Shown: positions 1-64,000 of the stretch, piece by piece | Layout: every line of letters begins with the position of its first letter | Numbering within the stretch: position 1 is the stretch's first letter | Origin: Alkalispirochaeta sp. | Lineage (GTDB): Bacteria; Spirochaetota; Spirochaetia; DSM-27196; Alkalispirochaetaceae | Length of the DNA stretch: 64,000 bases | Reading direction: 5' to 3' | Assembly (NCBI GenBank): GCA_965601925.1 | Contig: OZ271854.1 | Span: forward strand, 2,144,001 to 2,208,000 | Notes under the pieces: generated by a model | Told to the model about the DNA's origin: nothing | The model's database searches: none | What the model saw: the letters and a program-made list of their open reading frames with translations, nothing else | Position numbers and translations under genes: made by a program

Positions 1-273
1 AACGCCGTCACCCTCGAATCGACCGCGAGTTACGTAGGGCTGAGTCCCATCTATCTCAGTCGACTCTTTCGGAAGAAGACTGCGGAGAGCTTCATAGCAT
101 ATCTTCAGAGGTACCGAATGGAGAGGGCCAGAAATCTCCTTGAGAATCGGAAGCTGAAAGTTTACCAGATCTGTGAATTGGTCGGGTATCGGAATCTCAA
201 GCACTTCTACCGTACATTCAAACGGTATAACGGGTGCACGCCGACGGAGTATCGTAAGACGGTAACGTGGTGA
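1..273 (+). CDS. AraC-type HTH C-terminus of a YesN-like response regulator (5' part outside window)
   Basis: Frame +1 reads ...LSPIYLSRLFRKKTAESF..LQRYRMERARNLL...VGYRNLKHFYRTFKRYNGCTPTEYR; overlaps the start of the sensor kinase. Confidence 0.85.
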   Translation, partial: NAVTLESTASYVGLSPIYLSRLFRKKTAESFIAYLQRYRMERARNLLENRKLKVYQICELVGYRNLKHFYRTFKRYNGCTPTEYRKTVTW

Positions 274-2072
274 ACTACTTCCATCGAACCTGGTTTTACA
301 TTCGGCAGTTCAAGTTTCGCAGTCTCTTTGTAAACACGTTAATTTTGGTCTTGATCGTCGGAATGGTACCCTTTCTCTTCACGGCGATCGTCCTGTACCG
401 CAACTTTGAGGTTGCGCTCTTCGAGGAGATCGGAGCGGCGTCCGAGGCTCACGTGGTATCGGGCCGCACGATTTATGACATCCTTCTTTCAGATGTCGAT
501 CGCGTTGCGTACGCCTTGGTCGTCAACGATGCCGTTCGGCGGTTCATGCTCGACGACCCCGGCATCATTGACTGGGAGCGGCGACTCCTTCTGGAAGAGG
601 TGATAGCGGATCTCGTCACCGTTCAAGAGCCCTACGTGGACTCGATCTACGCGTACTCCCTCGAGCACGGCTACATCATAGCGTCCGACGCCGCGCGCGG
701 GCCGATCGACGATTTCTACGACGACGTCATTACCGACTCTCTCGTTGCGGAACTCAGGGATCAACCGCGCCTGATCGTCGTCAGGGAGAAGCCGGTCTCG
801 GCCGATAGCCGACGTACCGTGGCGGTGACCTCTTTTGTCTACTCCACCGCCCTTGCGCAGGGGAACTACTTCGGCGTGATCGTGGTCAACATCGACAACG
901 ATCGATTTCTTCGGATGGGACTCGATCTCGACCACGGCGGTAATCGACAGATCTATGTAACGCAACCGGACTCGACGGTACTGTTCAGTAGCGATATCTC
1001 CGCACTCGGCGGACCCATGGTGTCGGCGGACGCCACCTCGTGGCGAGCGCCGCCCGGTGAAGGCGCCGCAACGTGGACCATCGTCGAGGATCGCGTCTAC
1101 TCTTCCGCCCGATCGGCGCACAATGATTGGACCTATACCATCGTTTCGCCCCTCGACGCCTATCGGACCGCGACGAATCAGATACTCTCCGCCTCCACGA
1201 TCATCGCTGCGGTCGATCTCGTTATCATTCTGCTATTAGCGTTCCTCATTTCGGTTCGAATCTATAATCCGATTAGCGAACTCATTCGCATTATGGAAAA
1301 CGACGATGAGAGTCACGGTCTTTGGTTGGAGAAGGGTGCGCACGCAAACGAGATACACTACTTGGCACGAGGCATTTCGGAGTCTCTGCACGAGAAGCGG
1401 GAGATTCAGCAAGAGTTACTGGATCGAATGGCAACGTTGAAACGGGCCCAAGTCGAGGCGTTGCAAGCCCAAATAGAGCCGCATTTCCTACGAAACACCC
1501 TTAACACCATCCATTGGGCGGCGATCGGAATGTCCGGCGGCGACAACGAGGTCTCCCACATGGTCACCATTCTCAATGAAATGCTGGGACTCTCCATCGA
1601 TAGAAGCGACAACCTCATTCCCGCTACCAGCGAGCTCGATCACGCCGCACGCTATTTGGACCTGCAACGCTACCGCTACGGGAAGATGCTTTCGGTTTCT
1701 TGGGATATTCCAAGGACGTTCCGACGGTTTCGTTGTCTCAAGCTCTCTCTCCAGCCTCTTCTGGAAAATGCGATCTATCACGGAGTGAAGCCGTCGCGCC
1801 GACCGGCGACCATAACTATTACGGGCACGGTATCGGCAAGTCGGATATCGATCGCCGTCAGCGACGACGGTGTCGGCATGTCGGAAGCCAAAGTGGCCGA
1901 GGTACGGAGCCGGCTCCGTGACGGAACGACGCAGCGCGGTACCCAGGTCGGACTGAGCAACGTCCATCATCGTTTGCGGCTCCTCTTCGGTAGTTCCGGC
2001 GGAGTCGACGTAGAAAGTGTCCCCGACAAAGGCACGGTGGTGACGTTGGCGCTGCCGAAGATAAGAATGTAG
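267..2072 (+). CDS. YesM/LytS-like sensor histidine kinase
   Basis: Two TM segments flanking a Cache-like region; ALQAQIEPHFLRNTL, LQPLLENAIYHG, DDGVG, GLSNV motifs. Confidence 0.9.
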   Translation: MVNYFHRTWFYIRQFKFRSLFVNTLILVLIVGMVPFLFTAIVLYRNFEVALFEEIGAASEAHVVSGRTIYDILLSDVDRVAYALVVNDAVRRFMLDDPGIIDWERRLLLEEVIADLVTVQEPYVDSIYAYSLEHGYIIASDAARGPIDDFYDDVITDSLVAELRDQPRLIVVREKPVSADSRRTVAVTSFVYSTALAQGNYFGVIVVNIDNDRFLRMGLDLDHGGNRQIYVTQPDSTVLFSSDISALGGPMVSADATSWRAPPGEGAATWTIVEDRVYSSARSAHNDWTYTIVSPLDAYRTATNQILSASTIIAAVDLVIILLLAFLISVRIYNPISELIRIMENDDESHGLWLEKGAHANEIHYLARGISESLHEKREIQQELLDRMATLKRAQVEALQAQIEPHFLRNTLNTIHWAAIGMSGGDNEVSHMVTILNEMLGLSIDRSDNLIPATSELDHAARYLDLQRYRYGKMLSVSWDIPRTFRRFRCLKLSLQPLLENAIYHGVKPSRRPATITITGTVSASRISIAVSDDGVGMSEAKVAEVRSRLRDGTTQRGTQVGLSNVHHRLRLLFGSSGGVDVESVPDKGTVVTLALPKIRM

Positions 2073-2132
2073 CCCTACCGCAAATCTGCCCCCCTAAACT
2101 CGTATAATCCGCACCGTTTCGCGAATGGCAAA

Positions 2133-3091
2133 GTGGATCTACGCTTTCAGACAGCACTTGGAAGGAGGGCGTTCTCTTTGACGACCGCACGCCGACTATC
2201 TACACGCCTCCGTCGGTACAAATGGGTCTACCTGATCATGACCCCGGCAATTGCCTACCTCATTATCTATCGCTACGTTCCGATATACGGTATCGTTCTC
2301 GCCTTCAAGGACTATAAGGCGCCCCTGGGAATTCTGGGCAGTCCGTGGGTCGGTTTGGACCACTTTGCCCGGATGTTCAGTAACCCGAAGTTTGCCGAGG
2401 TACTGCGCAACACCTTCGTCATCAGCGCGGCAAAGATTCTCTTCGCCTTTCCGGCACCCATCATCTTTGCCCTGCTTCTCAACGAGGTGCGGATTCTTAA
2501 AGTGAAGCGCTCTCTCCAGACCTTGAGCTACCTGCCTCACTTTGTCTCGTGGGTCGTCGTAGGGGTGCTCGTACGCCGACTCCTGTCCATTAACGGCCCG
2601 GTCAATTTTCTCCGTATGGTCGCCGGCCAAGAGGCCGTCGTCTATCTGACCGATCCCTCCTTCTTCGTCCCTCTCGTCGTATTAACTGCGATCTGGCACA
2701 ACGTCGGATGGGGGTCGATTATCTATCTCGCCGCCATCTCCGGAATAGACCAGCAGCTCTACGAAGCTGCCCAGATCGACGGGTGTAGCAGGTTTCGGAA
2801 AATTCTCCACATAACACTTCCATCGCTGCTTCCGGTTATCGTGACCGTCTTTCTTTTGCGGCTCGGTTACATCATGAACGCCGGATTCGACCAAATCTTC
2901 AACCTCTACAACAGCTCCGTCTACAGTGTGGCCGACATACTCGACACGTACGCCTATCGGGTCGGCTTTATCCGCTTGGATTTTCCCTATTCCACCGCAA
3001 TCAACGTCTTCAAAAACGTGCTCGGGCTGGTTTTCCTGATAATCGTAAACAGGATCATCAGGTCCGGTGCAACCGAGGAGCGACAAGGCAT

Positions 3092-3098
<7 letters not shown>
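2133..3098 (+). CDS. Carbohydrate ABC transporter permease (LplB-like)
   Basis: SPWVGLDHF, LPHFVSWV, LYEAAQIDG (EAA loop); exact start uncertain. Confidence 0.9.
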
Positions 3099-3995
<897 letters not shown>

Positions 3996-4089
3996 CCATG
4001 AGATGTAAACGGTCCTGCGGATTGAACCCGAACGTGCGGGCGCACGGCGGTGTTCATGGGGAGGAAGTAGCTCAGAAAAGGAGGCTGGT

Positions 4090-5646
4090 ATGAGGCGTGT
4101 AACAATGGTTTTGCGGCTTGGGCTCTTTGCCGCTATGGTCGCTACGTTCTTGTGGTCGTGCGGTGAAGCCGAACCGGAAGCGACGACGGAGGGACCTCTC
4201 CGCGTTACGTGGCTGGGACACAACCCGCGCGGATTTGTCAACGAACAGGATACCGAGGTGGAGCGCTATTTGGAGGAACGGTTCGATCTGGAGATCGATC
4301 TGATCCAGGTAGATAAGTACAACTTCGACGCGGTCAACGTGCATCTCGCAGTCCACGAGCCGCCGGATATCATGGACGGTCTGACCCACGAGGCGGACGG
4401 TCTGCTCAACTTGGTCAATCTCGGCGTCGTTCGGCCGATCACCCGTGAAATGATTCGAGAGCACGCTCCGGGTATCTACGCTCAAATCGAGCGGTACAGC
4501 CCGGTGAAGGCGTGGGCCGACGTCACGGTGGAGGGAGAGATCTACGCCGTGCCCACCATCAATCTCGCCGTCGCCGGGGGTACCGCCTTTGCGATCCGTT
4601 CCGACTGGGTCGAGGCGGCGGGTGTTACCGACCCGTTGGAGATCGATACGATCGACGAGTTTGAAGCGATGCTCATCGCTATGCGCGACGCCGACCCCAA
4701 CGGCAACGGTAGGATGGATGAGTACCCGATCTCCATCTTCACGCAAAACCATAAGCTCAATCAAACCTTTATGAGCGTCTTCGGCGCGTACGGACTACGG
4801 CCGTCGGACTGGACCGAGGAGGATGGACGACTCGTGTACAACCACGTCCACGACCACTACCGGGAGATGCTCGAACGGCTCCGTAGCTGGTACGAGCGGG
4901 GCCTGATTGAGCGCGAGTTTGTACTCGACGGCCGTGCCGAGGTGCAGACAAAGATGCTCTCCGACCTCGTCGGCGGCTACGAGGAGACATCCGCATGGAT
5001 ACAACGCGGCGCCCAGGGTCCCTTTTCGATCCTCGCCGAACAGGGGGTAGAGCCCGCGTTCTTTCCCTCGTTGCGGGGGCCCTACGGAGAGGGCGGATAC
5101 GGTCGAAACGCCTCGTTTGGGCGCAAGCTCACCTTCGGGATAAACACCAGTGACGAGGCGGTTGCTCGGTTGCTGTCCGTCATGGACGAGATTCTCACCG
5201 ATCCGGAACTCTACGCGCGTGTGCTGTGGGGTGTCGAAGGGGTCGATTACACCGTCGACGACGATGGGGTCATTCAACCGATAGCGGAGCGCCAAACGGC
5301 CGAGGCGCGAGCACAGGACGCGCGCCAGGCGTTTCTTATGATCAACTGGATTGCCGATCAAAACATCCCCGTTCGGTTCAACGTCGATCGGCTGGAGGCG
5401 CACCGACACCTCGAAGAGAACACCGTGCAGATGTACGAGACCTTGATCAATCCACCGAATCCCGAGATTGCCGACCGGTTCTTTCAGGTAGCGGAAGATC
5501 TTCGCCCCATGGAAGAGGAGTTTTTCTACAAGAGCATTATCGGCACGGTAGACATCGGCGCGGAGTGGGACGACTACGTCGCCTCTTGGTACGCCTCGGG
5601 CGGCGAACAGTTGACCGAGTGGGCCAACGAGGCTCACTTCCGGTAG
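4090..5646 (+). CDS. ABC transporter extracellular solute-binding lipoprotein
   Basis: Lipobox-like LWSC; IRSDW, DADPNGNG..DEYP, WDDYVASW motifs; follows the permeases. Confidence 0.88.
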   Translation: MRRVTMVLRLGLFAAMVATFLWSCGEAEPEATTEGPLRVTWLGHNPRGFVNEQDTEVERYLEERFDLEIDLIQVDKYNFDAVNVHLAVHEPPDIMDGLTHEADGLLNLVNLGVVRPITREMIREHAPGIYAQIERYSPVKAWADVTVEGEIYAVPTINLAVAGGTAFAIRSDWVEAAGVTDPLEIDTIDEFEAMLIAMRDADPNGNGRMDEYPISIFTQNHKLNQTFMSVFGAYGLRPSDWTEEDGRLVYNHVHDHYREMLERLRSWYERGLIEREFVLDGRAEVQTKMLSDLVGGYEETSAWIQRGAQGPFSILAEQGVEPAFFPSLRGPYGEGGYGRNASFGRKLTFGINTSDEAVARLLSVMDEILTDPELYARVLWGVEGVDYTVDDDGVIQPIAERQTAEARAQDARQAFLMINWIADQNIPVRFNVDRLEAHRHLEENTVQMYETLINPPNPEIADRFFQVAEDLRPMEEEFFYKSIIGTVDIGAEWDDYVASWYASGGEQLTEWANEAHFR

Positions 5647-5741
5647 AGGAAATTTGTGGGCTGTGGGGCGGGGCCGCTGAGCCGCTTCTTCTCGAGGCGG
5701 CGCACTCGCGGCTCCCGCCGGCGAGTCGATAGAGAGATGGA

Positions 5742-6665
5742 GTGAGACGGTTGCTCGTAGATGGATTTGTGGCGGCGCCCTTTGCGCCGATGAATCGTGA
5801 CGGTTCCATTCATACGGCCCTTATTGAGCGGTATGCTGCGCATCTGGCCGCGAACGGTGTCGTCGGGGTCTTTGTCAACGGTACCACCGGGGAGGGATAC
5901 TCGCTCTCTCTCAAGGAGCGAAAGGCGATCGCCGAGGCGTGGATGGCGGCCGGTTCGCCGCCGTTTCGCGTGATGGTTCACGTCGGCGCCGAGTCGGGAT
6001 CGGATGCAAGAGAGCTTGCCGCGCACGCCCGATCGATCGGAGCGGCGGCGGTGGGCGCGATGGGACCGGTCTTCTTCAAGTCGGATGTGGACGGGTTGGT
6101 CGGTTGGTGCCGGGAGGTGGCGGCGGCCGCGCCGGACCTGCCGTTTTACTATTATCACATCCCCGCGATGAACGGCACGACCGGTCCCTTCATCGACCTG
6201 TTGCATCGCTGCATCGCCGAGATTCCGACCTTTCGCGGCGTCAAGTACACCCACGACGACCTCGTCGAGTATCGTCACTGTCTGGAGCTTTCCGGAGGGC
6301 GGCTCGACCTCTTTTTCGGTCGTGATGAAATTCTGCTTCCGGCGCTGTCGCTCGGAGCCAGGAGTATGGTCGGGAGCACCTACAACTACGCGATGGCCCT
6401 CCACGGTGAGTTGGCGGCGCGGTTCGCCTCCGGCGACCTCACCGGCGCCCAAGATGCGCAGGCAAAAGTCATGCGTCTGGTCCGGCTCCTCGATCGTCAC
6501 GGCGGCGGACTGGTCTGCGGCAAAGCTCTTATGCGCGGCGTCGGGCTCGATCTCGGACCTTGTCGACTCCCGAATAGGACGCTCTCGGAGGAGGAGACGG
6601 CCGACGTTGTGGCCGCGGCGACTCAGATTGGGGTTTTTGCTCATAAGTCCGGGGCGGACGCATGA
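5742..6665 (+). CDS. N-acetylneuraminate lyase / DHDPS-family aldolase
   Basis: NGTTGEG, FYYYHIP, GVKYT (Schiff-base Lys), VGSTYN. Confidence 0.85.
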   Translation: MRRLLVDGFVAAPFAPMNRDGSIHTALIERYAAHLAANGVVGVFVNGTTGEGYSLSLKERKAIAEAWMAAGSPPFRVMVHVGAESGSDARELAAHARSIGAAAVGAMGPVFFKSDVDGLVGWCREVAAAAPDLPFYYYHIPAMNGTTGPFIDLLHRCIAEIPTFRGVKYTHDDLVEYRHCLELSGGRLDLFFGRDEILLPALSLGARSMVGSTYNYAMALHGELAARFASGDLTGAQDAQAKVMRLVRLLDRHGGGLVCGKALMRGVGLDLGPCRLPNRTLSEEETADVVAAATQIGVFAHKSGADA

Positions 6666-8080
6666 GGAGCGATCGGCCGAACGTTCTTTGGATCTGCACC
6701 GACCAGCAGCGATACGACACGATTCACGCCCTGGGAAACCGGTCGATTCGCACGCCGAACCTCGACCGCCTCTGTCGCGAGGGGACCGCCTTCTCTCACG
6801 TTTACTGTCAAAGCCCTATTTGTACGCCGAGCCGTGGGAGCTTCATGACGGGGCTCTACCCCTCGGCTATTCATTCGGTCATCAACGGCAACCGCCGGCT
6901 CAACCTGCCCGAGGGCGCGACGCTCATCTCTCGACATTTCGCCGACCACCGTTACACCTGTGGACTTGTCGGCAAGCTCCATCTCGCTTCACCCTGGGAA
7001 GGACACGAGCAACGGATCGACGACGGGTACCAAGAGTTTTTCCATAGCCTCTCACCGGGACAGCTCATGGACTCGGACAACGCCTACACCGATTGGCTGG
7101 CGGAGAGGGGTATGCTGGATGCGGTCCTCGATCAGTCGGAGCGGGACGACGTCCGGAGGACGGGAGTGCACTACCGCGAAAACGTCCCATTCGAGTGGCA
7201 CCAGACCAGCTGGTGTGCCACGACGGCGATCGACTTCATCGAGCGTCGTTCCGGGACACCTCGGTTTATCAGCGTTAACCCGTTCGACCCCCATCCACCA
7301 GCGGACGCGCCGGCCGATTTTCGCTCCCACTACGAAACCTCGGAGCTTCCCCCGCCCCTCTTTGCGGAGTCCGATCTGGAGGTACAACGGCGACTGGCGG
7401 GCTATTACTTTCAGACGGAGCCGCGTCGGCCCGACGATCGCCATCTATGGGAGAAAGCCTCGTACTACGGAGAAATAGAGCTTATCGATCGAAACGTCGG
7501 GAGACTGTTGGACGCTTTGGAAGAGTGCGGAGAGCGGGAAAATACGATTGTCATTTTTATGTCGGACCATGGGGAGACGCTCGGAGATCACGGATTGACC
7601 CTGAAGGGGTGTCGATTTTACGAAGGGCTGGTGCGGGTACCGCTCATCGTTTCTTGGCCGGGGGTGTTCCAAAAGGGGGTCGTTGCCGAGGGTCTCGTCG
7701 AGCTCACCGATATCGCGCCGACCCTTGCCGAGGTCATCGGAGCGCCCATGGAGTGGACCCAAGGCCGATCCCTACTGCCCATACTCCTCGGTCGTGCGTC
7801 GCCGGACCGCCATCGCGACTTCGTCCGGTGCGAGTATCAAGACGCCTTAAACGACTCGGGATCGTATGCCACGATGTATCGTGAGGCGCGCTACAAACTC
7901 TCCGTTTATCACGGAATCGACTACGGCGAGTTGTACGATTTGGAACGGGACCCCGATGAGTTCGACAATCTGTGGGAGAATCCCGCCTATCGCGATATCA
8001 AACACCGCCTTACCAAGGCGAGCTTCGACGCCAGCATGGTGATCGCCGATTCGGGATCCAAACGTATCGGTCGGTTCTAA
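6662..8080 (+). CDS. Cys-type (formylglycine) sulfatase
   Basis: PNVLWICTDQQR, CTPSRGSFMTG (CxPxR), GKLH, SDHG, ELYDL. Confidence 0.92.
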   Translation: MRSDRPNVLWICTDQQRYDTIHALGNRSIRTPNLDRLCREGTAFSHVYCQSPICTPSRGSFMTGLYPSAIHSVINGNRRLNLPEGATLISRHFADHRYTCGLVGKLHLASPWEGHEQRIDDGYQEFFHSLSPGQLMDSDNAYTDWLAERGMLDAVLDQSERDDVRRTGVHYRENVPFEWHQTSWCATTAIDFIERRSGTPRFISVNPFDPHPPADAPADFRSHYETSELPPPLFAESDLEVQRRLAGYYFQTEPRRPDDRHLWEKASYYGEIELIDRNVGRLLDALEECGERENTIVIFMSDHGETLGDHGLTLKGCRFYEGLVRVPLIVSWPGVFQKGVVAEGLVELTDIAPTLAEVIGAPMEWTQGRSLLPILLGRASPDRHRDFVRCEYQDALNDSGSYATMYREARYKLSVYHGIDYGELYDLERDPDEFDNLWENPAYRDIKHRLTKASFDASMVIADSGSKRIGRF

Positions 8081-8152
8081 GGGATGCCCGGTAGCACGGC
8101 GCTAAACGTAAGCCGTGCCTTCCCATCCGCAAAAGGAGCTTCGAGAAGCGTG

Positions 8153-8911
8153 TTACCAGCGGATTCCACCGTTGCTGTACAAGACCTGTCCGTTTATCCA
8201 CTCACCCGATTTGGAACAGAGAAATGCAGCCAAGTTTGCCGCATCCCGGGGCGTTGCCACCCGTTTCTGAAACGTTTTCTCCGCTACCTCCCGTTTGAGC
8301 TCCTCATCCATCCATCCCGTGTCGGTTGCTCCCGGATTGATCACATTGGCCACGATTTTTTTGTCCCGTAGCTCATCCGCCGCCGCAATGACGATCCGGT
8401 CCAGAGCTCCTTTGGAGGCGCCGTAGGGTAGATTGAAGGACGTATGGTCGCTGGTTAATGCGATAATTCTGCCGGGGCGATCCCGATAGCGGAACCGTAG
8501 GGCAAATTCCCGTATTAACAACCATGAGGCTCTGACGTTGACGGAAAAATGCCGATCGAAGTTCTCTAAGGTGGTGGTGATGATGTCGCTGTCAACGGAG
8601 TAACAGTGGGAGAGGATTAATGCGGAGACGCGGGATACGTTCCTCTCCACCGAGTCGAACAGTTGCGCCGGCGCTTGAGGATCGGATAAATCAGCCTCTA
8701 CCGCGAAGAATCTACCGCCGTTCTTCTGAATCCTTTCCGCAAGATCATGTACATCTTCCTCCCGGCCGCCCCACGGCATAGATCTGTCGTAATCGGTCCA
8801 GTAGGTAACGGCGATGTCCCATCCGTTTTCCGCTAGCTCCGCGGCGATAGCGGCGCCGATTCCGATGCTTCGGCTTGCTCCCGTGACCAGCGCGACCGGC
8901 TTTGGAGTCAT
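8153..8911 (-). CDS. Short-chain dehydrogenase/reductase
   Basis: VTGASRSIGIG, YGASK, NPGATDTGW. Confidence 0.9.
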   Translation of the reverse strand: MTPKPVALVTGASRSIGIGAAIAAELAENGWDIAVTYWTDYDRSMPWGGREEDVHDLAERIQKNGGRFFAVEADLSDPQAPAQLFDSVERNVSRVSALILSHCYSVDSDIITTTLENFDRHFSVNVRASWLLIREFALRFRYRDRPGRIIALTSDHTSFNLPYGASKGALDRIVIAAADELRDKKIVANVINPGATDTGWMDEELKREVAEKTFQKRVATPRDAANLAAFLCSKSGEWINGQVLYSNGGIRW

Positions 8912-9149
8912 AAACGCCTCGATTTGATGAAGTATGTACGCTCGCAATCGATAAAAGAAGACCACGGCGGTGACACAAAAACTACCATTTCATCTTCGCA
9001 CTCCGCAAGAACTGTCTGTGGTGCGGCGGTGGCGCCACCCTTTCACGGCAACGCCGGTTTGTACTGATTGGTACTCTGGTTTACAGTTAACACCGTCGTC
9101 CCCGAGACGCGTCGGGGCCGGCCGAACGCACGTGAGGAGAGACGCGCCT

Positions 9150-9803
9150 ATGAATGCCACGGTTGTATTGGTCGCAATAACGATCGGTTTGTCGCTCTCT
9201 GCCGTCGCCGCTGTGCGGCACGCGCGACGGAATCCACGTATCGACACGATCGACGAAATGCGGCGGCTTGCGGCTGCTGAAGGCTGGTCGTTTATCGAGC
9301 CGGCAGGCGGTGACCGCGTCTTTGTCGTCGCGCACGACGATTGGGAGTTGGTAGGATTGTTTTTCCGCGGCGGTAACCGCGCCGTGGTTGCGAGCAACCA
9401 CCACACCCAGTGGAGCGCGCCGTATAGCGGCCCGGACGCGGTCATGCTCGGACCCAAGTTGCCGCGCGCCGTGGCGCGCCTGGATTTGGGCGACAGTCGA
9501 GTACAATCTGTCCTCAGGCCGCTTCTGGGCGATCGAGTCGCACTACTCGCCGGCGCACAACGTATGACCGAGGTTGGTGACGATCAGTTCAACCGCTATT
9601 TCGACGTGATTGCCACCGACCGAACGGCGGCCGAGCGGATTGTCGGTGACGGAGCGCGTTGGACCCGGTTGCGCGAACAACTGCCCGCCCCTCCGGTAGC
9701 CTTCATCGGCAACGGCGAGGTCACAATCTTGATGCGTCGCAAGCTTCTTACCCGGCAGCAGGCGCGGGCAATCGTCGAAGTCGGATCGGCGTTACTACGG
9801 TAG
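9150..9803 (+). CDS. Hypothetical membrane-anchored protein
   Basis: AGGAG RBS before ATG 9150; N-terminal hydrophobic helix. Confidence 0.6.
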   Translation: MNATVVLVAITIGLSLSAVAAVRHARRNPRIDTIDEMRRLAAAEGWSFIEPAGGDRVFVVAHDDWELVGLFFRGGNRAVVASNHHTQWSAPYSGPDAVMLGPKLPRAVARLDLGDSRVQSVLRPLLGDRVALLAGAQRMTEVGDDQFNRYFDVIATDRTAAERIVGDGARWTRLREQLPAPPVAFIGNGEVTILMRRKLLTRQQARAIVEVGSALLR

Positions 9804-10020
9804 AGCGGCGCGGAGGAAAAGAAGGCTGAGTTTCTCAGGAGTAGAGAACCCTTCGTCGTTTTAAACCTCGATGCGTTAATGTTGTACGTCATAGTGCGCG
9901 CGCACATCCGCGCGGCGAGTCATCCGGTTGGGATGTCGAGATCACTCGGATGACCTTCGCCTCGCTGAAATGATCAAAGAAATACTTGACTGATCGGTTC
10001 CGAATTTCTATCTTCAATCC

Positions 10021-10602
10021 ATGGCGCGGCCACGGGAATTTGACGAAGACCACGCGGTGGACTGTGCGCTCCACGCGTTCTGGCGGAACGGCTACGGGGC
10101 GACGTCCCTCCCGGACTTGCTTGAGGCCATGCGACTCTCTCGTGGGAGCCTCTACAAGGCGTTCGGTGACAAACACACGCTCTATCTGCGCGCGTTGGAG
10201 CGATATCTGATCGATGCACGTCGAGAGCTCGCTCGGACGTTGAACGAGGATCCTTCGGCACGCCACGCCGTTCGCGCATGGCTGATGAGGGTGGCGGAGA
10301 TGGCGACCGGAACGGACGTTCGACGCGGCTGTTTCGCCGTCAACAGCGAAGTGGAGCTGGGACCGCGCGACGGCGACGTGCGCTCGCTGCTTCATGAGCA
10401 CAATCATGCTATCGAAGAAATCGTGGCGAGCACGCTTCGTCGGGGTATCGCATCGGGAGAGATTGGATCGGATATCTCGCCCGAGGCGGTGGCACGAACG
10501 CTACGTCTGTTGACTTCGGGGCTGCAAGTGGGCGGAAAGTCGACTCTGAACGCGGAAGAAGCGACCCAGAGCGTAGAAACCGCCTTGCGGTTGCTGGAGT
10601 GA
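10021..10602 (+). CDS. TetR family regulator (NemR/ComR-like)
   Basis: MARPREFD, GYGATS, SRGSLYKAFGDK, RGCF motifs. Confidence 0.92.
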   Translation: MARPREFDEDHAVDCALHAFWRNGYGATSLPDLLEAMRLSRGSLYKAFGDKHTLYLRALERYLIDARRELARTLNEDPSARHAVRAWLMRVAEMATGTDVRRGCFAVNSEVELGPRDGDVRSLLHEHNHAIEEIVASTLRRGIASGEIGSDISPEAVARTLRLLTSGLQVGGKSTLNAEEATQSVETALRLLE

Positions 10603-10646
10603 TTTTTTTTGGATTAAAAGGGACCATTCGGTTCCTAATATAGTAA

Positions 10647-10666
10647 TAGAAACCGATTGGTTTCTA
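10647..10666. promoter_or_regulatory. Putative TetR operator
   Basis: Near-perfect palindrome TAGAAACCGATTGGTTTCTA just upstream of the SDR RBS; related ATCGGTTCC/TTCGGTTCC half-sites at ~9993 and ~10627. Confidence 0.6.
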
Positions 10667-10681
10667 AAAAAGGAGCTCACT

Positions 10682-11425
10682 ATGAGCAGATTCGAGAATA
10701 AGAGAGTGGTCGTGACCGGCGGTACGAGCGGCATCGGCAAGGCTACGGCGGCACGCTTGGTGAAAGAGGGCGCAAGGGTGCTCGTTACGGGAACTGCGGC
10801 ATCGCGTTTGCAGGACGTTCGTGACGAACTTGGCGTGGTTGCGATCGAGAACGATGCGGGTGACGCAGACGGGGCGAAGGCACTCGCGCTTGCCGTGAAA
10901 GAGCATTTGGGCGGGGTCGACGCCGTGTTCGTGAACGCCGGCTTCGGTGAGTTTTCGCCGGTGACCGAGTTCACCGTCGATTCTTTCGACCGACAGTTCA
11001 GTGTCAATCTTCGCGGGCCCCTTCTTCAGATTCAGGCTCTGGCGGAGCTGCTTTCGGACGGCGGTTCGATCGTCTTCAACACGTCGGTGGTTAATCGCGT
11101 GGGCATGGCCGGGGCGAGTGTCTACGGTGCCACAAAGGCGGCTCTGCGCCACTCGACCCGCGTTCTCGCAGCCGAGCTCGCTCCGAGAGGGATTCGCGTC
11201 AACGCAGTGAGTCCAGGCCCGATCGATACGAACTTTTTCTCACGTACCGGCATGCCGGAAGAAGCCATTCAAGGCATGGCCGCTCAGATTCTATCTCAGG
11301 TGCCGTTGGGCCGTTTCGGCACGGCCGACGATGTAGCTGCGGTGGCAACCTTCCTGTTATCCGACGACGCTGCGTTCGTGACCGGCTCGGAGTACGCGGT
11401 CGACGGCGGGATGACCGAGGTCTGA
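10682..11425 (+). CDS. Short-chain dehydrogenase/reductase
   Basis: TGGTSGIG, VNAG, YGATK, SPGPIDT, VDGG. Confidence 0.93.
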   Translation: MSRFENKRVVVTGGTSGIGKATAARLVKEGARVLVTGTAASRLQDVRDELGVVAIENDAGDADGAKALALAVKEHLGGVDAVFVNAGFGEFSPVTEFTVDSFDRQFSVNLRGPLLQIQALAELLSDGGSIVFNTSVVNRVGMAGASVYGATKAALRHSTRVLAAELAPRGIRVNAVSPGPIDTNFFSRTGMPEEAIQGMAAQILSQVPLGRFGTADDVAAVATFLLSDDAAFVTGSEYAVDGGMTEV

Positions 11426-12011
11426 CGTCGACCCGACGGGATCGAGCACTTCCTTTCGCCCCGCCCCGGAGCCCGACGCCGGATCGGCGGCGATTGGATC
11501 GGTGCAGATTCGGCTTTGGATTCCACGGCCCGTTTGCCGACAGTCAATCCGGCGTGTGATGTCCCCGATTTTGCTCGCATGACGATTGCGTGAGCCGCCG
11601 GCTACGTCGGCGAACATGGTGAACCGATTGGCGCGGTAATTGCCGGGCGCAGTCGCTGAACGGCTCATAATCCAAAGAGTGGCCTCACGTCCATCTTACG
11701 ACGGCGGCGTGCCGGTGATGGGATATTGTATGATAAACCGCCCGACGGACGTCCATGAAAATGACCATTCGTCGAACCGTGTGGTGCCGGCGTTTCCCGT
11801 TCCAACACGACGACCACTGGTCCATGTTGAACACACAACTACGCGACGCCGTTGACCACCACTTTCTTGACTACTTGGCGGATGGATCGTTTTGTTGAGA
11901 TCTTTCTCCGTCGTGGCCTCCGAGGTTGGCGGCTGTCCCGATATCCACCGACGAACAGCGTTGCGGTCCCCTGAACGGAATGATCGATAATCGGTGTGCT
12001 ATACTCCGCCG

Positions 12012-12620
12012 ATGATACCGGAGTTTTACGCCATCGTTGGGGGTGGCATCGGATCACTTGGAGGTTTCGTCTACCTGTTCCATACCGCCGCAGGCAAGAC
12101 AAAACCGAATCGGGTGACTTGGCTGCTCTGGGGTCTGTTCCCCATGATCATTTTCGTAGCCCAGCGTGCGCAAGGGGTGGAGGGGCTATCATGGGCAACG
12201 TTCGCCGCCGGATTCACTCCCCTTCTCATCGTAGTGACCTCGTTCCTGAACGCCAAGGCGTACTGGAAAACGGAGCCGAACGACTACTATCTGATGGCGG
12301 CGGCGATGATCGGAATTGTTCTTTGGGCAGTCACAAAGAATGCCAATCTTGCGATCGTTTTTTCCCTCGGCGCCGATGTGCTGGCAAGCCTGCCGACGCT
12401 TGTTAAAGCCTACAAGCACCCCGAAACCGAAAGTTGGCTCGCCTACGCAGTGAGCGCAGTTGGGTTCGGCATAGGCGTACTGGCCATCCAGGTTTTCTCG
12501 TTTGAGAGCGGCGCGTTCATTTCATACATCTTTTTGCTGAATGCGATACTTGCCGTATTTGCGTTGCGGAAGGGAGTTGAACCAACATCACGGTCAAATC
12601 CTCAATCGGATACCGGATAG
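12012..12620 (+). CDS. Hypothetical multi-pass membrane protein
   Basis: Several hydrophobic helices; KPNRVTW and KAYKHPETES repeat-like loops. Confidence 0.75.
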   Translation: MIPEFYAIVGGGIGSLGGFVYLFHTAAGKTKPNRVTWLLWGLFPMIIFVAQRAQGVEGLSWATFAAGFTPLLIVVTSFLNAKAYWKTEPNDYYLMAAAMIGIVLWAVTKNANLAIVFSLGADVLASLPTLVKAYKHPETESWLAYAVSAVGFGIGVLAIQVFSFESGAFISYIFLLNAILAVFALRKGVEPTSRSNPQSDTG

Positions 12621-12716
12621 CACCAACGACTGTTGAATCCGACTCAGACGTCGGACGGTAACTCCGTCCCGTCAAGAGCAATACCCGGGCCGTATCGTCC
12701 CGCGAAGGCGAGTGTA

Positions 12717-12795
12717 AGATGACAACCGCATCGCCTGCGCCCTCACAGGAGCGTAGCGACGCAAGCAACCGGTGCAAGTGCGGGTGGTGATATGA
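12717..12795 (-). repeat. Degenerate short-type attC-like site
   Basis: ACAACCGCATCGCCTGCGCCCTCACAGGAGCG matches the sites at 34563 and 37648; core boxes mutated. Confidence 0.5.
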
Positions 12796-13206
12796 CGGCG
12801 ATTACGACCATCGGAAATTCCCAAGACACCGGGAACATCTTCCAACACCCGGTCGGAATCGGTCGGCCGCCACCGGGTTTGACCGCGATTGCCGCACCGA
12901 GCGGTTTCCTTGCGCACGCTTGGTGAGAAACGTACGTGTGTTTCCCGTTCAAAGCCCGCCCGGGACCAACCATTTCTCCCTCATCGTCGCGTGTGTCCTT
13001 TCTTTCGAGCGGTGGGGTCGCCGCCATTCGCGTATAAATTCGCCTGTCAGCGCGGTTTTGCGCCGCCGCTCCGAGATACCTTTTCTACCGCTCGACGAGA
13101 CCGGAGGCGATCAAGAGCGCGCTAATCGCACGTCGGCCGATCCGGTCGGCGCTCGACGTCATGTATCGACGGGAGCGACGCAATGCGCCGTTCCCGTTGC
13201 CTACCG

Positions 13207-14577
13207 CTACTCGTGGCTTTCGTTCGCCCGCCGCGCCAAGCGTAGGACGATATCGGCGTGGCTATCGATCACAGTGCGAATCGATGGCTCCGAAACATCG
13301 GCAAACTCCGATTGCAAAGCGGATAGCTCCGCGGCCGCGCCGTCGTAGTCGCCCCGCGCGACGGTATACAGAAATCCGTTAAGCGCGGCTACCGCTTGAA
13401 GGTTCAACGGACTCTCGGTTATGACGCTCTGTGATAGTAACCTCGGTATCAGTGCGTCGTTCGCCGGATCGGCATCTCTCACGAGGGTGTCCGACAGGTT
13501 AATGGCGACCATGGCGTCGCCCGACGCCTCTTCGACGGCGATCTCGGCATCGAGTTCCTCAGTTTCGTTGAATACACTGCTGGTCACCAGATAGCCGTTC
13601 TCAAATAGCACGTACGCTTCGTTGTGCGTCGGGAGTAAATTGAACCCCCCTGAAACGATTTCCCTCGTTATGGTGCCGGAGGGCATGTCAAGGGCGAGGT
13701 TTGTTGCAAACACAACAACGTACTGTGCCCCCTCGCGCCGAAAGGAATCGTTTAGCGGCGCGACTCGAAGTCGCGCGACGAGAGGCTGCCCCTCCTCGGC
13801 GTAACCGCCGACGACCATCTCCGAGAGTGTTTGTGCCTCGGCGGCGGCGGCTGGGAACTCGGAGAAAAACCGGGCGCGGAGTTCATCCATAACCTCAAAG
13901 TCGAGAGTTTCGAGGAGTTCCAACTCTGCCAACAATGACATCGTAATATATGCCTGATGGAGCGGTGGTACGCGGAACGCCGTTTCGAACGACTCAACGG
14001 CACGAAAGGCGGTCTCCCCGTCCGACAGCGCGTTGATATCGATGTCTTCCGTTCCGGGAAAATGGACACGCCTATCGAGTACGGCAAAGTCTGGAAATCG
14101 TTCATCCATGTTCACGAAATCAACCGTCGCATAGTTTCGCACAGGGGCCAGATTCGCGCGGCTGAGTGCTGAATTAAACGTCACGTTCCAGCTTCCGAAG
14201 TAGACGATTTCCCCCGCCGTAATAACGACCGGTTCGCGAACTCTTTCGACATCGTCAAGGTTAATAGTTCCGCTCAAGTTCCCGCGAGAAAGGCCGATGC
14301 GAGAGGCGCTATATTCACCGGGTGGAACGGGCACGAGGACGAGCGGAGATCTATCGGTGCCGACAAACTCGATAACGACCCGCTCTTCACCCTGCAGCAC
14401 CAGAGACGCACTCACATCGTCTTCCGAGAGGCGAGCCAGGAGATAACCCATAGTGGGATCCACGGTCTCGTTTGGACGCACCGCGGATGTCGGAGGCGTC
14501 ACGCATCCGCTAAGAATCAATACACTCATCACCGCAAGCAATATGACGCGACAAGTTTTTGTATACACGTTCCTCAC
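13207..14577 (-). CDS. Hypothetical lipoprotein
   Basis: 456-aa ORF with lipobox LSGC and a GGAG RBS. Confidence 0.75.
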   Translation of the reverse strand: MRNVYTKTCRVILLAVMSVLILSGCVTPPTSAVRPNETVDPTMGYLLARLSEDDVSASLVLQGEERVVIEFVGTDRSPLVLVPVPPGEYSASRIGLSRGNLSGTINLDDVERVREPVVITAGEIVYFGSWNVTFNSALSRANLAPVRNYATVDFVNMDERFPDFAVLDRRVHFPGTEDIDINALSDGETAFRAVESFETAFRVPPLHQAYITMSLLAELELLETLDFEVMDELRARFFSEFPAAAAEAQTLSEMVVGGYAEEGQPLVARLRVAPLNDSFRREGAQYVVVFATNLALDMPSGTITREIVSGGFNLLPTHNEAYVLFENGYLVTSSVFNETEELDAEIAVEEASGDAMVAINLSDTLVRDADPANDALIPRLLSQSVITESPLNLQAVAALNGFLYTVARGDYDGAAAELSALQSEFADVSEPSIRTVIDSHADIVLRLARRANESHE

Positions 14578-14787
14578 TCCATTCGTAAAATATATTAAAG
14601 AACGACGAAAACTTTACATTTGGAAGCAATGCCGCATCGTAAATTATTTTCGAGATATGATAAACACTCTTTCTTCGTTAATCTAACAAATACGGTTCGT
14701 CGAGTGCCGGGTAGGCACTACAATTTCCCCGGCCGCGACCGCACACAAGCGGTACGTCGCCCGCGCCTTGTGCCCAACCATTCGCCC

Positions 14788-15447
14788 CTACAACAATCGA
14801 AAGGAGCTGTTCAAATGAACCAGTACATGCCTCGTCAGCGGCATAGTCACTATGCCGGCAATGTTTTTCTTGCCCCAAAAATCCAACAACCACGTGTCCG
14901 TGTCTGCGACCGATCCTATACTCTGTATCTTTTTAAGGGACTCCGAGCCGACTTTTCTTTTGAGGTCGGATAGCGTCAATGTCTGTAACGCGGCCCTGGT
15001 TTTCTTGCCCGTCGCATCTCGGTAGCTCCGCAACTGCTCAATACTGATCTGTGCATTGAATACCTGCATATCATCGTACTTCATGCTGTTTCCGGTATGG
15101 CGGAACGGTATACCCAGCCGGTCTCGAAAACGCTTGTTATGGTAGACCTCTTCATCGGCACAGAGAAAATGACTCACGGCAATGTCCTCGATTCTCGCAC
15201 TGTGCCACAGATGCCAGGCAATAGAGTACAACTTTGTCCGGGAGAATCGTCTGATCATCTCCGCATCACAACTTTTCCACAAGGTGTCTTCGTACGTGTC
15301 CGCACCGCTTGAAGATACCGATGCCGCGTGAACAAACTGGTGTAGATTCAGCATCATCTCCGATGTTTCACGGACGTAACCATCTTTGAGGATTATGCCC
15401 TTCAGTTTCTTGATTGTTGCGTTCCATTCTTTGACGCCGGTAATCAT
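14788..15447 (-). CDS. DinB-family protein
   Basis: SIAWHLWHSARIED and RH..VHLN His motifs. Confidence 0.75.
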   Translation of the reverse strand: MITGVKEWNATIKKLKGIILKDGYVRETSEMMLNLHQFVHAASVSSSGADTYEDTLWKSCDAEMIRRFSRTKLYSIAWHLWHSARIEDIAVSHFLCADEEVYHNKRFRDRLGIPFRHTGNSMKYDDMQVFNAQISIEQLRSYRDATGKKTRAALQTLTLSDLKRKVGSESLKKIQSIGSVADTDTWLLDFWGKKNIAGIVTMPLTRHVLVHLNSSFRLL

Positions 15448-15510
15448 TACTCACGCTCCCATTGCGGTTTACTCGTATTCGATTACGGTACATCTCCCGC
15501 GCACGCGTCT

Positions 15511-15984
15511 TTAGAGTTGGTCGGCAAAGTGATCGGGGGCGCGTCCCCTCAACTGCTCGTTTAAGAGGGCGTTTAGTTCCCCGAGGTGGTATTGACTATG
15601 GCGGAGCAAAAAAAGCGCGACGCTCTGGGCGGTCTCCCCTGCCCAGGGGTACTCTTCGTTCTTGCCGTCAGCGTCCATCTCCCGGATCCAGGTTTCGGTT
15701 TTCCGCGCGACGGTTTCGACCATGAAGAGCACATTCTCCACGTCGGGAAGCGCGCTTTTATCGATCTCCGAGGAGCGATTATCGATGAACGATCCATCTT
15801 TACGCATTAACAGCATTCTCCCTTCGATGTAGAAGATCGCGCTTTGGAGGATATGCAGGGCCAGCCTATCGGGTTGGGTGACGCCGAATCCTAGGCTTCT
15901 CCACGAGGCCTCGTCGAAATCCCGGCAGACACACCGATAGGTTCTCCAGACGTGGGCGTATTGATTGAGTAGCTCCCGTTTCAT
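15511..15984 (-). CDS. DinB-family protein
   Basis: LALHIL and LRHSQYHLGE motifs. Confidence 0.75.
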   Translation of the reverse strand: MKRELLNQYAHVWRTYRCVCRDFDEASWRSLGFGVTQPDRLALHILQSAIFYIEGRMLLMRKDGSFIDNRSSEIDKSALPDVENVLFMVETVARKTETWIREMDADGKNEEYPWAGETAQSVALFLLRHSQYHLGELNALLNEQLRGRAPDHFADQL

Positions 15985-16035
15985 CTCTTAGCTCCTTTCG
16001 TTTTGTTCAACGTGAGCTCGAGAGTACACCGGAAA

Positions 16036-16965
16036 CTATGACACCTCTGTGTCGTAGTTGTTGCGACAAAGTGCCTTTTTCAGCACTTCGATGAAGCCGG
16101 TTCGAAGCGATTCGGGCTGTACGACTTTGACATAGGGTGCCATACCCAACAGCTGGGAGTAGAGCCATTCGTTAATTTCGTAGTGTAGGTGAACGATTAT
16201 TTTTTCGCCCACGACACGACATTTTGCCGGTTCGATGTAGTCGGGCAGTATGTGCTGATTGTCCCGGTCTATCTCCAGGACGATCTCCTCTCGGTTCCAA
16301 TCGTCGTCTCCACCGCTTTCCCACGGCAGGTCCGCAGGCATCTCGGTCAATGAGAACTTCTCATCCGATAGTTCGCACCGGGCGATCCGGCTCACTTTGA
16401 ACATCCTGAAATCGGAGCGCAGGTCGCAATGCCCGAAGGCGTACCACCTCGAGTTGATTAACACCAAGCAGTAGGGGCAGAAGACTCTCGTCGTTTTATT
16501 GAATCGCACATCGTAGTAGGTCATGGTCACTTTCCGTTGCATGTCCCGTCCCTTGGAAAGGACCGAAAGATGCGTTTGGAAGTCGCTACTGTTACAGGCG
16601 GGGTTCAACTGAACGACCAGCTTTTTGTTGTCTAAGTCATGAGCATCCAGACTCAAAAACTTGTTGTAGATGGAACTCACTTCCGAATAGGGAGTTACTC
16701 CTTCGAGCTCTTTCAGAAAAGTGTAGAGAACTCCGGCCTCCTCTCTGTTCAAAAAGCCCTTTTCGAGTCTGAAGTTCTCCTGTAATTGATACCCGCCGTT
16801 GACTCCCACATCGGCATAGAGGGGAACGCCGGCCATGTTGAGCGTATCGAGATCTCTTTGGATGGTGCGGACCGAGACCTCAAAGTGTTCCGAGAGCTGT
16901 TTCGCCGTGACCTTCTTTTTATTGATCAGCATCATCACAATACCGATCAGTCTGTCGATCTTCAT
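16036..16965 (-). CDS. YafY-type HTH-WYL transcriptional regulator
   Basis: MKIDRL..., FEVSVRTIQRD, GGY, WYAFGHC, FRMFKVSRI. Confidence 0.92.
   Translation of the reverse strand: MKIDRLIGIVMMLINKKKVTAKQLSEHFEVSVRTIQRDLDTLNMAGVPLYADVGVNGGYQLQENFRLEKGFLNREEAGVLYTFLKELEGVTPYSEVSSIYNKFLSLDAHDLDNKKLVVQLNPACNSSDFQTHLSVLSKGRDMQRKVTMTYYDVRFNKTTRVFCPYCLVLINSRWYAFGHCDLRSDFRMFKVSRIARCELSDEKFSLTEMPADLPWESGGDDDWNREEIVLEIDRDNQHILPDYIEPAKCRVVGEKIIVHLHYEINEWLYSQLLGMAPYVKVVQPESLRTGFIEVLKKALCRNNYDTEVS
16037..16056. promoter_or_regulatory. Putative WYL-regulator operator overlapping the WYL gene end, upstream of the dinB genes
   Basis: Inverted repeat TATGACAC-CTCT-GTGTCGTA. Confidence 0.5.
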
Positions 16966-17144
16966 GGTTGAGAGATCCTTTGACCGCGAGACTATTCGAT
17001 TATAGGAGCGTCGATTGCAGTGTGCAAGCGAGACACCGACAAGACGGTAGTTGCAATTATCGGCGATCTCCAAAGCATGCGGGAGCATCCTTCGATATTG
17101 ATTCAACACCGAGTGGTCGCCGCCGCTTTTGCGCTACTCAGCGA

Positions 17145-18203
17145 TTAACACAACACCTCTTTATCAAGCCACGTTTCAATATCCCGGCTGATATTCAGTA
17201 TTGAGTCATCCAAAGACAGGCGTATTCCCTGACAACCGACCTGACACGGTTCATTGTGCAGCTTCCTATCGCAGCCGTATCCTCTTGCAATTTTTTCTCG
17301 CAAAGACAACGGGAACTGTTCAATAAGATCCGGATATCTATCTGCTTTTTTGGCTCGTACAACTAAGCAATAGCCGTGGCGTGTAGACAGAGAAAAGTCC
17401 CATACCCGTCGCTGATATACATCCCGTGGGGATAAGACCCGCCGGCTACTCTTGACATGTGCATACGCAAAATGAACTTCGAAGGTTGATATGAGCGTTG
17501 CGCAGGTCATTCCCATATCGATATGACGCCGATGTAGTTCCAACGCAAACGTTTGGACTTCTTCGCGCAGGGGATGCAAGAAGTCTTTTAAGATATCCGA
17601 TGGGTCCGTATCTTCCGCTTTCAGTAACCGGTAATCGCAGCGTAGAAGATTATCGTGATTGTTGTCGTTCTTGTACCGCTTCACTCGCAGTGCTATATCG
17701 GCAATCGACATGACCTTGAGCCCCGTGAGCAAGATGGGAGCGCTCGGATACGATACTTCTAATCGTACTTCCGAAAGACTGAGCGGCTTCGTTTCTCCAT
17801 CAATGCCGATAAAAACGAAACCGCAGAGTGTTAAAAAACGCACACATTCCATAAACTTAGAAACGGGGTTCTTGGGCTTCTTTTTATTTCCTTTTTCGTC
17901 GATTGAGGCGGCAAATGAGGGTATTTCAGTTATCAGCAGTGAATCGCCGCTTCCGGCCGGCGTACCGTGATACCCTATGTCGGCCAGCAGGTCGGTGATA
18001 TGATATAGAAACGGATAGTCTGTCGCAGTCTTCGGTTTTTTCGGCAACGTGAAGTATGCATGTCCGTCCGAGATAAGGCGGTCGAAAAACACATACAAAA
18101 AATCCCTGAATGCAACAACGCCGCTTCGTATATCGTCCTCGCTTGCAACGTCTGCAAACATGGGTCTCAGGGCGTACGTCTTGGGTATGTCGGCCGGTAT
18201 CAA
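17145..18203 (-). CDS. Hypothetical protein
   Basis: 352-aa ORF, AT-richer than flanks, C-terminal GCDR...C..GCQG; frame stays open upstream, so start uncertain. Confidence 0.7.
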   Translation of the reverse strand: MIPADIPKTYALRPMFADVASEDDIRSGVVAFRDFLYVFFDRLISDGHAYFTLPKKPKTATDYPFLYHITDLLADIGYHGTPAGSGDSLLITEIPSFAASIDEKGNKKKPKNPVSKFMECVRFLTLCGFVFIGIDGETKPLSLSEVRLEVSYPSAPILLTGLKVMSIADIALRVKRYKNDNNHDNLLRCDYRLLKAEDTDPSDILKDFLHPLREEVQTFALELHRRHIDMGMTCATLISTFEVHFAYAHVKSSRRVLSPRDVYQRRVWDFSLSTRHGYCLVVRAKKADRYPDLIEQFPLSLREKIARGYGCDRKLHNEPCQVGCQGIRLSLDDSILNISRDIETWLDKEVLC

Positions 18204-18835
18204 GTTTCTTATGTATTGAGCGATTTCACTGATGGGCTTTTGCCGTACCGGACAGCCGTGATAGGTACTTATTGTTCGCTCCTTCCGTTTTTATTATTAC
18301 ACTGCTTCCAATACGGCGCCAGGATGTCATATTAATGCAGTCGTAACGTCATTTTTGAATTAGAAGAGGAAACAGCATTCGATGAGTCCTTTGAAGTATC
18401 GACGATAGCACGCTTAAGGTGACCGTAGTGTTTTTCGGAGCCGATCACCCCCCATGCATTTCAGAATAAGAGCAATGAACGAATCGACATGCTCCTACGT
18501 CGTTCCCTTTTCTAAATCTTTTACTCTTCAACACTACTGCCTTTGACAAATCATTGACATACAACGCCTTATGAGTAGCCGAAGCCGAGACACAACAACG
18601 CATCCGTTCGATGGTGCCGCGTTACCGTAGCGGCATTGCGGTCGCTTGCAGACGCTTATCGTATCGGCTGGACATGCAAGACGTGCTCGGCGTCACATCA
18701 CGCTCGTCCTATAGTTTTCACATCTTGTGTTCCGGTGCAGTTTATCGATGTATGTTTTTCGACTGAGTTTGCCTCAGTTCTTTATCTCAGATGTGTTCGC
18801 TTTCCCGACGTTATCTCCGCACTACACTACGTGCG

Positions 18836-18960
18836 GCATAACACCGCGTCCAGCTGCGGGCTACGGTCCGGAGTCGCGAAACGGCGGAGGGATCGGCGCC
18901 GGTTTTGCGCGTGCAAAAGCCGTGACGAAGCAGCTTGACTGGTCCGGCGATATGTTGCCG
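18836..18960 (-). repeat. Long-type attC-like site (isolated, R'' degenerate)
   Basis: GCATAACACCG...GGAGTCGCGAAACGGCGGAGGGATCGGCG...TTGACTGGTCCGGCGATATGTT; same family as 41013/55663. Confidence 0.75.
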
Positions 18961-19115
18961 ACACATGACGCATCGCAAGACGATACATTGCGTCTTTACC
19001 GTCTGCCTTCCCGGTAGGATTCGGAGGCTCATCTTGTCGTTTTTGCCGCTCCAACATACGATCTGACAACATTCACTGCTTGGTTCATAATACGTTCGTA
19101 ACGGATGGAAGGCCT

Positions 19116-19715
19116 ATGCAGCAATCAATGACTATTGTTCCGTTCAACCAACTGGATCAAGGACAACTGTACCGCGCCTCTTATCTGTTCTCGGATTCAT
19201 TCTATGAGTGGTTTTCTTTCTTCTCAAAGGACAGGGCAAGACTCGCAAAGGCGTTCGTGCCGAGCTTTGACCTATCCCGCTTCTACGCGTTGGTACGAGA
19301 AGAAGTTCCCGTTGCCATTGCGTGTTTGAGTCCGCTGAATAGCCCAAGCGTCCGCATGCACAGAAGGGCGTGTATTCAGAATCTAGGCCTCCTCAGGGGA
19401 GGGCTTGCATATACGTTGTTACGTAGGGAGTTTGGAAAGCGGTACCCTATCGGTGTCGAGGGCGACTTCGCGCTTGAGTTTGTAGCAACTGCATCAGAGC
19501 ATAGACGTCGTGGGTACTCGAAAACGCTGATCGGGAGGTTGTTGGAAGACGTGGTCGCCGCGGTTCATCTCGAAGTCGCGTCTACGAACGCTGCCGCGAT
19601 GGACCTTTACACGTCGGTTGGATTTCTTGAGACGCTCAGAATCGAGAACAAGCATGCGAATCGATCCGGTTTCAGCCATTATGTCTATATGACAAGACCT
19701 GGTACGGGTATGTAG
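19116..19715 (+). CDS. GNAT family acetyltransferase
   Basis: HRRRGYS acetyl-CoA motif; LEV...N..A..LY...GF. Confidence 0.85.
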   Translation: MQQSMTIVPFNQLDQGQLYRASYLFSDSFYEWFSFFSKDRARLAKAFVPSFDLSRFYALVREEVPVAIACLSPLNSPSVRMHRRACIQNLGLLRGGLAYTLLRREFGKRYPIGVEGDFALEFVATASEHRRRGYSKTLIGRLLEDVVAAVHLEVASTNAAAMDLYTSVGFLETLRIENKHANRSGFSHYVYMTRPGTGM

Positions 19716-19943
19716 AGCGAGACACAAACCGCCTGGGAACAGGAACAATCCTGAGGTAAGGATATCTCCCACCTGAGTGAGGCGGGGTCGGAGTAGAGCT
19801 GCCGCGGAACCAATGGTCCAATCATCCTGCAATCGCCCTGACAAAGGAGGGTCGGCGTGCAGCGAACATGGTATCCGGCATCCAAGACACCGAATCAGGC
19901 CGTCTTATTTGCGGTCGGTCTCAAGTAGGGTACGGTTTGCACC

Positions 19944-20834
19944 ATGAGCGCCGCCGCGATCTCCGTCAACCTCGATCTCGTACAGGCCGTCGTGAAAAAA
20001 CAGTTTCCCCAGTATTCGACTTTGCCGATTACACCGGTGGTACCCCAGGGTTGGGACAACCGTACATTTCGGTTGGGATCCGAACTGAGCGTGAGGTTGC
20101 CGAGTGCTGCGCGGTACGAACCACAAACATTGAAGGAGTGGGAGTGGTTGCCGCACCTCGCACCAAACCTTCCGCTACCGGTTCCGACACCGGTTAACCT
20201 CGGCAAACCGGACAAAATCTTCCCGTGGCATTGGTCAATCCGATCGTGGCTAACGGGGGCACCCGCTACTACCGCTATCCCAACGAGTCCGTCGGAGTTT
20301 GCGCGCGCCCTGGGAGGTTTCCTTCTCGCGTTACGGAGCGTTCCCGCGTCGGGCGGCCCCGTGCCGGGGACACATAATTTCCATCGCGGGGCATCGCCGG
20401 CGGTCTACGATCGCGAGACGCACATCGCGTTGAGGGCTTTGGACTCGCATATCGATACGGATAAAGCGGCACGCATCTGGAACGAGGCGACCGCGGCGGA
20501 GTACACCGATGATGCGGTGTGGCTGCACGGAGACATGAGTCCCGGCAATCTCCTCGTTCAGACGGGTGAACTGGCGGCAGTGTTGGATTTCGGCTGCTGC
20601 GCCGTGGGTGATCCGGCGTGTGATCTCACCATTGCGTGGACCTACTTCGAGGGCGAAAGCCGACGCGCGTTTCGCGACGCGGTTGACGTGGACGAGAGTA
20701 CTTGGAAGCGGGCCCGAGGCTGGGCGTTGTGGAAGGCTGCGATTCTGCAGGCGCGTATCGCGGAAACGAACGCGGTCACACCGGAGCGCAATGCCGCGAT
20801 CCTGCGGGACGTGATGACCGATCCGATCGTATAG
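19944..20834 (+). CDS. Aminoglycoside phosphotransferase-like kinase
   Basis: GWDNRTFRLG, WLHGDMSPGN, LDFG. Confidence 0.9.
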   Translation: MSAAAISVNLDLVQAVVKKQFPQYSTLPITPVVPQGWDNRTFRLGSELSVRLPSAARYEPQTLKEWEWLPHLAPNLPLPVPTPVNLGKPDKIFPWHWSIRSWLTGAPATTAIPTSPSEFARALGGFLLALRSVPASGGPVPGTHNFHRGASPAVYDRETHIALRALDSHIDTDKAARIWNEATAAEYTDDAVWLHGDMSPGNLLVQTGELAAVLDFGCCAVGDPACDLTIAWTYFEGESRRAFRDAVDVDESTWKRARGWALWKAAILQARIAETNAVTPERNAAILRDVMTDPIV

Positions 20835-20869
20835 GCCTTCGCCACATCTCAGGGTAACAAACGCAATGC

Positions 20870-20950
20870 CGCGTGGCGCCCACGGTACCTGCACCATCGC
20901 AGGAGCACGCCGACGAGAAGGCGACTGATGCAAGTGCGAGCGGTTCGCCA
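20870..20950 (-). repeat. Highly degenerate short-type attC-like remnant
   Basis: ACCTGCACCATCGCAGGAGC...AAGGCGACTGATGCAAGTGCG shares its core with the 37648 and 12717 sites. Confidence 0.4.
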
Positions 20951-21193
20951 AGCGAACGACCAGCGCACCTACGGCACCGACCGGGCCGGTCAAGATTAGA
21001 CGATCGCCGCCCGGCTTTGATCCCGATCGTCTCAACCGACCGTTTTCTTCCCCTCGCCTTTTGGAGTACGTGCGTCATTTCTCCCACCTCAGCCCAACCC
21101 GAACCTCACTATTCCACCTTCATTCTCGTGTGTGCACCACCGCACCGGCGGTGAGGCGTAGGCGCGGGAGGGTGCGCGCTAGTGCCGGCGTTC

Positions 21194-22093
21194 CTACGAT
21201 ACGGCGAAACACCGGTCGAAGTGGTCTCGCAGTGCATCGTTGAACGCGCTGGGGCGTTCCTCGTGGACGAAGAGTTTCGCGCGATCCAAGACGACGAGGT
21301 CTGTACTTCCGCGGAATGTTGCGGCCATCGCCCGGGCGTCACGAAGCGGGAACCAAGGATCGTGTCTACCCCAGATCAGCCGCACCGGTGCCGTGATCGC
21401 CTCGTGTGCCGCAGCGACCCGATCGAAGTCTGCGACCTCGATCGATCGTAGAACGGCCGCTGCTCCTGCCATCGCCCGATCATCTTCCGCCAGGTGACGG
21501 AAGAAGAGATCGGCGAGCGCTCCGTGTAGCAGCGAGCGATTTCGATGGGCGACAACTGAGAGTAGAGCGCGCCCGAGGCGCGACGAGAGAACGCCGGCCA
21601 AGAGTGCTTCTAAGGACCGCAGCCTTCCAAGTGCAAAGAGAAGTCGCAGTCGGAGGCTCGGCCGACCGGGGATTTCGGTATTGCCTAAGGCGATTCCTGC
21701 GACACGCTCGCTCATGGACACCGCGGCAATGCGCAGGTAACTTCCTCCGGTGTTGTGTCCGACGAGTCCGAACGTTTCTCCGTCGATCTCCATCGCTCCG
21801 ATCGCTTCGGCGACTACAGCTGCAAACTCTTCGACACCAACACGGGTCTCGTCGCTCCATTCGGACCGCCTCGCTCTGGGGAGATCAAACAAGTGGCAGG
21901 TATAGTGCGCCGAGAGCGCCCGAACGCTATGACGCCACGTTCGCGCGTCCAACGGCCAACCGTGGATAAAAACGATGTCTGGTCCCGTGCTGATGCGCCA
22001 GTACGGAAGTCGACAGTCCCGCAACGTCAAAAAACGGGTCGGCGGACCCAACGGTTCGGTTTGTGTAGTAACTCCGGTGTGTGTAGTAGCCAT
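21194..22093 (-). CDS. Alpha/beta hydrolase fold protein
   Basis: FIHGWP, FDLP, GHNTGG at the nucleophile elbow, WGRHDPWF. Confidence 0.85.
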   Translation of the reverse strand: MATTHTGVTTQTEPLGPPTRFLTLRDCRLPYWRISTGPDIVFIHGWPLDARTWRHSVRALSAHYTCHLFDLPRARRSEWSDETRVGVEEFAAVVAEAIGAMEIDGETFGLVGHNTGGSYLRIAAVSMSERVAGIALGNTEIPGRPSLRLRLLFALGRLRSLEALLAGVLSSRLGRALLSVVAHRNRSLLHGALADLFFRHLAEDDRAMAGAAAVLRSIEVADFDRVAAAHEAITAPVRLIWGRHDPWFPLRDARAMAATFRGSTDLVVLDRAKLFVHEERPSAFNDALRDHFDRCFAVS

Positions 22094-22213
22094 GATACCT
22101 CCTATGTATGCGTTGCACCTTCGTTCTAAGGGTGCATCCGGACTCCTTGCCGTTCAATTACGTGGTGAGGTAGTTGATGGAGTAGGTTTGAGTCATGATA
22201 GTTGGAGTCACGG

Positions 22214-23041
22214 ATGAACGACGATAGCAAACTCCTGCCGGCGCTACTCAAGTTTTGGCGCGGGAGGCGCGGATTAAGCCAACTCGATTTGGCCCTCGCC
22301 GCGGGCGTGTCGACTCGGCACGTAAGCTTCCTCGAGACGGGACGCTCACGCGCAAGCGCCGAGATGATTCTAACTCTCGCTGCGACCCTCGACGTTCCGC
22401 TGCGTGAACGCAACGTCATGTTGCGTGCCGCCGGTTTTCCCGCAGTGTTCCCGGAGTTGGGGATAGACGCTCTCGTCGATGACCCCGGGCTGAAGCGAGC
22501 AGCTGCGCATATGATGCAGCGGCACAATCCGTATCCGATGTTGTTTATGAATCGTTGGTACGAGGTTCTGAGGATGAACGAGGGTGCCGAGTGTCTGCTA
22601 CGCGCCTGCCTTAAGCGAGACGTCCCGAGACCCTTCAACGGATTCTCAGCCTTCTTCGATCCCGAGTTGCTGCGGCCCTATCTCGTCGATTGGCGCGATG
22701 TCGCACGGGAAATGGTTTCACGCTTGCATCGGGAGTCTCTGCATCGACCCTATGACACGCAACTGTCGGAGCTCCTCGATGAGGTGTTGCACGCCCCCGG
22801 TGTGCCCGAATCGTGGCGTCATCCCGATTTTTCTCGTACGGCCGACGCGGCGTTTGTCTTTCGCTTTCGCCTCGGGCCGACGCATATCGCCTTCCTCACT
22901 ACCTTGACCACCTTTAATGCGCCGCAGAACGTTACTTTAGATGAGCTGCAGATCGAGAGTTACTTTCCTCTCGATGAGGTAACCGAAAGGGTGTGCACAG
23001 AGCTGGTGACCGGGGGCACCGAGGCGATCGACTCGGTGTAG
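22214..23041 (+). CDS. XRE/MmyB-like transcriptional regulator
   Basis: SQLDLAL.AGVSTRHVSFLETGR; C-terminal ELQIESYFP. Confidence 0.9.
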   Translation: MNDDSKLLPALLKFWRGRRGLSQLDLALAAGVSTRHVSFLETGRSRASAEMILTLAATLDVPLRERNVMLRAAGFPAVFPELGIDALVDDPGLKRAAAHMMQRHNPYPMLFMNRWYEVLRMNEGAECLLRACLKRDVPRPFNGFSAFFDPELLRPYLVDWRDVAREMVSRLHRESLHRPYDTQLSELLDEVLHAPGVPESWRHPDFSRTADAAFVFRFRLGPTHIAFLTTLTTFNAPQNVTLDELQIESYFPLDEVTERVCTELVTGGTEAIDSV

Positions 23042-23269
23042 CGGGCGGACGTTCGCGATACGCCGGAGGGTCGAAAACGGGACGGCGGCTTCCGGCCCGG
23101 CCGGGATGTGTATGCCGCACCGGCGATACGCCGATACGCGGCACAATACGGCCGCCCGGGCCTGCTGAGGCGGCACACACGCTCCCCCGCCGCCCGGTGC
23201 AAACTACGGCGGGATCCGCCCAAGAGACGCGGTGTATCCTCCAGCTCCCCATCTCGTCGGGAACGACCG

Positions 23270-24463
23270 TTACGGACCAAACATCAGTTCCAGTGCGTCG
23301 TCCAATAACGCCTCGCGAACGGACAGGATGTCGGGGCTCGTTCCGTTGATGGAGAACGCGAGAGTCGAACCGGTGGCGGGAAAGTGAAAGAGAACCGTAA
23401 GGAAGCCGTATATCGCACCGGTGTGACCAAATGCGCGACCGTACGGCGTGTCGTATATCTCCACACCGAGGCCGTCGGCCGTCCAATACAGTCCGCGCTG
23501 ATCGCCGGGGATCTCTACCGTATCGCCGGTCATCTGTGCGAGCGCGCTTGCGCTGACGATGCCGCCGGCGAATAGCTCCTCGATAAACGTGCCCATATCC
23601 TGCATGTTGATCGCTACGCCGCCGTCGCCGGTATTGAGATCGTTGATATAGAGGTGGCGACTATCGACTAAACGATGATCGCCGAACAGGAGAAAGTATC
23701 CCCGCGGCGTGGCGGGCGGTATGGGGTCGTGGTGCGATCCGTAGTATCCGCTTGCCAAATCGAGGGGATCAAATAGCTCTGTCCGGAACATCTCTCCCAA
23801 AAAGCGCCCGGTGACCTTCTCGATAACCATGCCCAGCAAGAGGTAGTTCGTGTTGCTGTAGGAGAACGCCTCGCCGGGGCGGTTGGTAGCCGGCCTTCCG
23901 TAGGCGTACACCAGTTTCTGTTCCTGAGAGAGGGCCCGCGATGGGTCTTGAATCGTATCGAGATCGTAGGAGATCGGATCCAGGTAGTCATAGAGCCCGC
24001 TCGTGTGGTTCAACATCTGCCGCAGCGTCACGTCGTGACCGTTCTGCAGATTGTCGGTAATCGAGTCGTCGAGGTACCGGTCCAGTTTATCGTCGATACT
24101 CAGGAGGCCCCGTTCATCCAACCGTAACACCATCGTCGCGGTAAAGACCTTACTGACGCTGGCGATGAGCATGTGATTGCAACGACGCATCGGCTCGCGA
24201 TAGGCGAGATCCGCCATTCCCGCGGCTCCGATCCATGTATCTCCGTCCGGCGTCCGTACGTAGGCCACGATGCCCGGCAAGCCGTCCCGCGCGCCCTCCG
24301 CGAGGAGTGCCTGAAATCGATCACGCTTGGGGTGGGTAGCGGTGCCGTGAGCGGCCGAGTCGTTACAGCTATAGTTCGGCTGTTCGTACGGCGGATTCAT
24401 CATGCACGACGAGCAGGTGAGCGCAACACCGGCCATAACCATCAACCCCGGCTTACCGTTCAT
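23270..24463 (-). CDS. Serine hydrolase (beta-lactamase/D-Ala-D-Ala peptidase-like) lipoprotein
   Basis: SVSK (SxxK), LNHTSG, YSN, GHTG. Confidence 0.9.
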   Translation of the reverse strand: MNGKPGLMVMAGVALTCSSCMMNPPYEQPNYSCNDSAAHGTATHPKRDRFQALLAEGARDGLPGIVAYVRTPDGDTWIGAAGMADLAYREPMRRCNHMLIASVSKVFTATMVLRLDERGLLSIDDKLDRYLDDSITDNLQNGHDVTLRQMLNHTSGLYDYLDPISYDLDTIQDPSRALSQEQKLVYAYGRPATNRPGEAFSYSNTNYLLLGMVIEKVTGRFLGEMFRTELFDPLDLASGYYGSHHDPIPPATPRGYFLLFGDHRLVDSRHLYINDLNTGDGGVAINMQDMGTFIEELFAGGIVSASALAQMTGDTVEIPGDQRGLYWTADGLGVEIYDTPYGRAFGHTGAIYGFLTVLFHFPATGSTLAFSINGTSPDILSVREALLDDALELMFGP

Positions 24464-25115
24464 GGCGTCCTCCTTGGGTCTCCGCCCCGTCAAGGTGCAC
24501 TTTCGTCCCGACGAGTAAAAACGTGTGCGGCAGCGCGTGGATTCCCCAGCCGCGTATACCCGGTATCTGCACGAGGGGGCGATACTGCACGTACGGAGTG
24601 AGTGGAATGCCCACGCGGGGCGCCAGGTTGTAGTTGATCTCGAGCGGGACCGAGATCACCACATGCGGCATGCCGTAGTCGCGGACCTGCTCGAACTCCC
24701 CGTCGCTGTGTTCGTACACCGGCCCAGGGTAAAACGTATGCAGGTAACCCACGCCGGCCGATACGCTTGCGCCCAGTCCGGCGAGCGTCTCGTAGCTGTA
24801 TCCGAGGTCGAAACCGAGAAACATCCCGTTCTGAAATCCTTCGTGGAGATAGAACCCGATGTTGACCTCAACGAAAAGGTACGATCGATCGAAGGTTCTC
24901 CACGGATGCTCGTAGGCGGCCATCATGCCCGGATGCACCGGCCGATCGACGACACGAAACGATGGAAGGGTTAACGCCTCCGACAGAAATGCTACGTCTA
25001 CCGCGTTACCGGTAAAGCCAGGGTCGTCGTGGGCGGCTACCGGCGTGAGCGAGGTCACGGCGCTGATGACGATCAGAAATGCGGTCCGGAGGGCGCGCGT
25101 GTTTCGTTTGCTCAT
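24453..25115 (-). CDS. Hypothetical secreted or outer-membrane protein
   Basis: Signal peptide, aromatic beta-strand pattern, overlaps the hydrolase start. Confidence 0.65.
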   Translation of the reverse strand: MSKRNTRALRTAFLIVISAVTSLTPVAAHDDPGFTGNAVDVAFLSEALTLPSFRVVDRPVHPGMMAAYEHPWRTFDRSYLFVEVNIGFYLHEGFQNGMFLGFDLGYSYETLAGLGASVSAGVGYLHTFYPGPVYEHSDGEFEQVRDYGMPHVVISVPLEINYNLAPRVGIPLTPYVQYRPLVQIPGIRGWGIHALPHTFLLVGTKVHLDGAETQGGRHER

Positions 25116-25325
25116 TGCACATACTCCTTGGTGAGATCTGCCGTGAACCATAGCGCCCGATGTGCGGTTGGCCATCGTACCGCGCGGAGTATTGTGGTTG
25201 AAATGAATAGCCCGGTACTCATCGCAGTCTCACCCCGGGCTCACCCTGCGATCACCCGGCGGCGGTACGATCGGCGCGTGACGCACCGATACCCGGGAAT
25301 CATATAGTGTGTCGTTCCGGTTAAA

Positions 25326-26258
25326 TCAGTCGTTGCGTTCGGTGTCGGATTCGCCGGTGATCAGCTCCACGAGTTGGTCTCGCGAGGTCACGCCGAGTTT
25401 TCGGTATAGGTTGCCGATGTGTGTTTTGACCGTGTTCTCGGAGATAAACAGGGCGGCGCCGATCTCGACGCGGTTCTTACCTCGGACGATCAGTTCAAGG
25501 ACCTCCGCCTCGCGAGCGGAGACGTCATACCTGGCAACGATACCGCTCACATCCGACGCGCGGTCCCCGTCGGCCCGCGACCGGCGAAGGATACCGGCGA
25601 AGTAGTGAATAAAGAACAGATTGATTGCCAGAAAGGCATAGGGATAGAAGATGACGTCGTCCACAAGAGAAACGACCAAATCTTCCAGAAAGATCACAAC
25701 CGTCCCCGCGAGGATACCGGCGAGAAGGCGTACCTGATGCTTCGATCGGAGGCGAAAGGACCGGCGCAGCATAATCACCGCCGCTGCGGTAAATCCGCCG
25801 ACGAGATACACCAAGACCGGAAGACCGATTACAAAGGAGCCCGTCTGGTAGGCGGCGTCCACCACCAGGAGTGCGGCGGCTACGAAGTACCCGATCAGCC
25901 ACACGACGTTGATCCGTCTGGTCGTTTGTGCGGCAAACGGGCGTTCGGTCATGACGGCCGCGAGCAGTACAACTCTGCGCGAGCAGAGGATCAACAGGGT
26001 GACGCTGATGTAGCTATTGATCAGAATAAACCACAATGGTACGGGGCCGAGCGCACCGGCCTCGAGGTAATAGAACACCATCTCAAGCAGTACGAACAGT
26101 GCGATGGGAAGTGTGAAGTAGCGGTACTGCTTGGCGACCTCGTGCGCCCGCGTGTTTCTCGCCGTAAGCGCGATACCGAAACCCACAAACCACGCCGAGA
26201 TGCTGAAGAACAAGACCACGAAATCGAGATGATCCACGCAGATTCGGAGTATACACAA
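25326..26258 (-). CDS. Membrane-bound LuxR-type regulator
   Basis: Multiple TM helices plus SAREAEVL...FISENTVKTH..NLYRKL. Confidence 0.88.
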   Translation of the reverse strand: MCILRICVDHLDFVVLFFSISAWFVGFGIALTARNTRAHEVAKQYRYFTLPIALFVLLEMVFYYLEAGALGPVPLWFILINSYISVTLLILCSRRVVLLAAVMTERPFAAQTTRRINVVWLIGYFVAAALLVVDAAYQTGSFVIGLPVLVYLVGGFTAAAVIMLRRSFRLRSKHQVRLLAGILAGTVVIFLEDLVVSLVDDVIFYPYAFLAINLFFIHYFAGILRRSRADGDRASDVSGIVARYDVSAREAEVLELIVRGKNRVEIGAALFISENTVKTHIGNLYRKLGVTSRDQLVELITGESDTERND

Positions 26259-26782
26259 TTACGGCGGGGGTTGAGCGAGTTTTTGCCCATCTCGCGGAGT
26301 CCGTTTCGGTCGCGAATGCACAATACCTCCAACGGGCCGGAGCTTGCGGTCCTCCTCATCGCGAGAAAAACGAGTTTTTCCGAGTAAGCTCGAAGTCGGG
26401 CTGCAACAACGCGCCCGGACCGTAGAACATCGCGGCCTGCTACGGGAGTGCTCGCTCCGGAAGAAACGGCTGATACACGAACTGAATGTGCGGGAACACC
26501 GTCCCAAACGGTCTCCTGTGAACTCAAGCTTTCTCTACGGCGACCTAACATCATCAAAGAAGCTTCGGAATCTCTCGTGCGTTCGTTTCAGGAACCCGAC
26601 GTTGCTTCTCACTACTGCGGAGACCTTCATTCGCGCTTTCGCGTAGCTTTGGTCAAGCGCGAGCAGAATGGCCACGAGACTACCTCGTTTGCCGATTGTC
26701 CGCATGACTTTGTTGTGCCGCGCGGGTTCTCCAATAGTACGTGCAACTCTCGTGACGATGGGTAAGAGGACGTGGTATCTTC

Positions 26783-27751
26783 ATGTTCCTCATGGCAGTC
26801 GATAGTGACCATAGTCTCCTTCGGATTCCCGCCGACCCAACTCGGGCTCCGATCCTCTACGGGTTTTCGCCGCCAAAAGCCGCCAACGGCCCGGAGAGGG
26901 TCATGGACATCGCGGCCCGTCGATGCGATAGGATGAGGGAACTAGATGTCGACGGGATTGTTCTGTACGATGTACAGGACGAGTCGGATCGGACCGACGA
27001 TGATCGCCCGTTTCCGTTCCTTCCGACCCTCAATCCGTTCGACTTTGCGGAGAAACTCGTTTCTGCGACGGGTGGAACGTTAGCCCCTCGCGTAATCTAC
27101 ATCGCTACGGCCAACTACTCCCAAAGCGAACTAACGAGACGCGTAAGGACCGTGGATGCGACGTGTGAAGCGGTCGTGTTAGTTGGAGCGAGCAGTAGCC
27201 GATCAAGGCCACGCGTGAAGCTCAGTGAGGCCTACCGACTGTTGCGTCAAGAGAGACCCGATGTTGTGGTTGGAGGAGTCACAATCCCGGAACGGCATAC
27301 AAGGAGGGGAGACGAGCACTCGCGATTGATCGAAAAGATGAAGTCGGGGTGCCAGTTCTTCATATCCCAATGCGTGTTTGATTCGACTGCGGCGATAAAT
27401 ACGCTGTCGGATTGCTTCTACGAGACCGAGCGCCGAGACATGGTAATGCCGCGGGTAATACTCACATTCAGTCCATGCGGCTCAATGCAGACGCTCCGCT
27501 TCATGGAGTGGCTCGGTATCGCTATCCCGCGGTGGCTTCAGAACGATTTAGAACACGCGCGTGATGCTATCGAGGTGTCGCTGCGCGCGGCGGTCTCCGC
27601 TGCGGAGACAATCGCCCGGTTCTGCAGCGACCACAGTATCGCGTTCGGGTTCAACGTCGAAAGTGTCTCGATCCGCAAGAAAGAGGTCGATGCTGCCGGC
27701 GAGTTGACAAAGAGACTGATCGAGGTGCTCGTCCGGCGGGGACTGCGATAG
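26783..27751 (+). CDS. Methylenetetrahydrofolate reductase-like protein
   Basis: YDVQDESDR, RPFPFLPT, IPERH, GCQFFISQ, NVESVSIRK. Confidence 0.8.
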   Translation: MFLMAVDSDHSLLRIPADPTRAPILYGFSPPKAANGPERVMDIAARRCDRMRELDVDGIVLYDVQDESDRTDDDRPFPFLPTLNPFDFAEKLVSATGGTLAPRVIYIATANYSQSELTRRVRTVDATCEAVVLVGASSSRSRPRVKLSEAYRLLRQERPDVVVGGVTIPERHTRRGDEHSRLIEKMKSGCQFFISQCVFDSTAAINTLSDCFYETERRDMVMPRVILTFSPCGSMQTLRFMEWLGIAIPRWLQNDLEHARDAIEVSLRAAVSAAETIARFCSDHSIAFGFNVESVSIRKKEVDAAGELTKRLIEVLVRRGLR

Positions 27752-28152
27752 GAGCCGACGCTCGCCTCGATTCCACGCGGCGTTCCCTCGTTCGGATCGG
27801 TGGAGTATCTTGACTGTAGCCGCCGACCGCTCCGTCGGCACCCCGCGAACCGCGACCGTCGCTCCGGTTTGAGTCGAATCCCTCGCCGGACATCCGTCGT
27901 CTGGTTGCGCCGCCGAGTGATTATTGCGAACGGGTCGATATGCTGACGCCTGCCGAAGGCTTTCAGCTCCCAACTTTGCCCAACCTCCCTGTTTCACAAT
28001 CACCTCAAGACGAACCTGCTCTTGATTCTCGAGTAATGTCACCGTCAGCGCGTTCCAGCATAGCTGAAATCACGGTGACGCTGGTTTCGCCTAACCGTAC
28101 ATGGTCGAAAACCGTTGGCAATGAAGCAACAACCACATTTTACTGAGCGAGC

Positions 28153-28488
28153 GTGGGTAAGTTGGCAACGGCAACAATCGTATTTCAGTTAATTGAGCAA
28201 AGGAGGCTGTCACTGGATGATACCTTGGACAACTGGTATCCGGACCTCCCACCGGCTTCCTCTATTACCATTGCAAATCTTTTTAATCACACATCGGGCC
28301 TACTTAGTCATAATGAGTTGCCGGAGCTCAGGCGGTTGCAGGTTGATCTGGAGCCCAATCAAATCATTGAACGCATGTCGACAAAACAGTTCCTATTTTG
28401 CTCCGGGCAGCACCGGTACTATTTAAGTACAGGCCTTGTTTTTCTCGGTGCCATCATTGAGGATATCACGGGGGCTCTCCTACGCTGA
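28153..28488 (+). pseudogene. Serine hydrolase fragment
   Basis: LSLDDTL..W, ITIANLFNHTSGL; lacks both termini. Confidence 0.65.
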
Positions 28489-28663
28489 CGCCGTGGCACC
28501 TCTCATCTCCGAACCATTGAGCCTGAACCACATTCAGAGCACTGCCATGAAACACAACACCAGAAACAATGGCCGGCATACGCCCATCGGACGGAGATTC
28601 GTACATCGCCCACCTTTCCACACCATACGCCGCCGGGGTGACTGCGTCGTGCCGTATCTGAAC

Positions 28664-29173
28664 TCAGCCGGCGGTTTTCATGTTTTCGATGGCGGCCCAA
28701 CCTTCGGGCGTGACACCCATGATCTCGGTCGCAACTCCGATCGTTTTGTAAGTGTCGAAGAAGGCCATTCGCGCGATCGGGTGGTCTACCTCGCTGATAA
28801 TATCAAAACCTTGTCGGCGCAAGCCCATCGTGATCCGTTCGAACTCGTCGATCGACGAGCGATACGCCACATGCTGGACACCTCCGTGGGGATGTCGGGC
28901 AAGATAGTCTTGGAACATACTCGGTCCCGAAACCGGCTGAACGAGTTCGACAAACATGCCGTCACTATATGCTTGAGTGGTCAACCATTCCGCTTCCGCG
29001 ACCTCGCCGTAGTAAGTCATACTCAAATCCTGTGCGCGAACTGGTGACGGTTGCGGAAATCCGGTCACGGTGAGCGTATTTGCAAGGAACTTTGCTGACG
29101 CGTGAATGTCGGCGACTACCCAGGCGATTTGAGCCATCTCTAGTCTCTCGACGCCATTTTTAGTATTGTCCAT
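28664..29173 (-). CDS. VOC family protein (methylmalonyl-CoA epimerase-like)
   Basis: QIAWVVAD, ELVQP, GGVQHVA, FFDT. Confidence 0.85.
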   Translation of the reverse strand: MDNTKNGVERLEMAQIAWVVADIHASAKFLANTLTVTGFPQPSPVRAQDLSMTYYGEVAEAEWLTTQAYSDGMFVELVQPVSGPSMFQDYLARHPHGGVQHVAYRSSIDEFERITMGLRRQGFDIISEVDHPIARMAFFDTYKTIGVATEIMGVTPEGWAAIENMKTAG

Positions 29174-29265
29174 ATGAGTGTTCTCCTTCGGTACTTCGTG
29201 CCCTGACGACAATTGCTACGGAATCGACCCGTTTGAGTACGCCCACGATGCGGGTAATAGCGGCG

Positions 29266-29754
29266 TTATACAAAACCAGATTCCTCTTCGAGTTTTTTTA
29301 GCTCCGCGAACAGACTATTCCGGGATCCGAAGATCGATCTGCCCCGGCGGACTGTTTCTTGAATACGGGGAACAATCGTGTCGCGTTGCTCGCGTACCGT
29401 TTGGAGCCATTCGTGTGGAAGGTCTTCTTGGCTCACTCGTTTCGATCCCCATTCGGCCATCTCGAGAAGGATAGGAACGAGGTCCAACCCGTCTTGTGTC
29501 GGCTCGTATATCTCCTTGCGCCGGTCCTCCGGATGGGGCCGTCTCGTCAACAAACCTTTTGCCTGTAGCCGAACCAATCGATCGGCCAGGATGTTGCGAG
29601 CAATACCTTCATCAGAAGACAGGAACTCATTGTAGGTCCGCTTACCGAAGTAGATTACGTCTCGGAGAATCAGCAAAGACCAGGTGTCCCCAATCATCTC
29701 CAGACAAAAGCTGATGGGACAACCCGACCTTGGTTCAATACGTTTCCTACTCAT
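29266..29754 (-). CDS. HxlR family winged-helix regulator
   Basis: RSGCPI..LEMIGDTWSLLILRD, GIARNILADRL. Confidence 0.9.
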   Translation of the reverse strand: MSRKRIEPRSGCPISFCLEMIGDTWSLLILRDVIYFGKRTYNEFLSSDEGIARNILADRLVRLQAKGLLTRRPHPEDRRKEIYEPTQDGLDLVPILLEMAEWGSKRVSQEDLPHEWLQTVREQRDTIVPRIQETVRRGRSIFGSRNSLFAELKKLEEESGFV

Positions 29755-30148
29755 GGCGTTTACCTCGCGTATGGTACATCAAATAGGTAGTATTGTGCAA
29801 CCTAAAATATATCTGAGGAGTGGATCAAAGGTAGTTTCGCGGGGTTAAAGACGGGCGAGCCCACGAGAGATAGTGGTGGGATCGTGCTTGCGAGCGCGTT
29901 AGCTTTCCCCGCCCGGAGTGTCCCGACACAAGGCCGACATCGCGACAAACTTGGTCACATAGCGTCCACATGACCTACATGGTCCACACCGGTTAGATCG
30001 TTGCCGACGCAGTCGGCAGCAACGGGAGTGACGATAGCCACGTCCGCTCAAGCGAAATGCTATGTGGTTCTCACGATTGTCTCCGACGATCCGGACATTC
30101 AGCGGCTCTTGCACGAACCGATAGATCCGGCTACAACGCTAACATCGC

Positions 30149-31069
30149 ATGGCTACTAACGCTGGTCCCGGGCTTCTCCCGTCGCTCATGGAGCAGGATG
30201 ACTACCATCCGCTTTTCGCAAACAACGATGTATGGCTTCCTGCGATCCGTGCAATCTGCCGACGACACGGTATTGCCACCGATGAGCTGAAACGGACCGT
30301 ATTGGGAACCCACATCGTTTTCCAGGCCGGAGATTACATCGTCAAGCTGTTTTGCCGATTCTGGCCTCACGATTACACCGTTGAGGCTGCGTGTCTATCC
30401 AAACTGACCGAGTTGCCGATTCCGCAGCTGGTGGCTACCGGAGAACTCGAGGGTTGGCCGTACATTATCATGACGGTTCTTAAGGGCACGCCGACCGGCA
30501 AAATTTGGCGTTCTATCGACGTCGAGCAGAAGACTTCAATCATGCGTGATCTCGGGAGGTTCATTCGCCGGCTTCATGACCGGCCCCACATCGCCGAGCT
30601 ACCTTCTGATTGGGATACGTTCCTCTGTGAACGCGTCAATGGTCTTCGGAAGCATCATCATCTCACGGAGGAACAGGTGGCGTGGGTACGTGACTTCATA
30701 GAACCGATAGCGACAAGTAGGAAGCCGCTGGTCGTTCTCAACTGCGACCTCACACACGACCATGTCCTGGTAGAGCACACCGGGAGAACGTGGAGCTTCT
30801 CCGGGATCATTGACTTCGGTGACGCGATGATAGGCCACCCGTACTACGACTTCACAGCGCCACTGGTGGATCACGCGTTCGGTGAACCTACCGTGGCGGA
30901 AGCGCTTTTGCAGGGGTATGGAGAGCGCTTTTCGGACAAGCTCATACAAGAGCTCTCTCGATTCCTGTTCACGCATCGATTCTGGGCATTGGCCGACATG
31001 TCCGGTAACGCGGCGGCCAATACACCGGAGGAGTTTCTCAACAAGCTGTGGGGGCGCAACTACGCATAA
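30149..31069 (+). CDS. APH/choline kinase-like phosphotransferase
   Basis: WPYIIMT, LNCDLT..HVL, GIIDFGDA. Confidence 0.8.
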   Translation: MATNAGPGLLPSLMEQDDYHPLFANNDVWLPAIRAICRRHGIATDELKRTVLGTHIVFQAGDYIVKLFCRFWPHDYTVEAACLSKLTELPIPQLVATGELEGWPYIIMTVLKGTPTGKIWRSIDVEQKTSIMRDLGRFIRRLHDRPHIAELPSDWDTFLCERVNGLRKHHHLTEEQVAWVRDFIEPIATSRKPLVVLNCDLTHDHVLVEHTGRTWSFSGIIDFGDAMIGHPYYDFTAPLVDHAFGEPTVAEALLQGYGERFSDKLIQELSRFLFTHRFWALADMSGNAAANTPEEFLNKLWGRNYA

Positions 31070-31232
31070 TCCGGTGTCGTCGCGAGAGCCATCGCTCGTA
31101 CTGACCATCTACGACACCTATCGCCGGATTACATGAGGGGGCGACCTTCACGAGAGCCGAACAATGCGTGCATGACTTGTTATGGTGCCACTGAATCCAT
31201 ACCAGCGTTTATCTCGCCCGCGGCCACGCGAC

Positions 31233-32462
31233 CTACGAACTGCGGTTGTTCGTACCCGCGGAAGTCACCAGTTGGATCACTCCACGCTTGCCGGCGGTAC
31301 GCCAACCCGGTTCGGTGCTATCCAGACGCGTACACATCGTTGGTGGCACCCCAACTAAGCAGTCGCTTTTCATGGTACGCAAAAACAGCAGCGGGTAGTC
31401 GAAGTGTGTGCCGAGTGCCGCGGCGGGGTCGGTTTCCGGCGGCCAGAGCGTGTCGCGGAAGCCGCGGCGGTAGTTGAAGTCGCCTTTGACGATCACCATC
31501 GCCGCACCGTCGAACGATCGCGCGACACGATGCGGCAGCTCGTGCAGGAATCCGGTGGTGCACCAATAGTCGTCCGGCGCGAGCGACAGTCGGCCTTGGT
31601 CGAATGCGCGGCGCACCGCGGTGGCAAACCGTGCCACAACCTCGTCGTCGAATGCCGCCGCTGCGGCGAGAAAGAGGTTTACGTCTTCGACGGTGGTGTC
31701 GCTTACGTAGGTAGGATAGAGCTTGGGGTGCAGCACCACCGATTTGGGGGTGAGACCGCAGATCGTAAGCGCCAAAACCAGATCGGCGCCCAACTCGGCG
31801 CCGGAGTTGTCACTTACGATGTGAACCGCTCCGCGCCGCGACACCAACGCCCGCGCCGCCGCAGCGCGATCGTCGATCAAGAGCAGCCGCGACTGCCCCG
31901 CGGAGTGGTCTATCGCACCTCCGGCGGCAAACGAGATGTCGGCTTTATTGCCCCACGTGCTCAGCGCCAGCGCATCCGCCACCAACCCGACGCCGTGCTC
32001 GTGCGACGCGGCCGGCAACGTTTCGAGCTGTGCGGCTCCGTGTTCGCCAAAAAATCGCTTGATCGGCAAAAACGGCGCACCCGAATCCAACTCGGCACGT
32101 TTAGCCGGACCAAACGGATCGACGCGCGTCTCGAAGTAGCGGCACGCTGCCAGCAGCAGGCGAAAGCCGTACGTCTCGGCAAAGAACCACTCGCTGTCGT
32201 GCCAGCGATTTCCCGCGTACGGAGCGTAGCAGCGTTGCCACGTGTCGTGGTCCCACGCCGGCAACTGCAGCGCGGGAATCGGCGCGTTAGTACCGATCGC
32301 ATCGGCCAAGTGTAAGACCGCGTCACGAATCGCCGCCGGATACTCAGGGTGTGCCGACACCACATTCACCAGGTTTTTGGGTAAGCGGTGCGTCATCGTG
32401 TCGTACGCAAAGCGGTTGCTACCATCGGTGCGCAGCGGCACCGGTTGCGGATAGGTCTTCAC
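31233..32462 (-). CDS. Damage-control phosphatase ARMT1/DUF89 family
   Basis: DPF...K, WGNKAD, DNSGAEL..D, VSD, KGDFNYR, RTMKS. Confidence 0.9.
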   Translation of the reverse strand: MKTYPQPVPLRTDGSNRFAYDTMTHRLPKNLVNVVSAHPEYPAAIRDAVLHLADAIGTNAPIPALQLPAWDHDTWQRCYAPYAGNRWHDSEWFFAETYGFRLLLAACRYFETRVDPFGPAKRAELDSGAPFLPIKRFFGEHGAAQLETLPAASHEHGVGLVADALALSTWGNKADISFAAGGAIDHSAGQSRLLLIDDRAAAARALVSRRGAVHIVSDNSGAELGADLVLALTICGLTPKSVVLHPKLYPTYVSDTTVEDVNLFLAAAAAFDDEVVARFATAVRRAFDQGRLSLAPDDYWCTTGFLHELPHRVARSFDGAAMVIVKGDFNYRRGFRDTLWPPETDPAAALGTHFDYPLLFLRTMKSDCLVGVPPTMCTRLDSTEPGWRTAGKRGVIQLVTSAGTNNRSS

Positions 32463-32778
32463 GCAGTGAACGTTACACGACAAACGCCAGATGCTCCATG
32501 CCCACATAGCGGCCGCTATGGGGTGAAATACACGCGCCAACCATCCTCTTGCACAAGCGCTTGGTCGCCGTGTCGTACCGTAAGGGAAAAGGGAGGTCGT
32601 CCAATCTACTCCGCTAATGTGATAGTGCCGACATGTTCAACGCTGTACGTATACGACCCGCTGGCAAAAACGAACCGCTCCCAAAAACCACCCGGCTCCC
32701 CGTTTCACTGTTTTCAGTACTATCTTCTTTTTGCATTTCTGTGGGACAACAGTGTTCCGGTTACGTCATCAATGCGTT

Positions 32779-33174
32779 TCATACCCAGTTTTCTACCGTC
32801 AATCCCGGTACGCGGCGAAACTCTTTGTCATTGTTCGTCACTATCGTCATGTCGCGGGCAAGACCCTGAGACGCAATTTCCAAATCGTAGGCACCGATCG
32901 GTTGTCCCCGTTTTTCCAATAGTGCTCGGACAACTCCGAATTGCTCCGCATCGCGATCGTCGAACGGAATGATTTCAAAGGCCGAGAGGAAATTTCGGAG
33001 CGCCGTCCGGTTTTGCTCGATATGCCGACTCTTTGCTACACCATATTCGAGTTCTGCTACACTGATTGCCGAAATCGCCACCTGATATGGTTTTTCTTTT
33101 TCTATCCGCTTTCGTACCGACTCGCTTCTCTTCGTAATGAGATAAATGCAAATATTGGTATCAATCAAATACAT
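32779..33174 (-). CDS. vapC: VapC PIN-domain toxin
   Basis: MYLIDTNICIY, AELEYG, IGAYDLEIA, VTNN..EF. Confidence 0.93.
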   Translation of the reverse strand: MYLIDTNICIYLITKRSESVRKRIEKEKPYQVAISAISVAELEYGVAKSRHIEQNRTALRNFLSAFEIIPFDDRDAEQFGVVRALLEKRGQPIGAYDLEIASQGLARDMTIVTNNDKEFRRVPGLTVENWV

Positions 33175-33406
33175 GATCCATGTTCCGTCCGGTATCCATC
33201 GGCTGCCGTCGCCCATCTTCCATAAAGTCGTCACTAAATTGATCCAGGCTGTTACGGAAACTTTCCCACGGATCCGACACGGGAAGAAGCACGATTGCAT
33301 TTCCTACTCTTTGAATCTGAACCTCTCGCTCCGAGAACTGAAACTCCTTCGGTAAACGAACCGCCTGGCTGTTTCCACTCGTAAATACTTTTGCGGTATG
33401 TGTCAT
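33161..33406 (-). CDS. vapB: VapB AbrB-type antitoxin
   Basis: AKVFTSGNSQAVRLPKEFQF; overlaps vapC. Confidence 0.93.
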   Translation of the reverse strand: MTHTAKVFTSGNSQAVRLPKEFQFSEREVQIQRVGNAIVLLPVSDPWESFRNSLDQFSDDFMEDGRRQPMDTGRNMDHVFD

Positions 33407-33554
33407 GAGGACCTCCTTGGAAAGGATATACTTGTGTATATACTATCATGAAACAGATCGCTCATCCAGAGAAGCCGATGCAACAATGCGTTGTATAAAT
33501 TGTCGCGTCTTTTTTCTTTTTGTTGATGATTTCACTCTTCGTATGCGACGCGCC

Positions 33555-33645
33555 GTCTAACACTGAGCTGACCCGCAAGATGCGGCCCGGAGTCGCGTAG
33601 CGGCGGAATGATTGGCGTGGCGGTTGCGTACGCGAGCGCCGTGAT
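33555..33645 (-). repeat. Long-type attC-like site, R'' half lost
   Basis: GTCTAACACTGAGCTGACCCGCAAGATGCGGCCCGGAGTCGCG nearly identical to the array attC; lies immediately upstream of vapBC. Confidence 0.7.
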
Positions 33646-33826
33646 GATATGAGAACGCCGCACCCCACCGTACAAGGTGAGGTACCCTTACCTCGTACAG
33701 CGTTCATATCCCGCGCGGAAGGAGGTGCAACCATACGCAGTATATCGCCTTTGATTCGCACAAGCGATATACGTGTGCATCGGCCGAAGATCACGACACC
33801 GGTGTGATCGTTGACCGGAGGATCGA

Positions 33827-34462
33827 TCATGAGCGCGGACCGTTCGCGGGTTTAATAGCTGAACGATAGACCTCAAGTATATCATCTGAGAATTCGCAAG
33901 CAACAAATGCTTGTATTTGGCTTGGTTTTTTTAGGAGCTCATCGGCGGCTTCAAATCCACCCGCCGTCACAATGGCCACCGGACCTGCGAGAGTCGAGAG
34001 CGAGTCATCGATCCAACCCCTTTCTGCCAGTGCCTTGATCAAGGAGCGTAGTTCTTCCCCGTGTTTGCAATAGCCTAACGAGTAGTCACTGTCCTGAGTT
34101 GCAACCTGATCCCCGAAGTAATCTTACTTGCGAGCGAGGGCGGAAATAAGCTTGTGCATTTTCTGGTTTACGCTTGTGGGGATACGCGCGCCATCAACGA
34201 CTAAACTTGGATTGTCAGGTTTAGTCGTAGGCGTTTCGATTCCACGTTCATGATTCTCCCTCAAGTAGCCTGATATGTTATGTCGTTCGGGAAGTTCGGA
34301 GGACCGTCCCCGACGAAGTTCGGAGGGCAGGTCTTCTATCGCTTCGTGAGTTATGGAGTAGGCGCCGCAGGTAGGACACTCTAAGGTGAAGATATCCGTT
34401 CGGAAATCTCCTCGAGCTTGAACGTTCGGCGTTCCGCAAAATGGACACCCAACGTCTTTCAT
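33827..34462 (-). pseudogene. Disrupted Zn-ribbon / nucleotide-binding (TIR- or deoxyribosyltransferase-like) gene
   Basis: CPFC..CPTCG.Y.IT N-terminus; in-frame TAA at 34124; frame continues to QAFVACEF..Y..AIKPA, then truncated. Confidence 0.55.
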
Positions 34463-34562
34463 TAACCAAGCATACCAAACAAATGGATCGGCAGACAGAA
34501 GGACGCGATGCCTATCATCAACCACCAACTGGCGGTTCATTCCTGGAATGTACCGGCAAGCA

Positions 34563-34640
34563 ACATAACAACCGCATCACCTGCGCCCTCGCAGGAGCGA
34601 AAACTCCGAGAAAGCGACCGTTGCATGCGCCATGCTATGT
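34563..34640 (-). repeat. Short-type attC-like site
   Basis: + strand ACATAAC AACCGCATCACCTGCG...GCATGCGCCAT GCTATGT; imperfect palindrome, one core mutated. Confidence 0.65.
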
Positions 34641-35068
34641 GGCGATAGATCAATCCGTTTACATCGTCTTCGGGTATACAGGCCTCGAGATCGGCAGGTC
34701 GTCGCCTGGTTTCTTCTTGATCACCTATGCGAACTGCGTCCTCGTGTACGGCAGGTGAGTAACGTGTGTCTATTACCCGCCCAAAACCAACCGGAAACTG
34801 TACATTTCTCGCCGGTTGTCACGTGTGCATCTTCATTCGAGCGGTTAGGCCGACGTGTGTATCCGTGCGAGCGGCTCGTGTGAGCGCATTTTCGTGCGAA
34901 CCTACCTTTTGCGCCTTCTGCTCCGTATACCGTTTCCATAACCTGCATTTGTAATATAGGACCAATTTTGACCTGTATAGCCGGTACACTATGAATGAGC
35001 AGCTGGTATTTCGGTTCGATCTATGAAGTACTGCGAAGTTTTGAAGATGTATCATAGGAGGGGATGCA

Positions 35069-35581
35069 ATGAGTCAATCACACAAGGTTCAACCAGTTCC
35101 CCAAGACAAAGGCTCTGTTACGCCGTACATCGTCGTCAAAGGCGTCGTACGGTTCATCGACTTTCTGAAAGCGGCTTTTGATGCTGTGGAACGAGGTCGC
35201 GGGTACAACGAGGATGGGACGATCGGACACGCCGAAGTCTTAATCGGGAACAGAATTGTGATGATGTTCGATGCAAAACCGGAGTGGCCGGACACACCCG
35301 CTTTTTTATCCCTGTATGTCGAAGACTGTGATAGCGTCCATCAGCGAGCAGTACGGGCCGGCGGCACCACGGTCACCGCTTTGTCCACCAGTGCATGGGG
35401 TGATCGCGGCAGTCGCGTCCGCGATCCCTTCGGCAACATCTGGTGGATTCAGACCCATGTGGAAGATGTGACTGAAGCCGAGAGCGTCCAGCGGATGCAG
35501 GAGGATAGATATCTTGAGGACATGCGAATAGCGCAGGAGACGCTCGACCATGAACTTCGAAGCCGGGGCGGAAGAGGATAG
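35069..35581 (+). CDS. VOC/PhnB-like glyoxalase
   Basis: VTPY, GHAEV.IG, LYVED.D, WGDR..RVRDPFGNIWWI. Confidence 0.9.
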   Translation: MSQSHKVQPVPQDKGSVTPYIVVKGVVRFIDFLKAAFDAVERGRGYNEDGTIGHAEVLIGNRIVMMFDAKPEWPDTPAFLSLYVEDCDSVHQRAVRAGGTTVTALSTSAWGDRGSRVRDPFGNIWWIQTHVEDVTEAESVQRMQEDRYLEDMRIAQETLDHELRSRGGRG

Positions 35582-35593
35582 ACTCCTACCGTC

Positions 35594-36083
35594 TCATAAT
35601 GAGCGCATCGCGACCGAGTCCTCGGGCTCGAAGCAGATCTTGATACGTCGCGCGCCCGCGGTAGCAAGCAGGTCGATGCCCTTGGTAAGCACGTGGCGGG
35701 CAATTCCTTTTCGTCGGTGCCTATCGATCGTGCGCACAGGCTCGACCATACCCGTAGCGGAAAGCGGATCCATCCAAAACAACCCATATGACGACATGGG
35801 AGAGGAGTTCCTCTTTTCCGTCCGGCATGAAGTGCAGGGCCAGAGCAACATGGTCGCCCCAGTCGGTTGCCGTTACCGTCGCCTGAGGACGGTCTGCCGA
35901 ATCAAACCAAAACAACTGGGGAAACCCGTCCGTCTTTGGGCGTGGAAGACGCCACCACCATTGCAGGTCGGCGGCCTCAAACAGGCCTGCGGTCGGGTGC
36001 GCAACACGGGCCTGTTGCAGCAATCTCGTTGCCGCCAAGTAGTCAGACCCAGTAAGAAACCGTTCTCGTAATCCGTTCAACAC
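35594..36083 (-). pseudogene. Frameshifted GNAT-like gene
   Basis: Split across two frames (EAADLQWWW... and VEPVRT...RRKGIARH). Confidence 0.6.
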
Positions 36084-36143
36084 ACTGCACCTTTGGTCCG
36101 ATTAGACCCTATCCCTTCTTGGGACATCACATGCCACAACGGT

Positions 36144-37103
36144 TTATAGCGAACGAAGGTCCAGCACCAGCTTTCCCACGTGATGGCCGACCACCCGTTC
36201 GTGAGCCGAGGCGGCTTCAGATCCTCGCACGACCGCACTTACATGCGGCTTCACGCCGTGCCGTTCAATCGTGTCGAACAGGCGTTCGGTAATCTCCCTG
36301 TTGGGTTCCCCGTAGTAGGGGGTGCACGTAATATCCTCAGGTACCACGGGCGTAGGAGTCACTCCCGACGGGAAAGTCACAACTCCGCCGGCTTTCGTCA
36401 ACCGACATACCTCATTCGCCCGCGAGCCTCCGGCTGTCAGTAGCACGTTGCCGAGTTTGCCACTTTCGGCTGCAAGCAGCGACGCAAAATCCGTTTCGTC
36501 TCGTCCGTCAAACACCGAGTTACACCCGAGTCGTCGCACCAACTCGACCCCGTCGGGCCCCGATGCCACTGCATTGACCTCGGCTCCGATGGCGTTTGCA
36601 AGTTGTACCGCCACGTGTCCAACTCCGCCGGAGGCCCCGAACACGCACAAAGAGTCGTTCGAGCGGAGACCTAGAACATCTGCGAGCCCACGCAGGGCGG
36701 TGATACCGACACCAAGGACGGCGCTTGCTTCAACCATCGAGTATCCCGCCGGAACTGGGGCGACCGTCTCCTCGCCGACGGCCACGTATTCGGCGTAGAA
36801 GCCGCCTTTTGGATTGAGAAAGCCCGATGCCATGACGCGGTCGCCTCGCGCGAATTGTGTCACGGCGTCGCCGACGGCCACGATTTCTCCGGCTCCCTCG
36901 GATCCCAAGACATAGGGGAAGGTCGGAGCGATGCCGAGCATCTCGGCGTATCCGCCTTGACGCTCGAACACGTCCCACGAACCGACACCGGCGTACTCGA
37001 TACGAATCAGAACTTCGTTGCTCGCAATGTCGGGAACCGGAACCGATCCGATAGAAAGCTCCGACTCGTCACCGAAACGCTCAATCACAACCGCTTTCAT
37101 CAT
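36144..37103 (-). CDS. NADP-dependent quinone oxidoreductase (MDR superfamily)
   Basis: MKAVVI..FG, G.EGAG, GASGGVG, GKLVL. Confidence 0.9.
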   Translation of the reverse strand: MMKAVVIERFGDESELSIGSVPVPDIASNEVLIRIEYAGVGSWDVFERQGGYAEMLGIAPTFPYVLGSEGAGEIVAVGDAVTQFARGDRVMASGFLNPKGGFYAEYVAVGEETVAPVPAGYSMVEASAVLGVGITALRGLADVLGLRSNDSLCVFGASGGVGHVAVQLANAIGAEVNAVASGPDGVELVRRLGCNSVFDGRDETDFASLLAAESGKLGNVLLTAGGSRANEVCRLTKAGGVVTFPSGVTPTPVVPEDITCTPYYGEPNREITERLFDTIERHGVKPHVSAVVRGSEAASAHERVVGHHVGKLVLDLRSL

Positions 37104-37177
37104 TTTCACAGGCTTCCTCCCATCACTACGGCCCCCCGGCCGCACCTTGCGATGGGTCAGGCTACCACGACGAAGTG

Positions 37178-37534
37178 TCAGGTCTTGTCAGCAGCCGTTC
37201 GCACCCCGGTCCGCCTCGCGAGCAGCTTTTCTCGTCGGTTCCATCGTTCGAACAGTGCGGTGTGCGAAATCGGCGTTCGCGACCGATCGAGAGACCAATC
37301 CAATATCCGATCGCTTCGAAAGTGGCGAAAGTCCGAACGCATTTCGCACCACGCTGCGACCAGACGCGCGGTCGTGAAGTATCCGATCGCTATCGGCCAT
37401 ATCGTGCGATTACTCTCCGTCCCGCTCACCTTTCGGTATCGTATGCGGACCTTCCTCCCGTCTCGGATTGAGTCGCGTAAGCATTTGAGAAGTTTATCGT
37501 CACCTTTCTGCGTTTGTTTGGGGCCCCAATACAA
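37178..37534 (-). pseudogene. WYL-domain fragment (N-terminal HTH missing)
   Basis: RTIWPIAIGY, AWCEMRSDFRHFRSDRI. Confidence 0.7.
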
Positions 37535-37647
37535 GACCGCAAGCCCGTGACAATCGTTCCGTCGTGCTCGAAACGGTTGTCGATACCTTATCTATCGCGG
37601 TCCTCGCGGAGGCGCTTAACGCGCGATCCCGTTTGCAGCCGTCCGCC

Positions 37648-37724
37648 ATATAACAATCGCATCACCTACGCCCTCGCAGGAACGGAGTGACGAAAAGGCG
37701 ACTGATGCATGCGCCATGTTATGT
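37648..37724 (-). repeat. Short-type attC site (77 bp)
   Basis: Minus strand ACATAAC-ATGG-CGCATGCATCAGT...AGGTGATGCG-ATT-GTTATAT: R''/R' cores, complementary L boxes, extra bases on the left arm. Confidence 0.75.
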
Positions 37725-37814
37725 GGCGATCGATGAATACATCTCCTCATCTGAAGTAACCATGTTCTTTTTCCGGTCTTATGACATGTGAGCACGGCGG
37801 TCTCTGTTGCGACC

Positions 37815-38030
37815 ATGGAAGCGAACCGGTACGTCCCTCGTGGTCGCAATGAGCTCCATACCATCTTGGAGCGGCACTTCGGCGACTTCTGCGAGCAATA
37901 CGATAAGAAGTGCGCGGCCACCTACGGCAAGTACCGCGCTGAGCGTATCGAGGAAATCGGCGAGCGCTTTTCTACGTGCGGCAACTATCTTCAAGGCGTC
38001 GCACGCATCCGTTGTACCAACCCCGACTGT
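37815..38030 (+). pseudogene. IS91-family transposase zinc-binding domain fragment
   Basis: F..CG.Y..GVARIRCTNPDC motif, then loss of frame. Confidence 0.7.
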
Positions 38031-38128
38031 CCTCCCGATTCGAATCGGAGTCTGCGTTGCACGGCCGTTTTGCGCTTGCGCTCGGAGATTACTTCTCCTA
38101 TTATTTAATATTATTCCCAGGAGTCGCG

Positions 38129-38620
38129 ATGAAGCGGTGGGTTCTCGTTTTGATAGTCGCCGGTGTCTCGTCGGTCGCCGTTGGTGCGCTCGAGCTACTG
38201 CCGGGTGTTGCAGCGGTTTGGAAGGACGCGGAGACGATTCCCCGTGCGGGGTTGTCGTTAAAGGGAGTTGCCCTGGATATGAGCGGCGGCGTCATCGCGT
38301 GGACCGCCTTTGAGCTACGGACATTTGCCGATCTTCGAAACGGCGACTCCCAGATTGACCTGTCGTGGCCCGGTGTTTTCGGGTTTGTCTATCCCGGTGT
38401 CTCGATAGAGATCGGTAACGATGGCGTAGTTCCGTGGTTCTACGGCGAGGTGGATCTTTTCTATTTTCCATTTCTGTTTGCAGCGATCATTGCGTTTGAA
38501 CGTCCGTGGTTTATCCCGTCGGTCTATATGGGACCTCGATTTGGCCCGGCCGATGTCGGCTGGAATACAGGAATACGTCTATCGATTCCGGTGGGCCTGG
38601 GGAAACTTATCGATGAGTGA
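38129..38620 (+). CDS. Hypothetical secreted protein
   Basis: GGAG RBS, signal peptide. Confidence 0.6.
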   Translation: MKRWVLVLIVAGVSSVAVGALELLPGVAAVWKDAETIPRAGLSLKGVALDMSGGVIAWTAFELRTFADLRNGDSQIDLSWPGVFGFVYPGVSIEIGNDGVVPWFYGEVDLFYFPFLFAAIIAFERPWFIPSVYMGPRFGPADVGWNTGIRLSIPVGLGKLIDE

Positions 38621-38936
38621 CACACCGCGCCCCCGCAACCGCCCATTGCGTCGCCTCCTGATCATCATGGACGTGATCTACTCGGGCGTCCTTGTATTCT
38701 CGATCGTCCCGGCGATATTTTCCATCATGCTGGCCGCCGGCGGAAACACGCTACGCGTGCACATCCAGATATTCAGTCTGATGACGTTTCCCTTTGTGCT
38801 CCTCTTTGGGATTCTTGTCCCGTGGATATTCTACGCGCTGAGAATGGGCCGGACCGCCAAGGTACTCCTCTTCCTTCCGTGGGTCAGTGCCGTGATCATA
38901 CTCTTCTATATTGTTATCCCCGAGTGGTTGGCGTAG
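38613..38936 (+). CDS. Hypothetical membrane protein
   Basis: Three hydrophobic helices; overlaps upstream gene. Confidence 0.6.
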   Translation: MSDTPRPRNRPLRRLLIIMDVIYSGVLVFSIVPAIFSIMLAAGGNTLRVHIQIFSLMTFPFVLLFGILVPWIFYALRMGRTAKVLLFLPWVSAVIILFYIVIPEWLA

Positions 38937-38957
38937 CGGGTGACCTGCTCCCTGAAA

Positions 38958-39758
38958 CTAGACCACTGCTTGAGTGAGTCCGTCCTCAAAGCTTCGCCAG
39001 ATTTCTTCCGGCGTGTGATTGCCAAGCGAGCTGTGTGGCCGGTACCGATTGTACTCATCGCGCCACAAAGCCAGTTTCTCCTGAGCGTCCCTCACGCCCA
39101 GGAACAGGTTCTCGTTGAGGAACTCGTCGCGTAGCTTTCCGTTGAAGCTCTCGACAGAGGAGTTCTCGATCGGCTTGCCCGGCGTGATCAGACACTGCTG
39201 AATGCCGCGCTGGATCGTCCACGCGATCATGGCCCGGGACGTGAACTCCGGCCCGTTATCACTCTTCAAACATTCCGGCTCACCGTGCATGATCGTCGAT
39301 TGCTCCAACGCCCGGATGACATCAGCGCTCGAACATGAACGAGCAATTCGTGCTGTGATCAGATACCGTGTGTACTCGTCCAACACGACCAGACACTTCA
39401 ACGACCGTCCGGATTCAGTCGTGTCGAAAACGAAATCCAATCCCCAGATCTGATTGGGCCGCATCGCTGCACTGGCCCTATTGCGCTGCACGATGAGCTT
39501 CTTCCGGCGTCGTGAGCGGAGCATCAACTGTTCCTCGCGATAGATCCGGTACACTTGCTTGTGATTCGCTTCACTATGGTCTCGCCGCAGTAACACGTGG
39601 ATCCGACGATACCCGAACCGCTTGTGCCTCTCGGCCAGTTCCTTGATGCGCGCCCGAATCCGAAGATCGTTCGGTTTCTTTGCCTCATACCGACATGTCG
39701 ATCGATGCAGCGACGCCAGTTCGCACGCTCGTCGCTCACTGACCCCATGGTGTTTCAA
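38958..39758 (-). CDS. IS3 transposase OrfB (rve DDE domain)
   Basis: FGYRRI, W.LDF, SDNGPEF, ESFNGKLRDE, YN..RPHSSLG; probably fused to OrfA by -1 frameshift at AAAAAAC near 39800. Confidence 0.92.
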   Translation of the reverse strand: MKHHGVSERRACELASLHRSTCRYEAKKPNDLRIRARIKELAERHKRFGYRRIHVLLRRDHSEANHKQVYRIYREEQLMLRSRRRKKLIVQRNRASAAMRPNQIWGLDFVFDTTESGRSLKCLVVLDEYTRYLITARIARSCSSADVIRALEQSTIMHGEPECLKSDNGPEFTSRAMIAWTIQRGIQQCLITPGKPIENSSVESFNGKLRDEFLNENLFLGVRDAQEKLALWRDEYNRYRPHSSLGNHTPEEIWRSFEDGLTQAVV

Positions 39759-39793
39759 CGCCCCGACAGCCGATCGTCGCTGATGAGGCGTCG

Positions 39794-40057
39794 TCAGTTT
39801 TTTGACAGCACCTCCTTCATCGCGTCGATCTCAAGCGCCTGGTTGGCGACCAGCCTTTTCAGTCTGGTGTTCTCGTCTTCCAGTTCTTTCAGTCGCCGCG
39901 CCTCGCTGGTGGTCATTCCGCCATAGCGAGATTTCCACCGGTACAACGTATTCTCCGCAAACCCGTACTTCCGACAGATCTCCTTCGCCGGAACACCGGA
40001 CTCGGCTTCCCCCAAGATCGCAATGATCTTCTCGACCGAATACTGCCCCTTCTTCAT
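39794..40057 (-). CDS. IS3 transposase OrfA
   Basis: HTH EICRKYG..TLYRWK.RYGG and RLKELEDEN.RLK zipper. Confidence 0.92.
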   Translation of the reverse strand: MKKGQYSVEKIIAILGEAESGVPAKEICRKYGFAENTLYRWKSRYGGMTTSEARRLKELEDENTRLKRLVANQALEIDAMKEVLSKN

Positions 40058-40129
40058 AATGTCTCTCCCTCCTGTTATATCCGGGAAAGACCCACCTTCC
40101 TGCTGGACCAGTTTTCAGGGAGCAGGTCA

Positions 40130-40241
40130 GAGGTGCGACACGAATCCTCTTTTTCATGTGTTAAGGTCGAACGAAGTGAGCCCGAAGGGCTTGGCCTTTA
40201 CACATGAAAACGAGGGCGTACAATGAAAAAACTGCGGGAGG
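40130..40241 (+). promoter_or_regulatory. Conserved hairpin element, copy A (Frpo/ssi-like candidate)
   Basis: Stem 40145-40166/40195-40216; TTTACA-16 nt-TACAAT on the 3' arm; directly abutted by IS3. Confidence 0.55.
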
Positions 40242-40290
40242 ACCTTTCGGTTTGGGCGATTATGCGAAGTAGGCTGTTCTGGTATATCGC

Positions 40291-40602
40291 CTACATCGCC
40301 CGTTGTTCCGGGAGTTTCCCAATGATCTTGCGAACTTCGTCGGTCTCAACGAGTTGATCCGTCACATATCGGTGGACGATTGAACTGATGAGCGTTTGAT
40401 AGGGGATTCCTTCCTTGACCGCCTTTTTTTTCGTCAATTGCAGATCCTCTTCCGAAATTCGCAAGCTAATAGTCTGCGTCTTTCGCGCCCGATCGAGAAT
40501 GGCTTCAATCCGTTCGCGTTCTTCACCAACGACACTTTCCATCTGATCGATGGAATCTTCGATTTCTTGTTCTTCAGGCGTCAGGTCAAATATGTTCATC
40601 AC
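40291..40602 (-). CDS. BrnA/CopG-like antitoxin
   Basis: ISLRI...L...K.KA..EGIPYQTLI.S. Confidence 0.85.
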   Translation of the reverse strand: MMNIFDLTPEEQEIEDSIDQMESVVGEERERIEAILDRARKTQTISLRISEEDLQLTKKKAVKEGIPYQTLISSIVHRYVTDQLVETDEVRKIIGKLPEQRAM

Positions 40603-40862
40603 GAGCCTCCATATTGTTTGTGGTATTTCCGGCTTGGGAATGCCGTTTTCAGGACGACAGCTTCATCGTCATCGACGACAAATGGAACAATCCAGGTGTA
40701 ATCACGCATTCGAAGCACGAAGTATCGTTGTCCCGGCCGGGTCGGATTTTTGATGATATCGACATATCGCTTTTCCATGATGATGCCGGCAATTTCTTCA
40801 AATGAGACGCCGCGAGTTTGCTTGAGTACCTCATTTTTGTCCTCGTCCCAGATGATTTTCAT
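40599..40862 (-). CDS. BrnT-like toxin
   Basis: WDEDKN..LK..RGVSFEE, LKTAFPSRK. Confidence 0.85.
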   Translation of the reverse strand: MKIIWDEDKNEVLKQTRGVSFEEIAGIIMEKRYVDIIKNPTRPGQRYFVLRMRDYTWIVPFVVDDDEAVVLKTAFPSRKYHKQYGGS

Positions 40863-41012
40863 TCGGTATCATGATACATCCAGCGTATATACATTGTAAA
40901 CAATCGCATCGATCAATGTGTTACGAACGTTCTCCGGGATGCGTGTGCTTTTGCATTTTGATCTGGTAGAGGCTATTTCTTGGTGATTTGCGCTTAGGCT
41001 CCGCCGGGCGCA

Positions 41013-41134
41013 ATGTAACACCGAGCTGACCTGCAAGATGCGGCCCGGAGTCGCGAAGTGACGGAGGGATTGGCGCGTGCCTTGCGCATCGCAAGGCGCG
41101 TGACAAAGCAGATTGACTGGTCCAGCGTTATGTT
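41013..41134 (-). repeat. Long-type attC site, IS inserted at R''
   Basis: Minus-strand R' GTTACAT at 41013-41019; original R'' displaced to 42797-42803. Confidence 0.88.
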
Positions 41135-42796
41135 GAGACTGTCGCACAACGCAGTCGTGGTCTGCTAGCATCGTGCCTGGGAGGAGCCAATGCCGAACTA
41201 CCGAGGAAACGAGGGGCAGGATCTCATGATTCCGGTGTGCCTGGATGATCAGCTGGTGCCGGGTACCATCGAACACGCCATCACCTGGATCGTCGACCAC
41301 GAGATCGATACGTCGGTGTTCGATGCAGCCTATCACAACGACCACGGCGGTCGCCCGGCCTGTGATCCGGCCGCGCTGGTGAAGATCATCTTGTTCGCCT
41401 ACTCCCGGGGCATCCTCTCCTCACGGAAGATCGAGGAAGCCTGCCGGACCAACATCGTGTTCATGGCCCTCAGTGGTGATATCCGGCCCGACCACGCCAC
41501 GATCGCCCGGTTCGTTACCGGCCATCCCGCGGCGGTTCGTCGTGTGTTCCGGGATGTGCTGATGATTGCGGCACAGGGCGATCTGATCGGTGGGGACGTG
41601 TTTGCACTGGACGGCTGCAAGATCAGCTCGAACGCCGCCCGAGAGCACGCGGGGACGCGACGGGAACTGGAGAAGAAGAGAGCGAAGCTTGAAGCACGTC
41701 TTGAGGCGATACTGCTCACTCATCGCGGCGCAGATGAGGCATGCACCTCCGATAACGACGATCAACAGGGCAGACCCGGTTCAGGGACAGCTGATCGCTA
41801 CCGGGCGCAGATCGACCGCATCAAAGGATTCCTCGACGCCCATCCACCCCGCACCGGCACCAGCGGACGCGAGGTGAAATCCAACATCACCGACAATCAG
41901 AGTGCCACACTGAAAACCGGGAGTGGCTACATCCAGGGCTATAACGCGCTGGCGATGGTGGATGCGAAGCACCAGATCGTGCTACACGCTGAACCGGTCG
42001 GTCAGATCCATGAGGCACCGCTGCTGCCACGGATGGTGCGCCGGTCACTGCATACACTGCGCAGGTTCGCACATCCCCAGGCCTGCACACCGACCATCCT
42101 CGCTGATACCAACTATTTCACCGAATCCAACGCCCGGTTCCTGATCGACTCTGATCTCGACGGCTATATCCCCGACCATCAGTTCCGGAATCGGGACATG
42201 CGATTCGCGGATCGGAGTCGATCGCGCCGGGCGGCACACCGGCGCTTCACCCAAGCCGATTTCCTCTACCAGAGCGACACCGACAGCTATCGTTGTCCGG
42301 CCGGCAAGACGTTGCGACGGCGCACCCGGGAGGTGGTTGCCGGGCGTCGTGGTACGCGCTATGAAGCGAAGCAATCAGACTGCAGTGCATGCGATCTCAC
42401 CTCCCGCTGTCTGATCCGTACTGCAACCCGGCGTAGACTCTTCCGCGGTGACGGTCCAGCCGGGACCTATGCCCAACAGATGCGTGATCGGATCGACACC
42501 GAACGGGGTCGACGGATGTACGCCAGACGCATGGGTATCGTGGAGCCGGTCTTTGCGAACATCACCGCCACCAAGGGCATGCGACGATTCACGCTCCGAG
42601 GCCGGGCGAAGGTCCGCATTCAATGGCTCCTGTACACGCTGGTGCACAACATCGAAAAGATCGCCACCACCGGGCTGATTCATCGGTTAGTCGGAGTTTG
42701 ATCCGGGTGGGTGGCGGGTTGAAGAATGCCTGGCCACGATCACTGGCCGTGAACTACTCGCTCCGCGTGGGTTCCCACGCGTTGTGCGACAGCCTC
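41135..42796 (+). mobile_element. IS1182-family element, copy 1 (1662 bp)
   Basis: 18-bp IRs GAG(A/G)CTGTCGCACAACGC; GTT direct repeat on both flanks. Confidence 0.92.
41190..42701 (+). CDS. IS1182-family DDE transposase
   Basis: GRPACDP, SSRKIE, PDHATIARF, ALDGCK, ADTNY, CPAG, VEPVF, HNI. Confidence 0.93.
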   Translation: MPNYRGNEGQDLMIPVCLDDQLVPGTIEHAITWIVDHEIDTSVFDAAYHNDHGGRPACDPAALVKIILFAYSRGILSSRKIEEACRTNIVFMALSGDIRPDHATIARFVTGHPAAVRRVFRDVLMIAAQGDLIGGDVFALDGCKISSNAAREHAGTRRELEKKRAKLEARLEAILLTHRGADEACTSDNDDQQGRPGSGTADRYRAQIDRIKGFLDAHPPRTGTSGREVKSNITDNQSATLKTGSGYIQGYNALAMVDAKHQIVLHAEPVGQIHEAPLLPRMVRRSLHTLRRFAHPQACTPTILADTNYFTESNARFLIDSDLDGYIPDHQFRNRDMRFADRSRSRRAAHRRFTQADFLYQSDTDSYRCPAGKTLRRRTREVVAGRRGTRYEAKQSDCSACDLTSRCLIRTATRRRLFRGDGPAGTYAQQMRDRIDTERGRRMYARRMGIVEPVFANITATKGMRRFTLRGRAKVRIQWLLYTLVHNIEKIATTGLIHRLVGV

Positions 42797-42916
42797 GTTA
42801 CATTGCGACCTGCTTACCAGTATACGAGGAGATTTCCTGTTCTTCTTCTCTTTTTCACCGAGTGGCTGAAGCACCACGGTCAACCACCCGGTAATGATTA
42901 TTGGAATGGGGCCTTT

Positions 42917-43183
42917 CTATGAGGCCTTTTCTTGGCGGTGCGTCTGCTTGCCGGCGCGCGCCGCCACTTTGAAGATACATCCGTCGCACTGACCCTTTGT
43001 GCTTTTGCACCTGCAAGCGACGCATACGTCATAGAGATCATAATCATCAATCGCATCGAGGATGAGGCGATTCAGTGTCCTTGTCATTGGCTCATTCTTG
43101 AACCACGCCATTCGCCTGAGAGCAAACACCGCATCGCGGCTCACCTTGGGGACATACGTACCGGCAGTTTTTGTTGTGTGCAT
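42917..43183 (-). CDS. 88-aa RHH-like, Cys-rich hypothetical protein, copy 1
   Basis: GGAGGTG RBS before ATG 43183; YVPKVS..AVFALRRMAW...PMT..L; C..C.C......C..C; paralog at 54529. Confidence 0.8.
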   Translation of the reverse strand: MHTTKTAGTYVPKVSRDAVFALRRMAWFKNEPMTRTLNRLILDAIDDYDLYDVCVACRCKSTKGQCDGCIFKVAARAGKQTHRQEKAS

Positions 43184-43223
43184 TTTCTGCACCTCCATAA
43201 TGAGATGTATGCGAGACAACTCT

Positions 43224-43342
43224 CGCACCGGAGGTGCGACACGAATCCTCGTTTTCCTGTGTCAAGGTCGAACGCAGAGAGCCCGAAGGGCTTGGCCTTT
43301 ACACAGGGAAACGAGGACGTAGAATGAAAAAACTGCGGGAGG
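43224..43342 (+). promoter_or_regulatory. Conserved hairpin element, copy B (Frpo/ssi-like candidate)
   Basis: TCCTCGTTTTCCTGTGTCAAGG / CCTTTACACAGGGAAACGAGGA stem; TTTACA-16 nt-TAGAAT. Confidence 0.55.
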
Positions 43343-43413
43343 AAATCCTGGTTTAGGCAATTACGCGAAATAGGCCGATTCGGTTTTTGCTTGTGCCGCC
43401 CATCGATGCGTTA

Positions 43414-43812
43414 CTATTTCGCCCAGTTTTCGATATCCAGGCCGTTTATTCGCTCGAAGTGTTTTTGATTGTTCGTTACCAATATCAAATTGTGAGTGAG
43501 CGCCGTTGCAGCGATCAGCAGATCCATATCGGCGACAATATTTCCTTGCTTCTCTAATGACGTTTTGATTTCTCCGAATGTCTCAACCACGGCGGGGGTG
43601 ATGTCTATGATCGGAAACAATTCAGCAATCCGGTATGCTCGAGCAAGATTCTTTTCGACTGCCTTCGATTTCTTAGCTCCGTACACAAGTTCGCCATACG
43701 TGATGACCGATAACGATTTTGGCGAGTTCCGGTATTCATGGAAATTCTGCTTCACTCGTTCATCGCCTTTCAGGCTATAAATGACGATGTCGGTATCGAT
43801 CAAATAGTTCAT
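43414..43812 (-). CDS. vapC: VapC PIN-domain toxin
   Basis: YLIDTD, GELVYG, DLLIAATA, VTNN.KHF. Confidence 0.93.
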   Translation of the reverse strand: MNYLIDTDIVIYSLKGDERVKQNFHEYRNSPKSLSVITYGELVYGAKKSKAVEKNLARAYRIAELFPIIDITPAVVETFGEIKTSLEKQGNIVADMDLLIAATALTHNLILVTNNQKHFERINGLDIENWAK

Positions 43813-44074
43813 TTGTATTTGTAAATCGCGCTGATTCAGTTCGTCCGTTTCGAATGGATTTCACAATATCTTCGGCCGATCGATCATCTTCCCAACTTCC
43901 AGATAGTTTCAGAAATTCATCAGTTGGATTGATATCGAAGGCGCGAGGGAGGGACAGATATTTTTCCAGGATATGGACGACTTCTTGACTGATTGAACGT
44001 CGTTCTTTTGATGCGCGAACGCGCAACGATTCATAGAGTTTTTCGTCGATATCACGTACTTGCAAATTGGCCAT
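43775..44074 (-). CDS. FitA-like RHH antitoxin
   Basis: MANLQVRDIDEKLYE.L..RA....RSISQEV; GGAG RBS. Confidence 0.88.
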   Translation of the reverse strand: MANLQVRDIDEKLYESLRVRASKERRSISQEVVHILEKYLSLPRAFDINPTDEFLKLSGSWEDDRSAEDIVKSIRNGRTESARFTNTNELFDRYRHRHL

Positions 44075-44240
44075 AGGTTCTTCTCCGAGTCTCAGTATAC
44101 ATCCATTCATGAATTATGTGTAGATTTGCATGATTCCCATCGTGTGGTCTGGGAATTACGATTAAAGCATTCTCGCACCAGCATTTTGATCTGGTAGAGG
44201 CTATTTCTTGGTGATTTGCGCTTAGGCTCCGCCGGGCGCA

Positions 44241-44362
44241 ATGTAACACCGAGCTGACCTGCAAGATGCGGCCCGGAGTCGCGAAGTGACGGAGGGATTG
44301 GCGCGTGCCTTGCGCATCGCAAGGCGCGTGACAAAGCAGATTGACTGGTCCAGCGTTATGTT
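44241..44362 (-). repeat. Long-type attC site, IS inserted at R''
   Basis: Identical to 41013-41134; original R'' at 46025-46031. Confidence 0.88.
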
Positions 44363-46024
44363 GAGACTGTCGCACAACGCAGTCGTGGTCTGCTAGCATC
44401 GTGCCTGGGAGGAGCCAATGCCGAACTACCGAGGAAACGAGGGGCAGGATCTCATGATTCCGGTGTGCCTGGATGATCAGCTGGTGCCGGGTACCATCGA
44501 ACACGCCATCACCTGGATCGTCGACCACGAGATCGATACGTCGGTGTTCGATGCAGCCTATCACAACGACCACGGCGGTCGCCCGGCCTGTGATCCGGCC
44601 GCGCTGGTGAAGATCATCTTGTTCGCCTACTCCCGGGGCATCCTCTCCTCACGGAAGATCGAGGAAGCCTGCCGGACCAACATCGTGTTCATGGCCCTCA
44701 GTGGTGATATCCGGCCCGACCACGCCACGATCGCCCGGTTCGTTACCGGCCATCCCGCGGCGGTTCGTCGTGTGTTCCGGGATGTGCTGATGATTGCGGC
44801 ACAGGGCGATCTGATCGGTGGGGACGTGTTTGCACTGGACGGCTGCAAGATCAGCTCGAACGCCGCCCGAGAGCACGCGGGGACGCGACGGGAACTGGAG
44901 AAGAAGAGAGCGAAGCTTGAAGCACGTCTTGAGGCGATACTGCTCACTCATCGCGGCGCAGATGAGGCATGCACCTCCGATAACGACGATCAACAGGGCA
45001 GACCCGGTTCAGGGACAGCTGATCGCTACCGGGCGCAGATCGACCGCATCAAAGGATTCCTCGACGCCCATCCACCCCGCACCGGCACCAGCGGACGCGA
45101 GGTGAAATCCAACATCACCGACAATCAGAGTGCCACACTGAAAACCGGGAGTGGCTACATCCAGGGCTATAACGCGCTGGCGATGGTGGATGCGAAGCAC
45201 CAGATCGTGCTACACGCTGAACCGGTCGGTCAGATCCATGAGGCACCGCTGCTGCCACGGATGGTGCGCCGGTCACTGCATACACTGCGCAGGTTCGCAC
45301 ATCCCCAGGCCTGCACACCGACCATCCTCGCTGATACCAACTATTTCACCGAATCCAACGCCCGGTTCCTGATCGACTCTGATCTCGACGGCTATATCCC
45401 CGACCATCAGTTCCGGAATCGGGACATGCGATTCGCGGATCGGAGTCGATCGCGCCGGGCGGCACACCGGCGCTTCACCCAAGCCGATTTCCTCTACCAG
45501 AGCGACACCGACAGCTATCGTTGTCCGGCCGGCAAGACGTTGCGACGGCGCACCCGGGAGGTGGTTGCCGGGCGTCGTGGTACGCGCTATGAAGCGAAGC
45601 AATCAGACTGCAGTGCATGCGATCTCACCTCCCGCTGTCTGATCCGTACTGCAACCCGGCGTAGACTCTTCCGCGGTGACGGTCCAGCCGGGACCTATGC
45701 CCAACAGATGCGTGATCGGATCGACACCGAACGGGGTCGACGGATGTACGCCAGACGCATGGGTATCGTGGAGCCGGTCTTTGCGAACATCACCGCCACC
45801 AAGGGCATGCGACGATTCACGCTCCGAGGCCGGGCGAAGGTCCGCATTCAATGGCTCCTGTACACGCTGGTGCACAACATCGAAAAGATCGCCACCACCG
45901 GGCTGATTCATCGGTTAGTCGGAGTTTGATCCGGGTGGGTGGCGGGTTGAAGAATGCCTGGCCACGATCACTGGCCGTGAACTACTCGCTCCGCGTGGGT
46001 TCCCACGCGTTGTGCGACAGCCTC
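44363..46024 (+). mobile_element. IS1182-family element, copy 2
   Basis: Same IRs, length and GTT duplication as copy 1. Confidence 0.92.
44418..45929 (+). CDS. IS1182-family DDE transposase
   Basis: Protein identical to copy 1. Confidence 0.93.
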   Translation: MPNYRGNEGQDLMIPVCLDDQLVPGTIEHAITWIVDHEIDTSVFDAAYHNDHGGRPACDPAALVKIILFAYSRGILSSRKIEEACRTNIVFMALSGDIRPDHATIARFVTGHPAAVRRVFRDVLMIAAQGDLIGGDVFALDGCKISSNAAREHAGTRRELEKKRAKLEARLEAILLTHRGADEACTSDNDDQQGRPGSGTADRYRAQIDRIKGFLDAHPPRTGTSGREVKSNITDNQSATLKTGSGYIQGYNALAMVDAKHQIVLHAEPVGQIHEAPLLPRMVRRSLHTLRRFAHPQACTPTILADTNYFTESNARFLIDSDLDGYIPDHQFRNRDMRFADRSRSRRAAHRRFTQADFLYQSDTDSYRCPAGKTLRRRTREVVAGRRGTRYEAKQSDCSACDLTSRCLIRTATRRRLFRGDGPAGTYAQQMRDRIDTERGRRMYARRMGIVEPVFANITATKGMRRFTLRGRAKVRIQWLLYTLVHNIEKIATTGLIHRLVGV

Positions 46025-46039
46025 GTTATATGGCGGGCA

Positions 46040-48031
46040 TTAGGCGCCTTGATACCATTCTGACGGTATTAACTTGCGTCCGGCACGCCATTCCTCAACC
46101 TCATGTATATTCCCTATTTCGCCGTATATGCTTTTATCTGCGTGATCCAGAATGATGGCCTGCCATTCGCCATCACTTTCTGCCACGGCATCGGCAAGTG
46201 TACGGAAAATTTGCCTTACAGCTTGCTCATCATCTTCGTCATCGTATCGAGAATCCTCTTCTTCTACTTCCTCACCGCTCTTTACCTTAGGGAAATAGAC
46301 CTGACTTGGCTGATCAAATACGGCGAAACTCGGTACTACCGACCAGCTTTGCTCTAAAAAAAATTTTTGAAGCGCGCATATCAGAGCTAAATGGAAGGAA
46401 ACCCAGTTTGATGCGCTGCCAATTTCTGACAAATAATGCCAGTTTCTATCGGTACTTATTACCTGCATATTCAAGTCTTTAACGTTCAATGACGGTGGTG
46501 TTTCGCGGTATTTTGCTTCTACGTCTAAAGTTTGAAGATAGTTCAAAATGTATTGCGAAATACGCATTTTAGCCGCAGAGAGACGCCTTTCCACCGCTTT
46601 AGGATCAATAACTTGCAAAAGATGCTCTCGGCGGGCTACAAGAGTTGCAATACGTTCTTCGAGCTCGCCACCGGCTTGAAGCTTTTCAAATGTTTCAACC
46701 GAGGCTTTCAGATGGCCCAAGAACAAAAAAAGAGTTTTTGCCTTTTGAAACTCTTCCTTTGTTTTTTGGTCACGAAGAAACAGCGTGTCATACCGATCTC
46801 TTAGAATTCTTTGCTCCTCGATTAAGCTTTCAAGTTCTTTATTTAAACGTTCTTCTTCTCTGTCGAATGATGTCGGGATTTCCTCAACGCGCTTCGACTC
46901 GGCTTCATATTCCTCGAACACCGAAGCTATTCTTGACATTTCTTCACTACTTCTTGGATGATCATCGCTTCCACATAGAGGGCAGACCTTGGCATCAGAG
47001 GCCAGATCTGTTAGCCAGTTGGAAATATGCAACCTGTCAGAACGTCTTTTTACAGTCACGCTATACTCTGTTAGACTGGTCTTAAGCTGCTTCACGTCGT
47101 CGAGTCGTTTACGTAGCTTTGCCAATCGCTGGCTTAAATCATCCTCTTCCTTGTCTAATTCAATTAGCGCCTGACTCGCTTTTTGAAAATTACTTAACTC
47201 TGCAATTGAATAATTCGGGGCCTCTTGGACTAGTTGTCTTGCGATTAGGATTAGTTCGTCTGGGTCCGAAACATCTCGTGGGTCTCGATCGAGCAAACCA
47301 TATTGTTGGGCTATTCTGAGTTGCCCCTGTAGATTATTCGACCACGATTTTGAGTGAGCTTTCGCTCGTTCAAAATCGCGTTCAAGTGCTTTTAGACGCT
47401 GTTCGAGCTCCTGCAGTTCCTGTCTAGCTTTCAGAACCTCTATATTCTCTGCGCCCAGTATGAAAGGAAGCCAGTTGCGAAGTCGTTCGCGATGTTCATG
47501 AGCATGCGTTTTATAGAATAGGATGTTCTGATTTGCGACTATGTCTTGGCTTTGAAAGACCAACGCAACCAAATCTCGGAAGCCCAAACGTGCTTGATAG
47601 GCTTTTCTTTCGAACTCGCCCTCGAGAGAAAAATATGGCACATTGGAAATTGTGTTTAAGATGTTTTTGACCCCTTCGGGGTTCTCGTTGGCCGTTTCAA
47701 TGACGGGGGGAACTGAAATTTCCTTTGCGCGGGTCACATAGAAATTTGAAGACACCTTATTGTCTTTCGGCACGGCACGAGCGATAAGAATTTGCTCAGA
47801 TTGTGTTTGAAATGCGACACCGTACCAGGAGGCATAGTCGCGTATGACATCAATAGGCACATTACATTCTGTTGAAGCAAGACAGTAATCAATCAGTGGT
47901 ATTATTGCAGATTTTCCTGTTCGAGATGCGCCGGTTATCACGTTCAGCTTTCCTGGTACAAATTCAACAACTCTTGGTGGGAATGTTGAATCGATTGGCC
48001 AAATTAAAACTTTTAACAGTTGGAATTGCAT
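46040..48031 (-). CDS. lmuB: Lamassu/ABC-3C SMC-like ATPase (LmuB, DUF3732-like)
   Basis: Walker A GASRTGKS, coiled coils with CPLC hook, IGSASNW signature, FDQPSQVYFP, LDHA; TAATG coupling to upstream gene. Confidence 0.85.
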   Translation of the reverse strand: MQFQLLKVLIWPIDSTFPPRVVEFVPGKLNVITGASRTGKSAIIPLIDYCLASTECNVPIDVIRDYASWYGVAFQTQSEQILIARAVPKDNKVSSNFYVTRAKEISVPPVIETANENPEGVKNILNTISNVPYFSLEGEFERKAYQARLGFRDLVALVFQSQDIVANQNILFYKTHAHEHRERLRNWLPFILGAENIEVLKARQELQELEQRLKALERDFERAKAHSKSWSNNLQGQLRIAQQYGLLDRDPRDVSDPDELILIARQLVQEAPNYSIAELSNFQKASQALIELDKEEDDLSQRLAKLRKRLDDVKQLKTSLTEYSVTVKRRSDRLHISNWLTDLASDAKVCPLCGSDDHPRSSEEMSRIASVFEEYEAESKRVEEIPTSFDREEERLNKELESLIEEQRILRDRYDTLFLRDQKTKEEFQKAKTLFLFLGHLKASVETFEKLQAGGELEERIATLVARREHLLQVIDPKAVERRLSAAKMRISQYILNYLQTLDVEAKYRETPPSLNVKDLNMQVISTDRNWHYLSEIGSASNWVSFHLALICALQKFFLEQSWSVVPSFAVFDQPSQVYFPKVKSGEEVEEEDSRYDDEDDEQAVRQIFRTLADAVAESDGEWQAIILDHADKSIYGEIGNIHEVEEWRAGRKLIPSEWYQGA

Positions 48032-48534
48032 TACAAGACAACCTTCAGGTATTGTGCCGCCGATGAAACACTTATTTGGGAAAACCATTTGCCGAGAATT
48101 TGTGCTTTTTCCCCATTTTTCATATGCATTTCATTAATTAACCCTCTTTTTATATTCCCATATTCATGAATTCGTGGATAAATCTTTGCGGAATCTTTAT
48201 CCCAAACTATAAGCCCCGACTTTATTGCAATATCAATTGCCGAAATTGTTACGCTTCGCTTCTTTTTTATTCTTTCTTGTAGAGAAACCAGCAAATCGAT
48301 TTCTTTCTTCTGCTCGAAACCTCTTACGTAAGACTGAAGGCTTTTCCGGCGATTATTAACAGAAAGCAAGAAATGATCGGTTGTGAGCAGTGGATACGCC
48401 ATGAAGTGTAATAATGCCACAGGAGCGTCTCCAGTTGAATGATGACTAACGAAACCAACAGTGAAGTTCCAGAGTTGGTATGCTCCTATCACTGGAGAAT
48501 TCCAGTTTCTAACTTCATCTACTAAGCTTTCCAT
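48031..48534 (-). CDS. ABC-3C middle component (LmuC-like)
   Basis: NSP.IGA..L..F, PLL, A..LGKWF; lies between effector and ATPase. Confidence 0.8.
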   Translation of the reverse strand: MESLVDEVRNWNSPVIGAYQLWNFTVGFVSHHSTGDAPVALLHFMAYPLLTTDHFLLSVNNRRKSLQSYVRGFEQKKEIDLLVSLQERIKKKRSVTISAIDIAIKSGLIVWDKDSAKIYPRIHEYGNIKRGLINEMHMKNGEKAQILGKWFSQISVSSAAQYLKVVL

Positions 48535-48546
48535 GTTTTGCTCTCT

Positions 48547-49692
48547 CTATGCTTTTTGAATCAAGTTTTGCCAGCGTGGATGCCAACCCAGGAGTTCGTT
48601 ATCTGCTAATGTATGATACGTCCCCGCAATGGTTGAGCTTGGAGGAGGCATGTTCCTTATTGTTGCTTGATGAGTTGAGCAATCAAGTAGCAACAGTTGT
48701 CCTCGGACTTCTTCGGGTTTGTCTTGTTGAGTTAGAAAAATTCTCTTTTTTGAATGGACCCAGAACTCCGATAACTTGTTCTGAAAATCCACAGCGGAGT
48801 CCTCGTCTATGATTTCATTTTCGATCCACTTTTGACGGTTGACTTTCGCCTTTAGAAACGCAGTGACCGACTCAACAATCTCTTCTTCTGTGCAGTCAAT
48901 TAGTTCTAACTGTTTAATATATGAAGGGCGTAGCTTTAATTGCATTTTTTTCATTTTATCGTCGATAGGATCTATCAAAGTGAAATCTATCAACTCTCTT
49001 TGTCGCACACGATCAAAAAGAACGGATTTCTCTTTGTAAAAATCGTCCCAAGTAATGCAAGCTATTTGGTTTTCAGCGATCATTTCGGTCAGTGTATTGT
49101 GCAACCAGCCAGTAAGATTTTGAACAAGGAAAGGGATTTGGGTTTCAGGTACAAGTATTCGCTTTAGTTCGTCACGTACTTCATCTAAGCCCGCACCGTC
49201 TCCTATTATTAAACTAAATTTCTTAATTATTTCAATAAATAAATTTTCATTATTCAATAAATAGCTATAATATTTCCAAATATTGTGTTCATTATTAATA
49301 TCAGAGAAGCCTTTCTTGATTTCTGAAATAACTTGACGAGCGTCATCGGTATCTTTCGCAGAATTTAGTCTATTAACAAGGGCTGGCTTACCATGATTGT
49401 TGGCGTAGAGAATGAAGCATGTGGTTTCCGTGTCAATATTGCTTTCTTGAACAAGAATTGCCCAGTTATAAAATGTTTTCCAAAGATTTGTAGATCTATC
49501 TGTTAAAGGATTTCCCAGGACTGAGGACTTATCTTCCTCAGAAACCATATCTCCTTCACGAGAAGTTACAGATACATCTCCATTGAACTCAACATATACA
49601 GTTCCACCGGGGCCAGTACGCAATAAGTGAAAAAGTGCTCGAGGAATTTGGATAGAATAGCCCAGAAATTGACCAGATGCATTCGAACTCAT
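48547..49692 (-). CDS. ABC-3C effector (LmuA-like; Cap4-type nuclease N-terminus plus C-terminal domain)
   Basis: A.GQFLGY..Q, VE..GDV, EEDKS, LTDRS.NLWKT..NW; C-terminal G.YH.LAD....GWHP.W. Confidence 0.78.
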   Translation of the reverse strand: MSSNASGQFLGYSIQIPRALFHLLRTGPGGTVYVEFNGDVSVTSREGDMVSEEDKSSVLGNPLTDRSTNLWKTFYNWAILVQESNIDTETTCFILYANNHGKPALVNRLNSAKDTDDARQVISEIKKGFSDINNEHNIWKYYSYLLNNENLFIEIIKKFSLIIGDGAGLDEVRDELKRILVPETQIPFLVQNLTGWLHNTLTEMIAENQIACITWDDFYKEKSVLFDRVRQRELIDFTLIDPIDDKMKKMQLKLRPSYIKQLELIDCTEEEIVESVTAFLKAKVNRQKWIENEIIDEDSAVDFQNKLSEFWVHSKKRIFLTQQDKPEEVRGQLLLLDCSTHQATIRNMPPPSSTIAGTYHTLADNELLGWHPRWQNLIQKA

Positions 49693-49844
49693 AAATCTGC
49701 AACCTTAGTAATTCTATGCCAACCTCGTAGATAGTCAAATAGTAATATCGACGTTACAAAACCATCTCGCCAATATTAAACACATCGGGCCAGCGTCATT
49801 GTTTAGCATCCTCCATCGTGAAGAATCTTACCTGCTCTAAAGCC

Positions 49845-49961
49845 ATATAACACCGAGCTGACCTGCAAGATGCGGCCCGGAGCCGTAGGCGGAGGGATTG
49901 GCGCGGTTTTTGCGCACGCAAAAGCCGTGACAAAGCAGATTGACTGGTCCAGCGTTATGTT
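49845..49961 (-). repeat. Long-type attC site, IS inserted at R''
   Basis: R' GTTATAT; original R'' ACATAAC at 51624-51630 overlaps the upstream stop codon. Confidence 0.88.
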
Positions 49962-51623
49962 GAGACTGTCGCACAACGCAGTCGTGGTCTGCTAGCATCG
50001 TGCCTGGGAGGAGCCAATGCCGAACTACCGAGGAAACGAGGGGCAGGATCTCATGATTCCGGTGTGCCTGGATGATCAGCTGGTGCCGGGTACCATCGAA
50101 CACGCCATCACCTGGATCGTCGACCACGAGATCGATACGTCGGTGTTCGATGCAGCCTATCACAACGACCACGGCGGTCGCCCGGCCTGTGATCCGGCCG
50201 CGCTGGTGAAGATCATCTTGTTCGCCTACTCCCGGGGCATCCTCTCCTCACGGAAGATCGAGGAAGCCTGCCGGACCAACATCGTGTTCATGGCCCTCAG
50301 TGGTGATATCCGGCCCGACCACGCCACGATCGCCCGGTTCGTTACCGGCCATCCCGCGGCGGTTCGTCGTGTGTTCCGGGATGTGCTGATGATTGCGGCA
50401 CAGGGCGATCTGATCGGTGGGGACGTGTTTGCACTGGACGGCTGCAAGATCAGCTCGAACGCCGCCCGAGAGCACGCGGGGACGCGACGGGAACTGGAGA
50501 AGAAGAGAGCGAAGCTTGAAGCACGTCTTGAGGCGATACTGCTCACTCATCGCGGCGCAGATGAGGCATGCACCTCCGATAACGACGATCAACAGGGCAG
50601 ACCCGGTTCAGGGACAGCTGATCGCTACCGGGCGCAGATCGACCGCATCAAAGGATTCCTCGACGCCCATCCACCCCGCACCGGCACCAGCGGACGCGAG
50701 GTGAAATCCAACATCACCGACAATCAGAGTGCCACACTGAAAACCGGGAGTGGCTACATCCAGGGCTATAACGCGCTGGCGATGGTGGATGCGAAGCACC
50801 AGATCGTGCTACACGCTGAACCGGTCGGTCAGATCCATGAGGCACCGCTGCTGCCACGGATGGTGCGCCGGTCACTGCATACACTGCGCAGGTTCGCACA
50901 TCCCCAGGCCTGCACACCGACCATCCTCGCTGATACCAACTATTTCACCGAATCCAACGCCCGGTTCCTGATCGACTCTGATCTCGACGGCTATATCCCC
51001 GACCATCAGTTCCGGAATCGGGACATGCGATTCGCGGATCGGAGTCGATCGCGCCGGGCGGCACACCGGCGCTTCACCCAAGCCGATTTCCTCTACCAGA
51101 GCGACACCGACAGCTATCGTTGTCCGGCCGGCAAGACGTTGCGACGGCGCACCCGGGAGGTGGTTGCCGGGCGTCGTGGTACGCGCTATGAAGCGAAGCA
51201 ATCAGACTGCAGTGCATGCGATCTCACCTCCCGCTGTCTGATCCGTACTGCAACCCGGCGTAGACTCTTCCGCGGTGACGGTCCAGCCGGGACCTATGCC
51301 CAACAGATGCGTGATCGGATCGACACCGAACGGGGTCGACGGATGTACGCCAGACGCATGGGTATCGTGGAGCCGGTCTTTGCGAACATCACCGCCACCA
51401 AGGGCATGCGACGATTCACGCTCCGAGGCCGGGCGAAGGTCCGCATTCAATGGCTCCTGTACACGCTGGTGCACAACATCGAAAAGATCGCCACCACCGG
51501 GCTGATTCATCGGTTAGTCGGAGTTTGATCCGGGTGGGTGGCGGGTTGAAGAATGCCTGGCCACGATCACTGGCCGTGAACTACTCGCTCCGCGTGGGTT
51601 CCCACGCGTTGTGCGACAGCCTC
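49962..51623 (+). mobile_element. IS1182-family element, copy 3
   Basis: Same IRs, length and GTT duplication. Confidence 0.92.
50017..51528 (+). CDS. IS1182-family DDE transposase
   Basis: Protein identical to copies 1 and 2. Confidence 0.93.
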   Translation: MPNYRGNEGQDLMIPVCLDDQLVPGTIEHAITWIVDHEIDTSVFDAAYHNDHGGRPACDPAALVKIILFAYSRGILSSRKIEEACRTNIVFMALSGDIRPDHATIARFVTGHPAAVRRVFRDVLMIAAQGDLIGGDVFALDGCKISSNAAREHAGTRRELEKKRAKLEARLEAILLTHRGADEACTSDNDDQQGRPGSGTADRYRAQIDRIKGFLDAHPPRTGTSGREVKSNITDNQSATLKTGSGYIQGYNALAMVDAKHQIVLHAEPVGQIHEAPLLPRMVRRSLHTLRRFAHPQACTPTILADTNYFTESNARFLIDSDLDGYIPDHQFRNRDMRFADRSRSRRAAHRRFTQADFLYQSDTDSYRCPAGKTLRRRTREVVAGRRGTRYEAKQSDCSACDLTSRCLIRTATRRRLFRGDGPAGTYAQQMRDRIDTERGRRMYARRMGIVEPVFANITATKGMRRFTLRGRAKVRIQWLLYTLVHNIEKIATTGLIHRLVGV

Positions 51624-51624
51624 G

Positions 51625-54306
51625 TTATGTTGATTCTTTGAGAGCGTACTTTCGCTCCCTCTTTTCGAATGCCTCGACACCACCCTCAAGGTTTAATAGC
51701 GAGTTTCGGTGGGATAGGTCTTCAATTGTAGCAAAGTCGACGTTGGTCTTAGCCTCGGGCATTGATAAGATAGTAGTTAGCTCGGCGTCAGCATTGACTA
51801 CAATGTTGGCATTGTGTGTAGCGAATATCATCTGCCGTGAAGACTTCTTTTCCTTGATCAGGTCAACCAGGTAGTTCGCGATCAAAGAACTATCTAGATG
51901 GGCCTCTGGTTCATCAATGATGATTGGGTTATTTCCAAACAACAACAGAATCACGATCACCGTCGTGCAACGTTGACCAAACGAGGACGCTTCGATTGGC
52001 CGTCCTCGATATCTCACATTGACTCGAATCACTTCGTTAAAATCGAAATAGGCGACTCGTGCAAGATGTTTATAAATCGAAAAATTAATCTCATCGGCGA
52101 ATACCTTCGCAAGATATCGTCGAGAATTTGTGTCCCCAACAACGTGGTTACGTAAGTCATCTATGGATACACTCTCGTCTATTAGTGCTTTCGGATCGAT
52201 TCCAAACAGACACTCTTTGACCCTATCAGACCTATAGTTGAACTCTGTTCCCAAATCACCGAAATGATCTATGAAACGCGCGAACAGATTCTCTGTTGCT
52301 GTTTCTTCGTCTATCCCTACATTCAGTTCGATTCTATCAATTTCGTTTGGATTACTCCTGTTAACGTTCTCCAAAACTGATTTCAATGCGCCTATTTCGT
52401 TGGTGACTACACTAACCAGGTTGTTGAATGAAGCTTGAAGCTTCGATTCATCGTGTTCCTCAATCTGATCGTCGATCATCGATATCCGCGAATCAATATC
52501 GTCAAGTTCGGCTGATAGAGAATCAACGAGGCTCCCTGAGTTCTTTATATCTTCTATGTTCTCAGGTGTTACTCCGATTCCCTCAAGATATTGACCCAGT
52601 TCGTCTTGTCTTTCTCGATGTTGAGTCTGGAGTTTATTTTCAGTCTCGATTTCTTTATCGAAGATAGACTCGGACAGGAACGATGTGTGTAGCTGCGAGA
52701 GCCCTTTCAAAAACTCGTTATATGCGACCAGATAATGGGAGCTATCTTCATTGTTTTGGACTGGAGGATGGTTCTTAAGCAACTCATTGACGTCATCTCT
52801 CAGTCTTTCCAAACGTGTTCGTTCGGCCCTAATACCGACAAGTTTTCTATTAGATTCGGTCACGGAATCGTTCAGGGTTTTGTAGTCGTCTCCTTCAATT
52901 GTCGCTGATACTTTCTTGTTGCTGTCTAAACTCAAGACAATACGACGACGTTCAGTGATTGCCTGTTGCTTCTCGACTAATAGACGGATGATATCTTCTA
53001 CTTCGGAAGTAGCTGTTGTTACAGCCAGTTCTTTCTCCGCGACATGAGAGTTACGGCGTCGAATCCGATCGTAAATGGCGTCGGTGAACTTCCGAGGATT
53101 GGTGGCATATTCTTCGATCTCGTTCTGTTCGAGAAACTCTAACCCCTCCGCTGAGTGGTCCACCTGAACAAAATCCGAATGACTTACATTTGAACCATCG
53201 GGGGTGATCGTGTTTTCCTTGTTAAACGTTGTAGAGGCCCCACTACGGATTACATCGACCAGCACGTTGAGCAAAGTGCTTTTCCCGGTTCCCCGGCCCC
53301 CGGTTACACACGTCAGAAAGGGACTAAGTTCCCAGTCTATCCTTACACCGGCGAAACAGAATGTCGAAGGTTCCGTACCGGTTCTGTTGATGATCACATT
53401 TTCGGGATAGTCCATATTCATTCTGGTTATACGTTTAGGCGCAAAAGGAGGACGAGCCTCGCCGATCTTTACTCTGTGCGCAGGCTCGAAGAAGACCTGG
53501 CGGAGCCCTTCAAAAGTTAGATCAGCTTTTATCCAAGTGATGTCTTTGTGGATTTGGCCGTTTTCTTCGCATCGTTTTCCGAGATAGTGATCAAGATCGT
53601 CGAACGAATGAGCATCGCTTCCAGAAAAAACGGGTTTGGGTATTGATGCCGAACTTGAGTCATCATATCGATTGGCAGACAGAAACCATTCAACGTTCTG
53701 TGATCCACCAAAAAATCCATCGGAAATCTTATCGATCTCATCGCTTATTATGCGTTTGCGTGGAGATTTGGAATCCGCTCGAATACCGGCATTGTTTGCG
53801 GCGGCAAGAATAAGAAATGGACGCATATCACCGAATACTTCGTGGAGTTTTTCTAATACTTCATGCTGGTTGACGCATGCAGAGACATATTCCGAAGGTT
53901 CGAGCTCAATACAAGATACTCTTGCGCCGTTTATAGTTTTGGATATCTTCAACTCATGCAGAAATCTCTCGATCTTCGACCGATCAAGTTGACTATCGAA
54001 AATGACATGGAGGTTTACCTCTTCCGCTGCTTTGTTGACTGACACATCAAGACGAAGCTCGATATTCGGGAAAAAAACTTTACCTGAGTTGGGATAAAGG
54101 CGCTTGTATTCGCTTAGGAACTCGAAATGACGGGCGACGGAGAAATAGTCGGTGATTCCAAACGCAATAACATCTGATTCATGAAGTTTGCGACAAAAAT
54201 CAACCAGACTGTTAGCGTTTGTCGCCAAATCGTAGCCGTCATTGAGATTTGTACCCGGAGGATGCACATGCAGATCCCATTTCCGCCAAATGGACCCGGT
54301 TGACAT
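51625..54306 (-). CDS. PHP phosphoesterase fused to ABC-type ATPase (Ppl/TrlF-like, probable anti-phage)
   Basis: WDLHVH, GITDY, NIELR, HVIF, GSDAH, TWIKAD.TFEGL; GGRGTGKST, SFGQR, IDEPEAHLD, ATHNAN. Confidence 0.85.
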   Translation of the reverse strand: MSTGSIWRKWDLHVHPPGTNLNDGYDLATNANSLVDFCRKLHESDVIAFGITDYFSVARHFEFLSEYKRLYPNSGKVFFPNIELRLDVSVNKAAEEVNLHVIFDSQLDRSKIERFLHELKISKTINGARVSCIELEPSEYVSACVNQHEVLEKLHEVFGDMRPFLILAAANNAGIRADSKSPRKRIISDEIDKISDGFFGGSQNVEWFLSANRYDDSSSASIPKPVFSGSDAHSFDDLDHYLGKRCEENGQIHKDITWIKADLTFEGLRQVFFEPAHRVKIGEARPPFAPKRITRMNMDYPENVIINRTGTEPSTFCFAGVRIDWELSPFLTCVTGGRGTGKSTLLNVLVDVIRSGASTTFNKENTITPDGSNVSHSDFVQVDHSAEGLEFLEQNEIEEYATNPRKFTDAIYDRIRRRNSHVAEKELAVTTATSEVEDIIRLLVEKQQAITERRRIVLSLDSNKKVSATIEGDDYKTLNDSVTESNRKLVGIRAERTRLERLRDDVNELLKNHPPVQNNEDSSHYLVAYNEFLKGLSQLHTSFLSESIFDKEIETENKLQTQHRERQDELGQYLEGIGVTPENIEDIKNSGSLVDSLSAELDDIDSRISMIDDQIEEHDESKLQASFNNLVSVVTNEIGALKSVLENVNRSNPNEIDRIELNVGIDEETATENLFARFIDHFGDLGTEFNYRSDRVKECLFGIDPKALIDESVSIDDLRNHVVGDTNSRRYLAKVFADEINFSIYKHLARVAYFDFNEVIRVNVRYRGRPIEASSFGQRCTTVIVILLLFGNNPIIIDEPEAHLDSSLIANYLVDLIKEKKSSRQMIFATHNANIVVNADAELTTILSMPEAKTNVDFATIEDLSHRNSLLNLEGGVEAFEKRERKYALKEST

Positions 54307-54340
54307 GCAAAAATTATGGATTGATTTGTCGGGATAAGCA

Positions 54341-54446
54341 ACATAATACAGACACCACCTGCGGCCCGAAGCTGCTCTGCTAATGAAGGAGTTGGTAAGG
54401 GTTTAGCGCATACAAAACCGCCGGCTGATAAAAAATCATACTATGT
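54341..54446 (-). repeat. Degenerate long-type attC site
   Basis: ACATAAT...ACCTGCGGCCCGAAGC...TTTAGCGCATACAAAACC resembles the array consensus; both cores mutated. Confidence 0.55.
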
Positions 54447-54528
54447 CTTGGTTTTCGAAATAGCGTTTTTTACCGAGTGGCTGAAGCACGAAGCCCAACC
54501 ACCCGGTAATAACTAATGGGACTAAGCC

Positions 54529-54795
54529 TTACGAGGCTTTTTCTTGGCGGCATGTTTGCTTGTGGGCGCGTGCCGCCACTTTGAAAATGCATCCATCGCA
54601 TGGACCCTTCGGACTTTTGCACCGACAGGCGGCGCAGACATCATAGAGGTCATAATCATCGATTGCATCGAGAATGAGGCGATCCAATGTCCTGGTCATT
54701 GGCTCATTCTTGAACCACGCCATTCGCCTGAGAGCAAACACCGCATCGCGGCTCACCTTGGGGACATACGTACCAGCGCCAATCTTTTTGTGCAT
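54529..54795 (-). CDS. 88-aa RHH-like, Cys-rich hypothetical protein, copy 2
   Basis: Close paralog of 42917-43183 with the same RBS context and length. Confidence 0.8.
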   Translation of the reverse strand: MHKKIGAGTYVPKVSRDAVFALRRMAWFKNEPMTRTLDRLILDAIDDYDLYDVCAACRCKSPKGPCDGCIFKVAARAHKQTCRQEKAS

Positions 54796-54843
54796 TTCCT
54801 GCACCTCCATGAATGATGTATGCGGGAAAGCCATGCTTGGTCC

Positions 54844-54960
54844 CGCACCGGAGGTGCGCGACGCTCCTCGTTTTCATGTGTCAAGGTCGAACGAAGTGAG
54901 CCCGAAGGGCTTGGCCTTTACACATGAAAAAGAGGACGTACCATGAGAAGACTGCGGGAG
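54844..54960 (+). promoter_or_regulatory. Conserved hairpin element, copy C (Frpo/ssi-like candidate)
   Basis: TCCTCGTTTTCATGTGTCAAGG / CCTTTACACATGAAAAAGAGGA stem; TTTACA-16 nt-TACCAT. Confidence 0.55.
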
Positions 54961-54988
54961 CAGGTTAGGTTGAGGCAATTTCGGGGTG

Positions 54989-55309
54989 TTACCGGAGGTT
55001 TCTTCGGAGCAATATGTCTTCGATGTTTCGCCGCCCATCAATTACGGCAAGGATCAATACTCGATCGGATTCTTGCGTATAGAACACGCGCCATGGCGCG
55101 ACGATGATCTCTCGATATTTGGTGATGTTCTGCCGTTCGAGTTCCGGAATGACCCGTCCGGTTTCCGGAAATTCTGATAGTCGCGATACTTCGGAATCAA
55201 TCTTTTCTGCGATGTTCTTCGCAATAGTCGCTGAAGAATGACTGATAATCCAATCAATGATTTCTCGGAAGTCTATCGCCGCGCTCGCGGCCCATGTTAT
55301 TTGTGCCAT
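54989..55309 (-). CDS. RelE/ParE family toxin
   Basis: ITWA.SA..D...I, L..FPE.GR..PE, YREII..PWRVFY, DGRR. Confidence 0.9.
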   Translation of the reverse strand: MAQITWAASAAIDFREIIDWIISHSSATIAKNIAEKIDSEVSRLSEFPETGRVIPELERQNITKYREIIVAPWRVFYTQESDRVLILAVIDGRRNIEDILLRRNLR

Positions 55310-55315
55310 CGAACA

Positions 55316-55588
55316 TCAATCAGGAATACGACTATAGATGTCGTCCATGACCGATTGATGATCGACGGTTCGGTTGTCTGCAATATCCTTTTCACTTTGC
55401 GATATGAGTTTCATCAGTCCGAGGGCATCTTTCATTTCTTGATAGGTTTCGGTGTCGAGTAGTACCGCTCGTGCTTCACCATTTTGAGTGATTAATATCG
55501 GATTATGAGTGTCATTGACTTGCCGCAACATTTCCGCGGCGTTGCTTTTCACATACGAAATAGGGCGAATATCTGAACGAAGATTCAT
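55316..55588 (-). CDS. Phd/YefM family antitoxin
   Basis: DIRPISYVK, PILITQNGEA.AVL. Confidence 0.9.
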   Translation of the reverse strand: MNLRSDIRPISYVKSNAAEMLRQVNDTHNPILITQNGEARAVLLDTETYQEMKDALGLMKLISQSEKDIADNRTVDHQSVMDDIYSRIPD

Positions 55589-55662
55589 AACCAGCCTCCC
55601 GGTTCAAATAACGTACTTTATTTAGTCTGTTTACGCAATTCATGTGGGGTAACGCAGAAGCA

Positions 55663-55783
55663 ACATAACACCGAGCTGACCTGCAAGATGCGGCCCGGAG
55701 CCGCAGGCGGAGGGATTGGCGCGACTTTTGCGCATGCAAAAGTCGTGACAAAGCAGATTGACTGGTCCAGCGTTATGTTATGA
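55663..55783 (-). repeat. Intact long-type attC site (121 bp), empty IS target
   Basis: Minus strand TCATAAC...CGCTGGACCAGTC...GCAGGTCAGCTCGGT-GTTATGT, 8 bp after a stop codon. Confidence 0.9.
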
Positions 55784-55791
55784 CGCCGTCT

Positions 55792-56604
55792 CTATAAAAT
55801 AAACGTTGGATTTCGTAATACGATTTGATCGATATCGGAAAAAAAGGACATTAAGTTGAACTCGCTTATTGTTACCTGACCGGGATGTGCGGACTGGTTT
55901 CGTATATCGAAACAGCTTTTTAAACGAGTATGTTGGTTAGAGTCAATGAATCCCATACCTTCGATTATCCAAAGAACATTTGTATCAAACACCTCACGAA
56001 GCTCACTTAGTGTAGAGACACTTTGTGGAGAACTGAATCGCTTGTATCTGCCTTTCGTTTGCGTCGCCATTCGAACTGAAGCGACATTGAATTTCTGAAT
56101 TCCGAAATCGACTATTTTCCTGTGAATACGATCAATTGCGGCGCACCATCCCATAACAGCTGCAGCTCGAAAGAAGCCTCGTTGCGCGCATTTCACCGCT
56201 TCGGACAAATACTCATTTTCATCTTCGTTGGGCAAGTCTGCTAAAAGTCTATGCAATAAAGCAATTGAACCAATCTCACTTGGGTTGGTTTGTGCTGGTA
56301 TTATCAATTCTGTGTTGAAAGACTTTATCAGTGCCTCGAAAGTCTGCAAGTACGATTTTTTCAGATTGTTATTCGCTACGAGTGAGAGAAGTCGACCTGC
56401 TGCTTCACCGTATTTCTCGAGTATATCGGAACTCATGCCTAATTCATCGATTAAACGAGGTTGAAGACTGGAAAACCACGCCGTTGCCAGGTTTTCAACT
56501 CGTGTTTTTAAGTCCTTTTTCGAAACGCGATCGACTTCAAGCTTGCGTATGTCCTGCTTGATTCCCTTTGCAATGGCAAGAAACTCTTTTAAATCAGCGA
56601 TCAT
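55792..56604 (-). CDS. Hypothetical protein with HEPN-like C-terminal domain
   Basis: YL.EA..C...G.FRAA.VM.W and RNQSAH (RxxxxH). Confidence 0.7.
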   Translation of the reverse strand: MIADLKEFLAIAKGIKQDIRKLEVDRVSKKDLKTRVENLATAWFSSLQPRLIDELGMSSDILEKYGEAAGRLLSLVANNNLKKSYLQTFEALIKSFNTELIIPAQTNPSEIGSIALLHRLLADLPNEDENEYLSEAVKCAQRGFFRAAAVMGWCAAIDRIHRKIVDFGIQKFNVASVRMATQTKGRYKRFSSPQSVSTLSELREVFDTNVLWIIEGMGFIDSNQHTRLKSCFDIRNQSAHPGQVTISEFNLMSFFSDIDQIVLRNPTFIL

Positions 56605-56605
56605 G

Positions 56606-57208
56606 TTATTCGATCTCTTTGATTACCTTTGCAAGTTCTGCTTTCCCTTGTTCAGATAGGTTTATGCTCTTTACGTCTTTGTTATACTTTTCAAAATCAA
56701 ATAGACCGCTATTGTTGGTAAAATTGTTCGCAAAGTTATTTTTGTCATAGCACTTTCGGTCAGTGGCCTCGGATCTGATTTGCTCGACATCTGTTGAAAA
56801 ATCACCTGTTTTCAATGCGTGAAGAAGGCATTGAAGAAGTGCTATACGGATTTGACTCTCAGATGTTCGCGTAGTCCTTAAATCATCATAAAGAGGTAAA
56901 AAGGTGTCGTCTTCTTTATAGAAGATTAGGTTTAAATCATCTATTGACAACGCCTGTTTCTCCAAGAACCTACGAACTTTGACGTGAATATCGGTGTCGG
57001 AAATATCTTGCTGAGTCTTTTCAGCCTGGTCGATAGGATCGGGAACACCTGGTATCTCATTTTTTTGCGGACCTTTAGGAGCCGAGTTTACTGTTCCTTG
57101 TTGTAATTCGTGTTTTAGCAAGATTTCGAAACAAGCCTGTTGTAGGTTTTCCGGGCATTCCTTCACTATTGCAAGAATATCCATCACTTTCTTTTTTAGA
57201 TTATCCAT
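56606..57208 (-). CDS. Hypothetical protein, first gene of the first cassette
   Basis: GGAGG RBS; 200 aa; 1 bp from the next gene; C-terminus could be winged-helix (L...G...L). Confidence 0.75.
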   Translation of the reverse strand: MDNLKKKVMDILAIVKECPENLQQACFEILLKHELQQGTVNSAPKGPQKNEIPGVPDPIDQAEKTQQDISDTDIHVKVRRFLEKQALSIDDLNLIFYKEDDTFLPLYDDLRTTRTSESQIRIALLQCLLHALKTGDFSTDVEQIRSEATDRKCYDKNNFANNFTNNSGLFDFEKYNKDVKSINLSEQGKAELAKVIKEIE

Positions 57209-57279
57209 TCAATGCCTCCAGTGATTTTGATTGTATCAATGAAATGGCAACTATGCTTTATCGAGTTAGCCGTTAGGCG

Positions 57280-57314
57280 ACATAACATATTCCCTCCGCA
57301 CTTTTCCACATAAC
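57280..57314 (-). other. Array start / candidate attI site
   Basis: Minus-strand GTTATGTCGCC core matches the first cassette's R'' flank (GTTATGACGCC); second GTTATGT direct repeat at 57308-57314; no attC palindrome upstream. Confidence 0.5.
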
Positions 57315-57747
57315 AGCCCAATGCCAACTCGTCTGTAATCGCCGAAAAGCACGGAACCTCACACCTCGATGTACTTCTATTGAAAAGGAGTAAACACCGG
57401 CATAGAGGTGTTGTTGTTGCAAACCATTTCGGTCGTTTCACTAACCGCATCACAAAGACAGATGTAATCGCGGCGTTTTGGGCGACGGCCCGGCGTCCAA
57501 ACCATGAACGGCACCTGATGCGGGCCGTGGAGCGGCTACGCTCGCGTGATCTCGGTCGTACACGTTGCGGGCTTTGAAACGGAAAACGCTATCGACCGAC
57601 TATGAAAGGGCTTCAAGGTGCCTTCTTCGTCGGCCTTTAACGGAGGCGCATCAATCCGAAGCGCGCGACTTTTTGAACCCACTCAGCGTGCACCGCTCTC
57701 CGTCACGCGTGATTCGGTTCAGTGTGTGCGCCGACCACGCCCCGACT

Positions 57748-59595
57748 TCACGTGTAGGAAAAGAGTCGCCGGTAGTCGTCGCACCGCGCCATTAACTCGT
57801 CATGGCTACCGATCTCCAGTACGCGGCCGCGCCGGAGTAGTAGCACACGGTCGGCGCGCCGAATTTGGCTCAATCGATGCGTGATGATGAGCGTCGTGCG
57901 ATCCGCGGCGATCCGTTGCATCGCCTGTTGAATCTCGTCCTCGGTGCGACTGTCGATAGCGCTTGTGCTGTCGTCGAGAATCAAAATGCGCGGGTCCGTC
58001 AGAAAGGCGCGGGCGATCGCCAGGCGTTGTTTCTGTCCGCCCGACAGGGTCACACCGCGCTCGCCGATCTCGGTTTCATATCCGTCGCGAAATCCGCGTA
58101 TGAAATCGTCGGCCTGGGCCAGCTTCGCCGCCTCAACGATCTCTTCAGGGGTTGCCGTCGGTCGCCCGAAGGCGATGTTCTCTCGGATCGTCATGGAGTA
58201 CAGGAAGATATCCTGCTCGATCGCCGAGATCTGACTGCGAAGACTCTCAAGGTTCCAATCGCGGACATCGATGCCGTCTACCGATACGGCACCCCGCGTT
58301 ACGTCGAAGATACGATTAATGAGTCGCGTGAGCGTTGTTTTGCCCGCGCCGGTGCGACCGACGATCGCGACGGTCTCCCCGCTTTGAATGCTCAGGGATA
58401 TATCGTCGAGATCGAATCCGTCCGCGGTCCCGTCGAAGGAGAACCCTACATCTTTGAGTTCGATCCCACCGACCATGCGGCCGCTATGACCCGCGGTATT
58501 CTGGTCGAGCGTCGTCTCCTGCGCGATGAGTTCCAGAATACGCGCCGACGATGCAAGGCCCATCTGCACCAGATTGAATGAGAACAGGGAGATGAAGGTC
58601 GCGAATCGAAAGGTGCCGAAGAGTCCCATGAAACCCACCACCTCGCCGAGGGTCAACACCCCGCCCCGCCACAACCAGAGCGAGTGAAAGAGTCCCAGAC
58701 CCCACGAAACGGCGAAGGCCATCATCGGCCAGTAGCGAGCTTGGATCTCTCCCTGACGCACGAAGTAATTACGAAATGACCGCGCATTGGTGAAGAACGT
58801 CTTTGACTCCGAACGTTCCCGCACGTTCCCCTTTACCACCTCGATACCACCGATCGCCTCGGCGAGATGGCTGTTCATGACGCCGAACTGCTCGCGTTGC
58901 GCAATGCTGACCGGCGCCAGGCGGCGGTTGTAGTCCCACACCGTCAGCGCGAGAAGTACCGTGAAGAGTGTTGGAACGATCCAGAGGCGCGGATCGATGA
59001 GGAGAATCATCGCGAAGGGAACGAACAGTGCAAGGGTCGAGTCGATAATCAGCATGATTCCCGGGGAAAACATCATATTCAGGGCCCGTACATCGTTGGT
59101 GGCCCTGGCCATGATATCGCCGACACGTTGGGCCGCATGGAAGCTTTGACTCTTACCGAGAAGGCTCGTGTAGAGCTCCTCGCGGCTGTCGCGCTCGACT
59201 CGTTGGGCCAAGAACTCGGTAGCGATGTTTCTCAAGAGCCCCGTTACCCCTTGAAAGACCGCGGCGAGGGCCACGACCGCGGCGACAACCAACAGATCGT
59301 CCCGTCTCCAGCCCGGCTCCCGAATGACGTCGAATCCGCGGCCGATGTAGAGCGGGATAGTGCCGTATGCCGCATTGTTTATGACCGAGGTTGCGACCAG
59401 CACGGCGGGGAGCCACCAATATCTCATCGTGTGCGAGACGATCCAGCGCAACGGCGAGGATGTGTCGTAGTGCCTCACGTGGTCGAGGTGAAACTCGCGC
59501 GTGGTCGATCCGCCCTCCACGGAACTTGTATGAGTGGGCGCGCCGTGTTTCCGGGCGTGCGGCGGTTGCCGAGCCTCGACACCTTTGTCGGCCAT
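57748..59595 (-). CDS. ABC exporter, fused permease/ATPase (MdlA-like)
   Basis: GRTGAGKT, LSGGQKQR, ILDDSTSAID, ITHR. Confidence 0.93.
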   Translation of the reverse strand: MADKGVEARQPPHARKHGAPTHTSSVEGGSTTREFHLDHVRHYDTSSPLRWIVSHTMRYWWLPAVLVATSVINNAAYGTIPLYIGRGFDVIREPGWRRDDLLVVAAVVALAAVFQGVTGLLRNIATEFLAQRVERDSREELYTSLLGKSQSFHAAQRVGDIMARATNDVRALNMMFSPGIMLIIDSTLALFVPFAMILLIDPRLWIVPTLFTVLLALTVWDYNRRLAPVSIAQREQFGVMNSHLAEAIGGIEVVKGNVRERSESKTFFTNARSFRNYFVRQGEIQARYWPMMAFAVSWGLGLFHSLWLWRGGVLTLGEVVGFMGLFGTFRFATFISLFSFNLVQMGLASSARILELIAQETTLDQNTAGHSGRMVGGIELKDVGFSFDGTADGFDLDDISLSIQSGETVAIVGRTGAGKTTLTRLINRIFDVTRGAVSVDGIDVRDWNLESLRSQISAIEQDIFLYSMTIRENIAFGRPTATPEEIVEAAKLAQADDFIRGFRDGYETEIGERGVTLSGGQKQRLAIARAFLTDPRILILDDSTSAIDSRTEDEIQQAMQRIAADRTTLIITHRLSQIRRADRVLLLRRGRVLEIGSHDELMARCDDYRRLFSYT

Positions 59596-59679
59596 CAGTC
59601 GTCGTCCTCCTTCCGGTGAAGCTACAAGCTACTCGCTGGAGGAGAGTGCGGCAAGTGAATTGCGAATAGCGCGATGAGC

Positions 59680-59700
59680 CTCCGGCCCCACGGGCCGGAG
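59680..59700. terminator. GC hairpin downstream of the lipoprotein gene
   Basis: CTCCGGCCC-CAC-GGGCCGGAG; no clear U tract. Confidence 0.35.
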
Positions 59701-59714
59701 GGGAGGGCGGCGAG

Positions 59715-60740
59715 CTAAAACTCTCCGGGATCGGAGGTGTTCGTACCGATAACAGCCTGAGGCGGTGAGGAGATATAGAGATAGAAATCATCCTCTACGC
59801 CGAAGGTGATCGTCCCGTAGTCGAATCCCGCCTTGACGGCCGAGAAGTTATACACGCCGTTGGGAGCGTTGAAGAGCGCTACGCCGCCGTCGACCGAGGA
59901 TCCGATCTGCGTCGGATCGGGTACAACCTGCTCGTTGAAATAGAGCGTGATGAGGGGAGAGTTGGGAAGCAACACCTCACCGGTATCGGCGTTAATGAGG
60001 AACGCACCGGGGTCTCCGTGGGGGAGTCGATCGTCGGTCATGGAAGCCCACGACTTGCCGATCGTCGTAACCAAGATGGTGTCGATCGTATAGTTCGGGT
60101 CGCCGGTAGCGGCACGAATCGCCTGCTCCACATCGAAGGCGGCGGCGGTAAGGTACAACTCGTCGGGAAGCTGGATAGCGCGATCGGTGATGTCCTCGTT
60201 CTCCACGATGAACGTCTCGGACTTGACCGTCACGTCCCGATACTGAATCGGGATACCGGAGATTGCGTTGAAGCGATCCTCGGTCGCCGCGTCGAAGAAA
60301 TCCTTGTTATACACAATCGACAGATCGAGGGGACGATCCGCCCGCTTGAGGATCTTTACCTCCCACTCGCCCTGAGCGTCGGATCGAACATTGAGGAAGC
60401 GCGTGAACGGATACTCGGCAAACCAAATGTGGGTATCCGGTTCGCCGGCGCCGTGTTCCTTGAACTCGCCGGTAAAGACGTCTACTCCGAACTCGAAGAC
60501 CTTTCCTCTGAGCGTCACCAATGTGAGACGGGGGAAAAGAATACCGCTCGCGTCTACGCCGGAAGAGGATTGCTCTATCTGCCGGAGCGCCTCTTCCTCG
60601 GAGATTGCAATTCCCTGCGTTAGATCCATTACCATATCGTCCTCCGTTACCGCGTCGTCCGAGCCGAGCGATAGGCTACACGCCGAAAAGAAAGCGACCA
60701 GTACACCCGCCAATAATAATCGATATAATATTTTGTTCAT
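59715..60740 (-). CDS. Hypothetical lipoprotein
   Basis: Signal peptide with FSAC lipobox. Confidence 0.75.
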   Translation of the reverse strand: MNKILYRLLLAGVLVAFFSACSLSLGSDDAVTEDDMVMDLTQGIAISEEEALRQIEQSSSGVDASGILFPRLTLVTLRGKVFEFGVDVFTGEFKEHGAGEPDTHIWFAEYPFTRFLNVRSDAQGEWEVKILKRADRPLDLSIVYNKDFFDAATEDRFNAISGIPIQYRDVTVKSETFIVENEDITDRAIQLPDELYLTAAAFDVEQAIRAATGDPNYTIDTILVTTIGKSWASMTDDRLPHGDPGAFLINADTGEVLLPNSPLITLYFNEQVVPDPTQIGSSVDGGVALFNAPNGVYNFSAVKAGFDYGTITFGVEDDFYLYISSPPQAVIGTNTSDPGEF

Positions 60741-61067
60741 CTTGTGCCTCTTTTGCCATTATTGGACATTAGGTGACGTTGCACAACCTATTTCTCGAGT
60801 GAAAGGGTAGCGGAAGGCCGACGAGTTTCGACCGTCGGTTCACGATTGGGCCCGGACGCGTGTGCGGAACACCTCGTATCCGATCGGTATGACGATCCCG
60901 GACGCCGCACATCAGTGCTTCACACGATCGTCTATGAAGTCATGCGCCACGTGCGGCCGCCGCGGTGGTGTCGCTTCGTATCCGGAGTTTTCGTAAGCCG
61001 TTATTGTGGGTATTGCCCCACAGGATCACAATATGGAACCTGTGGGGCGGTGTCGCATCGCGCGCTG

Positions 61068-61694
61068 TTACGCCGATGCGCGCTCGCCGACCTCGCCTAT
61101 CCTCTCGCCGTTGAGGTAGAGCTCGGTCACCGACGGAGTCTCCCGGGCGACGGTCTGAAGCGCCATGCACGCCTGCTGTACCCAGGCGACGAACTCCTCG
61201 AGTTTCTCCGGCGCCTCGGGACTCTCGATCACAAGGTGCATCTCGTTTTTTTCTCCGGAGCCGAAGATATCTTTCGGGTGCATGGCGCCCAAGGTCCACG
61301 TGGTGGAGTACGAGGTCTTCTGCTCCAGTATCACTCTATCGAGCCGAATATCGAGCTGCTTAGAGACGATCTCAACGTGTGACATGAGGCAGAATCCGAT
61401 GCCGACGGTAAGATACATGAGCGGCGAGGGGGCGAGGCCGTTACCCCCGATGGCCGTGCCTTCATCGGAAACGAACTCCCAGGTGCCGCCGTTGGGCACA
61501 TTCGAGAAGAGCGTTGCACGTTTGAGATAGTCGGCTTCCGGGACGAGCTCCACGTTGACATGGGCATCGAACTGAAGGCGCTCGCCCTCTCGTACCTTCT
61601 TGAAAAACGGCGCCTCGAAGGTCTTTTGCGAACCGTCTCGATCAACGCGTCTTACGATGGCGCGTTCGGACATATCAAACTTCGGTAGACCCAT
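61068..61694 (-). CDS. OsmC-family protein
   Basis: SDEG.AIGG...AP.PL.Y...IGFC and second Cys (QACM). Confidence 0.8.
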   Translation of the reverse strand: MGLPKFDMSERAIVRRVDRDGSQKTFEAPFFKKVREGERLQFDAHVNVELVPEADYLKRATLFSNVPNGGTWEFVSDEGTAIGGNGLAPSPLMYLTVGIGFCLMSHVEIVSKQLDIRLDRVILEQKTSYSTTWTLGAMHPKDIFGSGEKNEMHLVIESPEAPEKLEEFVAWVQQACMALQTVARETPSVTELYLNGERIGEVGERASA

Positions 61695-61829
61695 AGGTTA
61701 CTCCTTACGTTCCGTAGATTGCGGTGTTTTTATACTGACCGCTCACTACAATTATAACTCTGAAAAAAAATACGTCAACCGTTTCGAGACAATTGTTGAG
61801 AAAAAAAGTCAACGTCTTGCGAAGACCTT

Positions 61830-62405
61830 TCAAAGGCGGGGTGCGACGATATCTTCGATGATCCGGTGGACGAACTCGCGGTCGGTCCGCGCATCGGTGA
61901 GTAAGCTGTGCATCACCAAACCACTGAATAGAAGCTCGGCCGTTGCGGCGTGCCGCGGATGATCCTCGGCGTCGGCTTCGTATGCGCGCGCGATGAAGGT
62001 CGCGAGGAGTTGTTGGGCCCTATCGGCGAGTCGTGCCAGTCCGTCCGCACCCTCCGACTCGCTCAACCACGCGTGAAATGCGACGCGGACAACCTCAATC
62101 CGAGAACGGAGCTCACCGAGGATCGTAAGGGAGAGATCGACCATCGCGGCGGTCGGCTCGGCGGTCGGGATCGATTGCGCCATATCGGCGAAGTGTCCTT
62201 CGAGACTTCGCTCGGCGAGAATCGCGTCCAGTATTTCTCGCTTGGTCTTGAAGTGGTAAAAGAGCAGCCCTGCGGCGACGCCGGCTCGCGAGGCGATCTC
62301 TTTGGTAGTGGTGGCGGCGAAGCCTTTGTGAGAGAATAGATGCAGTGCGGCGTTGAGTATTTTCTCCCGTCCGGCGGCGCCGGACGGCGCTGTCGGTGCC
62401 GTCAT
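61830..62405 (-). CDS. TetR family regulator
   Basis: REKILNAA..LF..KGF..TT..EIA..AGV..GLLFYHF.TK. Confidence 0.92.
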   Translation of the reverse strand: MTAPTAPSGAAGREKILNAALHLFSHKGFAATTTKEIASRAGVAAGLLFYHFKTKREILDAILAERSLEGHFADMAQSIPTAEPTAAMVDLSLTILGELRSRIEVVRVAFHAWLSESEGADGLARLADRAQQLLATFIARAYEADAEDHPRHAATAELLFSGLVMHSLLTDARTDREFVHRIIEDIVAPRL

Positions 62406-62515
62406 GGAAGATCTCTATTTGTACCCGACTCCGGCGAGTGAGACAAGGCGCCCGGATAGTCTGTCCCGGGAACCACTTTTCGCGCAAAGACGGCTCGCCG
62501 GGTCGAGTGGCACGC

Positions 62516-62932
62516 TTACACCGTAACGGCTTGCCGCCAGGATTTCACGTAGGGTGTGTATTGCTTATCCTGTTGTACGATGTGGTCGGCCACCCAGCGT
62601 TGCAGGAAGTCGAGCGTTTCCACACTGAGAAGCATCGCACCGGACTCGAACCGACGTTGCAGTGCACTCACCTCGTCCAAGAGTCTCTTGTGGGCCGCGC
62701 GGTGGGCGGCGAGATCGGGGAACTTACACATCGCACAGATGTGCTCTTCGTGCTTGAAATGCTCTGTGGTATAGTCGCCGACCTTCTTGAGGATCTCACC
62801 TAACACGGCGTTCCCCTTCCCGGAACGCATGGCGTGGTATAACTCATTGAGAAGGTCTACGAGTTTTTTGTGCTCGGCATCGAGCTCGTCATCTTCGACC
62901 GAGAGCTCGTCGGTCCAATCGAGTAGTTGCAT
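62516..62932 (-). CDS. Bacteriohemerythrin
   Basis: W, D.EH..L, HFKHEE, H...H, W...HI...D. Confidence 0.92.
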   Translation of the reverse strand: MQLLDWTDELSVEDDELDAEHKKLVDLLNELYHAMRSGKGNAVLGEILKKVGDYTTEHFKHEEHICAMCKFPDLAAHRAAHKRLLDEVSALQRRFESGAMLLSVETLDFLQRWVADHIVQQDKQYTPYVKSWRQAVTV

Positions 62933-63084
62933 CTCGCCTCTCCTTGCCGGTCTCTTTTGGTGTGCCCGTATCGTCGCCCGTCGCCGGCGCAACGCCTGCA
63001 GCGTGCCGAATCGCGCCTCGCATGGGGCATGCTCCGTCGAACGGCGCGACGCGCGTATCGATCAAATGGACAAAATGAACCGGT

Positions 63085-63933
63085 GATGCGGAATGATAGG
63101 AAAAACTCTCTCGCTGCGCAAGTCTACGGCAATAGGCGGTGGTACACGTCGGAATCCAGCGGACACTATCGTGCCGCGACACCGCCGACGGTCGCATGGC
63201 CGGCGATCCACATAAATGATGCGTTGACCGACCCCGCGCTCATGGTGCTGCACCAGTTCGGCCTCGTGTCTCGCGAGCTGGAACGCGGAAGCGAGCGCCT
63301 GCTTAACGTTCGGTGCAACTACGGCGTCTCGATCATGACGAGTCAACTCGGGTGTGAAGTCGTGCCCATGGCGCGAGAACACAACTCGTTGCCGACGACG
63401 CGACCGCTGACCGGCGGGCGGGATGGGATTCGAGCCGCGCTCGAGGAGGGGGGCACCGCCCTTTTCCGCCGGACAAGGGGGGCGACGTCTTTCGTACCGG
63501 AGAACTCTTTCTCGAAACGTTGGAGCGGTATCCGGTGCTCAAGCGCTGGGTTCGCCTCTACCATCCCGATACCCAGGGCCCGATGGATAACGCTGAGCTC
63601 GCGTGGGGCAGCGATATCTTTCTCGCCTTTTACGATACGCCCGATCTCCTGGCGGCGTTTCTGGACCTGATGGCCGACCACTTTATCCATTTTCTGAACG
63701 GTTGGTTCGCCTTAGCGAAGCCGGAGGAGCGCTTCAACACGCACTGGGGCATGATGTTTCGCGGTGCGGTGATGCTTCGTGACGACTCGCTGATGAACCT
63801 CTCTCCGGAGATCTACGAAACCTTCGTTCGCGATCGCGAACAACGGTGCCTTCGCGAGCTCGGCGGCGAAGGGTGCCGGGCGCGATCTCCTGGGGCGTGT
63901 CCACTGTTTTTCGGAAGAGCCGACCGCTCATAG
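63085..63933 (+). pseudogene. Frameshifted URO-D/methyltransferase-like gene
   Basis: RCNYGV in one frame, YHPDTQGPMD..EL.WG..IF and RDDSLMNLSPE.Y in another; shift near the G-run at ~63447-63480; ends approximate. Confidence 0.55.
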
Positions 63934-64000
63934 TGCGGCGGACCACTCGTAAGCCGCGGATCGGCGACACAGCCGCCCGCCTCAACTCGTGTTACACTAC

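Follow-up and report, generated by a model that had tools for sequence, protein, structure and literature searches.

An IS1182-family insertion sequence found at one nucleotide position of integron attC sites

The window (the whole stretch of 64,000 nucleotides of Alkalispirochaeta sp. DNA analysed here) holds three copies of an insertion sequence (IS) lying in integron attC sites, which raises the question of what brings an IS repeatedly to the same position in such sites. The first-pass annotation assigned the element to the DDE transposons of the IS1182 family, and this assignment was borne out by a score of 283 bits against the curated model NF033551 (cut-off 270), by terminal inverted repeats agreeing at 17/18 positions and by a 3-bp target duplication. 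The element is 1,662 bp long, and its transposase contains the Pfam domains DUF772, DDE_Tnp_1_6 and DDE_Tnp_1. Residues D141, D258, E452, Y444 and R447 were invariant across 34 aligned proteins of the clade to which it belongs; judging from the motif, D141, D258 and E452 probably form the catalytic DDE triad, with a Y-R-E signature. The element thus resembles the IS1182 family at large, of which IS1272 is a named member. No model of DEDD (IS110/IS1111-type) transposases matched within the element, the only matches being to DDE/IS1182 and IS5 models, and a reverse transcriptase or maturase ORF, a trait of group IIC-attC introns, is absent, the sole long ORF being that of the DDE transposase. 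We also rejected the possibility that the element is a gene cassette moved by IntI: its boundaries are inverted repeats, flanked at the R'' end by GTT in direct repeat, and it carries no attC itself. Neither solo ends nor miniature derivatives of the 1,662-bp IS were found in its own genome.

The genome contains five copies of the IS, 100% identical to one another, three of which are inside the window (Table 1). All five occupy one and the same attC nucleotide (CCAGCGTTAT-GTT-IS-GTT-A). In window copies 1–3, the left flank ends in ...GGTCCAGCGTTATGTT and the right flank starts with GTTA. The empty attC of the same family in the window reads ...CCAGCGTTATGTTATGA, three more empty sites in the genome agree with it, and these four empty sister sites read GTTATGTTA. 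As the empty sites have a single GTT and the filled sites flank the IS with GTT twice, GTT corresponds to a 3-bp target duplication. Tabulation of the flanks of all genomic copies therefore upheld the duplication of the attC triplet and the single-nucleotide precision proposed from the window alone, together with the common orientation of the three window copies (all on the + strand, antisense to the cassette genes) and the preservation of the overlapping stop codon of the 893-aa ORF, whose TAA falls within the right-hand GTTA. In the window, a strict scan for attC structures detected just this one empty site at 55663-55783, because the occupied sites are interrupted and others have diverged.

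Table 1. Positions of the IS copies, attC sites and neighbouring cassette genes in the window. The + strand of the window is the bottom strand of attC.
Feature	Position	Strand	Details
IS copy 1	41135..42796	+	1,662 bp; IRL 41135-41152 (GAGACTGTCGCACAACGC), IRR 42779-42796
Transposase ORF of copy 1	41190..42701	+	503 aa, IS1182 family (DUF772 + DDE_Tnp_1_6)
attC1 body	41013..41134	-	R' box ATGTAAC 41013-19; left GTT of duplication 41132-34
Right GTT and rest of original attC1 R'' box	42797..42803	-	GTTACAT, complementary to attC1 R' (7/7)
IS copy 2	44363..46024	+	503-aa transposase 44418-45929
attC2 body	44241..44362	-	same sequence as attC1
IS copy 3	49962..51623	+	503-aa transposase 50017-51528
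attC3 body	49845..49961	-	central part unlike attC1/attC2
Right GTT and R'' remainder of attC3	51624..51630	-	GTTATGT; TAA stop of 893-aa ORF at 51625-51627
Empty attC, same family	55663..55783	-	target GTT 55777-55779
Second empty attC of the family, diverged	18833..18956	-	target T-GTT-G
60 bp beyond attC1	40953..41012		identical to 44181-44240 beyond attC2
Lamassu-like cassette gene trio	46040..49692	-	upstream of IS copy 2; LmuB 46040-48088, LmuC 48031-48534, LmuA 48547-49692
893-aa ATPase cassette gene	51625..54306	-	upstream of IS copy 3; partial match to Ppl defence protein

The polarity of the arrays was established from the integrase gene, intI (genome positions 3568284-3569585, + strand; TIGR02249, 396.7 bits), which lies 1.4 Mb away from the attC cluster of the window. 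Copy 4 ends at 3566426, about 1.9 kb from the start of the intI ORF (3568284); the first cassette ORF (3566428-3568044, - strand) has its stop within the GTTA to the right of this copy, and the right flank of copy 4, that is, the R'' of cassette 1, is the complement of the attI junction CCACATAAC. Furthermore, on the + strand the attC fold carries its bulged base in the 3' arm. All this evidence, from intI and the attI junction to the overlapping stops and the bulge, locates the IS at R'', the inverse-core end, and shows that it runs antisense to the cassettes, in agreement with the R'' box targeting suggested in the first-pass annotation. All five copies lie between a cassette ORF and the attC body at the R'' end, and none lies at the R' crossover.

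The folds identify the target sites as integron attC, with an imperfect palindrome R''(..AAC)-spacer-L''...L'-spacer-R'(GTT..) and a bulge in the R''/L'' arm. In the fold of the empty site, the outer GTTATG base-pairs with CATAAC of R', leaving the inner GTTA(T) as the unpaired spacer. In their pre-insertion form, the five occupied attC pair at 5–7/7 positions of the R box and 7/7 of the L stem. Read on the opposite strand, the left junction gives TCTC-AAC-ATAACGCTGG, as in the earlier reading, and the IS tip together with GTT rebuilds the core consensus letters (bottom strand GTT+GAGA; top strand TCTCAAC). The proposal that insertion leaves the site intact could be retained only in part: the consensus letters are restored, but the pairing of R'' with R' drops to 3–4/7.

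The placement of five copies in five of the nine full-length attC of one family by chance is excluded, as 2,134 TGTTA and 128,069 GTT sites are present genome-wide on both strands. Relatives of the element (37–66% identity), from several phyla, formed one clade with it (100/100 support). Among the sites with both ends delimited, 29/30 were flanked by GTT/GTT, mostly at attC-like hairpins, thereby extending the result to homologs; with the copies of this genome left out, the unique two-ended sites were GTT/GTT in 24/24 cases, plus one decayed exception. At 17 sites, a minus-strand frame ended 4–70 nt from IRR. A sister sublineage (L036, L037, L020, L022, L023 and L026) showed plus-strand ORFs on both sides, and in two host genomes its copies were on the strand opposite to intI; the site used by this sublineage is the R' (crossover) end, with the IS in sense orientation. 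IRL is the IS end abutting the hairpin in both sublineages. AAC flanks, corresponding to the opposite orientation, were found in three elements, and one contig had a single attC with an IS at each end and an N gap inside that attC. Eight distant IS1182 elements from the same phylum (21–27% identity) fell outside the clade and, unlike its members, lacked GTT flanks. By these comparisons, homing to attC is a trait confined to a single clade within the IS1182 family.

The alternative that survives best is that a short TGTTA or GTT core suffices and that copies in attC persist since insertions elsewhere are harmful, attC being a tolerated rather than a recognised place. The target logo of the clade was restricted to T(25/29)-GTT(29/29)-A(23/29), with no target sequence common to the hosts beyond T-GTT-A, and this motif is by definition inherent to attC R boxes. 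In a crude attC test, scores of at least 12 were obtained for 13/29 sites vs 4.0% of 3,997 random GTT sites, and scores of at least 13 for 8/29 vs 0.3%; 9/29 sites scored below 11, a level reached by 18% of random GTT sites. A local-alignment test of the arms failed to tell targets from random GTT sites, and the sites of five relatives look non-attC. Since such low-scoring and non-attC-looking sites exist, GTT or TGTTA alone can sometimes be enough as a target. However, many of the genomic TGTTA sites are surely neutral, yet all five copies lie in attC. In addition, in all nine attC of the family, TGTTA lies five bases from the stem at both ends (from the printed sequences), but the IS was found at 5/9 R'' ends and 0/9 R' ends, and a 5-bp core cannot account for an orientation and a side that are fixed in each sublineage. 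We therefore regard this explanation as unlikely.

A single original insertion, multiplied by homologous recombination, segmental duplication or integrase-mediated cassette shuffling with no target specificity, would be in keeping with the complete identity of the copies and with the arrangement of copies 1 and 2, which have the IS, the attC and a further 60 bp in common, this 60-bp stretch being found at those two genomic places only. The attC sequences at the five copies are nevertheless of four kinds (attC3 being distinct from attC1 and attC2) and the five right flanks all differ, diverging in the window immediately past GTTA. There must therefore have been at least four insertions, where the first-pass annotation had counted at least two. 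Moreover, the copies are spread over three loci 1.4–1.55 Mb apart, one of them inverted, and the same junction occurs in unrelated hosts. The identity of copies 1 and 2 extends across the cassette boundary at R' and ends at the IS tip, a pattern that cassette excision and insertion would not predict. We consider an origin from one insertion very unlikely, although copies 1 and 2 may not be independent of each other. A surrogate left end was rejected as the source of their common 60 bp, as no convincing sequence resembling an inverted repeat was seen by eye at the boundary. The identical copies probably represent recent insertions; gene conversion, as opposed to recent movement, could also have made them identical. 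An assembly artefact, in which a single repeat was placed several times in an assembly consisting of a single contig with identical repeats, is scarcely credible, given the unique flanks on both sides of every copy, the approximately fourfold depth of the IS-holding unitig in the contigs of run X1 (window 49932-51627; 143.4 vs 33–35.4 in the flanks) and the end of this unitig where the flanks of the five copies begin to diverge.

We think it highly probable that the five identical copies of this IS1182-family element, at one attC nucleotide with GTT duplicated, reflect a transposase that reads the hairpin architecture of attC beside a short TGTTA core. A duplication of 3 bp suggests that the target is cut as double-stranded DNA, with a stagger. 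Since the targets of the different hosts share only T-GTT-A and no sublineage strays from its own end of the imperfect palindrome, structural asymmetry (bulged bases and spacer) rather than a long sequence would be what the transposase, or a partner of it, senses. Insertion would spare both the ORF and the R' crossover point, and the copies may persist because neither is harmed; they would then ride along when the integrase excises a cassette. Structure-guided targeting and hitch-hiking inside cassettes are what we infer from these junctions. Homing is probably an inherent property of the transposase, and enrichment in attC by selection after less specific insertion could conceivably contribute.

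In the literature that we found, attC homing is described for only two unrelated kinds of mobile element, the IS1111-attC group and group IIC-attC introns; the search yielded no description of it for IS1182 elements, in line with the first-pass annotation. According to PMC3001079, the IS1111-attC elements (ISPa21, ISPst6 and ISKpn4) target cassette attC near the 5' end, antisense to cassette transcription; the element described here matches them in both place and orientation. However, IS1111/IS110 elements have DEDD transposases guided by seekRNA, as reported in PMC11187229, whereas this element has a DDE IS1182 transposase, terminal inverted repeats and a 3-bp duplication. Group IIC-attC introns such as S.ma.I2 are likewise described in PMC3001079, as targeting the bottom strand of attC, splitting the gene from its attC and lying opposite to the cassette genes. 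The IS is also found at the R'' end and antisense to the cassettes, but it is a DNA transposon, whereas the introns are retroelements that encode a reverse transcriptase and contain a ribozyme. Elements of the IS1202 family, as outlined in PMC10132070, are found near the dif/pdif sites of tyrosine recombinases, with both their orientation and their distance from the site fixed. It is thus also an IS lineage with a fixed orientation and position at a tyrosine-recombinase site, but it belongs to another IS family, and its targets, XerC/D sites, have no hairpin-forming site. For the element described here, the analysis adds to the first-pass annotation that the habit is shared by a whole clade, with a sister sublineage using the other (R') end.

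A broader scenario, which we advance tentatively as possible rather than probable, is that an IS1182-type DDE clade reads the asymmetric attC hairpin at one end per sublineage (R'' antisense or R' sense) and cuts GTT with a 3-bp stagger, the tip GTT+GAGN (GTTRRRY) restoring the core consensus. In that case, the cassettes would remain open to recombination and, by integron cassette exchange, would take the transposon with them from genome to genome and from phylum to phylum. If this is true, a DDE transposon lineage would represent a third, mechanistically independent solution for antisense attC homing at the 5' end, which would mark this spot as especially accessible or safe. Such a DDE transposase, selecting structured DNA with no guide RNA, would also be relevant to the study of target choice. 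Elements of this kind break up arrays, detach genes from their attC and provide homologous stretches for rearrangement, and they therefore bear on the evolution of cassette arrays and on integron-finding software.

Integron cassette arrays serve as a major reservoir of adaptive genes, which elsewhere include resistance genes; in the window they hold defence systems and toxin-antitoxin pairs. At the DNA level, a search for the same IS in 60 relatives gave weak partial matches in only 2 genomes. In a plasmid collection, three weak protein matches were obtained (replicons of Pseudoalteromonas and Catenovulum), and one of the right ends again read CTC/GTTAGAG. The GC skew of the genome is shallow, with a minimum at about 1.6 Mb and a maximum at about 3.8 Mb. 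Finally, coral metagenomes from other studies contained relatives of the IS approximately 91–95% identical to it and joined to the attC arm at the same point.

The element found three times in the window terminates in 18-bp inverted repeats that match at 17/18 positions (left GAGACTGTCGCACAACGC; right, read inward, GAGGCTGTCGCACAACGC), and each window copy (n = 3) contains one ORF of 503 aa. Its assignment to the IS1182 family in the first-pass annotation was upheld, as the transposase scored 283 bits against NCBIfam NF033551 (IS1182 family transposase; cut-off 270 bits) and contained the Pfam domains DUF772, DDE_Tnp_1_6 and DDE_Tnp_1. Residues D141, D258, E452, Y444 and R447 were invariant across 34 aligned relatives, a pattern that would fit, as expected, an active DDE enzyme. 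Cysteines C369, C401 and C407 were likewise invariant in these 34 clade transposases and C398 was nearly so; all four are placed, in the catalytic domain, after the second D and before the E, and may form a zinc-binding insertion.

The genome, a single contig of 5.05 Mb (60% G+C), contains exactly five copies of the element, mutually 100% identical. A protein-level search of the genome yielded no diverged copies, and a search with the IS ends yielded neither solo ends nor miniature derivatives. All five copies are flanked by ...(G/C)TCCAGCGTTAT-GTT on the left and GTT-A... on the right. A profile search identified nine full-length sites of the flanking repeat family in the genome (five occupied, four empty) and a weak tenth match. 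Comparison of the filled sites with the four empty ones (...CCAGCGTTATGTTA... and, in a diverged empty site, ...GATATGTTG...) showed that GTT is duplicated upon insertion, as initially proposed. The possibility that GTT belongs to the element was rejected: it is a direct, not inverted, repeat, and the inverted repeats begin immediately inside both of its copies. Given that the genome has 2,134 TGTTA and 128,069 GTT sites, this placement is not due to chance.

Coordinates of the IS copies, the integron and neighbouring features (all five IS copies are identical)
Feature	Location	Strand	Remarks
IS copy 1	window 41135-42796	+	1,662 bp
IS copy 2	window 44363-46024	+	1,662 bp
IS copy 3	window 49962-51623	+	1,662 bp
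IS copy 4	genome 3564765-3566426	+	
IS copy 5	genome 3736942-3738603	-	
60 bp beyond attC1	window 40953-41012		identical to the next row
60 bp beyond attC2	window 44181-44240		
First cassette ORF	genome 3566428-3568044	-	538 aa
attI-side sequence	genome 3568210-3568218		CCACATAAC
intI	genome 3568284-3569585	+	TIGR02249, 396.7 bits
attC family, first locus	genome 2162833-2199779		
attC family, middle locus	genome 3558303-3568283		adjoins intI
attC family, third locus	genome 3734245-3738718		inverted
Four ORFs between two attC	genome 3558577-3563413	+	168, 716, 376 and 360 aa
IS3-type transposase ORF	window 38958-39758	-	rve, rve_3, HTH_21
Conserved element (~150 nt)	window 40130-40283, 43231-43384, 54850-55003		
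Toxin-antitoxin pair	window 40291-40862		BrnT/CopG-like
Toxin-antitoxin pair	window 43414-44110		FitA-like RHH/PIN
Toxin-antitoxin pair	window 54989-55588		Phd/ParE
Lamassu-like trio	window 46040-49692		LmuB 385 bits, LmuA 143 bits, LmuC weak
ATPase	window 51625-54306		893 aa, partial Ppl match (68.7 bits)

The flanking repeat folds as a classical attC, with an R box, four to five unpaired spacer bases, an L stem with a bulged base, and a variable top. Base pairing joins the outer GTTATG to CATAAC at the opposite end of the repeat and leaves the inner GTTA(T) as the unpaired spacer, so the duplicated GTT is the conserved R-box triplet. The polarity of the site followed from four observations. 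The first cassette ORF lies directly upstream of the integron integrase gene intI; its TAA stop falls within the GTTA that borders IS copy 4 on the right, followed by the IS and then by the attC body. The attI-side sequence is exactly complementary to the right flank of copy 4 (GTTATGTGG), as expected for both ends of one cassette, and the bulged base of the L stem is in the 3' arm of the + strand. In the canonical layout, known attC bottom strands carry their extrahelical bases in the 3' arm. The position of intI, the stop of the first cassette, the attI junction and the bulge side thus identify the + strand as the attC bottom strand. The IS interrupts the R'' (inverse-core) box, with the cassette ORF on one side and the attC body on the other; its transposase gene runs antisense to the cassettes. 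Both the orientation and the single-nucleotide placement at the R'' GTT had been noted for the window copies, and the placement was found at the same attC position in 5/5 genome copies. The same four polarity observations rule out a location at the R' crossover point. T-GTT-A is likewise present at a distance of five bases from the stem at the R' ends of these nine attC, yet the IS occupied 5/9 R'' ends and 0/9 R' ends. The folding energy was -29.7 to -32.9 kcal/mol for the bottom strands and -19.9 to -25.1 kcal/mol for the top strands.

The five occupied sites comprise four attC sequences and five right flanks, all flanks being unlike. In the contigs of sequencing run X1, the depth of the IS unitig was 143, versus 33–35 for its flanks, and this excess supports the presence of genuine multiple copies. 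Copies 1 and 2 share the attC plus 60 bp beyond it, a stretch confined to these two places in the genome and in which identity stops at an ATG; together with the IS, this makes an identical block of 1.84 kb. This identity runs across the cassette boundary and breaks off precisely where the IS ends on the right, and the block does not look like the product of cassette shuffling. It may have arisen by gene conversion that spread from the IS into similar flanks, or by an earlier duplication of the attC junction. With this pair counted once, the sequences point to at least four independent insertions, where at least two had been proposed.

The first-pass annotation also held that the site is left intact, which proved true in part. 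At the left junction (...GTTAT-GTT-GAGA), the IS tip restores the core consensus at the letter level (GTTRRRY, or TCTCAAC in the top strand), as had been described, and the R' crossover site and the ORF with its overlapping stop are unaltered. However, R-box pairing is reduced, the rebuilt R'' box being complementary to R' at 3–4/7 positions (by eye) versus 5–7/7 before insertion. An insertion spot that spares the ORF and the crossover site could help the IS to persist and, being located within the cassette, the IS would be taken along when the integrase excises the latter; no direct trace of such hitch-hiking was found.

Homologues were gathered from a genome collection (2 loci), metagenome contigs (10 loci) and 401 genomes of the host's phylum (Spirochaetota), 28 of which gave hits at E <= 1e-20; a further search, covering 301 genomes, recovered these same genomes. 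Across 1.84 billion representatives, 623 clusters reached E <= 1e-30, about 40 of which are full-length at 36–48% identity. The ends of the relatives were set from their terminal sequences (GAGNCTGT... or variants of it) and by comparison of copies within genomes. When flanks were tabulated, GTT bordered the IS on both sides at 24 of the 25 non-own unique sites with both ends, or 29/30 including the five own sites. The exception, L038, is decayed, with a broken frame; its left flank reads GTT and its right flank TTA or ATT. GTT was also found at the lone ends of L019, L021, L025, L037 and L067. Three elements (L031, L032/L063 and L052) have AAC flanks and are thus turned round with respect to the target triplet; in the tree, L031 and L032 pair as sisters (100/99). 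The maximum-likelihood tree of 26 transposases, from which same-element copies, partial matches and broken or N-holding frames (L017, L027, L038, L041, L069, L072, L075, L077) were left out, placed all 18 GTT- or AAC-flanked elements in one clade (support 100/100) whose members are 37–66% identical to the query. Eight distant IS1182-family elements (21–27% identity), with ends lacking GTT, fell outside it.

The target logo (29 sites) showed T at 25/29, GTT at 29/29 and A at 23/29, with few other positions conserved. We applied a crude attC test (AAC 45–215 nt upstream, R-box complementarity and a 7-bp L stem), with 3,997 GTT sites drawn at random from the host genome as a control. Scores of >= 11 were obtained at 20/29 sites versus 18% of random GTT, scores of >= 12 at 13/29 versus 4.0%, and scores of >= 13 at 8/29 versus 0.3%. 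Several low scorers are plainly attC by eye, and five sites are not (L070, L074, L035/L066, L041 and L027).

The occupied end of attC differs between sublineages. At 17 sites (four own copies, L016, L030, L033, L034, L035, L041, L069, L071–L074, L076 and L077), a minus-strand frame terminates at a distance of 4–70 nt from the right end of the IS, which matches the R''/antisense arrangement of the window element. In the sublineage L036/L037/L020/L022/L023/L026 (100/99 in the tree), the IS has plus-strand ORFs on either side; L026 has a 334-aa frame that stops 108 nt ahead of the IS and, 17 nt past it, a ribosome-binding site and ATG. In two complete genomes (G030 and G038), copies of this sublineage are on the opposite strand to intI and on its 5' side, and, on the transposase strand, the L036 attC has its bulges in the 5' arm. 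The flanking ORFs, the strand relative to intI and the bulge side thus place this sublineage at the R' crossover end, in sense. In both sublineages, the IS end next to the hairpin is the left inverted repeat (IRL), which lies upstream of the transposase gene. In locus L017 (Ca. Fraserbacteria MAG contig, ~1500–1745), a single attC is bordered at either end by an IS of the clade, with IRL facing the hairpin in each case, but this attC has an internal N gap, making the join uncertain. Judging from these flanks, attC homing appears to hold as a clade-wide habit, with a lineage-specific side.

The 3-bp direct repeat would be the mark of staggered cuts made by a DDE enzyme in duplex target DNA. TGTTA is the only sequence common to targets across hosts, yet the insertions lie beside imperfect palindromes at a fixed stem distance, with a fixed IS end toward the stem and on a side set by the sublineage; the simplest reading is therefore that homing would depend on structural recognition. 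The transposase, acting alone or complexed with a protein of the host or the integron, would recognise the structural asymmetry of attC (e.g., bulged bases or spacer), perhaps in an extruded or replication-exposed form, and the greater fold stability of the bottom strand could matter if folding is involved. Group IIC-attC introns are described as targeting the attC bottom strand, parting the gene from its attC and lying antisense (PMC3001079), and IS1111 and IS110 elements as using a DEDD transposase with a seekRNA (PMC11187229). The element studied here has the same place and orientation, but a third, unrelated machinery. We found no published description of attC homing by IS1182-type or other DDE elements, in a full-text search lying mostly outside subscription journals.

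In coral metagenomes of two other studies, relatives ~91–95% identical to this IS have the same junction with the attC arm. In runs X5 and X7 (coral metagenomes), compared over window 49700-51900, the summed attC-arm depth was high (94–315), which suggests that these coral metagenomes contain many attC of the same family as those of the window. In the host genome, this attC family is spread over three loci, only the middle one adjoining intI, and the five identical IS copies could have mediated the split. The four ORFs between two attC near intI run against the cassette direction.

The cassettes beside IS copies 2 and 3 encode, respectively, an anti-phage Lamassu-like trio and an anti-phage ATPase. 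Toxin-antitoxin genes of the array are accompanied by three occurrences of a conserved element, 69–86% alike, the core of which is a long imperfect hairpin (CCTCGTTTTCATGTGT...ACACATGAAAACGAGG around GAGCCCGAAGGGCTT) that is not attC-like. Immediately left of the array is an ORF for an unrelated IS3-type transposase.

Follow-up and report, generated by a model that had tools for sequence, protein, structure and literature searches.

Promoters that are read from folded single-stranded DNA (ssDNA), known as Frpo/ssi sites, are said to have been described by Masai and Arai in 1997, and to our knowledge such activity has been demonstrated experimentally only in IncF and IncI plasmids, that is, conjugative plasmids of the E. 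coli type. In the Ff minus-strand origin and the ssoA-type origins, the folded viral or displaced strand is recognised by host RNA polymerase via promoter-like hairpins. The hairpin promoters of the phage N4 virion RNA polymerase, which have no −35 and −10 boxes, and the d(GCGNAGC) mini-hairpins are small DNA hairpins with purine-rich 3-nt loops serving as single-strand signals. For integrons, we know of no cis-element that reads the single-stranded state as an expression signal. As described in PMC12672017, PMC11541004 and PMC7736820, the Frpo/ssi ssDNA promoters belong to IncF and IncI1 plasmids and fall into classes 1–3. A literature search covering few subscription journals returned no paper on an ssDNA promoter in integron cassettes or on the motif described below.

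The window analysed here is a stretch of 64,000 nucleotides from Alkalispirochaeta sp. that carries an integron array. It contains a hairpin element which, judging from its sequence and that of its relatives, is on balance likely to be a new structural class of ssDNA promoter or primer site, travelling with an 88-aa gene (ORF88) on the inferred bottom strand of the attC sites.

Results

Copies of the hairpin and their neighbours

The genome holds four copies of the hairpin of about 120 nt, all on the + strand and all upstream of and antisense to ORF88; three of them (copies A, B and C) are inside the window, where the original prediction had placed them, and a whole-genome search with covariance model R1 returned the four as the complete set (Table 1). 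The repeat unit of copy B was placed at 43231–43384 (+) and that of copy C at 54850–55003. At copy A the predicted element is indeed present, but its left side is cut by an IS3-family element that has replaced the left flank together with ORF88. Toxin–antitoxin (TA) pairs lie upstream of copy A (BrnT-like/CopG-type, 40291..40862), of copy B on the gene strand (FitA-like/PIN-VapC, 43414..44110) and of copy C (Phd/YefM–ParE, 54989..55588). That the element is always found downstream of a TA pair is true of this genome's four copies only and not of the relatives elsewhere; the partner of the hairpin is the 88-aa ORF, not the TA pair. A fifth copy of ORF88, copy E (L013), is intact and has no hairpin; the missing stretch is exactly that between two ACCGGAGGT 9-bp direct repeats, and because the ParE stop codon has been removed with it, the loss resembles a deletion rather than an empty site.

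Table 1. Positions of the hairpin element, its parts and neighbouring features (window numbering unless stated otherwise).
Feature	Position	Strand	Basis or remark
Copy A of element	40130..40283	+	tip 40160–40201
Copy B hairpin	43220..43341	+	sequence, DNA fold, covarying consensus fold
Copy B outer helix	CTCTCGCA 43220–43227 with TGCGGGAG 43334–43341	+	
Copy B 13×13 bubble	43228–43240 with 43321–43333	+	
Copy B main stem	43241–43269 with 43294–43320	+	
Copy B Y-shaped tip	43261..43302	+	tip alignments of 26 and 21 instances
−35-like TTTACA	43298..43303	+	3′ arm, paired opposite TGTCAA; promoter scan
−10-like TAGAAT	43320..43325	+	16 nt past −35; promoter scan
Conserved 3′ tail of element, GGTTTAGGCAATT...	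43342..43384	+	common to copies A–D
Copy C of element	54838..55003	+	tip 54880–54921
Copy D (fourth copy), outside window	G000 3557485–3557604		
ORF88 copy B, 88 aa	42917..43183	−	ORF list, family alignment
ORF88 copy C	54529..54795	−	89% identical to copy B
Second conserved hairpin, ACCGGGTGG...CCACTCGGT	42857..42892	−	repeat family D10, read by eye
CopG-type antitoxin and BrnT-like toxin	40291–40602 and 40599–40862	−	Pfam
PIN/VapC toxin and FitA-like antitoxin	43414–43812 and 43775–44110	−	Pfam
ParE toxin and Phd/YefM antitoxin	54989–55309 and 55316–55588	−	Pfam
attC-type site of array	55658..55783	+	repeat families D4/D7, whole-genome BLAST, covariance model R2
Same-family attC sites	18831–18960, 33550–33680, 41008–41138, 44236–44366, 49840–49965	+	

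Fold, covariation and strand preference

Each copy folds into the long hairpin that had been predicted, with DNA-fold z-scores of −3.6 to −6.2 for the + strand and none of 200 shuffles folding as well; the minus strand folds too (−2.9 to −5.8). In copy B, the main stem inside the bubble is about 20 bp long, and TTTACA is positioned beside the Y-shaped tip. A long outer stem of the kind seen in F Frpo fails to form, the base being closed by an 8-bp helix only. The tip consists of two mini-hairpins with GNA triloops, borne in copy B on the helix P1 (GTCAAGGTC/GGCCTTTAC). The first mini-hairpin of this copy (43270–43279) is degenerate, and the second (43280–43292) is the inner AGCCC-GAA-GGGCT hairpin of the original prediction, whose CCC/GGG stem is invariant in all 21 tip instances and whose loop reads G-N-A, with N being A, G, C or T. 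Each of the two tip loops is a C(GNA)G triloop, and in the conserved one N is free. GNA triloops are unusually stable as DNA, and the chemistry of the tip points to DNA rather than RNA.

Pairing is maintained among homologs by strong covariation. Over the 21 tip instances, 82.0% of the cells are paired (69.8% in shuffles) and the covariation score is 0.334 versus 0.146, a value reached by none of 500 shuffles. The seven ORF88-linked hairpins show 92.0% paired versus 78.3% in shuffles (again 0/500 as high), with compensatory changes at 18 of 34 pairs, three of these within the 5-pair outer helix. The compensatory change between window copies (TCATGTG/CACATGA versus TCCTGTG/CACAGGG) is present as predicted, along with one T·G wobble. 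The wobble pairs are distributed unevenly between the strands: the 29 aligned instances contain 131 G·T pairs on the pattern (+) strand versus 34 on the complement, and the pattern strand is the more stable one in 27 of them. Specificity for the + strand is thus backed by the G·T bias and by the DNA-favouring triloops; fold, G·T bias and covariation together describe a strand-selected, long imperfect hairpin, as in ssDNA promoters.

Promoter boxes and their geometry

TTGAC or TTTAC is conserved across the hairpin family, and in the copies of this genome it is followed 16 nt beyond TTTACA by TAGAAT, TACAAT or TACCAT. Copy A has TTTACA at 40197–40202 and TACAAT at 40219–40224, whereas TTTACA-16-TAGAAT (43298–43325) in copy B and TTTACA-16-TACCAT (54917–54944) in copy C are the sole sigma-70-like sites on both strands of the approximately 350 nt around these copies; the boxes of the window copies score 9–10 of 12. 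Within the 29 instances, TAnnnT occurs 15–19 nt past TTGAC in 12 on the pattern strand and in one on the complement. The boxes reside on the 3′ arm, as had been proposed, and the −10 lies in a bubble that the covarying outer helix closes: five of the six −10 bases of copy B are unpaired in the fold, a purine-rich stretch GAAAAAAC (43326–43333) follows directly on their 3′ side, and across the family unpaired bases are commoner in the −10 than in the spacer (41% versus 23%).

This arrangement, boxes on the 3′ arm that aim the folded form into genes templated by the same strand and a −10 in a mismatched region, is that of ssDNA promoters, and the fold geometry would direct RNA from the folded strand into ORF88, in line with the original prediction. 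A gene on the opposite strand is found 5′ of the hairpin in the four own copies and in 12 clear cases plus one ambiguous case among 13 other loci. What had been overlooked is that on double-stranded DNA (dsDNA) the same boxes make a good promoter pointing the other way.

ORF88 and its relatives

The start codon of ORF88 is separated from the hairpin by 40–100 nt in 13 related loci and in the four own copies, and the ribosome-binding site of copy B, GGAGGTG, is the reverse complement of 43190–43196. The protein has a predicted ribbon-helix-helix-like N-terminus and a conserved CxxC...CxxC motif (four conserved cysteines). Its structure model (mean pLDDT 78) gave weak Arc/CopG rows only in a Foldseek search of the PDB (E at least 0.85, about 1), and an Atlas search gave unnamed clusters, with ribbon-helix-helix leads below 0.9. 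No family was found for ORF88 in Pfam and NCBIfam, and no match by tblastn against plasmids and phages; a scan of JGI metagenomes with the ORF88 alignment yielded 291 pattern matches, none of which was confirmed.

Relatives of ORF88 were found at 17 loci in 12 other genomes. R1 places the hairpin upstream of 13 of these; of the four loci without a match, two are truncated by a contig end. The hairpin of the 13 loci is opposite to the gene strand, clearly in 12 and ambiguously in one, with boxes reading TTTACN or TTGATA and, 15–17 nt on, a TATAAT, TACAAT, TATACT or GATAnn hexamer. The second conserved hairpin (Table 1) is situated just past the ORF88 stop; its minus-strand form includes a G·T pair, and it lacks a T-run.

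Integron context and the exposed strand

The attC sites score 31–143 bits with covariance model R2. IntI is encoded at G000 3568638–3569561 (+), and the cassette genes are on the minus strand. From the orientations of IntI and of the attC model, the + strand appears to be the attC bottom strand, as originally proposed; the IntI orientation was used in place of the extrahelical bases, as the spacer of this attC family is atypical. The attC model has the orientation of the hairpin strand in three of four genomes (G000, G207 and G389) and the opposite one at the nearest attC of L063. A coupling to cassette excision is another part of the original prediction. The module of hairpin and ORF88 also occurs in loci without a recognisable array; with such loci, and with agreement in three of four genomes, a specific link to excision therefore remains presumptive.

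The hairpin strand is the lagging-strand template in this genome and the leading-strand template in all four other complete genomes (the terminus being assumed opposite dnaA), which rules out replication-coupled exposure as a general trigger. As for the strand singled in the life cycle, the pattern coincides with the gene strand in prophages, is antisense to leading-type genes in a MOBF plasmid, and in the window lies on the inferred attC bottom strand.

The same tip in other mobile DNA

The Y-shaped tip is found again in the intergenic regions of filamentous prophages, in plasmid leading regions, in rolling-circle replicons and at the 3′ ends of IS110-family elements. Its presence in elements that go through a single-stranded stage is in keeping with the original prediction. 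In seven filamentous-prophage loci identified by Pfam evidence, it is found just past the secretin gene on the gene strand, followed in six by the G2P Rep gene (L040 ends before Rep); L038 is counted with this type by sequence similarity alone. The tip is also upstream of Rep_trans genes (L017 and L050), in a 1.7-kb RepL plasmid, and just 3′ of IS110-family transposase genes (L022, L023 and L041). It is antisense to the neighbouring genes in three plasmids, the leading-region setting having been checked for one. A MOBF Burkholderia plasmid carries three copies, antisense to ssb, a methylase gene, a DUF3560 gene and kleA, and upstream of the presumed oriT and the transfer genes. The plasmid matches considered in the tip BLAST exclude four Ralstonia rows and one Comamonadaceae row (E = 0.6). 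BLAST of the tip region against the phage collection gave no match, and the exact tip 20-mer occurs twice in 185,579 species genomes, both times by chance.

Not all of these settings bear on function alike. In the prophages and rolling-circle replicons, Rep is also in the dsDNA-promoter direction, and these cases fit the possible readings equally. Most or all called ORFs of larger viral contigs (four of the L036 type, L037 and L045) are co-oriented with the pattern strand, so that the fold-back geometry aims at no gene there.

Discussion

Judging by comparison, the hairpin most likely would act as a promoter, and possibly as a primer site, that works solely on the + strand in its single-stranded, folded state. 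In the predicted mechanism, the housekeeping RNA polymerase would bind the folded + strand as a mimic of an open promoter and transcribe the 5′ arm together with the 5′ flank. A minus-sense RNA starting near 43229 would then begin with a leader of some 45 nt that contains the GGAGG site and run on into ORF88, and the same RNA could prime synthesis of the complementary strand. In the dsDNA state, the boxes would face in the opposite direction, to the toxin gene's 3′ end, and ORF88 would be silent or fed by read-through only. The single strand may arise from a cassette excised via its bottom strand, from uptake by conjugation or transformation, or from hairpin extrusion, and in this genome also from the lagging-strand template during replication.

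Several observations count against the fold-back reading. A co-oriented ORF is present on the dsDNA-promoter side in 5 of 12 non-own ORF88 loci, ORF88 copy E persists without the hairpin, and the 3′ tail (43342–43384) is unaccounted for.

The main rival is an ordinary divergent control region on dsDNA, in which TTTACA-16-TAGAAT would fire rightwards to a neighbour gene or a short RNA, the inverted repeat would be the operator of the ORF88 protein, and ORF88 would be read leftwards from a weak, unrecognised promoter or by TA read-through; we regard this as unlikely. In linear sequence the boxes are near consensus, TTTACA-16-TAGAAT pointing to higher coordinates as a good ordinary promoter would. 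ORF88 is predicted to resemble, if weakly, the Arc/CopG repressors, and the co-oriented right-hand ORFs at the five non-own loci mentioned above would suit such a promoter, among them a DUF2971 gene to the right of the hairpin in L063, where the attC orientation fits too. So would the Rep genes that lie downstream in the dsDNA direction in the prophage and Rep_trans cases. However, the right-hand neighbour is convergent in all four own copies and in 7 of 12 other loci, and the element is antisense to its neighbour genes in three plasmids. In a duplex operator, moreover, neither the bubble nor the mini-hairpins of the tip nor the covarying outer helix would have a role. Also against it are the skew of G·T pairs towards one strand and the fact that the ribbon-helix-helix operators known to us are short repeats.

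If the folded strand is what matters, it might serve for priming alone, with polymerase or primase starting the complementary strand and no ORF88 messenger being made. The Ff minus-strand origin sits between genes IV and II, and it is between the homologues of these genes that the tip is found in the prophages; it is found in small rolling-circle replicons as well, and GNA mini-hairpins occur at known priming sites. Such a site is nonetheless very unlikely to be the whole explanation, since the tight, oriented link to ORF88 (13 of 17 loci plus the four own copies, at the short distance given above) suits a promoter rather than an origin, and it is not evident why a cassette in a chromosome should need an origin of its own. 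Moreover, promoter and priming roles are compatible, and Frpo is reported to do both jobs (PMC7736820 and PMC12672017). An element working at the RNA level, as a leader, processing site or attenuator of a minus-sense mRNA between the TA operon and ORF88, is less probable again. A CACCUCC stretch could mask the GGAGGUG ribosome-binding site, the minus-strand CGCACCTCCGGTGCG being complementary to it with alternative pairings available, and the minus strand does fold; this stretch is kept in copies B, C and D and in L061 but is missing from L063, L070, L075 and L071. Since the wobble pairs belong to the opposite strand, C·A mismatches would arise in the minus-sense RNA, and no single RNA sense suits all homologous tips, some of which run sense and others antisense to the genes of their elements. 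Rfam gave no match in the window at the gathering threshold, a chance microRNA match only in 42700–43500 at E up to 10, and nothing on the motif in six related loci.

Least probable of all is a recombination or mobility site, whether an odd attC, a target or end of an IS110-family element, or the remnant of a miniature transposon. The order of outer helix, unpaired spacer, stem and variable tip recalls attC, one subgroup with CCAAC...GTTGG in the outer helix was flagged by a crude attC scan, three loci have the tip immediately 3′ of an IS110-family transposase gene, and one hairpin has been lost between 9-bp direct repeats. The last event is deletion-like, however, as it takes the ParE stop codon. 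An attC site was rejected, given that the window copies have no RYYYAAC/GTTRRRY boxes (no AAC/GTT at the base), that the element is upstream of ORF88 and moves with it whereas attC sits downstream of its gene, and that R2 gives no match on it. A dispersed repeat of the MITE/REP type was likewise rejected: there are only four copies, all beside ORF88, and copies A and B have neither terminal repeats nor flanking target duplications.

Returning to the fold-back promoter, a broader proposal can be built upon it, which we think rather unlikely to hold in full: that integron cassettes carry a single-strand-only promoter coupling a small DNA-binding protein and second-strand priming to mobilisation, the hairpin being switched on exactly when the bottom strand is unwound, excised or taken up, and that the Y-tipped hairpin is a widespread, undescribed entry site for the host polymerase in filamentous phages, rolling-circle replicons, plasmid leading regions and IS110-type elements. 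Should the hairpin work like Frpo/ssi, it would add a compact and easily recognised structural class across several kinds of mobile DNA, marked by a Y tip with two GNA triloops, a −35 in the stem and a −10 in a closed bubble. It would also bring such a device into integrons, where recombination already uses folded single strands, and would offer a testable handle on what becomes of a cassette between its excision or arrival and its conversion to double-stranded DNA. ORF88, which belongs to no named family, would in that case be a candidate ‘first-expressed’ factor.

The element is best compared with the systems introduced above. Like the Frpo/ssi sites, it is a long hairpin formed from one strand, with −35 and −10 boxes on the arm that aims the folded form into genes templated by the same strand and with the −10 in a mismatched region; its tip relatives, too, are antisense to genes in the ssb–kleA region of a MOBF plasmid. 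It differs in sequence, no similarity being detected in a comparison that covered the F Frpo region and the Frpo table of PMC11541004, from which CCCGAAGGG is absent. In F Frpo the folded region spans about 330 nt and ends in another kind of tip, whereas the present element measures about 120 nt, has the Y tip with two GNA triloops, occurs in chromosomal integron arrays instead of beside oriT, and has a putative activity. It resembles the minus-strand origin of the Ff filamentous phages and the ssoA-type single-strand origins of rolling-circle plasmids in its promoter-like hairpin and in the position of its tip relatives, which lie between secretin and Rep in filamentous prophages and upstream of Rep_trans; unlike those origins, the element here precedes a gene at a fixed short distance with no replicon attached. 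The integron attC sites act as folded bottom strands with the same succession of parts, and the element shares its strand with the attC bottom strand in three of four genomes. The central spacer of attC, however, is about 5–6 nt long, as against a 13×13 bubble here, and in position, boxes and model score the two are distinct, as discussed above. Finally, the small DNA hairpins with 3-nt loops in the tip are reminiscent of the N4 promoters and the d(GCGNAGC) mini-hairpins, but the N4 promoters are read by a phage polymerase without −35 and −10 boxes, whereas the boxes of the present element fit the host sigma-70 type.

Hairpin copies and the anatomy of copy B

The ~120-nt element, a + strand hairpin ending in a Y-shaped tip with two mini-hairpins, is present in three copies in the window, in agreement with the original prediction of three ~110-bp repeats, and a fourth (copy D) lies elsewhere in the same genome (see table). 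Searched across all 5.05 Mb of the genome, the element covariance model matched these four alone, each time on the + strand; as DNA, that strand folds with z-scores of −3.6 to −6.2. The toxin-antitoxin (TA) pair expected upstream of the window copies is found at all four, each having the 3′ end of such a pair on one side and an 88-aa gene (ORF88) beginning on the other, with these genes all on the minus strand; an IS3-family insertion has removed the left flank and ORF88 of copy A. The inner triloop hairpin and the 3′-arm TTTACA with its −10 at 16 nt were likewise recognized correctly, both being present in copy B, and a promoter scan of both strands picked up nothing else sigma-70-like in the ~350 nt around copies B and C.

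A fifth ORF88 copy (locus L013, genome positions 3562171-3565434) is without the hairpin. Copies C and D contain a pair of ACCGGAGGT direct repeats, and the gap (locus ~1800-1830) is exactly the stretch enclosed by them. Because the loss takes the ParE stop codon, the frame reading 38 codons on into the start region of an intact ORF88, the missing hairpin looks like a deletion and not an empty site.

Should the folded + strand mimic an open promoter, polymerase would copy the 5′ side of the internal loop, and the RNA would head to lower coordinates, through the reverse complement of 43190-43196 (GGAGGTG), to enter ORF88 at its start, 43183; the geometry of the fold would place the RNA start near 43229.

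Coordinates of the hairpin copies, the parts of copy B and associated features (window positions unless stated)
Feature	Position	Strand	Description
Element copy A	40130-40283	+	Conserved repeat; TA pair BrnT + CopG-type antitoxin
Element copy B	43231-43384	+	Conserved repeat; TA pair FitA-like antitoxin + PIN toxin
Element copy C	54850-55003	+	Conserved repeat; TA pair Phd/ParE
Element copy D	Genome 3557485-3557604, outside window	+	Same conserved stretch; TA pair Phd/ParE
Outer helix, copy B	43220-43227 with 43334-43341	+	CTCTCGCA paired with TGCGGGAG; sequence + DNA/consensus fold
Internal loop, copy B		+	13×13, inside outer helix; fold
Main stem, copy B	43241-43269 with 43294-43320	+	~20 bp; fold
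Y-shaped tip, copy B		+	Helix GTCAAGGTC/GGCCTTTAC; fold
Tip mini-hairpins, copy B		+	First degenerate, second AGCCC-GAA-GGGCT; fold
−35-like TTTACA, copy B	43298-43303	+	Stem beside tip; promoter scan
−10-like TAGAAT, copy B	43320-43325	+	16 nt after TTTACA, 5/6 bases unpaired, then GAAAAAAC
IS3-family element	38958-40129	minus	Cuts hairpin copy A, in place of ORF88; orfA 39794-40057, orfB 38958-39758
Post-ORF88 second hairpin	42851-42915, 54466-54530; L003 1125-1190	minus	ACCGGGTGG...CCACTCGGT
DDE_Tnp_1_6 IS copies	41090-42750, 44318-45980, 49917-51580
Defence-type cassettes in array	46040-49692 and 51625-54306		ABC-three-component system (DUF3732, MC3, CTD7); 893-aa AAA_21/ABC-type ATPase
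IS110-family hairpins	L022 1290-1430; L023 1790-1930; L041 2470-2580	antisense to transposase	Part of ~135-nt hairpin with internal loops

Selection on the fold, strand bias and promoter boxes

The strand preference was counted on 29 non-duplicate tip instances from the own genome, metagenomes, plasmids and viral contigs (L001, L002, L004, L010, L012, L014, L018 and L032 being omitted as duplicates, L020, L022 and L024 falling outside as not matched by the search expression, and L036, L039, L042 and L044, which carry one common stretch, being counted once). The strand carrying the tip as searched (the pattern strand, + in the window) has 131 G·T pairs versus 34 on the complement and is the more stable in 27 instances, the exceptions being L017 and L045. 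Covariation among homologs, by which the predicted hairpin was to stand or fall, is present: in an alignment of 21 tips, 82.0% of cells are paired versus 69.8% in shuffles (28–42% in slid controls), and the covariation score of 0.334, versus 0.146 shuffled, exceeds all 500 shuffles. The first mini-hairpin covaries (stems GCGC/GCGC, CGCC/GGCG, TGC/GCA and GGCC/GGCC), with G-C changed to A-T in window copies A and C, and the second keeps its CCC/GGG stem in 21/21 around a loop G-N-A, where N is any base; C(GNA)G triloops are exceptionally stable in DNA.

Promoter boxes follow the same strand. The pattern TAnnnT occurs 15–19 nt past TTGAC on 12 of the 29 pattern strands and one of the complements, and at least four of six matches to TATAAT are found in nine versus one; 41% of the bases in the best −10 hexamer are unpaired, and 23% in the spacer. 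Tips of filamentous prophages have NACGCT or GATGCT at 15 nt, a poor −10.

Oriented link to ORF88

ORF88 matches no Pfam or NCBIfam family. Its 17 close homologues (80–97% identity) and 39 representatives at E up to 0.001 belong to relatives having in common YTPxxS...LRRxAW...PMTKTL and CxxC...CxxC, and the structure model (mean pLDDT 78) gives weak matches, all to ribbon-helix-helix repressors (Arc, CopG) at E of 0.85 or more, with similar leads from the Atlas. The family occurs in 13 of 401 genomes of a class-wide sample, own genome counted, and outside it in 17 places in 12 genomes. A hairpin covariance model built without these 17 loci finds the hairpin upstream of ORF88 in 13 of them; among the four misses (L065, L067, L072, L080), the sequence ends 216 and 126 nt upstream of ORF88 in L065 and L067, respectively, and L072 gives a weak partial match. 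In 12 loci, the better-scoring hairpin strand is opposite to ORF88; at L077, the strand is ambiguous.

The ORF88-linked hairpins carry TTTACN or TTGATA followed 15–17 nt on by a −10-like hexamer: TATAAT (three loci), TACAAT (two), TATACT (one), or GATACT, GATACA, GATAAG, GATATC and ATACCC (one each). Compensatory changes affect 18 of the 34 pairs in the consensus fold of seven such hairpins, three of the five outer-helix pairs among them, and pairing is 92.0% versus 78.3% in shuffles (0/500 as high); the bubble is conserved on its 3′ side, which includes the −10 and a purine-rich stretch, and not on its 5′ side.

L059 (G099 C38; locus 1096-1561) has a variant with a single mini-hairpin and TTTACA-16-TACAAT, antisense to a 120-aa ORF and ~40 nt upstream of it. 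Next comes a two-gene pair whose second product is MazF/PemK-like by eye; the hairpin is therefore not limited to ORF88. A second conserved hairpin directly follows the ORF88 stop; its minus strand includes a G·T pair, the loop contains GTTGGGC and a T-run is absent. It may be an RNA 3′ structure.

Integron context

The original prediction took the + strand as the attC bottom strand. This is supported by orientation, since the integron integrase (IntI; G000 3568638-3569561, +; 396.7 bits, cut-off 265) is followed at lower coordinates by minus-strand cassette genes, copies D and E (the L013 copy) among them, and a 125-nt attC-type family has the + orientation both in this array and in the window, which forms another array, 1.4 Mb away from IntI; the + strand is thus probably the bottom strand here. 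In genome G389, the attC match after the first cassette ORF past intI is on the opposite strand, so that the orientation of the attC covariance model corresponds to the bottom strand.

The expected co-occurrence with attC held in part: hairpin strand and attC orientation agree in G000, G207 and G389 and are opposed in L063 of G222 (3/4), but the module of hairpin and ORF88 also lies outside recognizable arrays, as other loci adjoin tyrosine integrases, IS elements, defence-type genes or a phage capsid gene. The module is 73 kb from IntI in G207 and 10.5 kb in G389, and an IntI match is present in 8/8 other tested genomes with hairpin or module, a count covering such genomes only (split in G099). 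The window hairpin lies away from the cassette boundary, the attC-bounded unit including TA pair, hairpin, ORF88 and second small hairpin.

At its base, the attC family (window 18831-18960 and the G000 arrays) is atypical, with a 7-bp ACATAAC/GTTATGT helix and then, only on the 5′ side, 4–5 bases left unpaired; the attC family is also present in G207, a genome from a different family. Three near-identical copies of an IS encoding a 503-aa DDE transposase are present, each adjoining an attC-type site.

Relatives of the tip in mobile DNA

The exact tip 20-mer gave two matches in species genomes, both chance, and eight loci in JGI metagenomes. A 42-nt core is common to L017/L018 (a single contig), L019, L022 and L023; L020 is a partial look-alike, and L021 and L024 look like chance matches. 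The tip's kin include elements with a single-stranded DNA stage. L017/L018 carries two gene-strand copies 4.9 kb apart upstream of a Rep_trans gene (rolling-circle element), and at L022, L023 and L041 the hairpin is directly 3′ of an IS110-family transposase gene. In the fold-back geometry, the IS110-family hairpins would fire outward over the element end, which in a circular intermediate means into the transposase gene.

BLAST also found the tip in plasmids. In a MOBF Burkholderia plasmid, ssb, kleA and genes for a methylase and a DUF3560 protein are all directed at the coupling-protein and relaxase genes, and three tip copies lie on the strand antisense to them; by analogy with F, the tip strand would be the one transferred in the leading region. 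Around the second Burkholderia copy, the listed neighbours lie off the templated strand; in plasmids of Mycetohabitans and Methylocystis, the gene that adjoins the hairpin on its 5′ side is on the opposite strand, and a 1.7-kb RepL plasmid has the tip as well. Burkholderia plasmid NZ_CP013423 (L031, three copies) and L026 (position 4376) contain a second repeated leading-region element, always on the strand antisense to genes, with GAA and AAA triloops in mini-hairpins GCCC-GAA-GGGG and CTCGC-AAA-GCGAG, which may be another single-strand signal.

The gapped tip pattern occurs in 19 viral contigs. Pfam evidence places seven of the loci (L034, L035, L040, L046, L047, L049, L051) in filamentous prophages; in these, the tip directly follows the secretin gene on the gene strand, with a G2P Rep gene next in six, L040 stopping short of that position; L038 was assigned to this group on sequence similarity alone. 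At L050 the tip is upstream of a Rep_trans gene.

Direction of reading and source of the single strand

The same boxes could serve as an ordinary duplex promoter in the opposite direction. The prophage and Rep cases do not tell the two readings apart, since a duplex promoter would point towards the Rep gene as well, and in the larger viral contigs (L036 type ×4, L037, L045), where most or all called ORFs are co-oriented with the pattern strand, the fold-back geometry aims at no gene. At the ORF88-linked hairpins, the next ORF on the duplex-promoter side is convergent in 4/4 own copies and 7/12 other loci, and co-oriented in 5/12. Exposure at the replication fork was weighed as the source of the single strand: cumulative GC skew reaches its minimum at 1.6 Mb, where dnaA (1593905) lies, and its maximum at 3.8–4.0 Mb, so that both arrays have the + strand as lagging-strand template. 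With the terminus taken as opposite dnaA, however, the hairpin strand is the leading-strand template in all four of G133, G160, G207 and G389, which rules this out as a general explanation. Returning to the folded-strand promoter, we infer that polymerase would recognize the hairpin and set the start site, that the duplex would be silent, and that activity would be tied to cassette excision.

Comparison with known single-stranded DNA promoters

Frpo/ssi promoters of classes 1–3 are described from IncF and IncI1 leading regions and are reported to be duplex-inactive and possible primers (PMC11541004, PMC12672017, PMC7736820, PMC5371416, PMC2727003). A literature search returned no paper on a single-stranded DNA promoter in integron cassettes and none on the letters of the tip motif, and the motif is absent from the Frpo sequence table in PMC11541004. 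The comparison with Frpo that had been proposed likewise separates the two, the F Frpo region having a fold quite unlike that of the window hairpins. On balance, we lean towards regarding the element as a new structural class of single-stranded DNA promoter or primer hairpin, travelling with a small ribbon-helix-helix-like gene and lying here on what is probably the attC bottom strand.
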